Shown: positions 1 through 64,000 of the stretch, piece by piece
How positions within the stretch are numbered: position 1 is the first letter of the stretch
Layout of the letters: the number at the start of each line of letters is the position of its first letter
Assembly: GCA_011109175.1 (NCBI GenBank)
Contig: RDEW01000037.1
Coordinates: 189,891-253,890 of the forward strand
Reading direction: 5' to 3'
Source of the DNA: Dicyema japonicum
Lineage: Eukaryota; Animalia; Dicyemida
DNA: 64,000 nt
Translations under genes and position numbers: made by a program
Notes under the pieces: model-generated
The model's input: only the letters and a program-made list of their open reading frames with translations
Databases searched by the model: none
Told to the model about the DNA's origin: nothing

Positions 1-560
1 AGTTTCCGTTCTCCTCACGAGTTCCTAGAATTGGTTTTAATGAAGAGGAGGATCTTTGTAGAGTTTTCGTTACTGTCTCTTGGAAGGAGTTTAATTTCTT
101 TAGGTTGATGTGGTATATGTTAGTACCCCATGCGGCGCAGCAGTAACTGATTAACGGAAGTATATATTGGCAGTAGAGATGATTTACTGTTGGATGGAAC
201 CATATCTTGTTTATCCAATTAGCGTTTTTACAAAGTTCAATTTTTGCTGATAAGAGGAGATTATGTTGCTCACATATTTGCTGAATGTCATTAGTGGGGC
301 ATAAGTGACCCCCAGTATTTTGGTTGAATTTTTGGAAGGGATTGTTATTCCATTTAGGGTCAATGGAGGCGTTGAGATAGTCAATCTTCTATTGGAAGTG
401 AATATAATAGAGCACGACTTTTCAGGACTTGTGTGTAGTTGGTTCCTCGTAAGCCAACAGTTCAGGTTATCCAGTGAATCTAGTAAGCGGATACCCACTG
501 TGTGGATGCATTGGTCTCTTGTTCCCAGTACTATCGTAAAATTATTTAATTTATTTAATA
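1..560 (-). mobile_element. Decayed Jockey/I-like non-LTR retrotransposon, RT C-terminal part
   Basis: ORF 211..669 contains LNGITIPSKNSTKILGVTYAPLMTFSKYVSNI, typical of the LINE RT thumb region. Stops and frameshifts follow; boundaries approximate. Confidence 0.7.
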
Positions 561-999
561 ACCCCGAAAAGGAACACCAAGAAAGAAGGAGTAAACCAAC
601 TAAATAAGTGATCCCGGTACACCTCAAAAGGATCGAGAGGTTTTTCTTATATTCCTTCTGAGTACTCACGAGTTTCCTGTACCGACGATGATCACCTTTT
701 ATTAGAATTTGAAGATGGGTGGGTTTTTTTCCAATTTACGTGTATTTGAGGCTTCTATTCTTGAATGGAAGAAACGATTTGTTTCGTGCCCACACAGACC
801 GATGAAACCGGAACCGTTGTTTTCGATTGAGGCGTGGTCAAGCATTGGGGGAAAAGATCGGCAGATAGATTCGTTAGACGTACCAATTTGACTGTTAGGG
901 CCAAATTATCGTAAAATTAATAATAAAAGAAAATCAATTTTTGTTTATAACGAGTAAATTAACTAATTAAGCTGATTTTGATCCAGATTGTTGGTAATC

Positions 1000-1685
1000 C
1001 CTCTTCTCTTAAAGAAGAGTGTGCCGTAAACTCCCTGTTACTCCCCATCTCCACATCAGAAATATCTCCGTTCGAGTCCATGGGCTGTCCCCACGGCATG
1101 CCAGTTCCACAAGTTGGGAGGTAGCAGAGGCGTACTCTTCATCGTATACCATCATCCCATGCTTATGTTCAATGTGCATACTTTCTATCGTTTTCTTCAG
1201 AGAAATCGATTGAATGTAAGTCCTCGTTGATTCTTCAATAGATAATTCATCCATATGATTCTTGAAGCATTATGAGACAACTCCATCCCATATCAAAACT
1301 ACTGGAAAAATCTTCACTTGACATTCATAGAGCAGCGAAAGTTCATTTGCAAGCAAGTCGTATTTGTGAAGTTTCTCAACTTGCTTTAGTCGGTCTTGTG
1401 AGGTAATCCCCACTTCAATTAAGGTTATTTTCTTCTTTGTTTTGTCATGCACAAAAATATCAGGTTTATTGTATTAGACTTTTGGTTTAGTCATAATCGA
1501 CGTGCCAACTCTGATTTCGACATTTTGATTCGTCAATATCGACTGAACCGAATGTCCTTTCAATTTTCTGCTTTTTTTGATTCCATAGATTCGTCAAATA
1601 TGAATGCACTTTAATACTTCACTATGTATTCGGAGATTATCACTATTTAGCATTTTACCACACTGAGTGGCCAAATTATCAACAG
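1000..1685 (-). mobile_element. R4/Dong-like RLE-type non-LTR retrotransposon, 3' part (Zn knuckle, restriction-like endonuclease, C-terminus)
   Basis: Translated pieces VDNLATQC..HSEVLKCIH, PDIFVHDK..ITLIEVGITSQD..KYDLLANEL and TYIQSISLKKTIES. Same family as 20410-23390 and 47495-47850. Runs into the gap. Confidence 0.75.
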
Positions 1686-1884
1686 NNNNNNNNNNNNNNN
1701 NNNNNNNNNNNNNNNNNNNNNNNNNNNNNNNNNNNNNNNNNNNNNNNNNNNNNNNNNNNNNNNNNNNNNNNNNNNNNNNNNNNNNNNNNNNNNNNNNNNN
1801 NNNNNNNNNNNNNNNNNNNNNNNNNNNNNNNNNNNNNNNNNNNNNNNNNNNNNNNNNNNNNNNNNNNNNNNNNNNNNNNNNNNN
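1686..1884. other. Assembly gap (N run)
   Basis: Run of N. Confidence 1.
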
Positions 1885-2124
1885 TGGCGCTCTTTTGACA
1901 CATGGATCTAACGAGGCCAAGGCAATGAGGGTAATGCCAAATTTCAATTGTGGGCGGAAGCCTTAGAGAGTTTAACGCAGTCAAAATGAAAAAACTTTTG
2001 CAGAGGAGAGACTCGATTTTTGGGTATTGATAAGATCGAATAGGAACAAATATGATCTCTTAGACTCGATTTTAGTCATTTATCTTTCTTTCTTGGTGGA
2101 GATTAAGCACAAAGTCAAAATTAC

Positions 2125-2440
2125 TATTATTATTAGCATTTTCACTAGACCATAATATTTACAGCTTCGCATGTGCAGCAAAAAATATAAGAGAAAGAGT
2201 TAGCTTGCTAAAAGCTCTTCTGTTCTTAGCCAGATCCTTTAGTGTGTCCAGGTCGTCACCAGATGCCAATGTTTTCTTCACGGCTTTTAGATCGTTTTGT
2301 ATAACGGAGGGTTGTTCTCGGTTTTCCACGAAAGAGTTTTACATTGGAGGAGTAGTAATCTTCCATTGCGAAATTCGAGGGGATATCGGGTCCAACCTCA
2401 GGACGTGTCCAAAAAGTCTAATGATCTCGAGACAAATTCT
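2125..2440 (-). mobile_element. RTE-clade LINE 3' end with (TAA)n tail
   Basis: Near-identical to 11865-12160 and 28440-28500 (gaggggatatcgggtccaacctcaggacgtgtccaaaaa, encoding FFGHVLRLDPISP). tattattattag at the 3' end. Confidence 0.75.
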
Positions 2441-2959
2441 GAATTTAAAAATTAATTTTTTTATTTTTGCGTTATGTCGTACGATTTTGTGATAAAATTT
2501 GATAATCAATTTTTATTTGATTAAATGAAATTAGTTTTAACAAATTTTTAAAAATCAAGAAATTTGCAGTCACCAGAATAGTTTGAGAGTCTTTGAGACC
2601 AATATTTTGAAAGAGGCACTGATTCCTTCTTTCAGTGTATTTCAGAATAACTTATTCAATAATGCTTTAATTTGTAAAATTCAATAATCCAATCAATAAT
2701 CCATTAATTATATCAATTTATTGGACTGTGGTTTTAACTCCAGTTTGTCTAACACGTGATCATGAATAAATTATCATGCCCAGTATGTCTAATCAATGTC
2801 ATTCATTATGTCAAGCGTGAGATATCGTTCTTTTTATATAAAGTTTGGTTTTTTAATTTTAAATATTGATTTTTAATCAAAATTTTAAGGTTAATTTAGC
2901 AACAATCATAAAATGCTGATATATAATTATTCAGATTTTATAATGACGTAAAATATCAA

Positions 2960-5132
2960 ATGCAAGAAGGTAAATTGTGTTTGATGATTAAGCGTATTTT
3001 GAAGAAGTCCATTATATTAGTTGGAATCAGTACACAGTTCCAATAAAACACGGAGAATTCAGTAGATTGCCACTGGTTGTGAAAAAGTTCATTATGGATC
3101 ATGTTTTGCTCGATTGTGAATCTAATAGGTGGAAATATTCAAACCAAGGGCTATCTACATTTGTGATGGATCCATTAGGGAGGAAAAGGAAATCATAAAT
3201 AGACTTTTAAATCGTCGAATCATTACTAAAATGAAGCCTAAAAACTGGTGCAATTTATAGTTAATTTAGCTATTTGGCAAGGACTGATCCTGCTGATGTG
3301 GCTAGAGTTGAGGCTAAAACATTTATTGTCACCCCTGATAAATATGAGAGTGTTTCCCACTCGAGAGAAAATTCTAAGACAAAAATTGGACAGTGGATGT
3401 CCCCCGAACAGGCTGATAAGGAGTATGACAGCAGATGGCCAGGGTGTATGGTAGGTTAGATGTTCCTCTTACATTTTTACAAGGTCGTTTGATGTATGTG
3501 ATTCCATTTCTGATGGGTCCCATGGGAAGTCGATTTAGTAAAGTTGGAATACAGATCACAGACTCTGGATATGTGGTACTGAGCATGCACAAAATGACAC
3601 GCGTTGACAATCAAATTTGGGATATGGTGGAGGAGGACAACTTTGTAAAGTGCATTCACTCCACTGGTTGTCCCAGAACAAATGAAGCGAGTATTCTATA
3701 TTAAGTATTTCAGCATATTCAAAATATCCTTGGACTTGTAACCCAGGAAAAGTGCTTATTCTTCATTTTCCTCATGAATATAAAATTATGTCATTTGGGA
3801 GTGGATATGGAGGAAATTCACTTCTTGGAAAAAAGTGTTTCGCTCTAAGAATTGGGAGTTATATTGCCAAGAAGGAGGGATGGTTAGCAGAACACATGCT
3901 TGTTTGACTAACAATTAAATTGTAGATTTTGGGGATCACAAACCAAGACGGAAATGAGAAATTCATTGCTGCAGCTTTCCCTAGTGCCTGTGGGAAGACA
4001 AACATGGCAATGATGGAGTCAATTTTACCTGGAATGAAAATCCGTTGTATTGGTAATATGTGTTGACATTGTTTAGGGGACGACATTGCGTGGATGCGAT
4101 TCGATGAAACTGGACAACTTTATGCTATAAATCCTGAAAGTGGATTTTTTGGAGTAGCTCCTGGGACAAATTGGAAGACAAATAAATATGCGATGGAGAC
4201 GATAAAGGAGAATTCTATATTTACCAACGTGGCATTAACCAAAGACGGAATGCCTTATTGGGAGGGTCTTACAATAAATGACGTTTTATCACCTCCATAT
4301 TTGATAGGATGAAGTAATAACTGACTGGAAAGGAGAAAAGTGGTCTAAAAATACTTCTTCCACTCCAGCTGCTCATCCAAACTCCAGATTTACAGCACCT
4401 GCTAGTCAGTGTCCAGTCATTCACCCACGGTGGGAGGATCCGGAAGGAGTTCCTATAAGTGCTATTATTTTTGGAGGTCGTCGACCGAAAGGTAAGCGAG
4501 TTTTTATTACATAGGTATTCCTCTCGTTTATGAGGCCAACAGTTGGACTCATGGAGTCTTTGTTGGTTGCCAACTTAAATCCGAGACTACTTCGGCTGCA
4601 GAATTTAAGGGTTATATATGAACATACATTTATAGGCAAATCGATAATGCATGATCCAATGGCTATGAGACCATTTATGGGGTACAACTTTGGGGATTAC
4701 ATCAAACACTGGCTTAGTTTGGATAATGGGTTCAATAAGGTAGGAATATTACATTATAAAGATTCCTAAAATATATCACGTTAATTGGTTCAGGGTTGAT
4801 GAAAATAATAAATTTCTATGGCCTGGATTTTCTAATAACGCACGTGTATTGAAATGGATTTTGGACAGATTGGACGGAAAGGACATAGGAATGCCGAGTC
4901 CATTGGGATTGATGCCTATTAAGGGTTTATGATATAAATTAGTAAAGGAAGCATTGACACACTGGGACTGGATGTTGATTGGGATAAATTGATGCAACTT
5001 GATAAGGATGTCTTGCTTGATGACATTAATGAAACTATTGAATTCTTTGATCAAGTTCTTGGATGCGATCTTCCAGAATCCATTAAGAAAGAGGCTGAAG
5101 ATCAAAAATCAAGGATAATGTCAATGAATTAG
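2960..5132 (+). CDS. PCK: Phosphoenolpyruvate carboxykinase (GTP), 13 exons
   Basis: Removing 12 GT-AG introns (2970-2992, 3103-3128, 3248-3269, 3455-3483, 3691-3713, 3902-3925, 4053-4076, 4283-4307, 4492-4514, 4611-4635, 4740-4761, 4925-4947) gives one open frame with [85 protein letters not shown] and VNWFR. Start ATG at 2960 is the best candidate but unproven. Confidence 0.97.
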
Positions 5133-5539
5133 ACATTACTAATACTTAATTACATTTTCTCTATTCAAATATAATTACACAAAATATCAGTTCCAGAGTT
5201 TTATTCAACTATTGATCCTTCACATTTTGAATACAAAATAGAATAGGGAAAATTTTATGGCAACTAAAATTTCTAAAAATGGCATCTAAAAACGAATAAT
5301 AAAACCATCGTAAAATTTATAAATCGGCCAAATAATTTTTTATTTATTGTCGTATGTCATAAGAACCCGGGCCGTTGATACGGCTTGATAAGACAAATTT
5401 ATCACTTGAAAACATTAACAACCACTAGGTATTGTCTCTAGAGAAACAAAATAGAGAGAAGTTAAATCCCCAAGGAAAAGAACCGAGATATAAGGTTACT
5501 TTATAGCTAATTCCGGAAAATATTTAGGTAATGTCATTA

Positions 5540-6200
5540 TTATTAAAAGTGAGTTTAGAAAGCTCTTATACATTCAAAGACGCCGACAAGTACCCAGTGA
5601 CCAATTGGCCCAGGGCCCTGTTGATGATGGTGTATCGGTTTTTAAATTTAATTATCCGTTTTTTGACCCTCATTTTTCTCATTTTTTTCACTGAAAAAAA
5701 CCGCATGGTTTCTCATAGGGGAAGTCCTTGATCTGCTTCCTAACCCTTAAAAGTTTATCTATTTAGAACCTCTCGATCAGAAAGAAAGAAAAACAGGAAA
5801 ATGTAGAACAGTTAGGTGATCACAGTTCCCACAATCAGTTCTCACTACCGTACGAAAGAGCCTTCTCTTATTCCTACAGAGGAATCTGATTGGAGAAAAG
5901 AACTTTTTAGCCTTCGCTGGAGAAGATTTACTTTTGCCTCGGAAATTGACAAATGAAGCGGATTTTCATCTTCCTCACAAACGAGAAAGAATCAGGATTC
6001 GCGACTAAAAGTCTTATCTCCCGTGAGTAGGGTGTTGATCCAAATGAGGGCCTAACATGTGAATAGTTTTCTTGTATATTGAATTGAGTTTTTGGAGAGT
6101 AGTCTCTGATAAAGTGAATCTCTCGCAACAGAGGCATACTCTACAGGCACGATGGTTTGCCGGTAGATTGTTGCAACAGAAACATCCAAATTCAAAGGGA
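5540..6200 (-). mobile_element. Decayed LINE remnants (3' UTR, C-terminus and a Zn-knuckle scrap)
   Basis: (TAA)n-like tail near 5540, similarity to other LINE C-terminal remnants (17190-17420, 61260-61450) and a CFCCNNLPANHRACRVC knuckle. Confidence 0.4.
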
Positions 6201-6805
6201 TACTCTTGACAAGTGCACATACAATTTTCAACTTCTGGAAGCCTTTGGTGAAGACTTCTCCACACCACGCGGTACTGATTATTGTCCCCTTTCGACTTCT
6301 TATTAATCAACATTGTGAGCTGCCTAAAGTATCTCTGAACAGCTCCTCTATGGACTGGAAGGATGGTATTACACTACTTACTGGTGGCCTTGCCACGATT
6401 TATGAACAATTTATCCGACCAACGATGACGTATGCAAGTCCTTCATAGGCAATGAAGATTTCACGATCCTTCTCATTGAAACTATCCGCAATCGAAGAGA
6501 CTGCAATAAAGTTAATTGGAGCAGAACACAAAATCCAGCCCATTGAAAATTTCTTAATCGAATTACAACGGAAACTCTTAAAAAAGTCTATTTTACCGAG
6601 CTGTCCTCTATTCCATACACTATCGAAATATCTACAATCATACAGAAATTTTGACCCAATGCCATGCCCAATGAGAAGAGCTGTTCAGGATTCTCGACCC
6701 CGCTGGACTCGTCCTCTCCTTTGTCGGTCTGAGGTCACTTAGTTTGATGAGAACTTTTATTTCTTTCTCGTTGACCCAGTGATCCTGGAAATAATAATAA
6801 TAATT
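6200..6805 (+). mobile_element. Jockey/I-like LINE 3' end with (TAA)n tail
   Basis: YEQFIRPTMTYAS motif. The 3' UTR 6686-6805 matches 44624-44745 (ggattctcgac..ggactcgtcctctc..gacccagtgatcctggaa) and ends in aataataataat. Confidence 0.7.
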
Positions 6806-6998
6806 GTTAAAGTTAAAGACTTCTTATTAATAAAAGACTAAAAAACATAATAAATAAATAAAAAAACGTTAATTAATAATGAAATATTAATATTTTTAAT
6901 TAATATCTCAAATTAGAATTATAATAAATAAATATAAAGCGTGTCGTTGTTTTATAAACTTGCGTAAAATATTTATCTAATGTATAATAAGTCATCAA

Positions 6999-8343
6999 AT
7001 GGAACGTCAAAACAACCACAGGCATCACTCCGAGTCTTCACAGTCCTCATCCTTCACCTCTTCAACGTCTTCGTCGAATAGCGGGAGTAAAGTGAGGAAA
7101 GACGATGATGGGCATCTGCTCTACTGTGAAGGAGACATAATAAGCAACTGTGAGTTCAGAATTGAAAAGAATCCCTACAGATAAAATTGTCGGCCTTTTG
7201 GGGGAGGGTACCTTCGGAAAGGTCCTGGATTGTCGGGACCTGAACGAGTAATCTATAAACTTACCATTTAAGCGATGGACGTCATGTCGCCGTCAAAGTC
7301 GTCCGTTCCGTCGAAAAATACACTTCCGCTGCAAAGATAGAGATTGAAATCCTCAAGTACATCAGACGGAAAGATCCTAACTCGAAAAGGTCAGTTTCTT
7401 TATAATCTGACTTTATGTAGTCACTGTGTGGAGATCCTTGATTCATTCAAAGTTCTCAATCATCTGTGTATCGCGTTTCCTGTCTATGGATTGAGCGTTT
7501 TCGAGTTTATGGTAATCAGTTTTTCTATGTGTAGAAAAAAAACAACTACTTCCCGTACCCTATGCTCCAGGTTCAAGCGATATCCTACCAGCTTTGTGAA
7601 GCCGTGGCCTGTAGTTAAGTTCATGACCTAAAGTCCTTCACTCACGTGGGATGACCCACACGGATCTGAAACCTGAGAATTTGCTTTTCGTAGATTCTTC
7701 GTATGAAACGGTTTTTCGAGGAACAGAAAAACCATCAATTCGCGTTTTGAAATGTGCCGTGAAGCTGATTGACTTTGGTTCCGCTGTCTTTGAGAACGAC
7801 CATCACTCCAGGGTGGTCTGCACTCGGCATTACAGACCTCTGGAAGTTGTCCTAGGTTCTCGAAAGTGCTTACGGTAGAACTTCCATGGGACAATCTATG
7901 TGACGTGTGGAGTGTAGGTTGTATCATGTTTGAATTGTACACTGGACATACTTTGTTCCAGACCCACAGCAATCTTGAGCATTTGGCTATGATGGACAGA
8001 ATACTGGGACCTCTTCCTTACAGGCTTATTCGGAAGACAAAGTATTAGTGATGACTTAGTTGTAGGAAAACACAATATTTTTATCACGGAGAACTTGATT
8101 GGGATAGATATTCTGAGAGAGGGAGATATGTCAGGAATAACTGCTTTCCCCTTTTTGTATTAATTATGTTTAGTTTAGTCATACATTCACTCAAAGTCTC
8201 AAATACATGGAGATTTATTTGATTTGATTGACAGAATGCTAGACTACTACGTACACCATAGAATCACTATTTTCTCAGCTATGCGTCACTGTTTTTTTGA
8301 TGATATTGATAGAATACTCAGAATAACTAATTCTATTAGATGA
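6999..8343 (+). CDS. CLK: CLK/LAMMER dual-specificity kinase, 9 exons
   Basis: Eight introns (7150-7180, 7248-7272, 7390-7420, 7512-7534, 7611-7633, 7856-7878, 8042-8065, 8157-8178) give [58 protein letters not shown] and LDWD. Stop TGA at 8341-8343. Confidence 0.95.
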
Positions 8344-8366
8344 TTTTGTATTATTGTGTAAAAGAG

Positions 8367-9773
8367 TCATTTTTTATTTAAAAGTCTTCTTTTTAGTTCT
8401 TTTCTAAGTAAGTCACGTTCCTGTTCTGTTCCGTTTAGAATAGACGAGTTTTCCGAAGCCCTTCTTGATAGGTATGGAAGGACGTCCATTAGATTACCAT
8501 AGGGGACACTCTTGTAGACGTTGTATCCGGTAATCCCCATTAGGAATGTTATATTGTCTGATAACCCATAGAGCTGTCCGAATGACACGTTTTTGTTAGT
8601 TGGTTCTATTTCTAGCTCCTCCATAAAGTCTATTACTTTGAGGATTGATTTTTCATTGTGAGTGGCGGCTATTACACTATACTTGTCAGTTTTTTTTGAT
8701 ATTCTAGTCAAAATATGGTGGATTGCCTTATCGTATATTTCTGATGTCCTTTCAAATGATTCATTTATTGGACTTTCCTTGTTATTTTTCTTAGCTGTCC
8801 TGTTTTCAGAATCCATGTAGGCTCCACGCACAATCTTTGAACCCCAGCACCGTCCGAACGAATCTAAGATCTTCATTTCTTCAAGAATAGAGTCAAATGC
8901 AGTCTTCAGATAACATTGGTGAGTATTCCATACCATTGGTTTTAGTATATTGTGCTTAATCATAAGGGCAACTGCAAATAGTTGTATTCCTCTGTTGATG
9001 ATCATGTATTCTGCATCCACCAGCAATCTCACTCCTTCGTTGATGGCATTATCTCCAAATTGTCTAAGACAGCCGACTGCATTGGTCAGAAAAAGTTGTT
9101 CACTTGGACTTAGAGTACTGAAAATAGTCTGTTCTATGCTTATATTGTCCTCTGACATTAATTTTGACAACTCAATTGCATACATGTTAAAGTTCTCCAA
9201 TGTACCCGTCCTTGTACCAAACTCTGCTAGTAAAGACTGTGGAGCAAACGCAGTCATTTTGAAATGAATCATTGGAACCACGTGAACACACAATTGACGA
9301 GCAATTTTGACACAATTTAAAGAATTTGCAAGATTTGTGAGTAATTTGTTGTGATATTTCCCATTTGTCATGTTGGCCAAATCTTCTTCAGAGGCTAGCA
9401 TTAATAGGATGCTGATTCCTGATTGGTTCAGTCTGAGAGATACTTTAGCAAGCTCTTCGTTGGTCTCTCCTCCAGCAAATTGTCCATATATCGTCGACTT
9501 GATCAAATACTTGAAGATTCGTTCTCCCAGAATAAATTTCCCAGCTTTCATGAGGAAAATGGCGTTCAATGAAATGAACCGAAATGAGCAAAGGTAAAGG
9601 ACCGAAAATGATCTAATAATTTCAACGTTGGACTTCATTTGTAGGGATTTTTCAATATCAGAAAAATTGGGCTTCACGAATTTTAAATCAACTTTTTTTA
9701 ATTTTTTCTGATATTCGACGACATTTTGGCTTCTTTTCCAAGGAATCAACGCATTTTCTTTAACAGAAGTCAC
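8367..9773 (-). CDS. PRODH2: Mitochondrial proline/hydroxyproline dehydrogenase (PRODH2-like), single uninterrupted ORF
   Basis: 468-aa ORF with YGQFAGGET, LLVDAEY, WNTHQCYL, KIVRGAYM, ATHNE, FGQLYG and YKSVPYG..PYLSRRASEN. The PRODH family call is firm; the PRODH2 subtype is inferred. Confidence 0.93.
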   Translation of the reverse strand: MTSVKENALIPWKRSQNVVEYQKKLKKVDLKFVKPNFSDIEKSLQMKSNVEIIRSFSVLYLCSFRFISLNAIFLMKAGKFILGERIFKYLIKSTIYGQFAGGETNEELAKVSLRLNQSGISILLMLASEEDLANMTNGKYHNKLLTNLANSLNCVKIARQLCVHVVPMIHFKMTAFAPQSLLAEFGTRTGTLENFNMYAIELSKLMSEDNISIEQTIFSTLSPSEQLFLTNAVGCLRQFGDNAINEGVRLLVDAEYMIINRGIQLFAVALMIKHNILKPMVWNTHQCYLKTAFDSILEEMKILDSFGRCWGSKIVRGAYMDSENRTAKKNNKESPINESFERTSEIYDKAIHHILTRISKKTDKYSVIAATHNEKSILKVIDFMEELEIEPTNKNVSFGQLYGLSDNITFLMGITGYNVYKSVPYGNLMDVLPYLSRRASENSSILNGTEQERDLLRKELKRRLLNKK

Positions 9774-10029
9774 AAAAGGCTTAAAAAACGTACCAGAAAA
9801 CTAAATTCTAACAAAATTAACTACTTTCATCAAAACAAATAAAAATTGGCTATTCTTTCGATTTTATACGTATATAGAGACGTCATGATAAAACAATAAT
9901 ATTTAAAGTATACTTAATTATCCTCATGATTTATTATTTTAGTAACATTTAAAAGTAATTTTCATCCCCATGAATTAGATTCACAACGACTTTCAATTAC
10001 TATTAATATTACTTTAATCACAACACTTT

Positions 10030-11117
10030 ATTCATCCAAACATGCGATTCGTGACGTTAAAACTCTCTCGAGTTGATAAAAATGTTGAAAGGAAAAAAGG
10101 AGAAGGGTCACTTGCGTTACCAGATGGTATGAATATAATTCTTGCCATATCCGAGAGCGTTGTGGCAGCTGACCCAAAAGAATGGACGAGACAGGTAGTC
10201 CTGCAGGTACGTAGCAGGCTATCCCGAATGCCCTGAAATGGTTGGCCATACTTGGCGGAGCTCTGCAATGGCAGATTCAGTACTGCTATATCTGTGAGTG
10301 AACTCAAGAAAATGGCTATAGACAAAGAGGGTACTGGTCTAAGATGATCACAACTGTCAAAAAAATCACGAGCACCAGAGCTGTGATATGTTGCAGCTCA
10401 AGCATGTTTATGAGGGATTCGCGCGGAATCTCGCTGCAGCGGCAGAAGTCCCACTTGAGGACCGTAGATTTATCCGCAAGATCCCTCATTGTAAGGTTAA
10501 CGGAGTAGTGTTAACCTGTATCAATAAGGCTGTGGCTTATGCGGTAGAGGCTATGCCAGTAGGGTCACTGGGTGACATTTCCCTAGTGATGTGATCCCTC
10601 ATTGTAAGGTTAACGGAGTAGTGATAACCTGTATCAATAAGGCTGTGGCTTATGCGGTAGAGGCTATGCCAGTAGGGTCACTGGGTGACATTTCCCTAGT
10701 GATGTATGCAGCACAGATCACCTATGGGATTCCTGATTGGGCCTGCACCGGGACAACTTATTTGATTCCAAAGCTGGACAACCCCCAGTATGCTGCAGAT
10801 TATCGACCGATAACCTGGATGCCAACCCTGTATAAGCTGATGACCAAATTGGTGGCTAATGAGGTCAGGAATTTTGTAGAAGCAAATGAGATTTTCTCCG
10901 AGAATCAGTTGGTTACTGTGCAAAATTGTCAAGGGGCAAAAGAGCAAGCTTTAATCAACAAGTGCCTTTCTGTGTCTCACGGAAACTCACTTTTGTCTAT
11001 GTGGGTGGATGTGAAGAAGGCTTACGATTCAGTTGATCATTTTTACCTTGTCGAGTGCCTACACAGTCTGCGTATGCCTGTGTGGTTCAACAGTTTTGTA
11101 GTGGCTGTGATGAATAG
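10030..11117 (+). mobile_element. R4/Dong-like non-LTR retrotransposon, RT N-terminal part
   Basis: GTTYLIPK..ADYRPIT..YKLMTK..GAKEQ..VDVKKAYDSVDH. Carries a 113-bp internal duplication and ends at a gap. Confidence 0.85.
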
Positions 11118-11708
11118 NNNNNNNNNNNNNNNNNNNNNNNNNNNNNNNNNNNNNNNNNNNNNNNNNNNNNNNNNNNNNNNNNNNNNNNNNNNNNNNNNNN
11201 NNNNNNNNNNNNNNNNNNNNNNNNNNNNNNNNNNNNNNNNNNNNNNNNNNNNNNNNNNNNNNNNNNNNNNNNNNNNNNNNNNNNNNNNNNNNNNNNNNNN
11301 NNNNNNNNNNNNNNNNNNNNNNNNNNNNNNNNNNNNNNNNNNNNNNNNNNNNNNNNNNNNNNNNNNNNNNNNNNNNNNNNNNNNNNNNNNNNNNNNNNNN
11401 NNNNNNNNNNNNNNNNNNNNNNNNNNNNNNNNNNNNNNNNNNNNNNNNNNNNNNNNNNNNNNNNNNNNNNNNNNNNNNNNNNNNNNNNNNNNNNNNNNNN
11501 NNNNNNNNNNNNNNNNNNNNNNNNNNNNNNNNNNNNNNNNNNNNNNNNNNNNNNNNNNNNNNNNNNNNNNNNNNNNNNNNNNNNNNNNNNNNNNNNNNNN
11601 NNNNNNNNNNNNNNNNNNNNNNNNNNNNNNNNNNNNNNNNNNNNNNNNNNNNNNNNNNNNNNNNNNNNNNNNNNNNNNNNNNNNNNNNNNNNNNNNNNNN
11701 NNNNNNNN
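11118..11708. other. Assembly gap (N run)
   Basis: Run of N. Confidence 1.
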
Positions 11709-11864
11709 TTTTCCAACACTTTGGACACTGTAGAAGCAGGGTCATCTTTTGGCTTTCCTGTTTTTAAAATAAGCGAATCATGAAATTCAGATATTTTGGA
11801 GAACATGAGTGTTGATAAAATAATTGTAAAACTCCGTTAATGCAGCTTTAGCTCGCGGTACGAG

Positions 11865-12500
11865 ATTATTATTAGCACTTTCACGAGAGCCATAATATTT
11901 ATATGTGCAGCAAAAAATAAAAGAAAATTAGTTAGCTTGCTCCAAGCTCTTCTGTTCTTAGCTAAGTCTTCCAGTGTTTTCTTCACGGCTTTCAGATCGT
12001 TTTGTAAAACAACCGGGATGGGTGTTTTCGGTCTTCCACGAAAGCGTTTTATATTGGAGGATCACTAATCTTCTATTGCGATATTCGAGGGGATATCGGG
12101 TCCAACCTCAGGACGTGTCCAAAAAGTCTCCAACAAAAGCTAATGATCTCGTGACTTAATGATGTACAGTCACACTTATTTTACACTCCTTTCCGCAAGA
12201 TCTTGGATGGCCAGGTCATTCCAGTAATGTTTCTTAGATGATTCCTGTGCAACGATTCTAGCTTCTTTAATTCTTCTTTTGAGGTGCCCCAAGTCCCAGA
12301 GTTGTATAGGAGGATTGGTTTGATAAAGGTGTCGTATAACATTATCTTTTGTTTTATGTTATTCCTTTCCGTTTTAGCCATAGGTTTTTCAGCCTGTGTA
12401 ATGCCGCGTTTGCCATGGTTTTTCTCCGTATGATATCTTCACTATCTTTTAATAGGGAGCCATGATTCTTTGTGTGTCTCCATTTCTCTTGATGGTCGAG
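11865..12500 (-). mobile_element. RTE-clade LINE 3' portion
   Basis: IMLYDTFIKPILLYNSGTWG..HRNHLRNITG..FFGHVLRLDPISP. Same family as 28440-31860. Confidence 0.8.
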
Positions 12501-13110
12501 AGTGGAGGGTGATGATTTCTCCAGTTTTGCCAAGTGTTTTATTGACGTAGCTGCCTGGCGTAGACAGGCTTCGATTTTCAGACAGTTCGTCCATGAGAGG
12601 TTTATTCCCCATGAAGCGCAGGCATAGGCAATGGTTGGCTTAATGAATTGTCTGTATAAGGATCCAAGGGGTGGAAAAGGATTATTTAATAGATCTCCAA
12701 ATAGCGATTTAATCACTCCAATTTCCTTCTGGCAGGTCCCGATGGTCTTTTCAATATGGGGAGAAAGACACATATTGGCATCGAATATGATACCCAAAAT
12801 CTTTGGGTTCTTTGTGAAAGCGATTTTGATGTTGCCAATGTATAAGTCAATATATCTGTTTCCGAGCCTTTTATCAAATGTGAACAGAGTGTACGACGAC
12901 TACTCAGGGGAAACTTCCAGACGATTGTGCCTAGGCAGTTTTGCATTTTTTTCAAGGAGTTCTTGGGTTTTCTTTGTTGCACGTATCACATCTTGATCGC
13001 GTGCTCGAATGAGCAGATCGTCTGAATATGCAAGGGCAATTTTATTTTTGGCTTCCGAATTAGGCAGGTCGGACAGAAAAGGCCCAGAGACGACGGAGAG
13101 CCTTGGAGAA
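12500..13110 (-). mobile_element. Jockey/I-like RT C-terminal fragment abutting the RTE
   Basis: YSDDLLIR, KILGIIFDANMCLSPHIEK and LYRQFIKPTIAYACASWG. Confidence 0.7.
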
Positions 13111-13294
13111 CTCCATTTGGTAAAAGTCTACCACAATCGGATTACAATTGAGGAATAAATTGAGAAAATAGGGGATAATTTAACTTTTTACTTAAAATAA
13201 ATTATCATATAATTTAAAATAAAATTTAAAATTTACCCGGCTCGCTTAAGTGGTTTTAGTTGAACTCAGTATTTTAGTTATTATTTTGACATTT

Positions 13295-16061
13295 ATGAAT
13301 GAAAAATATTATGACTCTGAAATCACCAAAAATGTTTTATCTAAATTTTACGAATTAGGAAATTTGGAATGACAATCTTCTTAAAAGAAACTCAAGTGAA
13401 TCAAAATTAACCATACGTTCTAATAATTTTCTCAAATATAGTCCTTCTTCTACCAAGGTACAATTTTCTCTGCTTCCTCCAGTCGTCCTTTATAAAAAAT
13501 GGGATAGAAAGACTGATCGACCTCGAAACTTTCAAACAAGCAATGACTCCGCCAAATTCTTCCTCAAAAACTCCTGATAAACTACCTCCCATCAGTTCAC
13601 CATGTCAGATAGCGAGATCTCCAATCAAATCAAGGCCAACAAGTCGTCAGAGGAACGCCAACTTCCGGCGTCTCAACATGAAGAGACAGTATCACCCACG
13701 TGGCAGGAGAAAGGGGACTAAATTTCCTCGATACAACAGACGGAACATCCGTGATTGGCCTAATGCAACCCAGTCACAATTTGACGGTACTACCATAATA
13801 TGCATTGCAGACGATTTTTTGTGCCATTCATCCGCAAATCCGTTAAAACTTTGTGAGAGCTGTCCTACAGAAGGAGATCCTGGTGACTTGTCGCAGCTCG
13901 AATATCAAGTTCTCGCTCAAATTCTTCAAAGTATCCATTATTTGTAATGTAGGTCAGTCTGTCCTAGCAAATTTGTTCGGTCTTCCATCCGTGCTAAACA
14001 TTTTGGTTGAATCTGCCAGCCAGTTCAGTAGTCTTCGCCAGTCATTCGCCCTCATCTTTGTTGATGATCCCTTTACGACTGAAATGCCACAACTGGTTTA
14101 TGTAGGGGTCATTTTATAGCATTTTAACCGATCAATTCGCTGTATTGATACATTTATGACATACCAGCAGGTCAAATCTACGATTGAGCAACTTTGTGAA
14201 CCTTCAGTCATTGCCTTGGTAGTCTCAGCCAAGGTGGGTCTTAGGACTCTTCCTTTAATCACTGAAACACGTAGACCGGTCTCATTTGTTGCGGTCGTGG
14301 ATGCTCATAGAATTCTTGATATTCCTGAATTTTCCGAAAATATCAGCGATGTAGTTCAGTTCATCAGGGGTTCTTATGGAATTTCACAGTTCTGTGCCTT
14401 CACCTATCTCGTCGATTTGGCCTTGACGCAAAAAATAGCTGAAATGTTTAATGCTTATAGAACTATCTCCAGTAATCAGCAGGTACACCAACTGAACTGC
14501 TATATCTCCTCAAAACTTGATTACCAGGTTACCAAATTACTCATTTCAGACTCTTCTCTCGCTTTTAAGGAGAATTCGATCAAAATTTTCATCTTTTGTG
14601 GTGGTTTGTGATACCACTGCAAGAGTGGACTTTATACACAGTTATATTTGCAGGACCAGATCTTTCAGTATGTCGTTTTAAATTTTGATAGAATCCATAA
14701 CCACAGTTCACCATTATTCTCCGAGAAATCACCGACTTTCCGTGTTCAAAAACCCTCAAGTTGAGTTTCTGATCACCACAGAACGGTTTGCCCGGTTTTT
14801 TCTGACGGAATCTACTAATACTGGTATCATGACCAAACATTGTAGCCTTTATTTGCTTTGGGGTACCTCAATCCCACGAGTTCTTCCTTTCGTCTCTTAT
14901 TTTTATGAAAAACGTCTTTCTGATTATCCCACCTGACGATGTATCTCCTTGGGTTTACTTAGGCTGTTATATACAACAACCTCTGCCGTTGTTCGTACGA
15001 GTTGTACGTGGACAAATCTCAGCTCAGGGATTTTCTAAACAACATTTTTAGTGACTCCAGGAAGTACATATTTGTGTCTTCAGTCATTAATGATGACTTT
15101 GATTTGCCTCAGAATGGTTTAATTGGGGCATATTTTAGTAATCGGCAGGATTTGCTCGACTATTCAATCCTTTGTGGGGTTCAAAAACTTTTACAAAGTC
15201 TCCAACGGAGCTTTTAGACGCTGTATGATCAGATTTATTGGGGACACAGCAGATTGGGAATATTTGTGCTCAAAGGTTTATCCTTGATTTATTGGTGGAA
15301 CTCCTTCCTATCAAAGATTTTTGACTACGCGAAATCTATGATGACTCAGCTCTCATTCGATATTCTTCGTGGGGAACAGGTCTTGTACCCTACTGAATTG
15401 GATTTGGATGTTGTGGACTTTTGTAACGCATGTGGGTACGATATTGGGCAGATAGTGACTGCCTTGTATTCTCTGAAATGGATTCATCATGAGGATGGTG
15501 TTTGCTGGTGTGATTGTAGGTTTGGTTACGAAATCCGGGGTGATACTTGAGATGAGTGATTATGGCTGTGCTTATGTCCACCAACCAGAGATTTTTTCTT
15601 CTGATTTGGTGGAAAACTTGTTTCAGGACATTTGTGACTGTCCGTTGAATATCAGTCGAGGAATTGAGCATGCTTTGCTTATTTATAACATTATCGGGTT
15701 GTGTTGGTCGTTTAATTTTAGCAATTCTGAGGGGGAGGTTGGTTTTCGTAACGTGGAAAGAGATCACATCGAGAGGACTATTATGCTGTTTAATGAACGA
15801 AAACTTGAAAAAGTTGAGTTTCCTTGGAGTCACTCTGATTTGGAGGATTTAGTGGGACGATTTGTAAGGAAGTACCACAATGTGCCCTCGTTGACTGGCA
15901 GAGTAGTGGCGATGATTTTACATGGAATCGGAACGCCTCTTTTTCCAACGTTCATTTGGAAGTCTGTTAAGGAATTCTGGCAGCAGGGACTTTGTTATGA
16001 TTTTATATCTGTAATGAACTGTGCCCATCATTTGTTACATATTCAATCACTTGATATTTAG
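13295..16061 (+). CDS. RECQL4: RECQL4-like protein with a degenerate helicase core (probable pseudo-helicase)
   Basis: Spliced frame with micro-introns (e.g. 13334-13358, 13458-13482) has NFRRLNMKRQYHPRGR (human NYVRLNMKQKHYVRGR), CIDTFMTYQQVKS, PVSFVAVVDAH, TLLSLLR, LDVVDFCNACGYDIGQIVTALYSLKW and the C-terminal TGRVVAMILHGIGTP..FW signature. Confidence 0.88.
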
Positions 16062-16363
16062 TTTTATAATTGTGCTAATATTATATTCTCTATGTTTACT
16101 ATAATCTAAATCAGTGTGTCCCTTTTGAAAGACAAGAAACTCGAAGAATGGAATAAAGAGATGACTGACTTTTCAATTTAATTTTGTTGTGTTCCAAATC
16201 AAAATTGTTTGCTAAATATTTTCATGGTTTTTCGAACTTATCAAAAAGGTAAATTTATTGCGCGTTCAAAATAAATTTTTTGTGGTGATTAGTACATTTG
16301 TTTTTACTGATCATAGTCAACATCCCCTTAGTGCCTACTTAAAATAGTGGTCACGTAGGTGCA

Positions 16364-16705
16364 GTGATCCAAGGGTTGTTTGGCACTCAGGAAATTGATT
16401 CAAGACTCCCATATTCAGTGTCTAAAGTGGACTGCCCACGAATCTCATACTTTTGCAAGCGATCATCCCTAGGTTTCACCGATTTAAAAAAACGATTTGA
16501 TATAAAATTCAAAACCTTAAGAGGATCAGCAGATAAAAATCAAAGTCGCCAAAAATATGCTGTTTCATACAAAGCTTTGATGACAAAAAATATTTATGAA
16601 AATTGGCTATCTTGTATTAACCAAGAAACGAGAGAAAGAAGAAAAATAGCATTACTGATAGATAATGCAACTTGGCTACTTTTATCCAACGGTGTCCAAT
16701 ATTAA
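16364..16705 (+). mobile_element. Tigger/pogo DDE transposase remnant
   Basis: ALMTKNIYENWL..RKIALLIDNA, a pogo DDE_1-type motif. Confidence 0.55.
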
Positions 16706-18033
16706 AACATTTTTTATAAGGTTTTTTAAAAAGACCCTCATTTTCGGGTAAAATGTGTTTCTGTTGTTGGACCCTCATTTTCGGAGAAAACCTTATACCC
16801 ATCAACCAACAATAATAAACACGTGTCGAGTAAACAATTTGTTATTATTTTTCCTCACTTATAAACTCAGTTGTACTTATTGAGATAATGCAACAAAATC
16901 AATAAAAATTATCATTTATTGATTTTGTTGCAGTCATCAACTAAATAAGAACCTTTAGAATTATTTAAATCGTCAGGAATTCAATTTTAACAAGCAATTT
17001 AACAAAATTTGTTTAAAAAACTCAGAAAATTGGATTTACAGTCGTGGGTTCAAATCTGGACTTTTCGATTGTCAATTCTTGTCAAAACAGATTCTACTCG
17101 TGAGGCGACGAGTCTTTCTGTCACGACATAGTTGTTGAAAGGGTCTCCCTACCTTCTCCCTGACCAAATCCACTAGTGAAGATAACATTATGAAAACTTT
17201 TTCACCTATTAGTGAATTGATAAGCGTAAGAGGTGCGATGAAAATGGAAGAAGGCGGACCGGACCTACTTCTTTACCTCTCACAAAAGCGGAAACCTGCA
17301 ATGGACTCTTGGATAATGAATTTAGTTTACAAAAGAAGAAGTTCTCCATTGGATTCTTTCCTTGGATCAATAACCTGTGATCTTGTGCTGGACTTACCAA
17401 GATTGTAAGCTTCATTTCATAGAAGAGTTTCCATGGTACAGATGAAGAAATTTTTTATTATCGCATGACTCTGCTCTACTTGGATGAGTGAGGGGAAAAC
17501 AGGGGAAAAGAAGGGAAACCTTCCGTCAAGTATCTTCAACGGGAATCGAACCCAGGATAACAAAATTGATCTNGTAAGCTTCATTTCATAGAAGAGTTTC
17601 CATGGTACAGATGAAGAAATTTTTTATTATCGCATGACTCTGCTCTACTTGGACGAGTGAAGAAAAAAACAGGGGAAAAGAAGGGAAACCTTCCGTCAAG
17701 TATCTTCAACGGGAATCGAACCCAGGATAACAAAATTGATCTTTTTTTCAATTTTCAATAGATTGTTAAAATTCGTAGTCCAGTTCGCAAAAATTGATGA
17801 AGTCATCCATGCCCTTTTAGAATTGTAATAAAAAACTATAGAATAATAATCATATTTAAATTTTTAAAAATGTTGGCAAATATCAATAAAAAATAAAAAA
17901 AATCGATAAAAATTGAAATTTTAAGAGTGGAATATTTGAGAGAGTTTACTGCATTACGAAATCCTAACTACAGAGTAAATTAAAAATTATTGATAAAAGT
18001 AGTGAATCCAACGTTTTATGAAAAAAACCATTA

Positions 18034-19690
18034 TTAGTTAATAAGTAATTTTTTGAACCGCAAAACATTTAAGATGGATGTCCTCAAAAAGTCGATGTGT
18101 TCATTCTTATCTCCATGAGTAATCTTAAGCATGTTCACGGTCTAAATAGTCCCAATATTTTCTCACCTCCGAATATAACTTTTTTGTAACCGGAAGCCCG
18201 AGATATCCCCTACAAGTTATTATTTTATAAGCCAGCATAGACATATTGGAAGTTATCCCATAAAACATTCTACTTTGATTAAAATTCAACTTGATTCGAT
18301 CGTATATACTTTCCAAAGAACTCAATCCTCCTCGGATATCATTAACTGTGATGAGAAACGATGATAGGTAATATTTCAAATTCGTATAAGATTCGATCGT
18401 ATATACTTTCCAAAGAACTCAATCCTCCTCGGATATCATTAACTGTGATGAGAAACGATGATAGGTAATATTTCAAATTCGTATAATGAATGTGAGTGGT
18501 CGGAAGGAGTCCATTTGTTCAAAGTTTCTATAATTTGTGGAATAGCAGACTCGTCGAAATCTGTTTCTCTACAAATTTGTTAATAAATTACATCTGGGAT
18601 ATTAATTCACCGCATTCTTTACACATCTGGCGACGCTGCTCTAAATATTTCTCATCCACGTTGAAATCACACGTTCTACACCGATTTGATAAGTCCACCA
18701 AGCCTGTCTGGCATGAGGGACATTTAGTAGCATTGATTTCAGCATCAAAGTCATCGTCTTTGCAGCGGGGACATTCACAAGTAAAGCAATAATGTTCTAA
18801 CTTGGCATGCCTGTCTGCTCTATTTTTCATTTTGTCAGTATAGCATATGTAAATATTCTGGAAGTTACGATAAAACCAACCCCCACATCAATATTATCTA
18901 TAGCGACGACTGTCAGTTGAATTCCTTCGTATCTAATAATCGCGTTAGGCACGCAGGAATGGTCATATTTTGAGGCGCTAGAATAACCGTAAATATTAAC
19001 AACTTTAGGTAAAGACCAAGCCCTTCCTTCACGAAATTCGTGTTTTCTGAAATTGTGAATGCGTTGCTGTACATTTTACAGTAAATATCGAAAGTTGTCT
19101 TTACAGTCAGGGAATCGTCGATATCTACGATGTATCTTAAGGCAGAGATGAAAGTTAACTTAAAAATATCTGTCAAAAACTCAGAATCTAAGCAGATTAT
19201 AATAACGGAGTCACTTGAGACCAAATCATTGAATGATCTTTCATCTGAGTCTTTTTGATCCAAAGTCCCTAATTTGTGCTTCAAATAAAATTACAGAATA
19301 CCATTACGATGAGTTGGAAGAATAAACGAGTTTGATCTGAGGGGACTCCTCGAACAAGCTTACTACACTCAAATTTATGGTTTTGCCAAGATTTTTTCTA
19401 AGTTTACAAATTTGTAAAACTTGGCAGGCTAAACTGCAGTAGTAAGGATTTTGCAGTTTTTACATCTTTTGAGATTTGATTCTGCAAAACACCATGAACA
19501 TTTTTTCGCAAGCAATTTTCGTGTCACAACATGAGCCAACAGAAAAGATTGGACGATAATGTCTCCTGGTTTATACGACCTCATGATTTGTATATTTTAA
19601 TCAAGTTTAATAAACAAAAAAATACGTTTTGACTGTTAATAGTCCAATGGAACGAGTAGTGGAGTGGTAGACAGAAATATCTTCATATAT
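18034..19690 (-). CDS. SMYD: SMYD-family SET and MYND domain methyltransferase (frameshifted as assembled)
   Basis: MYND CSWCF..CKNCKIL(YY)CSLACQ..W..HKFEC, SET YSNAFTI..GLYLNASKYDHSCVPNA, post-SET YCFTCECPRC, C-terminal LKITHGDKNEH, and several 22-28 nt introns. A 1-nt frameshift near 19445 and a 97-bp duplication interrupt it. Start codon not identified. Confidence 0.8.
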
Positions 19691-20409
19691 GAGGGACCTC
19701 CGTTAAGTTGATCATTATTAAATTTATTTCATTAGAAAATGCAGACCTAATAGATTTTTTTATATTTGTGGTTTATTAAACAATTTGGTGATAAATGATA
19801 TTAGTAATAATTAAGGCGATTTTGAATCAATGTCAAAAGTGTCGGACAAAATTCAGATGGTTCCGACTTTGAATATCACTGCTGTACATTCCGGTAAAAG
19901 TTCTATGCATCAACGATGCTTAGGATTTTAAAAGTGACACCGTTATTAGTGAATACCTTACTGTGGGACCGGATCTTTTATAAGAACTCACCTGCTAGGA
20001 TTAGTAATGTTTCTATTACTTGAACCTCCGATTAAGTAGAACTCGTAATTTATCTAAGAAAAAAAGAACAGTAATGAAAATCAATCCAAGACATCAAGGG
20101 ACTTGTTTTTATTTTTTGCTTTCATGTGATGTCTAAATAATCGATAATGCTAACATAAATCAGATAAATAATTTTCATTAATATGCATATTTCCAGGTCG
20201 CTTTTATCACATAGCACAATCTTCGGAGACTAGATTTTGCATTAGGGACCCAGCAAATGATTAGTTAGGGATGTTTTCTATCGCACCTTAAAGTTCAGAA
20301 TATGGCATCTAAAAAATAATGCCATAACAACTAAAAACAATAAAAAATCAACATTTCAACCTCAACTAACTTTAGCTTATTTTATTAAAAAAGTCAATAT
20401 TTAAAAAAT

Positions 20410-21015
20410 TAGCAACTTTCCTCTTCTGTCTGATCCCCAGCTTTCTCAGGTCGGTTCGATTCGTTGTCCTAAACAGCTCTGAGAGCGCATTGTCCACTTG
20501 AGACCTTTGCCCATATGACATCTCCGGACTCCGCTTATACTCCAATGTCATGCTCTCTAGGGTTCACTTTTAAACAGGGGGCTGTTGGGGTAGACTTGGA
20601 GCTTCTTATCTACCCCTTTTGTAGATAACCCGTGTAGTACTTTGTTGCAATTCCCCCTTCCCACGTCATTACTAATGGAATAGTGAGGACCTTGCAACCA
20701 CCCCTTTTGTAGATAACCCGTGTAGTACTTTGTTGCAATTCCCCCTTCCCACGTCATTACTAATGGAATAGTGAGGACCTCTCAACTAAACATCTGCTAC
20801 ATCTCGCTTGCAATGAAGTCCTAGTTCATTTTTTCTCCACCTCCACAGTCTGCAAACTGTCTTGTGACGTAGTGCCAACTTCTATGCTGAGGACTTGACC
20901 AGTCTCCTTATTGTGTACCACAATGCCAGCTTTATTTTCCTTGACTAACACTGAGGTTCGGATAATACCCTCTACCTTGATCTGGACCCTGGTGTTTTCA
21001 ACTACAGATTGCACC
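20410..21015 (-). mobile_element. R4/Dong-like element 3' end (RLE domain), degenerate
   Basis: VQSVVENTRVQIKVEGIIRTSVLVKENK..IEVGTTSQDSLQTVEVEK. The 3' region is paralogous to 21270-21450. Confidence 0.8.
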
Positions 21016-21254
21016 TAATGAATCCCCATTTGTTTTAAATAGATAATTCGAATTATTGATTCTAACTCACGTAAAGTCAAACCTCGCAAATTGGCCTGTT
21101 TTTAAATTGGCCACAAAAATTCTATTCTCCTTATTAATTGGCCAATTTTTAAATTTCCCAGAATTTTTAATTTGATTTTTAATATAAAACAATTTTAATT
21201 TAACTTTTAACCAAAAATCCCACTTTATTTAACAAACAATAAAAAAGTTAATAT

Positions 21255-23390
21255 ATTTAATCAACAACATTCCTCGCCTGCCTGTTCGCCAGCCTCCTCA
21301 GGCAGGTTCGATTCTGGTTGCTGAAACAACTCCGAGAGCGCCTTTTCCAATTGAACCCTCTGCCCATATGGCATCTCAGGGCTCTGCTTCCTATACTCCA
21401 GTGTCAGGCTCTCTAGGGTCCGCTTTAACACAGTGGACTGTAGATAGGCCTNNNNNNNNNNNNNNNNNNNNNNNNNNNNNNNNNNNNNNNNNNNNNNNNN
21501 NNNNNNNNNNNNNNNNNNNNNNNNNNNNNNNNNNNNNNNNNNNNNNNNNNNNNNNNNNNNNNNNNNNNNNNNNNNNNNNNNNNNNNNNNNNNNNNNNNNN
21601 NNNNNNNNNNNNNNNNNNNNNNNNNNNNNNNNNNNNNNNNNNNNNNNNNNNNNNNNNNNNNNNNNNNNNNNNNNNNNNNNNNNNNNNNNNNNNNNNNNNN
21701 NNNNNNNNNNNNNNNNNNNNNNNNNNNNNNNNNNNNNNNNNNNNNNNNNNNNNNNNNNNNNNNNNNNNNNNNNNNNNNNNNNNNNNNNNNNNNNNNNNNN
21801 NNNNNNNNNNNNNNNNNNNNNNNNNNNNNNNNNNNNNNNNNNNNNNNNNNNNNNNNNNNNNNNNNNNNNNNNNNNNNNNNNNNNNNNNNNNNNNNNNNNN
21901 NNNNNNNNNNNNNNNNNNNNNNNNNNNNNNNNNNNNNNNNNNNNNNNNNNNNNNNNNNNNNNNNNNNNNNNNNNNNNNNNNNNNNNNNNNNNNNNNNNNN
22001 NNNNNNNNNNNNNNNNNNNNNNNNNNNNNNNNNNNNNNNNNNNNNNNNNNNNNNNNNNNNNNNNNNNNNNNNNNNNNNNNNNNNNNNNNNNNNNNNNNNN
22101 NNNNNNNNNNNNNNNNNNNNNNNNNNNNNNNNNNNNNNNNNNNNNNNNNNNNNNNNNNNNNNNNNNNNNNNNNNNNNNNNNNNNNNNNNNNNNNNNNNNN
22201 NNNNNNNNNNNNNNNNNNNTAAAAAGAAGGTGATTTGTACTGAAACAAACCCCCTCACAATGAACTGGTATTTGCTCAAACCGGTCATTGAGGCAGCGAC
22301 TCAATGGCTACCCTCATGGAGTAGAGCTCCTCGGCTGTTCGAGCATACATCTTCAGGTCATCGATAAAAAGAAGGTGATTTGTACTGAAACAAACCCCCT
22401 CACAATGAACTGGTATTTGCTCAAACCGGTCATTGAGGCAGCGACTCAATGGCTCCAAACAGAGAACAAATAGCAGCGAAGACATGTTATCCCCCTGAAG
22501 GATCCCCCTTTTGAGTTTTACCTCGCCTATCCGGTGCCTATTATAATTCAGATGAATTCTCCACCTATTCATCACAGCCACTACAAAACTGTTGAACCAC
22601 ACAGGCATACGCAGACTGTGTAGGTACTCGACAAGGTAAGAATGATCAACTGAATCGTAAGCCTTCTTCACATCCACCAACATAGACAAAAGTGAGTTTC
22701 TGTGAGACACAGAAAGGCATTTGTTGATCAAAGCCTGCTCTTTTGCCCCCTTACAATTTCGCACAGTACCCAACTGATTCTCGGAGAGAAACCCATTTGC
22801 TTCTACAAAGCTCCTGACCTCATTAGCCACCAATTTGGTTATCAGTTTATACAGGGTTGGCATGCAGGTTATCGGTCGATAATCTGCAGCTGACTGGGGG
22901 TTGTCCAGCTTTGGAATCAAATAAGTTTTCCCGGTGCAGGCCCAATCAGGAATCGTTTCCGGGTTAGTGATGCTTTTCTGTAATACACGACACATAGACA
23001 GACTGGGGGTTGTCCAGCTTTGGAATCAAATAAGTTGTCCCGGTGCAGGCCCAATCAGGAATCGCTTCCGGGTTAGTGATGCTTTTCTGTATTACACGAC
23101 ACATAGATTCGTGCAATGAAGTACATCTTTTAATAAAGAAGTTATACACTTTATCTACCCTGGTCATTTTTCAATCAGGGAGACGTCTCACTACCGCTTC
23201 AAATTTCTTGCGAAAATCGAAAATTCCGCAAGATTCCGCCAAGAAAGGAGCGGCGCTGTACGGGACATTCCACGCATTTCCTCTGCGTGGTTTAGCCTCT
23301 CCACATACTACCCCATGTGGAAAGCATTTCCGCGTCTTGCTGGGAACATACACTATGGCCATTTTCGTGTAGGCGACGGTAAAACAATCG
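21255..23390 (-). mobile_element. R4/Dong-like non-LTR retrotransposon spanning a gap
   Basis: ORF 22285..22995 has RT motifs DYRPITC, DVKKAYDSVDH, GILQGD and LLFIDDLK. C-terminus AYLQSTVLKRTLES lies at 21261-21450. Confidence 0.88.
21452..22219. other. Assembly gap (N run)
   Basis: Run of N. Sequence beside the gap (22220-22315) repeats 22365-22450. Confidence 1.
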
Positions 23391-23404
23391 CGTCTTATTT
23401 TTAA

Positions 23405-24025
23405 TGAAAAAACTCAAATTTTAAATTATAAAATGATTTTATTTTGTGCCAGTAATCAGTGGATAGATTCTCGCACTTGTTTCGAAAGACGATATCAGAA
23501 AAAAAAGTAATCTTTTACTGAAGAAATACACTATTTTGAAAGATTCTAAAAAATATCAACCGTCTTTTAGAGCTGCACAGAAGTTGGTAGAATGGAAGTA
23601 GGTAGTAGAGTTTANAAAAAACTCAAATTTTAAATTATAAAATGATTTTATTTTGTGCCAGTAATCAGTGGATAGATTCTCGCACTTGTTTCGAAAGACG
23701 ATATCAAGGAAAAAAAGTAATCCTTTACTGAAAAAATACACTATTTTAAAAAATTCTAAAAAATATCAACCGTCTTTTAGAGCTGCACAGAAGTTGGTAG
23801 AATGGAAGTAGGTAGTAGAGTTTAGTTAATTAAGTAACCCCGGTCTAACTAACTAGTAGGAGGCCAGTAGAGTTTAAAAGCATCTTATCAAAAAATCAAT
23901 ATCAACCGTCTTTTAGAGCTGCACAGAAGTTGGTAGAATGGAATTTAGTTAATTAAGTAACCCCGGTCTAACTAACTAGTAGGAGGCTAGTAGAGTTTAA
24001 AAGCATCTTATCAAAAAATCAATTT
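23405..24025. repeat. Complex tandem repeat (X-Y-n-X'-Y-Z-Y'-Z)
   Basis: atatcaaccgtcttttagagctgcacagaagttggtagaatggaa occurs three times, gttaattaagtaaccccggtctaactaactagtaggaggc twice, and a ~140-bp block twice across the N at 23615. Confidence 0.85.
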
Positions 24026-24849
24026 TTCAGTAGGTTTTCTGAATGATGCCTTAATATCTACCAAGGCCGCATTTTTGCAAATGAGTTAAAACAACGTTTT
24101 CGACTGGGTCTAGAAAAAAATTCATAGAGGCACCATGAATTTTAAATTTAAAAATCAATAATATCATATTTACAAAAATTTGATTAATCTTTACCATCCG
24201 AATGTCTACCTCACTCTTGAACAGTATTATATTAAACGCTAAAATATGACCCCTAAAATTTTGTCACTGGCAATGTTTTCAAAGAACAAGACTACTCTTT
24301 GGGCATCCTATGAAATTATTTTTTTATTTGCAAAATAATTTGCCTATATAATTGCGAAAAATAGAACGCTTAAGGTGAATTTCTAAAAAAAACCTTCTGT
24401 TGTCTCTATAGCAGATTTGTTCTTGGAGGTGATCGCATCTAAATTTAAGTAGGTTTCCCTTCGAATGATAGGATATTTTGAAGAATTTAAGATATGGCAA
24501 GCGATATTTTGTCAGAGACATTGAAACGTATTAAAGAGAGTCTAGGCGTACCCACAAGTCCCTTAGTGTATTGGTCGTCCTGGAAAAGATTTGATTGATA
24601 ATATCAACAAACTGGTCAAGTGAGGATGCCAAAACTGTGATCTATCCAAGAGGTGGAGATGTCTGGAAAGGAATGTGATATGATTCTTCTAGAATTTCTA
24701 TCGAAAGTTGCTTCTGTATCGTCCAGCTGCATGGGCGTGCCTAGAGGGGAACCATAAAGGCAGCCACCCATAGCAGCATGCTGTAGGAAGAAACAGATCC
24801 AAGTCATAGAGTTCATATTAAGCTATACTTACTTTTTTCTCGATGTTTT

Positions 24850-25030
24850 TTCATCATAGACAAAATTGGCTTCTAGCGATCACGCGTTCTACTGATAGCG
24901 CTGAAAACTTTGGCTACTCAATTGTTAGTTGTGAACGTTCTTTTTCAAAGTTAAAACAGGTACAATCATATTTGATGTCTTTGATGTTAAATCAGCGCAT
25001 GTCAAGTTAATTTTGATCAGCATTGATTCA
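24850..25030 (+). mobile_element. hAT transposase dimerisation-domain remnant
   Basis: SCERSFSKLKQVQSYLMSLMLNQRMS. Confidence 0.6.
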
Positions 25031-26199
25031 TTTATTACCGATTTTTAAGTAGTTATAAGGGACACCATTATCATAGCTGGTCTTTTCTTTTTATTACACG
25101 AATGGCCCTTGTGGCATTTATAAGATTCACAATTTATAGCTTAAAATGACACTCCAAAATTTAGATACAAATAAAATTTAATGTAGTATATAATTAAATA
25201 TTAAAAATTAGGGGTTCTTATAAAAAAAAAGTTGAGAATCCTCAACTTGTATGTGAATTTAAAGTTCAAAAATAGAGTCAGAGAAAATGTGGAACATAAT
25301 CCGTGAATTTTATGAGTAAAAAATTACCAAAGTTCACCATAAAAAAACATGAATAATATTCACGTGGCAATTAATTTAAATTTTCGGATAAATTAAAATA
25401 ATATCTTTAAATTTTAAATATAAAGTAAATTATCGCATTCTTTAATAGGCAAAGATGAGGTCTCTGTTAGAATGCATCGGGTTCACGTGATAATTAGTTT
25501 GGTTTTACCGTGGAATATCTCTAAATTTTAAATATAAAGTAAATTATCGCATTCTTTAATAGGCAAATATGAGGTCTCTGTTAGAATGCATCGGGTTCAC
25601 GTGATAATTAGTTTGGTTTTACCGTGGTCTTGGGTTAAATAAATAAAAAATAAGTTACTTTGTGGAGATAATTTTCGAATACAGCAATATAAATTTCACT
25701 TGAAAAATGACTATATAACAGCATTTTTTTGTATTTGGGTTATTATCAAAATCTATTGATGCGCACAAGATCTCAAATATTTAAAATTTACCTTAACCCT
25801 ATTGTGGGCTGACCAAAGTGTATGTATACGTATTCCAGTAAAAAAATTAATCATTTAAATCATTAAGCTGAGGCAACGAATCGGAATTGCATTGTCCGCG
25901 GAAACTCTTACTCCGTAATGTCAGCAGCCAGATCACAAATATTTAAAATTTACTTTAACCCTATTGTGGGCTGACCAAAGTGTATGTATACGTATTCCAG
26001 TAAAAAAATTAATCATTTAAATCATTAAGCTGAGGCAACGAATCGGAATTGCATTGTCCGCGGTAACGCTTACTCCGTAATGTAGCCGGTCTTTCCCGCT
26101 ATTGTTAATAAAGCATTTCCCGTAAGGGGAAATGCGCTCTCAATCCTGAGAGCAGCCAGTAGCCTTTAACTATTTGGTTTTATTTTTTTATTTTTTTTT

Positions 26200-26520
26200 G
26201 TATGAGAAATTTTATTATCAAATGAATAAAAATTAAATTAAGGCATCTGAATGGCCATGCTATTTCCCCTAACAATAGCCAACGAGATACGTTCTCGGAA
26301 CCAACCAGTCTCTCGCGGATCCTTGGTCACAGCTTGAATCATGGAGCCGATCTTACGAACCAACTCATCTGCTTGGGGGCCAAGGATTCCTGACGTTTCC
26401 ACCGCGAATGGAACAAATATATACTCCTCCGAAATTCTCTGGTACTTCCTCCTCTTTCGTTCCTCGGCCTGCTTCGAAGCATGTCCTGGGTCTGAAGCAG
26501 AAGCAACCAAATTAGACGGG
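26200..26520 (-). mobile_element. CRE-like RLE retrotransposon 3' end
   Basis: EERKRRKY..FVPFAVETSG..ERISLAIVRGNS. A second, very short CRE end on the + strand (VRGNALSILRAASSL) lies at about 26120-26170. Confidence 0.85.
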
Positions 26521-27559
26521 GTTTATTCTTCAATAAATTGTTAATAAATAATATTTTATCGTTAAATAAAACGTGTTTAATTAAGAAAAAAAATTAAATC
26601 ATTTAAATAAATATTATTCAAAATAAAAAAAATAGAAAATTACTTGGTGATTAAACATTGGTTGTGAGTTCAAGCTTAAGAATTTGACTGGACATTGTGG
26701 CACAAGCGGATGTGATGCCATGGGACAATAGTTAAGGCGATTTTTTGTCAATGTTATAAATCCCTTTGAAAAGTTCAGAATGTTTCAAATACATTCTAGC
26801 AGTAAGTTCCACCCATCTACAATGCTTCGGTTTCGATAAGTGACACCGTTATCAGCGAATACCTCACTGTTGAACCGGATCGTTTATAAAAACCTACACA
26901 GAACAAAAAGAAAAAAAGTTAAAGAACATTCTTTGCCTCCCTCTCAACAATTTGTTAGCATAACTGTTATTCGCTTTAATAAATCGTGTTCCCTGCCTGT
27001 GCGGAGTTATAATATTGGTCTCTTGAAATGGCTGTTATTATTTTGGTCAATAAAGGCATTAGAAGAGAAGAGCATTCCTTTTTTCTCCCTCAATGATTAG
27101 TTGTGCTAACTGTTTTTACTTAAATAAAGTGGTCCTGCCTGGAAGGAGCTATAGCTAATATGTCTCTTAGCAAAGTGCATTATTAAATGGATTGATGATC
27201 CACTGAGCTATATTAACATTCAACAACTCAACTTTACACGGAAAATAAGTTCCGTTTTGAAAAGTGAGGTGTAGAAATCTCCAAATTTATTTCAAATGTC
27301 TTATACAAATTTCAAGACTTTCTAAAATGAAAAGTGAATAAAAGGCTGATGGCTTCAAGAGCGTATCTCGATAGCTATCGTCAGAGGAAACAGTATGGCC
27401 ATTCAAGCTTTCTAACTTTTAATTTCTATTTTTTAATAAAAGTGTTTTAAAAAGTCTGAATGCTTTTCACAGAAAACAACTGAAATCTTTATTGGACATG
27501 CGCTATGTGAAGGTGATCAGAACCTACACACTATCTGTAAATCTGAAAGCTTGGAGACC

Positions 27560-28060
27560 ACTATAAAAAATACTCGAGGGGGGCTATTTGGACCCTGGTG
27601 CTCCAGCAAATAACATTATGGAATCGTATTTTCTAAGCCCCGGCCCATTTCGGGGCAGACCTCGGACAACTGTTCTACTGACCATAAACAATGATCTAAA
27701 AAATGTCAAAACGCGAAATGAAAATTCTGATTACTTAGACGACCTCCAAAAAATGGAAATCTCAAGAAGAGCAGGTCTGACTGTAAAGATTATCCGGGGT
27801 GCGGCACAAGCGACGTCAATGGATTAACTTTCTTGTTGCAAATGTGCATAATAATTTTTTAAAAAGAAAACTATTATTTTTTGTTTTTTTGCTTAGGAGT
27901 AATCGCTTTGGTATAAACAAAACAACGTATCGAGGTCGACAAAGAACTCACTTGCATAGGAAGAAAACTGAAAATGATCTGAGGGCGGATGCGAGAAACA
28001 GGGGAGGATGGAAACGATTACAGCGCGTATCCAGAGATGCATGGCAAAATTAGAATCTCA
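27560..28060 (+). mobile_element. RTE LINE 3'-end fragments
   Basis: LDPGAPANNIMESYF..FRGRPRTT..INNDLK and DLRADARNRGGWKRL. Confidence 0.65.
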
Positions 28061-28319
28061 GTTAACTTTTCTGGTTCCGAGGACATTGCTAACTCCCAAG
28101 CTGTAAACTCTCATACAGTGTGGAGGAGCAGAATATACAACTCAAAGATTGGATAGGCAATATTCCCATCAAAGAAATACATGCTTCTTATTTGTTCATC
28201 AAAAAAATATATTGTCAACTATTATTATTGAGAAACATCGATTTGCCAACAATTTCATTTATTTTTTTAGTAGAAATCTGTTTTTTCAGAGGGTAATTGA
28301 TAAGTTTCCCCTTCAAACA

Positions 28320-28440
28320 AACGGAATTGTCAAGCGAGCCCTGGAGTCTGCGGGATACCCAGCCATACTAGAACCTGTTGGTCTGGACAGAGGAGACGGA
28401 AAACGTCCCGACGGAATGACAATTTTCCCATTCGAAGAGG
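28320..28440 (+). mobile_element. CRE-like fragment fused to the RTE 3' truncation point
   Basis: IVKRALESAGYPAILEPVGLDRGDGKRPDGMTIFPFE. Confidence 0.8.
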
Positions 28441-31400
28441 GGATATCGGGTCCAACCTCAGGACGTGTCCAAAAAATCTCCAACGAGAGCTAATGATCTC
28501 GTGGCTTAATGGTATACAGTTATTGTACAGTCCATTCCGCGAGATCTTGGATGGCCAGGACATTCCAGTTATGTTTCTTAGATGATTCCTGTGAAATAAG
28601 TCTAGCCTTTCCAATTCCTCTTTAGAGGTGGCCCAGGTCCCAGAGTTGTAGAATTGGTTTGATGAAAGTGTTGTATAACATAATCCTTTGTTTTATGTTA
28701 TATCCTTTCCGTTTTAGCCAAAGATTTTTAAGCCTTTGTAATGCCGCATTTGCCAATGTTTTTCTCCGTATGATGTCTTCGCTATCTCCTAGTAGTGAGC
28801 CAAGTTTCTTTATGTGTCTCCATTATTCTTCGAGTGAGTTGTTCATTCGTCTTATCTCTGTCCGTTCTGTTTTTCCCTGTTCACGGTGACAAACCATTTT
28901 CCAAGTATATCTGGTGCTTTTTTCTCCAGGAGTTCTTTGTCTTCAGAAATTAAGTCGACATCATCAGCATAAATCACTTCTTCTATTTTTCCTTGATATA
29001 ATGGTCTCAGTTCCCTCATAGCGGCCTCCAAGTATATTGTGAATAGTAGGGGAGAAAGGGAGTTTCCTTGAGGAGTGCCTGTGTTTGTTTCAAATTTTCT
29101 TGAGTAGGTTTTTCCAACTCTCACAAGGAGCTCTGTGTTAGATAGAAGGATTTGAATCATTCTTAGACTCGATTCGTCAATAAACCCATCCAGCACTGTC
29201 ATCAATTTGTTCCTGTTAACCGAGTCAAAGGCTTTTGATAGATCTATTCCCAGAATGTGGATGGAATTGCAATATCTTTGATGTGTTGCACATCTCCATC
29301 TGTGACTCCAGACTGCATCAGCTGTTGATCTTCCTTCTCTGAACCCACTTTGACTTTCGGGTAGGTATTCATAAGCGGGTCCTTTTATTCGTTCCAATAC
29401 AATGTTAGCTAAGACTTTCCGTAGAGAATTTGATAATATGATTGGTCGTAAGTTTTCAACCGGTCCTTTGGGTTTATTGGGTTTTTGTATAGGTATTAGT
29501 AATCCCGTTCCCAGGGGCAAGGTTGAGTTAGTTGAAAACATTTCATTTAGTAGTGTAGCGATTTTTTCAAAAAGGGGGTCAGGCCCGTATTTCAGTAATT
29601 CTGGGTTTATCGTATCTGGTCCAGGGCTTCTGTTATTTTTTAATTTTTGACATGCTGTTTTTACTTCCAAAATTGAAATTGGTTCTTTTAAAGGTCTAGG
29701 CTTTCCTTTGAATGGGGGGATTGCTGTAGTCACATTAAAAAGTTTCTCAAAATGTGTTGCAATTACCTCCGCTTGCTCTTCAGTATTCAGTAATGTCTTG
29801 CCATTTTTGTCTTTGATGATTATTCGTTCCTTCCGGTTTGTGTGGCGTAGTAAACGAGCGGCCATATACATTTGTGAATTATTCTTTAGTTTGGATACTT
29901 CATTGATTTTGCGAAGAAGTTCTTCTTGGTGAAGTGTCTTGTTCAGTCTCCTGATTTTTCTACGGATTTGGTCACTCTGCCCTTGAAGGACTTTTCTCAT
30001 GTTATAGTCTTTTTCGATTAGTTTTTTTGTATGGATTTCCTTTAACTCCTTTGCTAATTCCTTTACTAGTTCTGTATGTGTCGTCAGACCCTTACTGGCC
30101 ATCTCCCGCGTGCCGAGGTACTGGCTTGCTGCTTCGTTTATTATATACTTCGTGTGATCCTACGAAATTCCTACTGTTTGGTCCTTCAGATAAGAGCAGA
30201 TGTGTTTTTGGTAACTTTTGACTGTGTCTGGATTTTTTTTTAAAATTTTTGGTGTATTTAATTAAAACAATAGAAGTCAGGTAGTTGCCGCCCTCACTGC
30301 GTGGCTGTTCCCTCTCAAAATTGCGAGCGAAATTCGCTCAAATAGCCAGCGGCGTTCACGGAGATCTCCAGTGCATGAGGTGATCCGGTTTCCAAGACGT
30401 CCGAAAAACTCGAGTGTAGAGGGGGAGTAGGATCCGGAAGTCTCCATAGCAAGGGGAACAAATTTGACATCATCGGGAAGGTCGACGTATTTAACGAGTT
30501 TGGCCTTCTCCGCCTTTACGGATGCTGAACAGGCCCTTGTAGCACTCTCGTGAAGATTTTTCTGGGCGAACGTGTCTGTACATGTCACATCCCAAACCAG
30601 TGGTTTCCCGGCCTCAAATGGAAATATGGTCATCCCGTCCGGTCGTTTCCCGTCACTTCTGCATAACCCGACCGGTTCAAGAATGGCCGAGTATCCAGCA
30701 GCATCCATAGCTCGCCTGACAATTTCATTCAGAGCCTTGTGCCTTGGGGATCTGCCAGCGCTCCTCCTGCAGGCGGAGGGTGCAGGCCATAGGAGTCTAT
30801 CAGGATGCCACATCGGCACGGGTGAGGTACACATACTTTTAGTCCCAGCCGCAGAGAGATATCAGTTCTAACGCATTCATCATCCAGAAAAGTGCCCAAA
30901 GCTCCATTGGGGAGATCAGTTTCCCGTTGCCTATGTGTCTGGATTAGAGATCAGTTTTTCCGTTGCGTATCCATTTCTTGTATTCTCAATATTATAGTTT
31001 GTAATGTTATTATGTTTCTTATGTTTGATGTTTCGCCAGGCTGAAGGTGACAATAACCATTCTGTGATCGCTGACAGTTGTTGAACCTTCGTATGAGCGT
31101 GCGTTAATAAGAGAGCATTTGTCATTGATCCGGCATATAATATAATCAATTTGGTTGTATATAGGGAATAATTTTCCTTCTGGGTTTCTTCGTTCGCCCA
31201 TCCAAGTAGTTATTTGGAATGCACGATGAGAGAATGCAGTGTTGCACAAGAACAGTTTGTTTGCCGTGCAGAAATGGCCAAGTATAGTCCCAGGCAAGTT
31301 TCTTTTCCCACGTCCATGTCTTCCCATGAAGATATCTTCTGAGTTCTTTTTTGTTCCGATTTTCGCATTCAGATCGCCAGCAATGAATATAAGTGAGGAC

Positions 31401-31860
31401 GACTCATATTCATTATACGTCTTTGATAATGCTGAGTAGAATTCATCCAGTTCGGTCGGGTTTTTTGCCACTCTTCCACAGTGTGGTGCATATACATTTA
31501 TAATCGTTAGTGTATTTTTAGGGGAACATTGATTGTTCAAGTGGATCTGTATTACGCAGATCCTGTCATTCACCCGCCAAATGCGACTGATGTCAGATGA
31601 TAGTTTTCTGTGAATGGCGAATCCAAGACCATAGTGTTTTGAGTCACTGGGTAGACATATTAGACGATATCTTCCGTGGTTTTCATCGAGATAGTACGTA
31701 ATTTTCGTCTCTTGTATACAGCCAATAAAAACGTTATATCTTTCTAGGTCATCACAGAGAGTATTTATTGACTGAGGCTTAGATATTCCTCTAGCATTGA
31801 ATGTAAGAAACTTTAGGGCAAGCATATTCTTTTGTATCTTCTGCTTTCTAGACATTTTCT
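28440..31860 (-). mobile_element. Near full-length RTE-clade LINE (APE endonuclease plus RT), interrupted and frameshifted
   Basis: APE at 31019..31855 (LTFNARG, IQETK, INVYAP, GDLNAKIG, IDYI, SDHR), RT at 28852..30102 (SPGPD, RPI, QSGFR, DLSKAFD, PQG, YADD), C-terminus to 28440. Confidence 0.93.
30235..30933 (-). mobile_element. 5'-truncated CRE-like element inserted into the RTE, with poly(A) and a 12-bp TSD
   Basis: RLE domain (CRRSAGRSPRHKALN, KRPDGMT, WDVTC, FVPLAMET, ERISLAILRGN). TSD tgtgtctggatt at 30223-30234 and 30934-30945; T-run at 30233-30241. Confidence 0.92.
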
Positions 31861-31944
31861 TATCCGTTGTACAGAGAAGAAACGAGGCACGTCACCACCT
31901 CACCAAAAAACGACCTCATGTCATCTAAAAATAAATATGAAATA

Positions 31945-32870
31945 CAGTATCTTCAACGTCCGTTTCAAGGATTACTCATGGAAGCAAGCCACACTGCCGA
32001 TAAGACTCCGAGGGCTTGGAATTCACAACCCTGTAGACGTTTCTCTCCCTGCTTATATCTTGTCACTAATGGCCTGTAACACCCTTGTCAAAAGGATTCT
32101 ACACTCACTCCCTGAGTTCTCTATTGACCAGGACTTCAGTCATGCTCGTGAGGCCTGGAGCATTACTTATCAGCTATCCTTGCCTTCCACGTTCTCTCAG
32201 CGGGGCCTTGACGATGCTGTATGCCGGAATTCTTTAGAAGATTTGTTTTTGGGGGCATTTTCAGATAGCGGTGTCTGGCTTAACGCCGTTCCCAATTGAG
32301 TTTTGGGTACCTTTCTAAATGATGAATGCGTCCTGATTTGGATCTCATTACGACTGGGATTAAAAGTCTGTGTTCCACATCCGTAGCGGTGTCTGGCTTA
32401 ACGCCGTTCCCAATTGAGTTTTGGGTACCTTTCTAAATGATGAATGCGTCCTGATTTGGATCTCATTACGACTGGGATTAAAAGTCTGTGTTCCACATCC
32501 GTGCAGGTGCGGAGACCTGATCGACTGTTTTGGCCCACACCCTCTCTCCTGCAGGAAGAATGCCGGTAGATTTCCCAAACACATGGCCTTGAAGGAAGTC
32601 GTTAGGCGAGCTTTGGACGCCATCTGACACCCCTCCATGCTCGAACCAGTTGGTCCTTGCAGGTGTGACGGGAAACGACCAGATGGGATGACGATCTTCC
32701 ACCGACACGTTTGCCACCTCCAACCTACTCCAGAGTACCCATGGAGCCTGTTCTGCCGCTGAGAGGACCGAGAGTTTGAAGCTGGCAAAGTACATGGTCC
32801 TATCCAATGATTTCTTGTTCGTTGCTGAATTCTTGAGTATTCTAGGGTAGGCATGCTCACGATCATATAA
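31945..32870 (+). mobile_element. Degenerate CRE-like element 3' half
   Basis: QATLPIRLRGLGI, GVWLNAVP..LGTFL, HPLSCRKNAGRF and KRPDGMTIF. Internal 118-bp duplication at 32266/32384. Confidence 0.85.
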
Positions 32871-33289
32871 TCCATCGACATCAAAAGGATCCAACTATTT
32901 TTTCCACCGGGAGACAATTTCGTTACCTGGAGATAATTTGTCATAAAGTCAAAAAAGGTAAAATTTTGAAAATTTAAAGTCAAAAATTGAAATACTATAA
33001 TGAGAAGTTGTAACTTAATCAATCCTTGAAGGTCAAGATGTAAATATTCGAAAGTTAAGTAGAAAAGAAAGTTGGAAATTTTATTATCATTGACGGAAGG
33101 CTTTATTTTAAAGTTGTTGATATTTCGAAATTAAGAGATGCATTATTAGTGGTATATTACTGCAATGTTTGCCAGTTCACAGTGCCACTGAAACAATATG
33201 ACGATTTGAGTCAGACTACCTAATGAAAGTTGATTGGATTGATCTAAAAAAGTATAGGTCATTAGGTTATTTTTTAGAATTGAAAATAA

Positions 33290-34030
33290 AAATGCTCATT
33301 TTGCTTGTTTGTTGTCAATTTTAGACGTCTATTCAAAATATTGATTTCCGAGAAACCAAGAAAATAAAAGTGGAATCGAGGTGCCCAACAAATTATAGAA
33401 ATTTTCTTGAGCCTTGTAGATTACTACAATCCGATAACGACACAGAGTTAAAGAACGGTCATATCAGAAAATTGTGTGAAGATTACATAACTACTCAAAT
33501 CCATGTAAGATGGCTTCGGATGACAAGAAAGAGTAGATAAAGCATACTTGAGAGGCTGTATTTTTATAGAATCAAACCCCTCAAATTGCTGCTTTTATGT
33601 AGGTGTTTGTCAGTTTCAGAAATATCGAGGGATTCCGGGGTTCAATACTATCGTGAAAAATAATATTGAAGTAAAGACAACCCCGAAATATTTAGTAAAG
33701 GTTTTTTGTCTTTAATTTTACAAAAGATGATTTCAATTTTAATTTTCCGACGGTTGATCTGAATACTCCTTATTATAAAAGAATGAATAGAAAGAGAGGA
33801 GTGCATCGATCAAAATATGAATTAAACATTAGAGATATTCAATTTATGATTACTTAATAGGTTCGTATTCAGAGAGATATGGGAATAATCCTTCTCTGGC
33901 CTACAAAGGTTTGAACATCCCTACAAAATCCTGTCACTGTCATAGCGAAATTGTCCGACAACTTTGTCAACGTTCAAAATAGTGAAGGTTCAGTGACGAG
34001 AGTTCATTCCAGACGGCTTACAAAATAGTT
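33290..34030 (+). mobile_element. Decayed retroviral-type (Gypsy/Ginger) integrase remnant
   Basis: QSDNDTELKNGHIRKLCEDY (rve core) and a GPY/F-like KFEHPYKI..VHSRRL. Many stops. Confidence 0.55.
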
Positions 34031-34172
34031 AAATATGATTAGTTTTTATCTCTGCAAAAAATTGATTAATGATTGACATTGATGACAGCTGTCAAAGTAT
34101 CACACTCGGCTCACAATATAAGCATCCGCATACACCTTCCACCTTTTACCCCAATGACTACATGTTTCAAAC

Positions 34173-34487
34173 TTTAAGTTTGGTTAGAATCCATAACCAC
34201 GATTCACCATTATTCTTCGCGAAATTACCAATTTTCAGTGTTTAAAAGCCCTCAACTTGAGTTTTAGATCACCGCAGAACGGTTTACCCGGTTTTTCTGA
34301 CGGAATCTACCAATACTGATATTTTGACTAAACATTGTAGCCTTTATTTGCTATGGGGTACCACAATCCAACGAGTTCTCCATTTCGTCCCTTATTTTTG
34401 AGGAAAACATCTTTCTGATAATCCCACCTGACTATTTTTTTCCTTGATTTTACCTATGCTGTTTTATACAACAACCTCTGCCGTTGT
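34173..34487 (+). pseudogene. RECQL4: Diverged partial duplicate of RECQL4 internal exons and introns
   Basis: Aligns by eye over its whole length with 14677-14992 (agaatccataaccac..gatcacc.cagaacggttt.cccgg..aaacattgtagcctttatttgct..tatacaacaacctctgccgttg). Splice donors are mutated. Confidence 0.85.
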
Positions 34488-36105
34488 TTTTCCGGAGTTC
34501 CCATTTTCTAGACGGAACCCCAAAATTTCAAAAACTTGTTATTGTAAAGATCAGTTTGGTAGCTGGAGTAATAAGTTTATTTATTTTGCTAAGTATGATA
34601 ACATTTTGGAACGCATCACCAGGAGTGGTACACATCTGTAGTCAATGCTTGAACAAAAAAAACGGTGGTTGTCTCCTTATGAAGTGGATGTTTATCTTTC
34701 TAGGTGAATTAGGTACCCTTTGGGCTTTAACAGAACTTACAGAGCTAGTGAACCGTTAAATGTCTCCTTAAATCTCTTATGCCTTTCTTTTATCATGGTA
34801 ATGATAGGACTATTGAGAAATGACTTAGTCTGAGGACTAACTTTATTTTATTTAGTGTAACCTATTCTGAAAAATTATTCTTGAAGTTCTTTCAATTTTA
34901 GGTCGAACGAGATCCACTTCTTTAATTTCGAGTTTTCGATGTTTCCTGAGTCTGTCGACTCAACACGCTCAAAAAATTACAAGGGTTTCCCTCCATAATG
35001 AAATTAAGTAGATATTTCATGCAATAGAGGTTCAACCTTTGAAACGTCATGTGATTAACCTCTAATTGGTGGAATTTGGACATTTCACTAATAAAATAGC
35101 AAACAGAATCACACTTTTCCTGTTGATCAAATGATGGATCAAAGAATAACCTTTGACCAATAATTGCAATTAGGTTGGAAAATATAACCTTACATATTCA
35201 TTTTAGTAAAGTTTCAACCAGATCATAAAATTTTAAAAGATCCGTGGTAATCTGGTTTATAGATTAAAGTTCATACAACACTTCATTAATAATTAAATTC
35301 TACAGTCGAGTCTATAACAATTATGTTCTGACCTAAATTTGCTAAAATGGAATAATGTCTTAATGCACTGAAGTAAATGATCCTTTACACCTAATGAGAC
35401 AGGTAGACTATATAACATTACTCTATTATAACGAGAGAAAAAAAGGAAGAAAAAAAAGAAGAGAAGCCTTCGACAAAGTAGCCAGTGTGGGGAATGAGCC
35501 CACGGAGATTTGTTAATAACATGACACCATGGTCTGTCCTCAATGCGAAATTAATAATTTTCATTACTGTGTTTATTTTTTATAAATGAAATTAACAAAA
35601 GATCACACATAGAGCACGTGCTTACTTTAAAAATAATTTACGCCCAACTTAAAACATGTGAAGCCAATAAGGACAAATTAACAATAAAACTAAACGATCT
35701 TGATGCTCCTCTAGCTAAACGCATATTATTATAAAGTTGCCAATTTCAATAACAACAACGTCCACTCTAAAAAGATTTATAGAGTTGTACGTTTCGATAT
35801 GAGCTTAAGTTTGACAGACAATTTTATTGATTAAAAATTATGTGGAATGTAATTTATGTTGATTGATTATTAAAAGTTGCCAAAAACCATTCCCACTAAA
35901 GTTTAATAAGATAACTAGAATATTCGAGAGATTAGATAATCATTAGTTCAAGAATTTATTAAAATGTAATTAAAATTATGTACTAGTTAATTATTCTGTA
36001 TTATTAAAAATTAATATTAAATCTTAATATAATTTTAACAGATTATTGCACGTTCATACGCTATCCGAATGGTTTATAAATTGATAATGCCGATAAATAT
36101 TTGAT

Positions 36106-39100
36106 ATGAGTGGTGGTTGATTCTGTTGGCTTATATTATAGATAGCGAGGACTTATTCGGAGATGAAATTGGAGAATACACAGGTTTTAATAATTAATGG
36201 AAATAGAAATTAACATAACCAATAATAAAATGACTAATTATCAGGAATCTGAGAATATTGAGCAAAAGGGTAATGGAGATGATTTAAAAAAGGTATTTAT
36301 AGCCACGAAATTACAACACAAGAACAAGATATTCATGATGAATCATTCGGTAAATAATTATATTTAAAAGTAGAACAACAAAATGATATCATAGAATATT
36401 TACAAAACAAGGAACCAGAGATAACTGTATTTGAAGAAACTAATGTATGTGGAGAATATTTACAATACAAGGAACCTGAGGTGACTGTATTAGAAGAAAC
36501 TAATGTATGTGGAGAATATTCACAATATTTGATCTTTGAAAGTGAGAGTGGAGGTAATTTAATTACTTATTAAAAGATTTTGTTGACCATCATGAAGAAA
36601 ATATGCAAGGAATGTTAGATATGAAAAGTTAGTCAATAATATTCTAATAGATTTAGCTGATTGTCTCACAGATAATATAGAACCTAGTGAACTAATTAAT
36701 ATTGATGACTTGGGTGATGGAGATGGTCAAAGTTGTGAAGTTGAGGAGACCGTTAAAACAGATATAGGAGGTTTTACGGATTTAACTTAATATTAGATGA
36801 GATTCAGGGTGATCAGTCAACACAATTATGTAGGCTTTTAAATTTAAGTGAAGTTTTGGAAGGCAAAGAAACAGAATTAACTGATAACCTATCTAATAAG
36901 GGATCAGACGAAAATGAGATTACATCTCACTTTGGAGACAAGACTGAGGGTATTCATAATACGTGATTACAGATTGTGGAGAAAGTCAAGAGTCAACTAA
37001 TATATTGTATGATAAAGATGTTGAGGAATGTAGTATTTCTAATCGATATTCATCAGAAGTGGAGACTCAATCCGATCATTCGAGTAAATTTAATAAATTT
37101 TTTTAAGAAAATGACGATAAAGATACGATTTTACCAGAAACGGGAAATATTCCTTCCCAAGAACCAGAAAAGCAGGGGGAGGAAGTAATACTAGAAAGTT
37201 TTAGTGCGGCCACTGAAGAATCTAAAATTGAAAAGTCAACTGGAGAGTGTTATTTGGTTTGTTTATTAAAAGACGAGGTTCAATGTCAAGATGTTATTCA
37301 AGAAAAGTCTTTCCAAAGTTGTGATCAATATATTTTGTAGATCTTTTAGAAAATGAGAATAATCTCGTGGATTCTGGTAACTCTAGTATATTAAAATAGT
37401 CCACAAAGATGACTCTGAAATAAATTCATTAAAATTGCCACCAGAATGTGAATCAAACAATAATCCAGGTATTTTAAATTATAAATAATTTGACGAATTG
37501 GAAGAAATTATTGAATTATCAGAAAAGAAAACGGAACATGTCCAACTTTGCGACCAATATGATTTTATTCAAGTTGGAGAGTGTCCAGAGGGAGAAACCG
37601 AATTTGTTACTGGTAATCTTTATAACTTAAGAAACTGAATCCCAACCAAATTATGAAAATATGCAAGAATGTGTTAACATTGAAAGTGTTCAGCTTGATA
37701 TGGTGGTCCCAGGTTTTTATTATTTTAATTGGATGTAGCGAAGGACGTACAAGTTAGAATAACAACCGATAACCAAGTGAACCTAGAAGAGTTATCTGAG
37801 AATTTGGTAGAACAAGATGGTCGTCTTCGGTTTAAACTTTAGATAAACCGAAAATCATAGTGGATGACGAATCCTGCCAAAGTGGAGAACGTAATCAATA
37901 TTTTTAATGATAGAACCCCTTCCTAAACTCGAATCTTCTTATCTTGAGGTGAATGTCGAACAGGAAGACAATATCTCTGGTTTTGGGCAATTTTAACTGG
38001 ATCTAGATTCTGTTCACGAGCCAATAAATCTCGAAGTAATCGTAAATGTAGAATCAAAACAATCTACTGAAATCTTGGAATTTGGTAAAGCAACGGAAGT
38101 TTCCGGTATTTACGATTAAAATATTTGAGGCGAAGGAGTACAAAGTCACTCAGATCCTCAGGTTTGTGTAAGCAAGGATACGTTCGGTAGTAAATTTGGT
38201 GATCCGCTAGTAATCTACGAGGAAAAGGGGAAATTTGGTATTCTATTTATTGTATAGTACAGATATTGCTGAATTCACGGAAAGCTCATTTTCTGAACAA
38301 AATAAAATTGAAAATTTCCAAAGTTTTAATTATTTATAACTATTAGGTGTTATAATGGAATACAACAAAGTCATGGGGTTAGAAAGTTCTCCTGATTTAA
38401 GGGAGTCATTGGAAAATATTGGTTTTTTGTGGAATAAGAATCCATAGTTGAACGTCCAGAAATAAGTACTGAAGAAGCCGTCGTTGATGGATTGCATAAA
38501 TTTGATGAAAGTCAGCAAAGTTTTTATTTTATTTAAAGAATCGGAAATAAACCAAGAACCTGCAGATGAGAAAGGTAACTGTTCCTTAATTTGTAGAACC
38601 TCCCACTGAAACTCTAAAAGAATATCAAGTCCTTTTAGAACCCCAGTTAGAAGCAAAAACTGAAATGCATTATTTCGAAGGGATTCCTGAGACCAATATT
38701 TCAGAGATAAATATTGAAACATCTCATGATCTCACCTGGAACAGTGATAGTTCTTCGTCCGGAGTTATCGATCCTTTAATTATGCAAGGTATTTTTGTAT
38801 GAAACCTTTTTAGAGACGATCTGTGGTGTCTCGGGAGAACTTCAAACTGGTTTGATTTAATTTTACTTTATTAGCTCGAAATGTGACCTTAGATTTCAAT
38901 AAAGTTAGAAAATATTTATTTTTAGCTTTCTTCATGTCGTTTGTTGATTGTGGGAACTAATAATTGTGGCAAGTCGTCCCTTATCACGGATATGGCAGAA
39001 TTTCCCGAATCTATGGAAAATTTCAAGGTGATTAGTCTAAATATTTTGAGTATGACTACGTCCCCTGTTCCTTCAAAGATTTCACGTTAGGGAAGATCAA

Positions 39101-39602
39101 ATTTAGTGCAATAGAAATACCAAGTTGTGGGTTAAATAATTTAGGTGATCAAAACTGTTATATTTCTAACTCATCCCTTTATAAAAATGCTGACGGGTAT
39201 ATAATATGTACGGACTCAATTACATCAGGATCTATGGAGATTGTTCATAAATTGAAGGAGGCTGTGGATGATAGATTATATAATGAGGATTCTTCCCCTA
39301 AGATAAGTCTTTTGATCATCACTAAAGTTGGGGTTGTATTTTATGTTTTAGTGTGATCAAATGAATATAAATTTCCCACAAAGTAAAGAGTTGGATGATT
39401 TTTGTGACCGAGAGGGGATAACATGCGGATGGATTCACACCTCCGTTAAAAGTGGACACAATGTGAAGAATGCCTTCTATCGAATCATTTCTGAGGTATC
39501 CTTATGTTTAGTTTTCAGTTGTTACAGACAAATGTCCTCGGTCGAGAATTCGCTGAAAGTATTATCTCAGAAAATTTACCAACGAAGGGAAAATGTTGTT
39601 AA
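36106..39602 (+). CDS. Giant Rab32/38-like GTPase with a ~700-aa acidic low-complexity N-terminal arm, about 32 micro-introns
   Basis: Manual splicing gives a continuous E/D/N/S-rich frame running into GTNNCGKSS, YKNADG, TKCDQ, LDDFCDREGITCGWIHTSVKSGHNV and a C-terminal CC prenylation motif (stop TAA 39600-39602). Start codon and a few acceptors are uncertain. Confidence 0.8.
36394..36528 (+). repeat. 60-nt coding tandem repeat (about 2.25 units, EYLQNKEPEITVFEETNVCG)
   Basis: Units begin at 36394, 36454 and 36514 and differ by several substitutions. Confidence 0.9.
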
Positions 39603-39829
39603 GTTTCATTACTTTATTCAGTTATTTCATTTATTCACTAACAAAATATATTATTATGAATAATTACTGAACACAATTTTTATTAAAGTTTCACCTTCTG
39701 TGGAGGGGTTGCTCAGTTTACTTTGGTCATCCCAGCATATATAGTCAATATAAATGGACTTTTGTAATATAAGTCCATACTCATTTGTGATCTAAATAAT
39801 ATTTATACCAATGAAAATCATTCAACACA

Positions 39830-40490
39830 GACGCGGGAGCGTTTTGACAATTGACCCAAAAAAATTAACAACGCAGGTAGTCTCGCAGGCTATCAAGAAT
39901 GCCCTGGAATGGTTGGCCATATTTGGCGGAGCTCTACAGTGGCAGATTCAGTATTGTAATATGAGCTCAAGAAAACAACTGTAGACAATGAGGGTCAGAG
40001 GAGTATGGCCATATTTGGCGGAGCTCTACAGTGGCAGATTCAGTATTGTAATATGAGCTCAAGAAAACAACTGTAGACAATGAGGGTCAGAGGAGTAGAA
40101 CTGGTCTAAAAGGGCGGGAACCAGATGTCCTCAGCTGTCAAAGAGAGCACCAGAGCTGTTTTGGAGCTCAAGTATGTTTATGAGGTCTTTGCCAGAATCT
40201 CACTGCAGCGACAGATGTCCTCCTGAGGACCACATAGTTACCTTCAAGATCCCGTATAATATGTTAAAGGAGTATTGTTAACCTGCAACAATAAGTAAGT
40301 GGTTTATGTGGTGGAGACTAAGCCAATAGGATCATCGGGTGACATCTCCCTAATGCTGTGTGCAGCACAGATCATCTATCAACCGATAACCTGCATGCCA
40401 ACCCTGTATAAACTGATGACAATTGGTGGTTAATTAGTTCATGAGCTATGTAGAGGCCAATAGGATTTTCTCTGGGAATCAGTTAAAATT
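39830..40490 (+). mobile_element. R4/Dong-like element 5' fragment, degenerate
   Basis: Paralogous to 10190-10910, ending at TLYKLMT..EANRIFSGNQL. 92-bp duplication at 39914/40006. Confidence 0.75.
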
Positions 40491-41950
40491 CTCATTTTCC
40501 TTAGAGCACAAGTTACTATATTCTCAACATGTCGGATAAAGGTGAGTCCCTGATCAAAGATGACTCCCAGAATCTTCGGTGTTTTGTTAATAGGAATAGC
40601 CTCGTTCTTTATAAAGATTTTTGGTTCGATACAGAGCTGTCTTTTGTAAGTAGTAAACAGCGTGACAGAGGACTTTATTGCTGATGCGTCGAGTTTCCGT
40701 TTCGAGAGCCATAGTTCCAGCTTGTCAAGCATTTGTTGAGCGGACTGAGTTTCTGATTGAATGCTTCTTTCCTTGGAAGCAAGAATGATATCGTCAGCAT
40801 AGTAAAGGATTAGACAGTTTTCACTACAGGTTTGTGGCATGACGTTTATGTAGAGATTGAAAAAAAGCTGGCGATAGTGGGGATCCTTGAGGGACTCCAT
40901 TTGATATGAGACGGGATTTTGACTTTATTGCAAATCACTTGTCACGTCTCCCCACTAAAGAAATGGCAATCCATAGTTTTATGTTTGTGTGGATGCATGT
41001 ATCGTAAATTTTATCAATAAAAAGTTTTCTCGAGACTGTGTAGAAAGCCTTTGTTATATCAACAGAGAACAAGACTGTTCGTTGGTGTGGTTTAGTGGAA
41101 TTGAATCCCTCCGCAATGAACTGGCACATGGACGTTAGGTATGTTGCTGTGGAGTGTTTAGCCCGGAATCCATGTTGGAAAGGAAAGAGCGGAATGTAGT
41201 TCATAATCCGGAATAATGTTCATATTTATTGATATTGTGAATATGTCATCAATTAAATCTAAAGCAAAAGGTCCTAGATGATTTAGTTCCGCTGTAGAAA
41301 TATTATCTGGACCTCGGGCTTTGGAGTTTCGGGCCTTTGATATTGCCCACTGGACGTCCTTTGCCGTAAATATGGTCAACACGTATGATCCTTTCGGTTT
41401 TATTCTGTTTAAGAGTACTTGGTGTTCTTTGGAGTGGTTTTTATGTGCTATGGAAGCATAGCATTTCATTAAGGTTTTTGGTTGTAATGATTTCCCATTT
41501 TGCGGTTCATCAAAAGACCTTTTGATAGACTTGATTCTGTTCCAGACCTTGTGTACTGACGGATTTTCTGTTATGGCTTTTGATAGTTCTGTCCAGCGTT
41601 TCTCGTTTTTTTACTAATAAATTTGTTAATATCCTTGTTTAGTGTACGAATTCTTATTATATCCTCCTTCGACGGTATGTTCTTTTTCTTTAAATAGTTT
41701 CTTTCTTTGACTAAATGTTTGGCTGTTTAATTGAATCGCCTGTTTGTCGGTTGTCTTCCCATTGAAATATATAATTTTCTAGCTTCTTGAATGAACGAAG
41801 AGAACTGCTTTATGATGTTGTTTAGTGATGAGGCAGCATGTAATTTTGATAACTTAATCCGCATGTCAATATAGCTCGCAAATCTTGGCCAGTCAGCAAG
41901 GTTATAATTTATCAAAGTAGTGAGTGACCTTCGATAATTTGATCTTGTTT
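40490..41950 (-). mobile_element. Jockey/I-like LINE (linker plus RT), decayed
   Basis: SKARGPDNI, FQHGFRAKHST, VDITKAF, LYYADD and KILGVIFDQGLTF. Confidence 0.85.
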
Positions 41951-41953
41951 TTA

Positions 41954-43835
41954 CAGTCAAACCCCTCTAAACCGATTCCTCTCGGGACCGACATAATTGT
42001 CCGGTATTGAGGGGAGGCCTGTATATTGAACAAGTCATTACTTATAACAAAAAAGTGAAACAGTAAAATTAATAGAAATCTGTCAATAAGGATTGCCTCG
42101 AATTTTTCGATTCAGCAATCGCTTTATTGTTCAGATAGATCAGTCTGTTGACGGGATCGAGTAATGCAGAGTCTTGAGTGCAAGCAAAGTGGCAGATTTG
42201 GTCTAGCATTTGTTGAACATTTGTGCGTGTTAATTTCTCTATATGTTTTGGCTCTGTTTACATATCAGAATCTGAGTCACTGTCATAATCTTTAGAAGCT
42301 GAGACTGTTTGATATCGCTCACTAGGATGATTGATTCCCAATCTTTGGGATTTCCAAGTCTAAGTCGACAAATTTGTCTTCTGTCATTAGATTATCGACT
42401 AGTCTATTCATGAGGGTATGAACAGTAAATTGTTTTCAGGATTGTCGTTTATATATATATTTTGACTGGAATGCCACACTTATTAAAGCAGAGGGAGATT
42501 GTGTTTGATTTCACGTCCATCCAAGCTGTGCTAATCCACCGGATAGAAAGAAATTTATTGCAAGTTGTGTCGCATTGGTTTATATGTCTATTTTGGCAAG
42601 AAGTTGAGTCATTAGTAGTCTTCTGTATCTTTCTTTAAATGACCAAATAATTCCTTGATCCAGAGGCTGTATGCCACTCGTTGTGTTAGCTGTAAGAAAT
42701 TTGAGTTCCACGTTGGAATATTTTACGCTTAATGAATGTGATGCTGCATTATCCAAAAACATAATAATTTTAGCATGTTCACATCTTGCAACCATTTTGA
42801 AAACAATTTTGATGTCATCCAGGCTGTAACGTTGGAGCAGTAAATAACAGGTAACTCATTCAGATTAATATTCTTTAAACATCTGGGTTTTCGAGACTTG
42901 CCAATTACAATTGGCTTTAGCTTTTCTCCTGTCGAACTGCAAGCAAGCATTACAGTAAGACGTTCCTTCGACTTCTTTGATCCACTGTGATGATTACCTT
43001 TTACTGATAGTGCTTTATCAGGAAGGGCACGATAGAATAGTCCGGTTTCGTCGCAGTTAAATATATCCTCTGGTCGACATCCTTCAATTAGAAAAGGTAC
43101 ACGTTCTATCCAGTCAGAAACAACATCACTGTTAACATTTGCTTTTTCACCACTGATACAGGATTGAGTAACGAGACTTCCATCTGCATAACCAGCCAGT
43201 GGAAGCTTTAAAATCATTTTCGCCCAGTGCTTTAGCAAACTCTGTAGATTTAGCGATAATAATTGGTGAAACAAAAGTTTTTGGAACGTGCTATCTGGAA
43301 CTACTCCCAAGTGATTTTATTCAAATTTTCAAATTTGCAGTTGTTGTCAAAACGTTTTTTAGCAGAATTTGCGTTGTTATTGAATAATTCCAAATAAATA
43401 TTAGCCTTTTTAAGTATGTCTGATACAGTGCTGCATCCAACTCCATACTTCTTGCTGAGAAATTTTTGTGTCGGCTTAGGTGTTTGGTTCGATTCATTTA
43501 TTATTTGAATTTTCTTCTTTAAAGACAATTCGCAACGTAATCGTTTTCTTTGCTATCATCTTTTAGTTTTTGATTTTCTGTCGAGTTGTTCGCAATTCAG
43601 GGTTAAAGACGATTAATAGGATTAGATCAAAGATTGATGTCAGAAGGCCGGTTTATGATAAAAGAAAATTCAAGTTGGGACCACAAAATACGGCCGGTAT
43701 TCGGAATAGAGGAAATCCGGTATATCGAAGATGAAATAGCAGTGATGGCCTATGAGGTGAATCGGAACCATAAGTTTAGTCCGGTTTAAAGGGAATTCCG
43801 ATATACCGAGGAGTCGGTTTATAGGGGTTTGACTG
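41954..43835 (-). mobile_element. Full-length Tigger/pogo DNA transposon (1882 bp) with frameshifted transposase
   Basis: TIRs cagtcaaacccct[c/a]taaaccga[t/c]tcctc at both ends, TA at 41952-41953 and 43836-43837, HTH-psq (SLKKKIQII..YGVGCSTVSDI), FNCDETGLFY, LDNAASH and QPLDQGII. Confidence 0.93.
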
Positions 43836-44279
43836 TATTCCTTCTCCGTGAAATAAGTTAATTGATCCCTTTTCGGTTTTCTTAGCGGAGGTTTGGTTGG
43901 GTCAGTCCTCGTGGTTTTTGTGAGAGATTTTCGCATAGTATTTTATTATGGTTTAGGTTTTTTTGGCTGAATTTGTCATATCCGGGTGTCCTCTCATTCA
44001 CCTTCGAGATATTTCGAATAGTCTTCCAGACTTCGGATGTTGACCGGTTATGTTTTAATGACGTAAGAACCATCTTCCATTTAGCTCTCNTTTGCGCTAA
44101 ATTTCGAAAATTTATAAGGGAAAAATTTTCAAAAATGGAAAAAAAGTCAAGTATTGAAAAAATTTTTAAAAATTAAAAGATGCTAGTAGTATCACAAAAA
44201 TGCGATATAAACTAAAAAAAGACAACTTGACTTTTTTTCCGCTTGACCTTTTTTCCACTTGACTTTTTTTCCGCACTCC

Positions 44280-44745
44280 GCTAAAGGTACCCAATTCTTC
44301 GATTAGCATATCTCCCAGCCTGTTTGACGTCTGACCTCTCAGCCAGCACGGATGTTTTATATTTAGGTCACCGCAAAAAAGAACGTTTTTTAGTGAGCTG
44401 ATGGACGAAAGTTTTGGGAAAGTGGCTGATGATGAAGGAGGTATATATGAATTGATCAGAGTAAGACGTAACCTTGCTTCATAATGGGATCCCGTTTCGT
44501 ATGATAGTTAGTAAGCCTCCCCCAGGTTTTCCACATCTATCTTTGCGTAAACTGAGTATCCAGGAAATTTTGGAGTTGTGTTCGCACTTCTGAGTTTGGA
44601 TTCTTATAATAAAACCCTGTTCAGGATTCTCGACTCCACCGGACTCGTCCTCTCCCTTGTCTGTCTGGGATCACTTAGTTAGTTGAGAACTTTTTATTTC
44701 TTTTTCTTTGACCCAGTGATCCTGGAAGTAATAACAATAATAATG
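44280..44745 (+). mobile_element. Jockey/I-like LINE 3' end with (TAA)n tail
   Basis: 3' UTR matches 6686-6805. Confidence 0.7.
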
Positions 44746-45636
44746 TTTGGAACCATTGAGTCACCGCCTCAATGAACGGTTTGAGCAAACAACAATTCAT
44801 TGGAGGATGTTTTTTTCAGTACAAATCACATTTTCTTTATCGATGACATGAAGGCGTATGCTCAAACAGCTGAGGAGCTTTACTCCATGAGGGTCTCCGC
44901 TAGAGATTTCTTTGAGAGTATAGGCCTAGATTTGAAATATTCCAAGTCTGCGACTAACACGCAAGTATGTAGCGAGTTAGTAAGAGTCCTAGAGAAACAC
45001 AGGATATAAGTATCTGGGTGTTACCGAAACTCCAAAGTCCCTTATAATGACTGAGACAAAGCGACACATTACTGAAGGCATCCGTAGAAGAGCAGCGTTA
45101 TTATGTAAGACGTCTCTAAATGCGAGGAATTTGTTATAATGAGAGACTATATTTACCCTGTGAGAAATTCGGTCGTAGACTGTGTGGAGTAGTCCTACCA
45201 AGTGAGCGTATTCTTATGACACCCGGATAGCTGGGTCAAGTGTGTCTGTAAGAAGCACGCCATAATAAAGACCTAGAAAACACGGGCAACTCTCCTAGAC
45301 ACTATCAGACCTTTTTGTTACTAAGTATGATGATGGAGGGATAGTAAATGTGAAGGCGTTGATCGAAATACAAAAAATTAATTAGAACTTAAAAAGCTCT
45401 TCGGAGCATTTGACAACCCACACATCGACCTTAAGTTGTCGACAACTTGGTTAAATACGACTCACTACGTATATGCAGGCCCCAATATTTTTGGGAATTG
45501 GTCAACAATTACAAGTCCCCATTGTAAGTCAAGAAGCATGTCAGTTGATTATTTGGTCACTTTGTACGGACCCATTCCTTGCCACGACTATGTGTGGAGG
45601 CATAACGAGGTAGTAAGGAGTCTTCATCTTCTATTA
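44746..45636 (+). mobile_element. R4/Dong-like element middle fragment
   Basis: LEPLSHRLN..STNHIFFIDDMKAYAQTAEEL..KYLG..DYVWRHNEVVRSLHLLL. Confidence 0.8.
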
Positions 45637-47494
45637 TTATAACCACGGGAACACAGGAAATAGGAAAAAGTTATCGTCTAATTAAGTGACCCCAGTGTCA
45701 GTGCGTCCTCCTATGTTTCGACTTTGCAATCTTATATGATCATCCAAAAGGGGAAGGTTTGATTTCAAATTTGCGAGCATACTTCTGGTAGGCAAGAGAC
45801 TCATCTTCAAGAAGCTACTAGAAGATCGCACAATTTTCAAGAATTTTTGTTGCTAGAGTCTTCCTCGGTACCGAATCAAACGCCTTCTCGATATCCAGAG
45901 CGACAAGTACCGTTCTTTTATGTGGTTTTGAGTAGTTCAGTCCATCCGAAATGAACTGAGTTAGTTTTGTTAGATGTGTTGAAGTTGAGTATCCCGATCT
46001 GAAGCCATGTTGGAAACTAGCAAGATCAAGCGAATGAGTAATCTTGCGGAGGATTAATTTTTCCAATGTTCTTGAAAACCCAAAAAGAATCGATATTGGA
46101 CGATAACTCCAGGGGTCGTCTAAGGCTTTGTTCTTTTTAGGTATTGGATGTATAAGTGATTTTTTTCATAATGAAAGAATCTCATTTCTATTTACTGAGT
46201 AATTGAAAATCTCAGTAAGGGCATCGATTGCCATTGGCCCAAAGTGTTTCAATTCAGTTATTGAAATGTCATCCCCCCTTTGGATTTTGTATTTTTCATG
46301 TATTTAATTGCATGAAGTACAACCAGTGGTTTGAAATATTCGATGAATGGATATTTTTTTCATGTGTTTCGATTGATGCTCCAGTTTCAATTATGGTTTG
46401 TGGCTTAAACTGACATAAAATTTCATAAGTGTGTCAGGATTAATTCCTGTTGTATGTTGTATGGGAATCTTTTCGAGTTTCCGTAGTGTTCTCCATAAGG
46501 ATGTGTCTTTGTGTGTCTATTTACAGACGTCAAAGCAGCCTCCCATTTTTTTGTTTTTATTTCTGATCCTTTTGGTAATTTCCTTATTCAGATCTGTAAT
46601 TTCAGTATTCAATGATAATGAAAGTATTGCGAGTTACATTAATCTTGTGTTTTCCCAGGATTTTCAATAGTATTGGATTGTGATCTGTGTGCGTAGATAA
46701 CGTCCCATGTAATAGTCGAAGCAATTGATGGAGCGGCAAGAGTCAGATCTGGTGAGGTTGGAGAGTCACCATTTCTTGAAGGAGTTTTTGTGTGTTTATT
46801 CCTGTTGTTAAGGATTACCAAGTCAATGTTGTCAATATAATAGATCCTCTTTGGTCCAATAGTTGATTTGTTTACCAAATTGGTCTCTTCGCGTTTAATA
46901 TATCCACAAATTATAACTTTTTTCCAATCTTGTGAACTGTTCAAGATTAGGACAATAGCCTTTATAGCATAAAGAAATTGGAGGGATATACACATTTGCT
47001 ATAGTCATTCGGAGTGAGTGTAACTTTATTTTCACTGTGAGTTGTTCTAATGGATCTTCAGTGTCCATAAAGCTTGATATGTAATTTGAAAAATCCACAA
47101 CATTAATCTGACTATGGACAATGGTAAGTAAGCCTCCACCTCTTCCAAATTTTCGGTCTTTCCGGAGCACGTAATATCCAGGAAACGTTGGAGTTGAATC
47201 TTTATGAGTAAGCTCTTGAATTAAAGCGATATCCACTAGTTGGACTGAAAAAATCGTTAAGTTCAATAATCTTTGTTCGAATTCCATTTATGTTGATTTG
47301 GGCAATAATCAATGGCGGTCCTGGATTCGGTTTGACATCGCCGGAAATAAGTAGTAATGCACGACACCATCCACGTCTCAACGAAGAAGGGATAGGGATT
47401 TTGCGGCTCTTTTTCACATAAATTGTGCAATGCCCCCACATCGTAGGTGAGCCACGCGACATTATTTTCGAATCGATAAAAAATAATGAATCCT
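45637..47494 (-). mobile_element. Internally deleted Jockey/I-like LINE nested in the R4-like element
   Basis: APE (QININGIRTK, IQE, RKDRKFGRGGGL, NVYIPP), RT piece (QHGFRSGYST, DIEKAFDSV), family 3' UTR and (TAA)n tail. TSD-like ctt[c/g]atcttcta[t/c]ta at 45622-45636 and 47495-47509. Confidence 0.8.
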
Positions 47495-47850
47495 CTTGAT
47501 CTTCTACTATGCAATAAGTATGGTATTCGTCACACCAGAAAGTTGCGGACTCATAAGGTGCAATCTGTAGTAGAGAACACCAGGGTCCAAATTAAGGTAG
47601 ACAGTGCTATCCGAACCTCGGTGCTAGTCAACCACAATAAACCGGGAATTCTAGTACACGATAAGGAGTTTAGCCAAGTCCATATAATGAAGTTAGCATT
47701 ATGTCTCAAGACTATTTGCAGACTGTGGAGATGGAGGAAAAAAAAGGAAGTATGACTTGCTTGCAAACGAGATGGAGCAGATGCTTGGTTGCAAGGTCAT
47801 CGTTATTTCAATAATAATGACGTGGGAAAGAATTGCAACAAAGTACCACA
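47495..47850 (+). mobile_element. R4/Dong-like element RLE fragment (continuation of 44746-45636)
   Basis: LLLCNKYGIRHTRKLRTHKVQSVVEN..NKPGILVHDK. Confidence 0.8.
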
Positions 47851-48170
47851 AGGGACGCCACATGTGTGGATAGCTTCTCTCCCTACAATCTTGTTATGGC
47901 AGCAACTAACCCAGCCTCTGCTTTGGAGAAGACTGACATTCTAAAGATGAAGAAATACGTATGTCTTAATGGACAGTTCATTTTTGAACCAGTCGCCATG
48001 GAAAAGTCAGGAATCATAGGAAGCAGGTCACTGATTATGCTAAACAGAATCGGATTGCTCATCGCGAAGAAAAATGATAGGAGAGAAAGGAGCTGGCTCA
48101 TTGAGAGCACATTTCCTTGCGAATCGACGAGGGAAATGAGTTCTAAATTATGAGAGCAGCCAGTAGTTTA
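47850..48170 (+). mobile_element. CRE-like 3' fragment
   Basis: DATCVDSFS..KMKKY..FEPVAMEKSG..RRERSWL. Confidence 0.75.
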
Positions 48171-48458
48171 TTTATTTTATTAACCTCAAAATCACTAAAG
48201 AGGATAAAAGCCAGTAATTGTTGACTGTTAGTTTTGTCGAATCCAGCCAGTAGTTGTTGACTGTTAGTTTTTTCATTATACAGTTTTTATTAAAAAGTAA
48301 CTCATTTATTTAGCTGGTTAACATATAATTTTATTGTTGAATGTATCATTAACTAGTGTGATCCTTGAAACTGAAGATTTTTACTCAAAATTTAAATATC
48401 AGACTTGATTCGACATAAAGTCTGATGTCACAAACTTTCAATTTATTTCGCTCACTTG

Positions 48459-49420
48459 TCAATAATTAAGTGAGCTGTATCCTCTCTCAATAAAATATGA
48501 AGTTAGAATGTACAAGAATATCCGAGAGATCGAATTACACAATTTTGGAAACTGTTCTTTAATCTTCGAATTCTGCCAAAACTGGTAAATTGAGAAATTC
48601 TGAAAGTTAATTTCATAAGATTTATTATTTTTGAAGTTTATTAATTCCTCTATTAATTCGGAATCAGAGTTTAAAATTTTGGATTTGAATGGATCAATCA
48701 TCCACTGAGGAATATTAAAATTAAGCAAATCCAGAAAACGAAAAATAAGTTGTTTTGTATGATGATTAGGGCGATTTTTGTCAATAAAACCTCAATGTCT
48801 AATTTGCATGGAAGTAATGCTATGGTTCCTAGCAAACTAAAGAGACATTTTACTTCCAAGCATCCGGACTATTCCGAAAAATCTGTGGATTGTTTTATCC
48901 ATTTGAAAAAACAACACAAGTATTATTTAGTTTTTACTATGAATCGTAGACCTAGTCAAATAATGTTCAGTGAAACTTTTGTAAACACAAAGGAATCATT
49001 GAAATTTTCATACCTGATCTCAGAATTGATAGGAAAACAACTAAAACATCACACTATTGGCGAAAACTTGATAATCCCTGCTTGTCGTATTATTGCCCGG
49101 ACTATGTTTGGTCATAAATATGAACAAAAAATAATAAAGATACCTTTGTCAGATAACACTATTTCTCGTCGGATTTGTGCTTTGTCGGAGAATATTGAAA
49201 ATATATTGTCAACCATTCGACCTGATATTGATGATATATGCAAAAACAATAATAATTAAGATTTCATTTTTTTATTAATAAAAAATTGGGCATTAAATTA
49301 CCAATTTTTGTACTTAGTTTTACACATTTTAAAAATTTAATTTTTTATTTTTTAATGTGTGCCGTGGATTATTTTTTTACGTTTAGTGTGCCGCGAGAAT
49401 TATTTTTTGAAAAGCTCTGA
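48459..49420. mobile_element. hAT (Buster/ZBED5-like) transposase remnants, rearranged
   Basis: + strand PSKLKRHFTSKH..HTIGENLIIPAC..PLSDNTISRRI; - strand WMIDPF..FWQ..FPKL..TSYFIERGYS; Buster-like end gtgtgccgcgag near 49386. Confidence 0.75.
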
Positions 49421-50409
49421 GTTATAAAGTCAAAAAAGTCAAAATTTAATTTTTAGGTCAATAAAGGCAAAAATTTTTATTGATTTTTATTAATTTTTTC
49501 AGTTTTTGAATAAAACACTAATGTGTCGTCAACTGCTATGCCTCTTTCAATTAGGAAGGTCATTGAAAATGTTAAGACTGTTATTAGAATTTTCTATAAA
49601 CTCACGAATTTTCTAAAAAACAGTTTTTTGTTGAATTTTTCATCAATGAAACATTTCAAACTAACAGGTCTATCATTTTATAACTATTTCACAGCTGTTA
49701 GTGTAAAAATATCTGATTTTCTCATTCCATTTACTCTAGGCTCAATGAGGTCACGCTTACTCGAATATGATTTTCCTTGATAAGTTGAACATTAAAGTTT
49801 ACAAAACTTATTTGAGATATAGGATATCGTTTTACTTCCTTCTATCCATAGTGTAGAAAATTAACAGGTATCTACCAATAATAATTCTGGTCAGAATGGG
49901 GAGTTGTCTTTAAGTTGTTGAACATTATTGTACATTTTCATTGAAGTAAAAAATAACTATAAATTTTTTATAAAAATATAATTTTAATTAAAAGACGCTT
50001 GGAAGTATTTATTAAAATAAAATACGGAGCAATTTATTTGCTATATTATGTAATATTGGTTTATAAATTTATAAGCATGACAAGAAAAACTTACTTCACC
50101 ATAGAAGACGCAGTTAGAATTTTCAAAAATTGTATTTTAGTAACGATTTATGCGGAATAAAAAAGTATCTGGAGTCTATGTTGTCTGTTAATAAGTTTTT
50201 TTCTATTACAAAAATGGAAAAACAACATACTTCTCAATGCATGTACGACTATTTAAAAAAATCTCCTTCCACATCATTATTATTCAGTAAAGATTTTTAT
50301 TATTGTAAAATTATTATCTAAATACCGAAATTTTCAACAAGAAAACGTTTTGAATTACTTCTATATTTTAATAAAGTTTTCGATTAGTTTTTTTTCATAT
50401 TAAAAAATT

Positions 50410-51360
50410 TTTTTTTCTAAATAAATTTGTCATAAAATCAAAAATGGTCAAAATTTGGAAATTTTAAAGTCAATAAGGTCAAAATAACTAGGACAACAGA
50501 GTGGCGAAGGCGTTACTTCTGATAATCGCCATTTCGAGCCTCTGTCTCAACCAGAGCCGCTCCCGTGGCTCACACTTTTTTGAGGCGAGTTTGCTTCCAA
50601 TGCTGGAGATAAAGGGGTCCGTCTTCGCTTTCTCGGTTACGGTTGTCTCCACAGCAATGGAGGTGAAATGGTATTGGTCTCCGAGGGATTCGTATTCACG
50701 GATCTTCTTGGCTTCCGCCTGGTCAACTGCGTCTCCAGGAGAGTACGTTGTCGTCAGCGATCTGGCCCCTGAGAAGGTGTCCATACACGTTGCGTCCCAG
50801 ACGAGTGATTTTCCGTGGTGGTATGGGAATAACGTCATGCCATCCGGTCTTTTCCCATCGCCTCTGTCTAAGCCCAAAGGTTCCAATTGGGCCGGAAATT
50901 CCGCGGCCTTGAGGGCTCAAAAATTGATGTCATTGAGAACTGCGTGACGCGGAACTCGACCAGCACTTCGTCGGCAAGAGAGTGAATTTAAGCTCCCGCC
51001 GCAACGGCATTTGTGTCTCTGGCATATGTCCAGTCCTAGGCGCAGTGCTACCCCGATCCTCAAGATTTTTTCGTCATGGAGAGTCCCCAGATGTGGACAC
51101 AGTAAGACTTCGAGCCAGACTCCTTTTCCGCGATGTGCGGCCGACTCAATGCTTGCTAGTCGGTGTTGGTTGGCGATTATCTTCGCGGCCTCCAGAGTGC
51201 TCATACATGCAATTGAGTTTCAACTCTTCTGGCAAGCAAAGTTCGACGGGAATTCCAAGCCCAAATCTCTCCACAGCTTGCTAACTCTATCAAGCTTTGA
51301 GTCCAAGGTATGTCCGGTTGCGTTACGTAGGACTGCTTGGACCAAGAGACTGTAGCTCGC
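50410..51360 (-). mobile_element. CRE-like element 3' half, degenerate
   Basis: QSCLPTFH, GVWLEVL..LGTL..RIGVALRLGL, SCRRSAGRVPRH, KRPDGMTLFP, WDATC and QRLEMAIIRSNA. Confidence 0.88.
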
Positions 51361-51403
51361 AAGGGATGAAAAGTAGGCAGGCAAAGTTGCCTCAAGGGGA
51401 ATA

Positions 51404-51607
51404 TTAACCCAATGCCACCATACGATGGATAGCTATTCTAGAGGATGGTGCCTGCCTTCTCCCCTGTAGTATCTTTTCCGTAGCTTTTTGATACAGGGAG
51501 CATCTTAAATGGCTCGCCCTGTGTCCCTCCTCGCCACAGTTCACGCACTTGAGAGACCTGACTTTTGATTGGCAGGCCTTCCGCGAATTTGGACCTCCGT
51601 AATTCAA
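51404..51607 (-). mobile_element. LINE ORF1 (gag-like) Zn-knuckle remnant
   Basis: KCVNCGEEGHRASHLRCSLY. Confidence 0.6.
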
Positions 51608-52384
51608 ACACTTCTCTTTATAAGTGTATCGGGAGCTGGTGTGGCCGAATCTGTTGGTCGCTCTAGGGCCACACCGAACCTAAAGTAACCAATGCGTACT
51701 TTTTTGAGGCAAATCCAAGAACATCATATTATGTAGTATATATCTGGTTACCACAGAAACACGTAAAAAACAATCTGCCCATAGGCTGCAAGCCATTCAT
51801 GTGATATAATTTTTTATTGGTTTTGTTCTTGTGTTCATTAATTAATCGGTTGAAATTATTCGATAACATCAATTTGAGAAAAAGAAGACGAGAAAGAAGA
51901 CTGTATGGATAATTTCGTCCGATAGCATCATTTTGAAGTGGGGGAGGGGAAGAATGAATAAATTTTTTTTTTGTAGAAGAAAAAATAGATTTTTTGTAAT
52001 AACAGAAAAAGACGGAATTCAATGATCTTCCCTTCTTTCAGACGGCATTTCTGAGGAAGAAATTTTTTTTCGGATTATTAAGGGATTTTTTTGCTGTATG
52101 GCAAATCAGAGATGGTGTCACCAGAAAAACTGAATCACAATGCCCCGGAATTTTTGTTTATTTATTAATCCAATTGTTTAAAACCCATAACTGATTAAGT
52201 GACCTGACATGTTTTAACAGTGCCCTCAGCTTGGTACGGGGATTCTCACTTTAGTCCACAAGTACATATTGGAACTGTTAGATAGAACGCGTGGCATCCG
52301 AAGGACCTATCTTCCATTTTCCATTCGAGGGATTCCCAAAGTAAGAAATATGGATGGATGTGATGCTTAGAAAGAATGCGTCTC

Positions 52385-52560
52385 ACTATTATTATTATTA
52401 TAAGCAACTACATAGAATCATATAAACTATAATTCTATTCGTGCCGCGTCTGAACAATCCTCTTAATTAGCCTTTCCCATCCCCTCCTGTCCGATGCCAA
52501 GTGCCGCAGACTACTAAGGTCTTCACCGTCCTTTAGTAGTCTGGTTACTGATCTCAGGTC
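52385..52560 (-). mobile_element. RTE LINE extreme 3' end with (TAA)n tail
   Basis: DLSSLRHLASDRRGWERLIKRI followed by tattattattattataa on the + strand. Confidence 0.65.
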
Positions 52561-52736
52561 ACCANAATGAACTTTAACATTACCTATCATCAAAGAGAGC
52601 TTTTATCTATTTGAATTTCAATATTTTTAAATTTATTGAGCAAAACTAAATACTTTTTAATAATCCTATAATAGGACTGCTCCTCTTTAAAGTTCTTGTC
52701 TAAATATTTCAATTTTCATGGTTTATTTGCTTAATT

Positions 52737-52896
52737 TTTTTTTAAATCAAAAATTTATTAACAATAAAATATTATTTATTAACTATGGGGGAGAGCGGCT
52801 GCTGACATCACGGAGTAAGCGTTTCCGCGAACTACTGCGATACCAATTCTTTGCCTCAGCCAGACCGCTTCCCGCACGTCTTTCTGGCGGTGGGCC
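52737..52896 (-). mobile_element. 160-bp 5'-truncated CRE-like insertion with a 45-bp TSD
   Basis: Encodes DVREAVWLRQRIGIAVVRGNAYSVMS*, then 3' UTR and poly(A). Flanked by identical 45-mers at 52692-52736 and 52897-52941. Confidence 0.88.
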
Positions 52897-53180
52897 GTTC
52901 TTGTCTAAATATTTCAATTTTCATGGTTTATTTGCTTAATTAATAAATTTCTCAGTCTTAAATTCTATAATTTAAGATAAATTTTAATAATAAATTTTAA
53001 TAATTAATATCAATTTCGTGACAAAAAACATGCAATTTTAGGTGTAAATATTGAATTATGTTAGCGACTTTTTTCAATCGTGTTGCTAAGCAAATCAATT
53101 ATATATCATTATACATCACTATTCTCAGATTGTGTCAAATACTCGATGTACTCGGGTTTTATTATTTTTTCAGAGAATAC

Positions 53181-55445
53181 ATGGAATCTTTGGATGATCT
53201 TCACATATATTTATGGCCAAAGTGTCTTTGGAGGATTTACGAAAGAACTGGACTTGCCGAATCCATACCTGGATTGATCTCCCTTGGTTTTATTAGGTAA
53301 ATAATTTAACTAATTTTGTAAAGGACACGAACTAGTTTTACTCTGCAAAAGATCAGGGAGGAAATCACAAATCAATTGGGTCCTGACTTTCCAAAAAAAT
53401 ACTATTTTCTGAGACAAGTTGGTAGGAAAGTTGCTATTGTATTTATGTGAATATATTTGTAGATAAGGCAGAGACAAGAAATTGGGATTTTTGCAAGTGA
53501 TTTTCTTCCACCAAACGCATCGTCTCCTGATTTATTTGTTATAGAAAATGATACAATTGAAATCAACTCCCATTCCAATTCAACGTCTATTAATGTCTTT
53601 TTGAATTTACAAAATTAGGATCCCTTTAATGAGAAGATGAGCATCATAACTGGAGACTTGTCATCTAAACAAGTCGAGAAATCACTATCTATTTCTCACG
53701 ATAAAACTAAAGACGAAGATCAGGGGAAATCCGATATCCAATCATTTAAGAAAACTCAAAAAATGAAGAAAGTTGTCAATTCAAAAAAGCTAAGTTCTGA
53801 ATTAGAAAACCCGTTTAATGAATCTCTGGAAGAAAATGGTGAAACAAAGCTTATAAACGCATCAAAGAAAAAAATAGTTGTAAAAAACAACTACAACAGG
53901 AGAAAATCAAATGATAAAAAAAAGATGCAGAACTTTTACATCCAAACTGATGAGACCGGAACCGATTCCGAAAAGCAGAGAAATAAAGGTGTTTTAAGTT
54001 CCAAGGGATCTTCAGTTGATTCAATTAGTTGTGAATCCAATAACTTTTCGAATGTTCAATTTAATGTAATAAATTTACAGAAACCGAATTTAACAAAGGA
54101 GAGATTTAAAGAAAACTTAGAAGAAGACATGGTATTCTAGACATTCTAACGATATTAGATCTTTCCCCCTTTAGTTACCACTTTTTCCGGAAAACGGGAG
54201 TCAGACAAAAAAGTACTGATATATTAAAATATTAAGAAATCAAGGAAAATGAGAAAACTTGGTTTAATGGTAGGTAATTCTAAGATATCCCTGAAATTAT
54301 TGAGAGTCAGTTGGATACTTTTAACGAACTAAACGATTCTGAATTTTTTCCAAAAAATATCAAAAATTTAGGTGAATCTGATGATTTATTATTTCCGTCC
54401 GAGAGGATCAACTATCCTATAAGGCGAAGGGGAAAAACAAACAAGCATAAGAAAAAAGTAAAAAAATTATCCAAAAACAATTTTAATGATGATAAAGAGT
54501 AAAAAATATTTTTAATGGTTAAAAGTTTAGAAATCTCAGACAATAGGCGTAGAAAGCACTTTAACCCAAACCATAACAGAATTAATTCTTCTGATGACGT
54601 TCGAAATGGACAAAGAAGGTTATCTAAAGAAGATCAACAGCAAAAACACAATCAATTGGAGCAGATTAAACAACTTGAAAAAGAGATGGATAAGGCTCAG
54701 CAGGATCTACTAAATCCATCAGAAATCGTAATTTTAGAGGATTTTAATGTCGACTTTTCTCAAAGCAGGTTGTTCAATTTCTTTAGATTAGTGAGGAAAA
54801 AAAAGTTGATATCACAAAAATTGAGAGAGAAATGACCGTCAAACTAAAGTCCCTTCTAAATGAAGTGCACAAATTGGATAATGAAAGAAATTATCTCATT
54901 CGACAACTTGAAAGCTTGGATAACGAAAACAAATCAAGTTACTAGTTTGTAACTATAAAATAGAAAAAAATGACTGGAAATATAAATATTTTGCTGAGAG
55001 GAAGCTTACAAAGGAACTTCAAGTGGATTCATCCAAAAATGAACAAGTGTTAAATAATATATACAAAAATAAACTTCGATATATTCCTCCAACTCAGCCA
55101 GTTGTGCCCAAGAACACACGAATGAGGCCTGGGAGTAATGTAAGGTCATTTTCTATTGATAGGCAAATTTGCTGATAATGAAAACCAAACTGGAATTGGT
55201 GATTGAAAAACTAAAAAGAGAAGAGGAATCTCTCAAAACTCGATTATTTATAGAGATGAAAGTTTTTCAATTTTTTATTTAAGATTAAAAATCACGAAAA
55301 AGAACGGGCAGGCAAGAATAGAAATATTTTGCGACAATACAGACATGAAGCGACCGATCATAGAAATAGATATGGTAAAATATTGGCTGACAGTTCAAAA
55401 TCACGGAATCAGTCAGATTTTACATTCCCAAAATTGAATAAATAG
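53181..55445 (+). CDS. SPATA1: SPATA1-like protein (spermatogenesis-associated 1)
   Basis: N-terminal LHIYLWPK..SLGFIR..FTLQKIREEI..YYFLRQVGRK..RQEI..FLPPNASSPDLFVI and C-terminal RMRP..LIMKTKLELVIEKLKR..RLFIEMK match the two SPATA1 blocks from memory. Micro-introns present. An upstream start at 53058 is possible. Confidence 0.75.
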
Positions 55446-56058
55446 GGTCTTTGCTCAATAATTATTTATTGCATTACAGAAACAATAAAGTTTGTCAATT
55501 AAACATTAACAAAGCAATCTTCACTTTTATATTTACAATACGTTAACAAAATCAAGTAACCACAAAAATAATTCAGTTTTAATCAATTAGAAATATCATT
55601 ACGACCGTAACATTTCCTAATGATGATCACAACGATAAGTAAAATTGATCCCAGGATAGGAAAAAGTGCCATTTCGATATCTCTTCTAGAGGAGAAAGGA
55701 AACATATATAATTAAAATGGATTAGTTCCTTATTTTTAGACCCACCATGTATAGCATCCCAATTTGTCAATATATTTCACATTTCCTAAAATTACCTAAT
55801 AATTGATTTATAATAAAAATTGAATAAAATTAATTACTTATGAATTAATTAAAATACTTGAACTGTAGCTAAACATAATCATTATTATTTAAAATAATAA
55901 ATTCCTTCAGATAATATGAAATCTTTGAAAACAATTATATAAATTATAAATAATTATATGAATATAAATTAATATCAATCAAAAATTATAATTTCGTAAC
56001 TGGTAAACCACCTTACAAATAAAAAATCGCATTCCCGTTTCGTAATTTTCTTGTGGTG

Positions 56059-59000
56059 ATGTCAAATAATCGAGGTTACAGTGGAGGTGCCTATAGAGGA
56101 AACAATAGAGGTGACGTAATAGTTGATTAACTAATTTAGGTGGTTATAATAGACCTCATAACAATCAGAGGGATAATTATCGTGATGATAGGAACCGTAG
56201 AGATAATCGGGGCGGTGATTACGATGACAGATCCCATAGGAATCAACGGGGAAATTATTACGACGACAGACCATACAGGAATCGTGATAATGACAGACCT
56301 TATGCGGACAATGGAACCCGCTATGATGACCGCAGACGGCCTGATTCTAGACATGGAAACGATAGAACTCAGGAACGAAACTTTGAGAGACGTGGTTATA
56401 ATGAAGGAAGAGGAAGGCGAGATGATAGGACCAACTATCAAGATAGACGCGGAGGTGATAGAGAGAAATGTTCTCAATTCAAAGACACAGTTAAGGAAAG
56501 TGCCACATCAATTTTTACTGAATTGGATTATGGTCCTGAAATTATGATGACTACCGTATTTATTAATGCTGATTTGTTAGAATGAGATTAGATTGGAAAA
56601 TGCTGTTGTTCAGTATTTCACAAAACTAAAAGAGCTTGATGATGCAAAGAAAAAAATCAAAAGATACGAAAGAGCCAACAAGGCTATGATTCTTCCCCCT
56701 TTTGCTTCTGGACCTCATGTTGGAGATTCGGGCTCTACTGTCACTTTAAAATCAAATTTTTTCCAAATAACAGACACTACAAACAGGTGGCGAATTCACG
56801 TGTACAATGTTAAATTTGAAAATCCTGACTATGATAAAAACAATGAAGTTCCTGCAAACGAAAGACATGCAATTCTCAGTAAATATTTCAAATCAGTGTT
56901 TGACAATAATTACATATTTGATGGAAAAGAAACAATATATTCTACTAAAGAAATTAGAGTATTTAATAATTTTATTTGCAGGATAACATTGTCATTAATT
57001 GTGAAAATTCTGGCAAACTATTTGAAGTAACAATGATCTACACAAAATGTTCATCCTCCAATGAACTCCCTGCTCTTCAGGCAATGAATATCCTTATGAA
57101 ACGTGTTTATCATATACTGGAAATGAAACCACTTGGAAGATCTTTTTTCGATACTGCGTCAGATGCTAGAAGAAGAATCACTAAAGAGTTGATAAATTGG
57201 TTTTAACTTTAAGGGTAGACGCTCTAGTGGCCGTGAGAAGTAGTATATCCTACTACGAGGACTCTAGTCTTTTATATTTGTTGGATATTCATTATAAGTT
57301 TGAACAAACTGAAACTGTTAATCGTGTTATAAATCAAATGAGACAAGATCAGGTAGACGAAGAGTTCATGAAAGAGAATTTAATTGGGAGGACTGTAAGG
57401 ACAGAGTAGGTTTATTATTAATATAATAGATATAATAATTTAACATATACCATATGTGATGTTGATTTTAATAAGACCCCACGTTCCACGTTTACTATAA
57501 AGGATAGAGAAATCTCATTTGCTCAATATGTTGAAAGATACGGATGTACAATCACTGATATGAATCAGCCATTGTTGGTGGTTAAGAACAAAAAAAAGGG
57601 TGATGGATACGATGATAAAATTTATCTGATTCCTGGATTATGTAGACTTACAGGTATTATTATTCACCGATTTGTAGGACTCCCTAGACAAATGTTGGAG
57701 AACCTTAATGCCGCAAGAGATGCAGCTAGGTTGACAAAGGCGGTCCCCACTTTAAGAGTGAAAACTCTAGAAAGTTTCAGAAAACGTTTTGACAAAAATG
57801 ATAAAATTAATGACGAATTTAAAAAATTGGGACTTAAAATAGGAACTAACCTGCTTGATGTGAGAGGAAGAGTTCTTGATTCTCCCTCTATAATGTTTAA
57901 TGATTGGCGTGACGATGTATTATTTTATATTATTTAGGTGCCATGTAGACCTAATGAAATGTTTGGGAAATACATTTTTAATAAGAGGATATTAACAAGT
58001 CCAGCTGCCAATGTAGAGATAGTGATATTGTGTCACATTCGTACAGAAAACTTAGCCAAGAATATTTCATCAGAAATATATTACGGTCTTAAAACGATTG
58101 GTGGAATAAGAAATGTAAATATTCAAATGTAAGTGTTTTGTATATTGTAGTCAACCACTACATGATGATTCTGCCCAATCATATTGTAATGAAATACAAA
58201 AAATTGCTAATAATTGTTCACTTATTGTTTGTGTTCTGTCAAATAATGTAGCGAAACGATACAATGCTATAAAAATTCAGTCATCGTTAGTAAATCCAGG
58301 TTCTCTGATTTTTAATATTTAGTTCCAACTCAAGTCATGATAGAAAGAACATTTTTGAATGCAAAAAATTTGAGGACTCTTGTGTTTAAAGTTATTCCCC
58401 AAATTGTTGCTAAATTAGGTGGAGAACCATGGGGATGTAAAATAACACCATCAGTAAGTCATTAGTTGTAGTTTAGCTGAGAAAATCGAGTATGTATGTT
58501 GGCATTGATACGTATCATGATGCACAGAGAAAAGAATTATCAGCTGCAGCCTTTGTGGCCAGTTTGAATGGAAATTGTACTCGAATGTTTAGTAGAGTGA
58601 GTTATCAATTGAGATCACTTGAATTACATGTTAATATGCGTCCAAACGTTGCAGGTTTTTATTATGTTATTGGTAGAGGCGTGTATTCACTGGTATAGAG
58701 CAAACAGTAATAAATTCCCTAAACATCTGTTCTTCTTTAGGGATGGTGTTGGTGATGGGCAGCTTGAAGAGGCTGTTACTCTTGAGATTGAACAGATTAC
58801 TCATGGAATACAGGATGCTAAAGAAATATTATCACTTCCAGCAGATACAATGTTATTTATTATTAATATTTTAGGTGTACTGTTACATTTATTGTTGTTA
58901 AAAAGAGAATATCTGCGAGGTTTTATTTGGATCAGGGTAATGGAGACTATGCGAATCCACTGCCAGGAACAGTAGTTGACACTAGGGTCACAAGAAATGA

Positions 59001-59327
59001 CTGGTTATTTTTATATTCATTTATAGGTTTGATTTTTATTTGATATCTCATATGCCTAAAGAGGGTACTGTTAATCCTGTTCATTATAATGTTATTTATG
59101 ACACACTAAAAGTTAATCCCGACGATATTCAAATGCTTGCATATAGATTATCATGGTTATACTACAACTACACTGTAATCATTATGTTATTATTTTAGGG
59201 ATCTATTAGTATTCCCTCTGTCTGTGGTTATGCTCATAAATTGGCTTATTTATCTGGTCTTAATTTGTCAACTGCACAAGTGTCCTCAAATAGACCTGAA
59301 TTATCCGAACAACTTTTCTATCTTTAG
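56059..59327 (+). CDS. PIWI: Piwi-clade Argonaute
   Basis: Spliced frame with an N domain ([19 protein letters not shown]), PAZ ([22 protein letters not shown]), MID ([20 protein letters not shown]), PIWI ([36 protein letters not shown]) and C-terminal LFYL*. Confidence 0.96.
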
Positions 59328-60049
59328 TTATTAGGATTGCTTCTTTTTTGGTTTGGTTATAGATTTTTTTCTTTCATTACTTTTGTGATAAGTGTCCTTA
59401 ACAACCATTTTTTTTAAATTGGACAAAATGTCAAAAAGAATTGTAAGAAGTGCGTTGGTCAACAAAAGGGGTATTCCATATATATGGTTTACCTAAAGAC
59501 TCTTTTCTATAAATACTGCAAATTATGGTTCTTAGCTTGGGTACGAATTTCCTAATTTAATATTTGCTTTATAAGTTGAATGTTCTCACATTATTAAATT
59601 TACCATTACAGATCTTCAAGTTCCTACATAAATGTATTCAGAAAGCAGCATCTTTTTTGCCGACCACGTAGATTCGGTGCACGTTTTTATGTCCTATTTT
59701 GTTTTTCACATTCCTTTTCAGCAAAAAATATCATTTTATTGTTAATATTTGTTAACCGCAGAATATTTTAATACATATGTATGTTAAATGTTCTGTGGTT
59801 GGAGACGAAATTTTCGAGTTTTCTAACTAGAGGACTCCCTTGTGGTTCCTAACTCGTTACCATCGTGGAAGATGATGTAGGACGGAAAGCTAAATGGAGA
59901 CCATGAAAAAGTGAGTCATAGATGGGACTTGTTAAATTGATAATGATTCTGAAATTATCATAATTATGTAAATGTGATTTAACTAATCTAATTAAATTTT
60001 ATTCCAATACCATCATTAATCCTACAAGAACAGAGTGATCCAGATGCAT

Positions 60050-61450
60050 TTGATCCAAGCTTTCAGGTTGGTTTGATGCTCCTCCCTTCTACACAAGCTT
60101 GTTAGACTCAGGTGGTCTCTTGATCATATTTGGTCAGACCTCTTTAGTTATTCCTTCGGATTAGAATCTCCAAAGTTGTTGGTGTTGTGTTCTTTTATCC
60201 GTAGACAACTTCCTTGTCACGTCATTTTCTGAGCATTATTTCAAAAGATATCTTGTGAGACGCATGCATACGAAATGTATGACTCAATATATTGTGAGTA
60301 AAACGTTTTTGGTAAGGGATGGTTCCCGATTTTCCATAGCTTTTCAGGTTGATTTCCGACGTATCGAAGATTACTCCTAGGATTCTTTGACATCTCTTAA
60401 GTGTTTTCCCTTTCAATTGACTTGTTTGACATTTTCTTGTCCACTGGTTAATTGTCAGAGTACCCCATTGTGAAATAGCCAAGTTTACATAATTTTGGAA
60501 TCGAATTGTGGTTTGTGTGTAGACTTGTAACAATTCTTTCACTGCCCAGATCAGGAGTGTCAGGGGATTTTTCATCGGGTCCATGTTAATCTATGATAAT
60601 GGATACCCTTCGGTCTTGTTCTTTTTATTTTGAATTCCCTGGCTCTTATTTCATTGTTCATCGATTTCAGAAATCTCCTCGCACTTTTGAGACAATTTCT
60701 TTCGACCGCTTTGTCAATGGAGGTGAAGCTGTCCAACTTTCCTAGGAAGATCTCTCTTAATCTTCAACAAAATATCGTTATGGTCCCATTAATATTATAT
60801 ATGACGTAACAATTTATTTTTGTAGAATAGAGAAATAGAGTGTTGTCACACAAGGTGGATTGATCTGCGATCCTGTGAAGTGTTCTCTTGTTTTTGGTAG
60901 GGCTTATTTGTGATTGGCAGTGGACCTGTCTACGACAAGAGTAAATTTCCTCTTGCATTGACTGATTATATTGACAGTCTGCTTGCCTTTCAGATATTTA
61001 CAGATCATGACGTCATTCAAACTCCCCAGGGCTGATAGGTCCACCATTAGTACCTTTTCAGGCATGACTCAGTTCTTTTACTTTTGGTGAATTATCCTCG
61101 TACTTCAGGCCCCTTCAAATTAGTATGAGTTCATCACATTTCCTAGTACGATCAGAAAAGGAGAGAAACTTCATTAGCTGATAGTTTCAATTTTTGAATG
61201 AATACTCAATCTTGAATTTTAAAATAAGTACTCACATAATTTTCTTTTAATCTCGTTCACGTTTAGTTTAATAACACATATCCGATCCTTCGGTTTGAAT
61301 CGGTCAGAAACAATCGTCCGTGAAGTTGAGGCCAGGAATTCGTAGACGAGATGTTCCCTCGATAGAAGAGAGCCAACAATTCTTTTTCGTGCTGATTTAA
61401 GTGCACCCTGAGAAACTCCAGAACGTTCGCTACTGGTGAACCAAATGACA
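60050..61450 (-). mobile_element. Decayed Jockey/I-like LINE fragments (RT and C-terminus)
   Basis: KTLKRCQRILGVIFDTS, QISPTLCDN and a C-terminal remnant at 61263-61451. Many stops. Confidence 0.6.
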
Positions 61451-62059
61451 ACTAACTATTGTGTATTGAAAAAGTATGGAATTATTACGATTCCTGAATC
61501 GATTGACATTCCATTCAGACAAAATACCACTGCTGAAACAGACACATTGTTTATTACAAAAATAATAATGTGAAAGGCCAAGGATTTTTGAGAATTAAAA
61601 AAACTGTTGTGAGTATAAATTTCTCATAGACTCAATCATCTGATTATTTCTGCTTAAAATTTCAAAATTCAGCATATAACAAACTTTTGTATGATTCCAC
61701 ACTGATCTTTGATCCTATACTCCGAAATCGGAGTGCATAAGGGGCCCGATCGGGCCTCTACTACTCTCTTTTGTAATCGACTGTTTCCAAAATTACATAC
61801 CCCATCAGCATGGAAGAGGGTTATTATGGGAATTCCTAAAAAGGAAAGCCAAATGTTCTGGGTTCGTATTTTATGTGGCACAAAATTTAGAAGCATGTCT
61901 ACTTTAAAGAGAAATAAGGAAATTGTTAGTTGAATAATTAATTCAGAAGACTCCTCTCGTTTCGACAACTACGGGTTGTATTTCTAAACTTTCTAACCAA
62001 CTCAATTGACCCACTACTCGTAGTGTCGTCTATATAAACAATTGAAAGATGGGCAACCT

Positions 62060-62545
62060 TGTCAACTGCCAAAGAAGTAGACCAAGAGGATCACATTGTT
62101 GGATCCCAATCGATGATTTAATGAATCCATCACCAATAACGAGATACGAGTTTCATAATGTGAATAATTCTTGGTGCTCTTTTCAAAACGGTTTCAAGAA
62201 GATGGTCCCTACTCACAGAATTGAAGGCGTTGAAACTTCCAGCTTCACAATTATTGCAGGGTTATCTTCTTTACAATAGTTCACAAAGGAACAAGCGGCA
62301 TGAATGACCGAATCAAACCCCCCGCGGAATTGTAATAGTTTCAGTTCGGATGACAAATCATCGATGATGTTGCCAGATACAAACAGGTTTATGAGTTTGG
62401 TTAACGATGATACAAAGTGAGCTCCCGTCTCAAAAATTAAAAATGACGAAAGGTCTCTAATATGCTCGCATGCACTGCTGGTTATTTGAGCGAATCTCGC
62501 CATCCTGATAGTGAATAGGCACGTAGTCAGGGCGGCCATCATATG
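62060..62545 (-). mobile_element. CRE-like RT fragment
   Basis: QFRGGFDSVIHAAC..AIIVKLEVS resembles the CRE RT segment GGCEAAVHA..VKLDFSNAFN. Confidence 0.6.
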
Positions 62546-62549
62546 ACCA

Positions 62550-63100
62550 TTTGTTCCTAATCCTAGCTAGGCACATCGAACAGAACGGGAAATTCCTCTA
62601 TGTCATGCAATTCAGCATGGCCTCGCAAAAAAATTCACCGAACTTGTTGCCTTTCTCACTACCCACAAAATCGATATTGCCCTTCTACAAGAAACGAAAC
62701 TATCCAGAAAATCAATTCTTCCTCACTTCAAAGATTATTCTATTTTCCGCCGTGATCGACCAAATTCAAGCATGAAAAGCGGTGTTCTCATACTTATACA
62801 CAAATCTATTACTTTCTCTGATACTTCTACATGTCACACGCTCTGATTGAATGTGACATTGAACTTACTTCAGTCCTGGTCAAAATAAATCACACACCGT
62901 ACACATATGTAAATATTTAAATCCCACCATTTCAGATCCTCTTTCAAATAGAACAACAAGTTATCCTCAATGACCAAAAATCACACACTTGGACAGCTTC
63001 CAAAGCCGGATACTCCAATACAAACCTCACTCTATGTTCTCCATCGCTATCTTAGGCAACAACAACAACGATTTATTAACAAAAGAGTTAAGGATTTTTC
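62550..63100 (+). mobile_element. LINE APE endonuclease remnant
   Basis: LQETKL..SIFRRDRPN..SGVLILIHKSI. Confidence 0.65.
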
Positions 63101-63459
63101 TAAAGGGTATTACATCTGAGTCCTACCATAAGACTTGGACTCCACACCCAGACCCTTCTTCCTTTTTTTAAATTTTTTTTCAGGACGTTACTCCCAGCTT
63201 TATATAGGTGTCCTGGATCTTTGATCTCTTCCTGAAACCATTGATCCGATCCTCCACAATTCTAATCGGTTCTAAGAGCTTGTTTTCGTCCTCGCTTAGA
63301 CAGTTTTTCAATTTCTTGTTTAAGGAAAGCTTAATTGCAGCTTTCCTAGTCTTCTCTAGGAAGGATAAGATCTTCTCCCTTTTCGGAGAAAAAAACCACC
63401 CCTAGCACCCATAAAGTAGGCTATGGAGAATAACTCCCTTGAAGATGAACCGGTAGGTA

Positions 63460-64000
63460 TCACGGCTAACGTGTAACATCCGTATACATAGGAGCGACTG
63501 AAAAACTCTCTTTCTCCTCCCCTTTATGTCGTCTATGTCTGCGTTTCCATAGTCGACCCCCAGGTAGCGCAGGCTGTGTGCATTGTTTACTCCCAGTGTC
63601 TATTCTTGTTTTAGGTGCTTTTTCACATTGCTTATTCGGAGTGCACAAGATTTTCAGCAGAGAACTTTAACCCTCTCAGGTTGCACCAATGTTCAATCTG
63701 GTCAACACACTCCCGGATTCTTCCTTCAGATATAGAAGATTTTAGAGATGTGTCCACCACGATTACGTCATCCGCATAAATAAGAAGACTAGTATTAATA
63801 TTCCTCGGACGTGGAAAACTCGCCATGAATATATTAAACAAAATAGGGCTCAATACTGAACCTTGTGGTACTCCTCTCTTGAATAATATTGCATCGGATA
63901 TATTTCCACACACCTTCACAAAAGATTGTCTTTCCCGAAGATAATTTCTTAGCCAAACAAATAGGTATCTTGGAACACATGCTGATCTCTCTTTGGCTTC
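63460..64000 (-). mobile_element. Jockey/I-like RT fragment running off the window
   Basis: RGVPQGSVLSPILFNIFM..IYADD. Confidence 0.85.

What the first reader, a model, noticed from the sequence alone, without database searches (positions are those of the whole stretch)
13295..16061. RECQL4 kept as an intact gene but with every helicase motif erased
Seen: the spliced frame is open and keeps RECQL4-specific blocks (RLNMK, R4ZBD-like LDVVDF..ALYSLKW, C-terminal GRVVAMILHGIG). Against the human sequence from memory, Walker A LPTGAGKS reads LFGLPSVL (about 13965-14000), motif II DEAH reads VDAH (14297-14308), motif III TAT reads TYL and motif VI QAVGRAGR reads SSLIFMKN. I also find no N-terminal Sld2-like homeodomain; the protein starts just before a WNDNLL block. 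Known: RECQL4's essential replication-initiation role maps to its N-terminus and not to the helicase. Inference: a naturally evolved scaffold pseudo-helicase.
Basis: partly seen in the sequence, partly recalled or inferred. Interest (0 to 1): 0.8.

Follow-up and report, generated by a model that had tools for sequence, protein, structure and literature searches.

The report
Helicase-dead RECQL4 gene kept by selection
A tiny-intron parasite genome (probably the dicyemid Dicyema japonicum) keeps an intact, selectively constrained descendant of the DNA-helicase gene RECQL4 in which every ATP-binding and unwinding motif, both zinc sites and the N-terminal Sld2 domain are gone, so whatever it does it cannot do as a helicase.

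Summary
Window 13295-16061 (+) is a 12-exon gene with eleven GT-AG introns of 20-25 nt. It encodes about 837 aa.

**Identity.** A profile built from 11 true RECQL4 proteins hits the spliced product at E about 1e-31, colinearly. The matches are the NFxxLNMK block, both RecA lobes (weak but above 1000 shuffles), the R4ZBD winged-helix block and the RECQL4-only C-terminal domain. That last domain keeps 14 of 16 near-invariant residues.

**What is lost.**
- Walker A, Ia, II (VVDAH for IDEAH), III, V and VI.
- The CCHC knuckle and the R4ZBD zinc ligands.
- The Sld2 homeodomain block.
- No + strand frame in or around the gene encodes GxGK[ST], DExH or GRxGR, so alternative splicing cannot restore them.

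**Not a pseudogene.** Twenty coding differences from another sample are 14 synonymous to 6 non-synonymous (pN/pS 0.12, P about 1e-4; 8:2 in the dead core). Two variants that would break the frame both fall in predicted introns.

**Not shown.** Transcription (no RNA run was served), absence of a second intact RECQL4 elsewhere in the genome, and the actual function.

**Reading.** It is a catalytically dead RECQL4, most likely a DNA- or replisome-binding module working through its C-terminal domain. It is a new variant of a known kind. The scan had not noted it before on other DNA.

The parts
13295..16061 (+). Whole gene, ATG to TAG. Twelve exons: 13295-13333, 13359-13457, 13483-13930, 13953-14095, 14120-14600, 14626-14667, 14692-14823, 14846-14940, 14963-15116, 15139-15197, 15218-15497, 15520-16061. 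Product 837 aa.
   Evidence: Model D. RECQL4 profile 97 bits, E 1.7e-31. The only open path with 20-26 nt introns. SNP pattern 14 synonymous to 6 non-synonymous.
13334..13358 (+). Intron 1 (25 nt, GT..TTAG). It joins the ATG exon to the EIWNDNLL exon.
   Evidence: No polymorphism or homology support for exons 1-2, so the start codon is the least certain part.
13458..13482 (+). Intron 2 (25 nt).
13931..13952 (+). Intron 3 (22 nt, ..TGTAG).
   Evidence: The shortest of three frame-restoring options, and the only one of typical length.
14096..14119 (+). Intron 4 (24 nt). Alternative donor at 14102 (18 nt) or acceptor at 14167 (66 nt).
   Evidence: Homology does not separate the variants.
14601..14625 (+). 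Intron 5 (25 nt). Exact ends are uncertain. It holds SNP 14616.
14668..14691 (+). Intron 6 (24 nt, ..GATAG).
14824..14845 (+). Intron 7 (22 nt).
   Evidence: The only solution for the frame change.
14941..14962 (+). Intron 8 (22 nt). It holds SNPs 14945 and 14959.
15117..15138 (+). Intron 9 (22 nt, ..TTTTAG).
   Evidence: The other sample has T>G at 15120, which would make TGA if exonic. Every model open in both alleles removes this stretch.
15198..15217 (+). Intron 10 (20 nt). The rival model uses 15276-15316 (41 nt) instead.
   Evidence: The resulting IYWGHSRL aligns with the orthologues' CYGGxxQL.
15498..15519 (+). Intron 11 (22 nt).
   Evidence: The only solution.
15698..15721 (+). Candidate 12th intron (24 nt, in frame, ..TTTTAG).
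   Evidence: A 2-bp deletion at 15700 in one contig of the other sample is harmless only if this stretch is spliced out. Inference; there is no RNA evidence.
13359..13382 (+). EIWNDNLL. It aligns with the VWG..LN block that follows the Sld2 homeodomain in orthologues.
   Evidence: Alignment. Not significant on its own (E 18).
13654..13683 (+). Conserved RECQL4 block NANFRRLNMK.
   Evidence: Profile hit E 8.5e-6 on this exon alone. 43% identity to orthologues against 44% among them.
13801..13863 (+). The place of the CCHC zinc knuckle. It is Cys-rich but has no CX2CX4HX4C.
   Evidence: Alignment; regex search.
13973..13996 (+). Former Walker A (motif I). Reads LFGLPSVL, with no GK[ST].
14294..14308 (+). 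Former motif II (Walker B). Reads VVDAH in place of IDE[AV]H.
14399..14413 (+). Former motif III. Reads FTYLV in place of LTATA.
14775..14798 (+). Former motif V. Reads TTERFARF in place of ATVAFGMG.
14890..14913 (+). Former motif VI. Reads SSLIFMKN in place of QEIGRAGR. A synonymous SNP lies at 14895.
15038..15067 (+). The place where orthologues carry the R4ZBD zinc ligands (CxC ... CxGH). The loop is deleted and no ligand is left.
15398..15481 (+). R4ZBD winged-helix-like block (LDLDVVDF...ALYSLKW).
   Evidence: Profile hit on this piece.
15888..16004 (+). Core of the RECQL4-specific C-terminal domain (SLTGRVVAMILHGIGTPLFP...FW...DF).
   Evidence: phmmer against 1.8 billion proteins found only RECQL4 C-termini, best E 6.9e-7. 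Profile 68-78 bits. 14 of 16 near-invariant residues kept. AF2 pLDDT 92-97; the fold matches human and mouse RECQL4 C-termini at probability 1.00.
16152..16157 (+). AATAAA, 91 nt after the stop. Likely polyadenylation signal.
   Evidence: sequence only.

Best explanation
This is the RECQL4 gene of a tiny-intron parasite, probably Dicyema japonicum, by descent. It is still a translated gene kept by purifying selection.

What remains and what is lost. The two RecA-like lobes remain as a scaffold of the right length, with hydrophobic strands in the right places. Every residue set that binds or hydrolyses ATP or couples it to DNA is replaced: motifs I, Ia, II, III, V and VI. Both zinc sites and the Sld2 homeodomain are lost. 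The protein therefore cannot be an ATPase or helicase.

Likely mechanism (inferred). The selected function is non-catalytic binding through the parts still conserved at normal RECQL4 levels. These are above all the last 60-90 residues, plus the R4ZBD winged-helix block and the NFxxLNMK basic block. In vertebrates the last 92 residues bind ssDNA, and the structured C-terminal part of the protein tethers RecQL4 to the Mcm7 winged helix of CMG independently of ATP hydrolysis. The most likely mechanism is therefore a DNA or replisome tether, or adaptor.

Shown: identity, intactness, motif loss, selection. Inferred: loss of activity, and the tether function.
For: Identity.
- The colinear profile hits of the separate exons are the top-ranking of 533 ORF pieces from window 9000-20000 and five of the six best of 3655 from the whole window.
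- The spliced model scores E about 1e-31.
- The proteins used for the profile are RECQL4. They carry Drc1-Sld2 + zf-CCHC + DEAD + Helicase_C. One hits 5lst_A at 8e-186 against 1e-58 for other RecQs. Two are named helicase Q4.
- The C-terminal exon finds only RECQL4 C-termini in 1.8 billion proteins. Its model superposes on human and mouse RECQL4 residues 1118-1207 and 1145-1214.

Core homology. Profile score 4.7 bits against a maximum of 4.0 in 1000 shuffles; pairwise z up to 7.8. Exon 5 is 160 aa against 159-169 in orthologues.

Motif loss. Only 22 of 90 near-invariant core columns are kept, against 14 of 16 in the C-terminal domain. No + strand frame in or around the gene encodes GxGK[ST], DExH or GRxGR.

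Intactness. The gene is threadable with only 20-26 nt introns, unlike every control.

Selection.
- 14 synonymous to 6 non-synonymous differences, pN/pS 0.12.
- Expected synonymous count is 5.9 given the same mutation types, P 1e-4.
- The dead core alone gives 8:2, pN/pS 0.07, P 2e-4.
- Both frame-breaking variants fall in predicted introns.

Literature.
- ATP-binding-dead Recql4 mice are normal, while truncations that also remove the C-terminal domain are not (PMC6636780).
- The RecQL4 C-terminus binds the Mcm7 winged helix, and the last 92 aa bind ssDNA (bioRxiv 10.1101/2025.08.05.668837).
Against: - No RNA evidence. All runs that hold the locus are DNA contigs colinear with the genome, so splicing and expression are inferred.
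- The selection test rests on 20 coding differences taken from assembled contigs of what may be a pooled sample. Up to 5 further differences were not displayed; the worst case still gives P 2e-4.
- Several intron ends (4, 5, 10) are ambiguous.
- The rest of the genome could not be searched for a second RECQL4 or a separate Sld2 gene.
- Vertebrate work places the essential function in the N-terminal 480 aa (PMC13076768), and the Sld2 part of that region is missing here.
- The exon-5 fold model leans on the orthologue alignment.
- The organism's name is inferred, not read from a record.
Confidence: 0.72

Rival explanations
1. It is a degenerate paralogue. An intact, motif-bearing RECQL4 (or a separate Sld2-like gene plus an Hrq1-like helicase) sits elsewhere in the genome, and this copy has taken up a side function.
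For: The Sld2 homeodomain block is absent from the gene and from the whole 64-kb window. That domain's function must be supplied from somewhere or be dispensable. The gene is boxed in by transposon debris, which would fit a relocated copy.
Against: - The published genome is strongly reduced (5,012 genes, PMC6736024), so retained duplicates are less expected.
- The scan's notes on this genome mention no other RecQ.
- The copy has normal introns for this genome, so it is not a retrocopy.
Confidence: 0.15
2. It is a decaying pseudogene whose frame has not yet been broken.
For: All catalytic motifs are lost. There is no Pfam hit on any exon. There is no RNA evidence. One contig carries a 2-bp deletion and another allele a potential TGA.
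Against: - An 837-codon frame stays open across 11 phase-correct micro-introns in a 60% A+T sequence. Shuffles and other regions cannot be threaded at all.
- pN/pS is 0.12 overall and 0.07 in the core.
- The C-terminal domain keeps 14 of 16 near-invariant residues.
- Both 'breaking' variants lie in GT..TTTTAG stretches of intron length.
Confidence: 0.04
3. It is still an active ATPase or helicase. Either the motifs are hidden by a wrong gene model or alternative exons, or unconventional residues substitute for them.
For: Intron ends 4, 5 and 10 are ambiguous. Dicyemid proteins evolve very fast.
Against: - No + strand frame in or around the gene encodes GxGK[ST], DExH or GRxGR.
- The motif positions lie inside long exons whose frames are confirmed by third-position SNPs.
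- Walker A has no Lys or Gly-Lys at all, and motif VI has no Arg.
Confidence: 0.03
4. It is not a RecQ4 relative at all, and the blocks are chance resemblances.
For: Single exons give no Pfam hit and no RecQ hit by phmmer in the PDB.
Against: Five colinear profile hits and E about 1e-31 for the spliced product. An exhaustive search returns only RECQL4 C-termini. The fold matches human and mouse RECQL4.
Confidence: 0.01

Closest known systems
Animal RECQL4 (human O94761, helicase core solved as PDB 5LST; arthropod 'ATP-dependent DNA helicase Q4' P0015 and P0043)
   Same: Same order of parts: VWG..LN-like block, NFxxLNMK block, two RecA-like lobes of matching length, R4ZBD winged-helix block and the RECQL4-only C-terminal domain. 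That last domain is 39% identical, and its predicted fold superposes at 1.5-4 A.
   Different: No Sld2 homeodomain, no CCHC knuckle, no helicase motifs I-VI and no R4ZBD zinc ligands. About 837 aa against 1000-1340. Core identity 18% against 50% among the other animals.
Engineered helicase-dead RECQL4 (mouse Recql4 K525A, PMC6636780; Xenopus RecQL4 D856A, bioRxiv 10.1101/2025.08.05.668837)
   Same: A full-length protein without ATPase activity that still supports physiology or replication. The structured C-terminal half has an ATPase-independent role (Mcm7 winged-helix binding).
   Different: Those are single point mutants that keep the Sld2 N-terminus and all other motifs. Here evolution has removed every motif and the Sld2 domain.
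Split or truncated forms: yeast Sld2 plus Hrq1, C. elegans SLD-2
   Same: They show that the Sld2 part and the helicase part of RECQL4 can be separated in evolution (PMC13728148).
   Different: In those lineages the surviving helicase part (Hrq1) is catalytically active, or the helicase part is simply deleted (SLD-2). Here the helicase part is kept but dead, and the Sld2 domain is the part that is missing.
Other natural pseudohelicases (yeast Utp25, Deinococcus radiodurans PriA; titles and abstracts)
   Same: Helicase folds retained with degenerate motifs and used non-catalytically.
   Different: Unrelated families. The literature searched gave no report of a RecQ-family example.

Membership tests
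RECQL4 / RecQ4 lineage (membership by descent) | Colinear similarity to RECQL4 over the whole length | tested here: met
   Profile of 11 RECQL4 proteins against the spliced product: 97 bits, E 1.7e-31. The separate exons hit profile columns 205-274, 458-588, 735-763, 850-899 and 1001-1080, in order.
RECQL4 / RecQ4 lineage (membership by descent) | RECQL4-specific extreme C-terminal domain (absent from other RecQs) | tested here: met
   phmmer against 1.84 billion proteins gave 43 hits, nearly all at the extreme C-terminus of their proteins; the eight full-length ones checked all have RECQL4 architecture. 14 of 16 near-invariant residues are kept. Foldseek probability 1.00 to human and mouse RECQL4 C-termini.
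RECQL4 / RecQ4 lineage (membership by descent) | NFxxLNMK basic block before the helicase core | tested here: met
   NANFRRLNMK at 13654-13683; exon-level profile E 8.5e-6.
RECQL4 / RecQ4 lineage (membership by descent) | N-terminal Sld2-like homeodomain (Pfam Drc1-Sld2) | tested here: not met
   No block of the type LK.WE..F...GRKP in the gene. A Sld2-only profile finds nothing below E 1.9 in six frames of the whole window. Only the following W..xL(N) block may remain.
RECQL4 / RecQ4 lineage (membership by descent) | CCHC zinc knuckle, and the R4ZBD zinc site (CxC...CxGH) | tested here: not met
   No CX2CX4HX4C in any + frame. The loop carrying the R4ZBD ligands is deleted.
RecQ / SF2 helicases (functional class) | Walker A GxGK[ST], motif II DExH, motif III [ST]AT, motif VI QxxGRxGR | tested here: not met
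   All are replaced. None is encoded in any + strand frame in or around the gene. It should therefore not be filed as a helicase.
RecQ / SF2 helicases (functional class) | Two RecA-like lobes | tested here: inconclusive
   Lengths and hydrophobic strands align. The AF2 model of exon 5 has pLDDT 70, and its best PDB matches are BLM and RecQ cores at TM 0.52-0.55, but it leans on the orthologue alignment. ESM features are weak, though all named hits are SF2 families. The whole spliced protein could not be folded.
RecQ / SF2 helicases (functional class) | ATP hydrolysis and DNA unwinding | not testable with these tools
   Needs recombinant protein.
Pseudoenzyme (pseudohelicase) | Descends from an enzyme family, catalytic residues lost, yet under purifying selection | tested here: met
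   Descent and loss as in the rows above. pN/pS is 0.12 overall and 0.07 in the core. 14 of 20 coding differences are synonymous against 5.9 expected.
Pseudoenzyme (pseudohelicase) | Expressed as RNA and protein | not testable with these tools
   Only DNA runs were served for this locus; no joints were seen.

The most novel reading that the evidence does not exclude
This is the animal's only RECQL4. A metazoan has then dispensed with both the ATPase and the Sld2 homeodomain while keeping the C-terminal domain, the R4ZBD block and the NFxxLNMK block under selection. That would be a natural separation-of-function allele. It would show that the structured C-terminal half of RECQL4 carries a selectable, helicase-independent job, for example tethering to CMG through Mcm7 or binding ssDNA. 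It would also show that the Sld2-type function can be lost or taken over, for example by MCM10 or DONSON.
Probability: 0.4. Interest if true: 0.75.

Novelty: new variant of a known kind. Interest (0 to 1): 0.62.

Why it matters
What RECQL4's helicase half is for is an open question.
- Helicase-dead mice are normal.
- N-terminal fragments support replication.
- Yet truncations that also remove the C-terminal domain are pathogenic.
- Recent Xenopus work finds an ATPase-independent, Mcm7-binding role for the C-terminus.

A lineage where selection itself has stripped the ATPase and the Sld2 domain but preserved the C-terminal domain points to which parts carry the non-catalytic function. It also gives a minimal natural protein to test.

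The locus further shows how much core replication and repair machinery a roughly 5,000-gene parasite can hollow out. And it is a worked example of using population variants to validate micro-intron gene models when no RNA data are available.

Tried and rejected
- **Pfam on seven separate ORF pieces:** nothing.
- **phmmer of three exons against PDB sequences:** only noise. One call failed on a frame slip. The C-terminal domain is not in 5LST, which explains the blank.
- **RNA evidence:** both run searches returned only runs of one organism. When laid, they are DNA contigs colinear with the genome, with no joints.
- **Fewest-introns path:** gave a wrong model with introns of 16-88 nt. It was replaced by local enumeration, homology and polymorphism.
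- **Homology scoring of intron variants:** could not choose among the variants of introns 4, 5 and 10.
- **First model without intron 9:** put a TGA in the other allele and was rejected.
- **Foldseek of the C-terminal model against the PDB:** nothing significant.
- **Supplement of the genome paper:** does not list RecQ genes.
- **The scan's notes:** hold no other RecQ or Sld2 finding for this genome.
- **Left out on purpose:** folding or searching the whole spliced protein.
- **Not spent:** The search for homologous proteins. Its length window excludes full-length RECQL4 for exon-sized queries, and the exhaustive search had already shown no close relative in the collection.
Full report
**Setting.** The window is A+T-rich eukaryotic DNA (GC 28-43%). 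It contains LINE and DDE-transposon debris and genes cut by 20-25 nt introns. Among animals, such introns are reported only for Dicyema japonicum and myxobolid myxozoans (PMC13644364; PMC6736024). Earlier agents of this scan also took the genome for D. japonicum. I did not read the name from a record, so it stays 'probably'. The gene lies between LINE reverse-transcriptase fragments (10591-13140) and a DDE_1 transposase remnant (16364-16705). A proline dehydrogenase gene lies further upstream on the other strand.

**Gene model.** The three + frames show open stretches that change frame every 45-480 nt. At each change there is a GT...AG stretch of 20-25 nt.
- For five of the frame changes the solution is the only one found, or the only one of typical intron length.
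- Nine of the eleven introns end in TAG.
- The final model has 12 exons and 837 codons, from ATG 13295 to TAG 16059-16061.
- As a control, I asked whether an open path exists using only 20-26 nt GT-AG introns. The gene needs 11. None of 40 dinucleotide shuffles, the reverse complement or 21 other equal-sized chunks of the window can be threaded at all.
- The ends of introns 4, 5 and 10 remain ambiguous, and homology scores do not separate the variants.

**Is it RECQL4?**
- Single exons give no Pfam hit and no RecQ hit in PDB sequences.
- The last exon (179 aa), searched with phmmer against 1.84 billion proteins, gave 43 hits (best E 6.9e-7). Nearly all lie at the extreme C-terminus of their proteins, which range from 78-aa fragments to full-length proteins of 1000-1340 aa.
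- The eight full-length hits checked all carry DEAD and Helicase_C, seven carry zf-CCHC and five carry Drc1-Sld2.
- One of them matches human RECQL4 (5lst_A) at 8e-186, against about 1e-58 for other RecQs. Two are named 'helicase Q4' by their sources.
- A profile built from 11 of them finds colinear hits in the gene's exons. These are the top-ranking of 533 ORF pieces from window 9000-20000 and five of the six best of 3655 from the whole window.
- The same profile scores the spliced product at 97 bits, E about 1e-31.
- The helicase core contributes little, but more than chance: 4.7 bits against a maximum of 4.0 in 1000 shuffles, and pairwise z up to 7.8.
- Exon 5 has the same length as the matching orthologue segments: 160 aa against 159-169.
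- An AF2 model of the last exon has pLDDT 92-97 over the last 80 residues. It superposes on the C-termini of Arabidopsis RECQL5 and of human and mouse RECQL4 at probability 1.00. No solved structure holds this domain.

**What is lost.** Alignment to the 11 orthologues gives these readings.

| Feature | Orthologues | This protein |
|---|---|---|
| Walker A | PTGxGKS | LFGLPSVL |
| Motif Ia | SPL | DDPF |
| Motif II | CIDE[AV]H | VVDAH |
| Block after motif II | WSHNFRPSY | EFSENIS |
| Motif III | LTATAT | FTYLV |
| Motif V | ATVAFGMG | TTERFARF |
| Motif VI | QEIGRAGR | SSLIFMKN |

- The CCHC knuckle is not recognisable.
- The loop with the R4ZBD zinc ligands (CxC...CxGH) is deleted.
- Of 90 core columns that are at least 10/11 identical in the other animals, this protein keeps 22. 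In the C-terminal domain it keeps 14 of 16.
- The hydrophobic strands that lead into each motif are still there (for example SFVAVV for ISFVCI, IKIFIFC for SIIIYC). This is the usual look of a pseudoenzyme that keeps its fold.
- The exon-5 model (pLDDT 70) best matches BLM and RecQ cores, but it leans on the orthologue alignment.
- No + strand frame in or around the gene encodes GxGK[ST], DExH or GRxGR, so alternative splicing cannot bring the motifs back.
- The protein starts 13 residues before EIWNDNLL. That block aligns, without significance of its own, with the VWG..LN block that follows the Sld2 homeodomain.
- A Sld2-only profile finds nothing in six frames of the whole window.

**Gene or relic?** No RNA run is available. 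The four runs laid are DNA contigs colinear with the genome. They differ from the window at about 1% of sites, and several haplotypes are present.
- Of 24 differences inside the gene, 4 lie in introns, 14 are synonymous and 6 non-synonymous. That gives pN/pS 0.12, binomial P 4e-6.
- Keeping each difference's mutation type, 5.9 synonymous are expected and 14 are seen, P 1e-4.
- The dead core alone gives 8:2, pN/pS 0.07, P 2e-4.
- If the up to five undisplayed differences were all non-synonymous, P would still be 2e-4.
- Two variants would destroy the frame if exonic. T>G at 15120 would make TTA into TGA, and a 2-bp deletion sits at 15700 in one contig. Both lie in GT...TTTTAG stretches of 22 and 24 nt. 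The first forced me to add intron 9. The second suggests a 12th, in-frame intron.
- Together these results reject a neutral relic and independently confirm the reading frames of most exons.

**Mechanism.**
- Shown: descent from RECQL4, intactness, loss of all catalytic, zinc and Sld2 elements, and purifying selection.
- Inferred: without a P-loop lysine, the Walker B Asp-Glu pair or the motif VI arginines (established SF2 biochemistry, my knowledge), the protein cannot hydrolyse ATP or translocate.
- What selection can still see are the blocks kept at ordinary RECQL4 levels: the C-terminal domain, the R4ZBD winged-helix block and NFxxLNMK.
- In vertebrates the last 92 residues are needed for ssDNA binding, and RecQL4's structured C-terminus binds the Mcm7 winged helix. 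That binding recruits RecQL4 to the pre-activation CMG independently of ATP hydrolysis (bioRxiv 10.1101/2025.08.05.668837).
- ATP-binding-dead Recql4 mice are normal, while truncations that also remove the C-terminal domain are not (PMC6636780).
- I therefore favour a non-catalytic DNA or replisome tether.

**Limits and verdict.** Three things are open.
- Transcription is not shown.
- The rest of the genome was not searched, so a second intact RECQL4 or a separate Sld2 gene cannot be excluded.
- The function is inferred.

Natural pseudohelicases are known in other families. I found no report of a RecQ-family one. It is a new variant of a known kind and moderately to highly interesting.

The whole spliced protein could not be handed to the fold and search tools, because it has no reference. 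That step was left out.

Noticed in passing
window 10591-13140 and 16364-16705: The gene is boxed in by transposon debris. Upstream are LINE reverse-transcriptase fragments (Pfam RVT_1), with read depth 4-7 times that of the gene. Downstream is a DDE_1 transposase remnant. The unique sequence upstream of the ATG is only about 165 nt.
   Followed up: partly
window 8367-9773 (-): A 468-aa open frame with a strong proline dehydrogenase match (Pfam Pro_dh, 2.6e-47). It is the nearest ordinary gene upstream.
   Followed up: no
window 15120 and 15700: Two population variants would break the frame if exonic: T>G making TGA, and a 2-bp deletion seen in one contig only. Both sit in GT..TTTTAG stretches of 22 and 24 nt. 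They work as natural evidence for micro-introns where no RNA data exist.
   Followed up: yes
window 15263-15316: An 18-residue insertion relative to all 11 orthologues (GIFVLKGLSLIYWWNSFL) in the R4ZBD region. It may hide a further intron or a lineage-specific loop.
   Followed up: no
window 51407-51679 (-): A weak hit (E 0.1) to the zinc-knuckle columns of the RECQL4 profile. It is probably the Gag knuckle of a retroelement, not a second RECQL4 piece.
   Followed up: no
window 16152-16157: AATAAA 91 nt after the stop codon, a plausible polyadenylation signal for the gene.
   Followed up: no
window 21261-22995, 28852-31855, 42729-43310: Further retroelement and DDE transposase open frames (RVT_1, Exo_endo_phos, DDE_1). 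This fits the high repeat share reported for D. japonicum.
   Followed up: no

Follow-up and report, generated by a model that had tools for sequence, protein, structure and literature searches.

A gene predicted on the + strand of the window (the 64,000-nt stretch of Dicyema japonicum DNA analyzed here) joins a 716-residue acidic arm to what appears to be a strongly derived Rab32/38-type GTPase domain, and the arm is interrupted by 27 consecutive introns that all lie in phase 1. Our controls confirm that the gene and its phase-1 run are real and more than chance; the gene structure itself rests on sequence statistics, and all junctions are predictions. In the final model, the gene (36106 to 39602) has 32 exons, 31 GT-AG introns, and 917 codons plus TAA. 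Its introns are 19 to 36 nt long (median, 23), with the 27 phase-1 introns followed by four of phase 0 in the GTPase part (Table 1). An earlier sequence-only reading had proposed about 28 phase-1 introns followed by four phase-0 introns; the unbroken run and the four phase-0 introns were recovered, but the phase-1 introns number 27.

Gene model and controls

When GT-AG introns of 15 to 40 nt were removed in a forced search, a single frame remained open from ATG 36106 to TAA 39602 on the + strand, reproducing the frame described in the earlier reading. A self-trained gene finder predicted 36406 to 39602 with 23 phase-1 introns and then four phase-0 introns; its intron model, which contains no phase term, had been fitted to the window minus positions 35900 to 39800. 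The top-scoring forced path over 36106 to 38903 contained 27 introns, 27/27 in phase 1. The gene finder is credible because it also reads through PEPCK, a kinase, and Argonaute in the same window, with mixed phases. A few splice sites slide by multiples of 3, leaving the phase unaffected, and two 24-nt introns (36830 to 36853 and 37249 to 37272) could be exonic instead, as they lack an in-frame stop. We rejected a reading of the micro-introns as in-frame codons under an alternative genetic code, because most of them shift the frame and because the standard code reads conserved genes correctly.

Shuffle and antisense controls support the frame, and it is very improbable that the model is an artifact forced through AT-rich noncoding DNA. 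GT..AG candidate pairs are common in AT-rich sequence, and an adversarial search did turn up other, worse paths, lowering the phase-1 count to 14 or 15 by using poorly scoring introns only; it found no path with zero phase-1 introns. However, the longest predicted CDS was 2,547 nt in the real sequence versus ≤315 nt in 40 dinucleotide shuffles, the gene finder predicted no CDS on the antisense strand, and forced searches of the antisense arm and of 30 shuffles gave zero bridging solutions. A forced artifact would also show mixed phases, and the C-terminal exons carry collinear Ras/Rab matches. We regard the artifact reading as close to refuted.

Contigs from genomic runs X1 to X4 read across every intron and show ~1% difference from the window, while run X5 covers only two short stretches of the region. 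In an exhaustive profile-free search, no protein with the 92-amino-acid (aa) GTPase exon was present among 1.84 billion representatives, annotated or assembled; P0001, the sole match of this exon there, is an unrelated repeat protein.

Table 1. Features of the predicted gene (window positions). Rows of introns 5 to 27 are based on the gene finder and the best-scoring forced path, those of introns 1 to 4 on the forced search/path, and those of introns 28 to 31 on the gene finder.
Feature	Position	Strand	Description	Basis
Start codon	36106..36108	+	in-frame TAA 36094-36096 upstream, no AG acceptor between	sequence
Arm-coding part	36106..38903	+	28 exons; those between introns measure 33-192 nt, each divisible by 3; 716 aa	
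Intron 1	36116..36141	+	phase 1, 26 nt; donor possibly 3 or 6 nt upstream, phase unchanged	
Intron 2	36184..36206	+	phase 1, 23 nt; no alternative path	
Intron 3	36270..36292	+	phase 1, 23 nt; no alternative path	
Intron 4	36350..36370	+	phase 1, 21 nt; or 24 nt with acceptor at 36373	
60-nt tandem repeat, in frame, inside exon 5	36393..36527	+	2.2 copies, 92% alike	
Intron 5	36554..36576	+	phase 1, 23 nt	
Intron 6	36628..36650	+	phase 1, 23 nt	
Intron 7	36771..36796	+	phase 1, 26 nt	
Intron 8	36830..36853	+	phase 1, 24 nt; optional (3n, no in-frame stop)	
Intron 9	36950..36972	+	phase 1, 23 nt	
Intron 10	37084..37107	+	phase 1, 24 nt; match of two short X5 contigs ends exactly at 37083	
Intron 11	37249..37272	+	phase 1, 24 nt; optional (3n, no in-frame stop)	
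Intron 12	37318..37340	+	phase 1, 23 nt	
Intron 13	37377..37399	+	phase 1, 23 nt; phase-0 alternative 37367-37386 is 2.5 nats worse	
Intron 14	37469..37504	+	phase 1, 36 nt; no alternative path	
Intron 15	37613..37631	+	phase 1, 19 nt	
Intron 16	37713..37738	+	phase 1, 26 nt	
Intron 17	37820..37842	+	phase 1, 23 nt	
Intron 18	37891..37913	+	phase 1, 23 nt	
Intron 19	37980..38006	+	phase 1, 27 nt	
Intron 20	38106..38129	+	phase 1, 24 nt	
Intron 21	38238..38262	+	phase 1, 25 nt	
Intron 22	38323..38346	+	phase 1, 24 nt; no alternative path	
Intron 23	38422..38447	+	phase 1, 26 nt	
Intron 24	38520..38538	+	phase 1, 19 nt	
Intron 25	38575..38596	+	phase 1, 22 nt	
Intron 26	38789..38813	+	phase 1, 25 nt; just 3' of the arm's last in-frame Met (possible internal start)	
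Intron 27	38850..38874	+	phase 1, 25 nt; last member of the run	
29-nt exon	38875..38903	+	at the border of arm and GTPase, changes the phase from 1 to 0	
Intron 28	38904..38925	+	phase 0, 22 nt	gene finder
P-loop GTNNCGKS	38953..38976	+	GxxxxGK[ST] retained	
Intron 29	39028..39050	+	phase 0, 23 nt; directly 5' of degenerate switch I	
Switch II remnant EIPSC, replacing DIAGQ	39114..39128	+		comparison with consensus
Intron 30	39327..39351	+	phase 0, 25 nt; splits G4 motif K/CDQ at the ancestral Rab32/38 place and phase	
G5 motif SVK (Rab32: SAK)	39442..39450	+	in the exon with Rab32 as best solved match	
Intron 31	39496..39518	+	phase 0, 23 nt	gene finder
C-terminal Cys-Cys (Rab-type prenylation motif) and TAA stop	39594..39602	+		sequence

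The acidic arm and its introns

The arm is of low complexity (E, 17%; D, 8%; R, 0.7%), with basic residues making up only 6% and a net charge of -133; in the spliced protein, its acidity is even along its length. It is continuous in frame with the Rab domain, bearing out the ~700-aa acidic arm described from the sequence alone. The absence of an EF-hand, also claimed there, holds as well: the spliced protein has no PS00018 match, and no Pfam domain was found in the ten longest arm exons. The arm contains no hydrophobic segment or signal peptide (peak 19-residue hydropathy, 0.82; the N terminus is acidic), and a search for look-alikes or relatives returned none.

Each of the 26 internal arm exons is of the 1-1 type and has a length divisible by 3 (33 to 192 nt), but the lengths share no common unit. 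The 60 other introns predicted in the window fall into phases 0/1/2 as 26/14/20; against this background the phase-1 run gives a Fisher P of 1.5e-12. The corresponding product, 0.23^27, is 9e-18, and P is still about 1e-8 to 1e-9 after conditioning on exonic flanking bases. Introns are also about twofold denser in the arm than elsewhere in the window (12.6 versus 5.1 to 6.6 per kb CDS).

Exon duplication had been put forward as one way in which the arm may have diversified, but we detected no similarity among exon peptides, junction flanks, or introns: the top Smith-Waterman score between exon peptides was 36 versus a shuffle mean of 36.4 ± 4.5, and junction flanks and introns of the arm resembled one another no more than shuffled or random controls did. 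Apart from the 60-nt repeat of exon 5, DNA repeats in the region were limited to a few short matches that are probably due to chance. Judging from the exon 5 repeat, the arm is a site of active, in-frame tandem duplication. The repeat sequence shows an approximately 50-fold depth excess in the genomic runs, pointing either to about 100 copies at other places or to a collapsed array, which would make the arm longer.

Strain differences in the arm comprise 4 synonymous and 20 nonsynonymous changes, and an omega of 0.3 or less is rejected (P = 0.004); the GTPase part has 1 synonymous and 0 nonsynonymous differences (versus the arm, Fisher P = 0.01). No indels between strains were found inside the gene. 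Thus, the arm changes neutrally between strains (dN/dS about 1), whereas the GTPase part is conserved. A dN/dS of about 1 would also fit a functionless arm.

A derived Rab32/38-type GTPase domain

Several lines of evidence support assignment of the C-terminal domain to a strongly derived Rab32/38 type, the affinity predicted in the earlier reading. Among solved structures, exon 31 matches Rab32 best, followed by Rab38 and Rab7L1, and it aligns to Rab32 residues 128 to 168. G4 and G5 are both retained: G4 reads TKCDQ, against NKCDQ in the subfamily and [NT]KxD in general, and G5 reads SVK. The phase-0 intron at 39327 to 39351 falls between LLIITK and CDQ, the ancestral Rab32/38 site being LLANK|CDQ, and the 33 residues preceding it give a gapless alignment with Rab32/38 (z about 5). 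When single exons were scanned with Pfam PF00071, collinear subthreshold matches appeared at profile positions 1 to 20 and 128 to 158 (E about 0.17 each), and language-model look-alikes of exons 30 and 31 were Ras-family fragments (0.91 and 0.90). The predicted CC terminus is present as well: the protein ends in KGKCC, a di-cysteine motif, directly before the stop. PDB searches with the 92-aa GTPase exon, or with its last 51 residues, returned nothing relevant.

Rab32 and Rab38 belong to Rab supergroup III and regulate lysosome-related organelles. The predicted gene shares the phase-0 K|CDQ intron with the Lottia, amphioxus, Ciona, and human genes, and its product shares the CC end and a long loop before G4, of equal length. 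However, the domain departs from the family at its switches. In switch I, Y-V-P-C-S-F-K-D-F stands against the consensus FSxxYxxTIGVD, with Thr changed to Cys and Gly to Phe; the FALK stretch that follows is replaced by FTLG; and in switch II, DIAGxERFGxMTR is replaced by EIPSCGLNNLGDQ. The P-loop, GTNNCGKS, has the general GxxxxGK[ST] form but not the GE/GDxxxGKT form of the Rab32/38 subfamily (PMC4728774). The inter-switch hairpin is about 8 residues shorter than in Rab32/Rab38, and the ancestral phase-1 intron of switch II (WDIA/GQERF) is missing, exon 39051 to 39326 being uninterrupted there. With switch I, FALK, and switch II all degenerate, normal Rab32 cycling is unlikely for the product.

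The 716-residue N-terminal arm further sets the predicted protein apart from Rab32/Rab38 and recalls the large Rabs Rab44, Rab45/RASEF, and Rab46/CRACR2A, in which a long N-terminal extension precedes a C-terminal Rab domain (PMC8303950, PMC7645795). The large Rabs carry EF-hand or coiled-coil arms; here, by contrast, the arm is acidic and of low complexity with no EF-hand match, and it precedes a Rab domain of Rab32/38 type.

Origin and role of the arm

Genes for disordered proteins tend toward same-phase symmetric exons, often via internal tandem duplication; examples are MAP2 (1-1 exons) and the SIBLING/enamel genes (PMC3632108). There, as in the predicted gene, a one-phase run of symmetric exons encodes a disordered, partly acidic region. 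Titin PEVK is a further case of same-phase symmetric exons encoding a disordered region. The predicted gene differs in its 19- to 36-nt introns, in an intron density twice that of its neighbors, and in the 27 members of its run; and while tandem duplication is the usual origin in those genes, no exon similarity remains here. Schistosome micro-exon genes (MEGs) also have symmetric exons with frame-keeping skips and encode lineage-specific, fast-evolving parasite proteins, but these are secreted, with exons of 3 to 81 nt and long introns (10.1101/2023.06.21.545858, PMC4015677). Skipping would keep the frame in the predicted gene too; however, it has no signal peptide, its exons are 33 to 192 nt and its introns tiny, and its product is predicted to be a lipid-anchored cytosolic GTPase.

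On balance, we lean toward a joint explanation in which a derived Rab32-type membrane anchor carries a disordered arm under bulk-property constraint, and the phase run reflects in-frame growth by units. The Rab-type domain probably retains guanine nucleotide binding and undergoes geranylgeranylation, but would no longer cycle or engage effectors as canonical Rab32 does. Its main role would be that of a membrane anchor from which the long negative, disordered arm projects into the cytosol. The earlier reading placed this anchor on lysosome-related or secretory organelles, or on capsules were the host a myxozoan; such a location is speculative, and the genome resembles a dicyemid's more than a myxozoan's. 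The arm's length and charge, not its sequence, would matter, which fits neutral change between strains with the frame kept open. We infer both this function and an origin by duplication: the phase-1 run may be the trace of in-frame growth whose unit was one exon plus one micro-intron, and every descendant intron would therefore inherit its phase. Such growth is proposed as this genome's way of building lineage-specific disordered segments. The pattern would then persist since a phase change in a single intron would break the frame, while mis-splicing among same-phase exons would stay in frame and spare the C-terminal Rab and lipid anchor.

Three other explanations deserve weighing against unit growth on an anchored arm. 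It is quite unlikely that the run is a by-product of composition, arising because splice sites favor G|A, which in a Glu/Asp-rich frame falls after the first codon base. G does occupy -1 at 18 of 26 junctions and A occupies +1 at 17, phase 1 holds for 76% of G|A sites within the arm CDS, and the context-conditioned probability of phase 1 averages 0.5 to 0.6. Codon composition accounts for about half of each intron's phase bias, but not for the run: the product over 27 introns remains at 1e-8 to 1e-9 because about ten junctions have contexts in which phase 1 accounts for a minority. It is also rather improbable that arm and Rab are not one protein, whether through an internal start (Met near 38782) or internal promoter, or because the arm constitutes an upstream frame that is separate or functionless. 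An in-frame Met 29 residues before the first GTPase strand could yield a stand-alone Rab; in addition, the arm's dN/dS of about 1 contrasts with the conserved GTPase part, and the phase regime switches exactly at the border between them. Yet no stop separates arm from Rab, the first GTPase exon lacks a start of its own, the 29-nt phase-converting exon is sensible only if both parts are read together, and a 716-codon frame over 27 introns cannot last without selection for read-through.

That same-phase exons serve regulated skipping, so that a single Rab anchor would carry arms of stepwise varying length, seems doubtful to us. Any skip would be in frame, all 26 internal arm exons being multiples of 3 in one phase, and by analogy symmetric exons may be used here as they are in schistosome MEGs. 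However, the minimal signals and the 19- to 36-nt length of the introns imply that recognition works across the intron, and a skip would create an "intron" of 80 to 240 nt, far beyond the narrow length range seen here; neutral change of the arm also speaks against its exons being distinct functional modules. Fainter still is the prospect of a splice-programmable spacer, in which donors and acceptors paired across same-phase exons would give graded arm lengths on a switch-dead Rab32 derivative. If true, splicing would set the distance or charge presented by an organelle surface, and skipping would be regulated in a system thought to recognize each tiny intron singly.

The design is already known from other disordered proteins; the present case is striking for its 27/27 same-phase arm introns. 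If transcripts confirm the model, this would be among the longest same-phase intron runs in a nonrepetitive coding region, in a genome with, to our knowledge, the shortest introns known in animals. It would also indicate that standard ORF and gene tracks overlook large genes in such micro-intron genomes. The gene would then offer a test case for the origin of phase patterns (duplication, composition, or selection for in-frame splicing errors) and for exon skipping by a spliceosome tuned to about 23 nt, and would pose the question of what role is played by a switch-less Rab32-type GTPase that has kept its pocket and lipid anchor and is fused to a 716-residue polyanion.

The gene model and its controls

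Three-frame translation of 36000-39700 yields coding-looking segments whose frame switches every 40 to 190 nt, and a shortest-path search recovered a single open frame from ATG 36106 to TAA 39602 once GT-AG introns of 15 to 40 nt are spliced out. We wrote a Viterbi gene finder for this purpose, trained on the window minus 35900-39800 to avoid circularity; it scores codon log-odds plus an intron model (length, four intronic bases per end, and interior composition) that uses neither exonic bases nor a phase term. It predicted one gene at 36406-39602, in which an unbroken series of 23 phase-1 introns is followed by 4 of phase 0 (27 in all). Under the same scores, the best path forced to begin at the ATG and span the whole arm used 27 introns, all of phase 1. 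The final model has 917 codons, 32 exons, and 31 introns of 19 to 36 nt (median, 23). For most introns, the runner-up path either keeps phase 1, with the site displaced by 3n nt, or does not exist; phase-0 or phase-2 alternatives exist for five introns, at a cost of 2.5 to 8.3 nats. Introns 36830-36853 and 37249-37272 (24 nt each, without in-frame stop) may be exonic. An adversarial search that penalized phase 1 (introns of 19 to 30 nt) lowered the phase-1 count to 14 to 15, never to zero. The sequence-only reading had described one open frame with a phase-1 run in the arm; the predicted model confirms this as one continuous open frame with a run of 27 phase-1 introns. Retention of any of 21 among the 27 arm introns (36116-38874) would bring in an in-frame stop from within the intron, whereas a retained GTPase intron (any of the four) would only shift the frame.

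Dinucleotide shuffles of the region (n = 40) gave predicted coding sequences of ≤315 nt, versus 2,547 nt in the real sequence. The gene finder predicted no coding sequence on the antisense strand, and the forced open-frame search found zero solutions in the antisense arm and in 30 shuffles. The gene finder read the window's conserved genes correctly (PEPCK, protein kinase, and an Argonaute/Piwi-type gene); the N-terminus of the Argonaute model is oddly low complexity, rich in Ile, Thr, Gly, and Met. Phases 0/1/2 number 26/14/20 among the 60 predicted introns outside the target gene in this one window, which differs from the arm at a Fisher P of 1.5e-12. Intron density is 12.6 per kb of coding sequence in the arm, 6.6 in the GTPase part, and 5.1 to 5.6 in Argonaute and PEPCK. 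Two predicted low-complexity proteins rich in Ser, Lys, and Asn, encoded at 53116-55445 (+), have few introns, of mixed phase, and no Pfam match; the phase-1 design is not common to all disordered proteins of the window.

Dicyema japonicum and the myxobolid myxozoans are the only documented cases of introns shorter than 30 nt (PMC13644364). The sequence-only reading had raised a link to capsules, which drops out since the host is a dicyemid. The window is ∼35% GC, with N gaps and one LINE-type element, located in a higher-GC stretch. The proline dehydrogenase ORF, being intronless, contrasts with an otherwise intron-dense genome.

Features located in the window
Feature	Coordinates	Strand	Details
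PEPCK	3129-5132	+	7-15 micro-introns (range for three conserved genes), 19-36 nt, mixed phase
CLK-like protein kinase	7144-8343	+	7-15 micro-introns (range for three conserved genes), 19-36 nt, mixed phase
Proline dehydrogenase ORF, intronless	8370-9659	-	PF01619, E = 2e-47
LINE-like retroelement, intronless	28855-31891	-	Reverse transcriptase PF00078, E = 2e-26; endonuclease/exonuclease/phosphatase PF03372
60-nt tandem repeat, in frame, exon 5	36393-36527	+	Repeat search
Argonaute/Piwi-type gene	56050-59327	+	7-15 micro-introns (range for three conserved genes), 19-36 nt, mixed phase

Affinity of the GTPase part

Homology searches for the GTPase part were run exon by exon. Pfam Ras matches were collinear but sub-threshold (exon 29 at profile positions 1-20, exon 31 at 128-158), and both exon 30 and exon 31 had Ras-family fragments as their language-model look-alikes. 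The 92-residue exon 30 (39051-39326) has no sequence homolog in the PDB or among 1.84 billion representatives. Against solved structures, exon 31 matched Rab32 best (E = 0.019, residues 128-168), followed by Rab38 and Rab7L1.

Rab32/38 genes ancestrally have two introns, one of phase 1 (WDIA|GQERF) and one of phase 0 (LLANK|CDQ) (PMC4728774, Additional file 5). Intron 39327-39351 of the target gene (LLIITK|CDQ) agrees with the latter in both place and phase, whereas the former is missing. The 33 residues upstream of 39327-39351 give an ungapped alignment with Rab32/38 of Lottia and human, with 8 to 9 identities (BLOSUM62 score of 33 to 38, versus -27 ± 12 for shuffles); they take in the long loop characteristic of this subfamily. 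Gene structure is thus independent support for Rab32/38 affinity. The sequence-only proposal of a giant, acidic-armed protein of Rab32/38 type thus holds up for the predicted gene, as does the CC terminus; the exon skipping and organelle targeting that it also proposed may or may not occur.

Relative to the consensus quoted in PMC4728774, the switch I Thr is replaced by Cys, FALK by FTLG, and the switch II motif DIAGxERF by EIPSCGLN. The P-loop (GTNNCGKS), G4 (TKCD), G5 (SVK), and terminal CC are retained. Such retention alongside altered switch motifs argues for a derived domain of Rab32/38 type in which nucleotide binding and prenylation are probably preserved, with the normal switch probably absent.

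Composition and variation of the arm

The 716-residue arm is 17% Glu, 8% Asp, and 0.7% Arg (net charge, -133), with 9 to 15 acidic residues in every 50-residue block. We found no hydrophobic segment and, in agreement with the sequence-only reading, no EF-hand pattern in the arm, no Pfam domain in its ten longest exons, and no look-alike for the longest.

Contigs from sequencing runs X1 to X4 are gap-free over the gene and ∼1% different from the window; their continuity through all introns identifies them as genomic DNA. We classified the listed differences (∼30 in total) on the gene model. Arm exons carry 4 synonymous differences in 353 sites and 20 nonsynonymous differences in 1,438 sites (dN/dS ∼1.2; omega ≤0.3 rejected, P = 0.004), and arm introns 5 in 556 nt. 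The GTPase part has 1 synonymous and 0 nonsynonymous differences in 603 nt (Fisher P = 0.01 versus arm exons). There were no indels within the gene and no changes at any GT or AG. The arm's open frame is maintained, with its residues free to vary, whereas purifying selection acts on the GTPase domain.

In runs X1, X2, and X4, depth over the exon 5 repeat is ∼50 times that of the sequence on either side, and contigs end there; the window holds no further copy of the unit. Either the genome has many copies of the unit at other places, or assembly collapsed the array and the true arm is much longer. A small run whose kind is guessed (X5) covers only this repeat and, almost exactly, exon 10 (36977-37083). 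Two short X5 contigs match up to 37083, where predicted exon 10 gives way to intron 10, and seven unplaced letters follow; such an end would fit spliced cDNA.

Origin and upkeep of the phase-1 run

The target gene resembles two known kinds: large Rabs and the same-phase exon arrays of disordered proteins. Base composition is one possible source of the run: arm junctions have G at -1 in 18 of 26 and A at +1 in 17 of 26, and 76% of G|A sites in the Glu/Asp-rich arm frame are phase 1. With each intron conditioned on its own exonic flanks, the mean phase-1 probability is 0.5 to 0.6. The joint probability of 27 of 27 is nevertheless 1e-8 to 1e-9, because ∼10 junctions have flanks for which phase 1 is in the minority; composition therefore contributes to the run but falls short of explaining it.

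Our preferred reading is that the run would have grown by duplication of exon-plus-intron units. Arm exon peptides showed no excess likeness over shuffled ones (top score, 36 versus 36.4 ± 4.5; mean, 16.3 versus 15.9 ± 0.26), likeness among junction flanks and introns was not above controls, and exon lengths share no common unit, so such duplication is not demonstrated. We still favor it because neutral divergence would wipe out similarity, because exon 5 shows active in-frame tandem duplication, and because in disordered-protein genes same-phase symmetric exons arise, as a rule, from internal tandem duplication (PMC3632108). As for upkeep of the run, a plausible candidate would be selection for in-frame mis-splicing upstream of the C-terminal functional domain.
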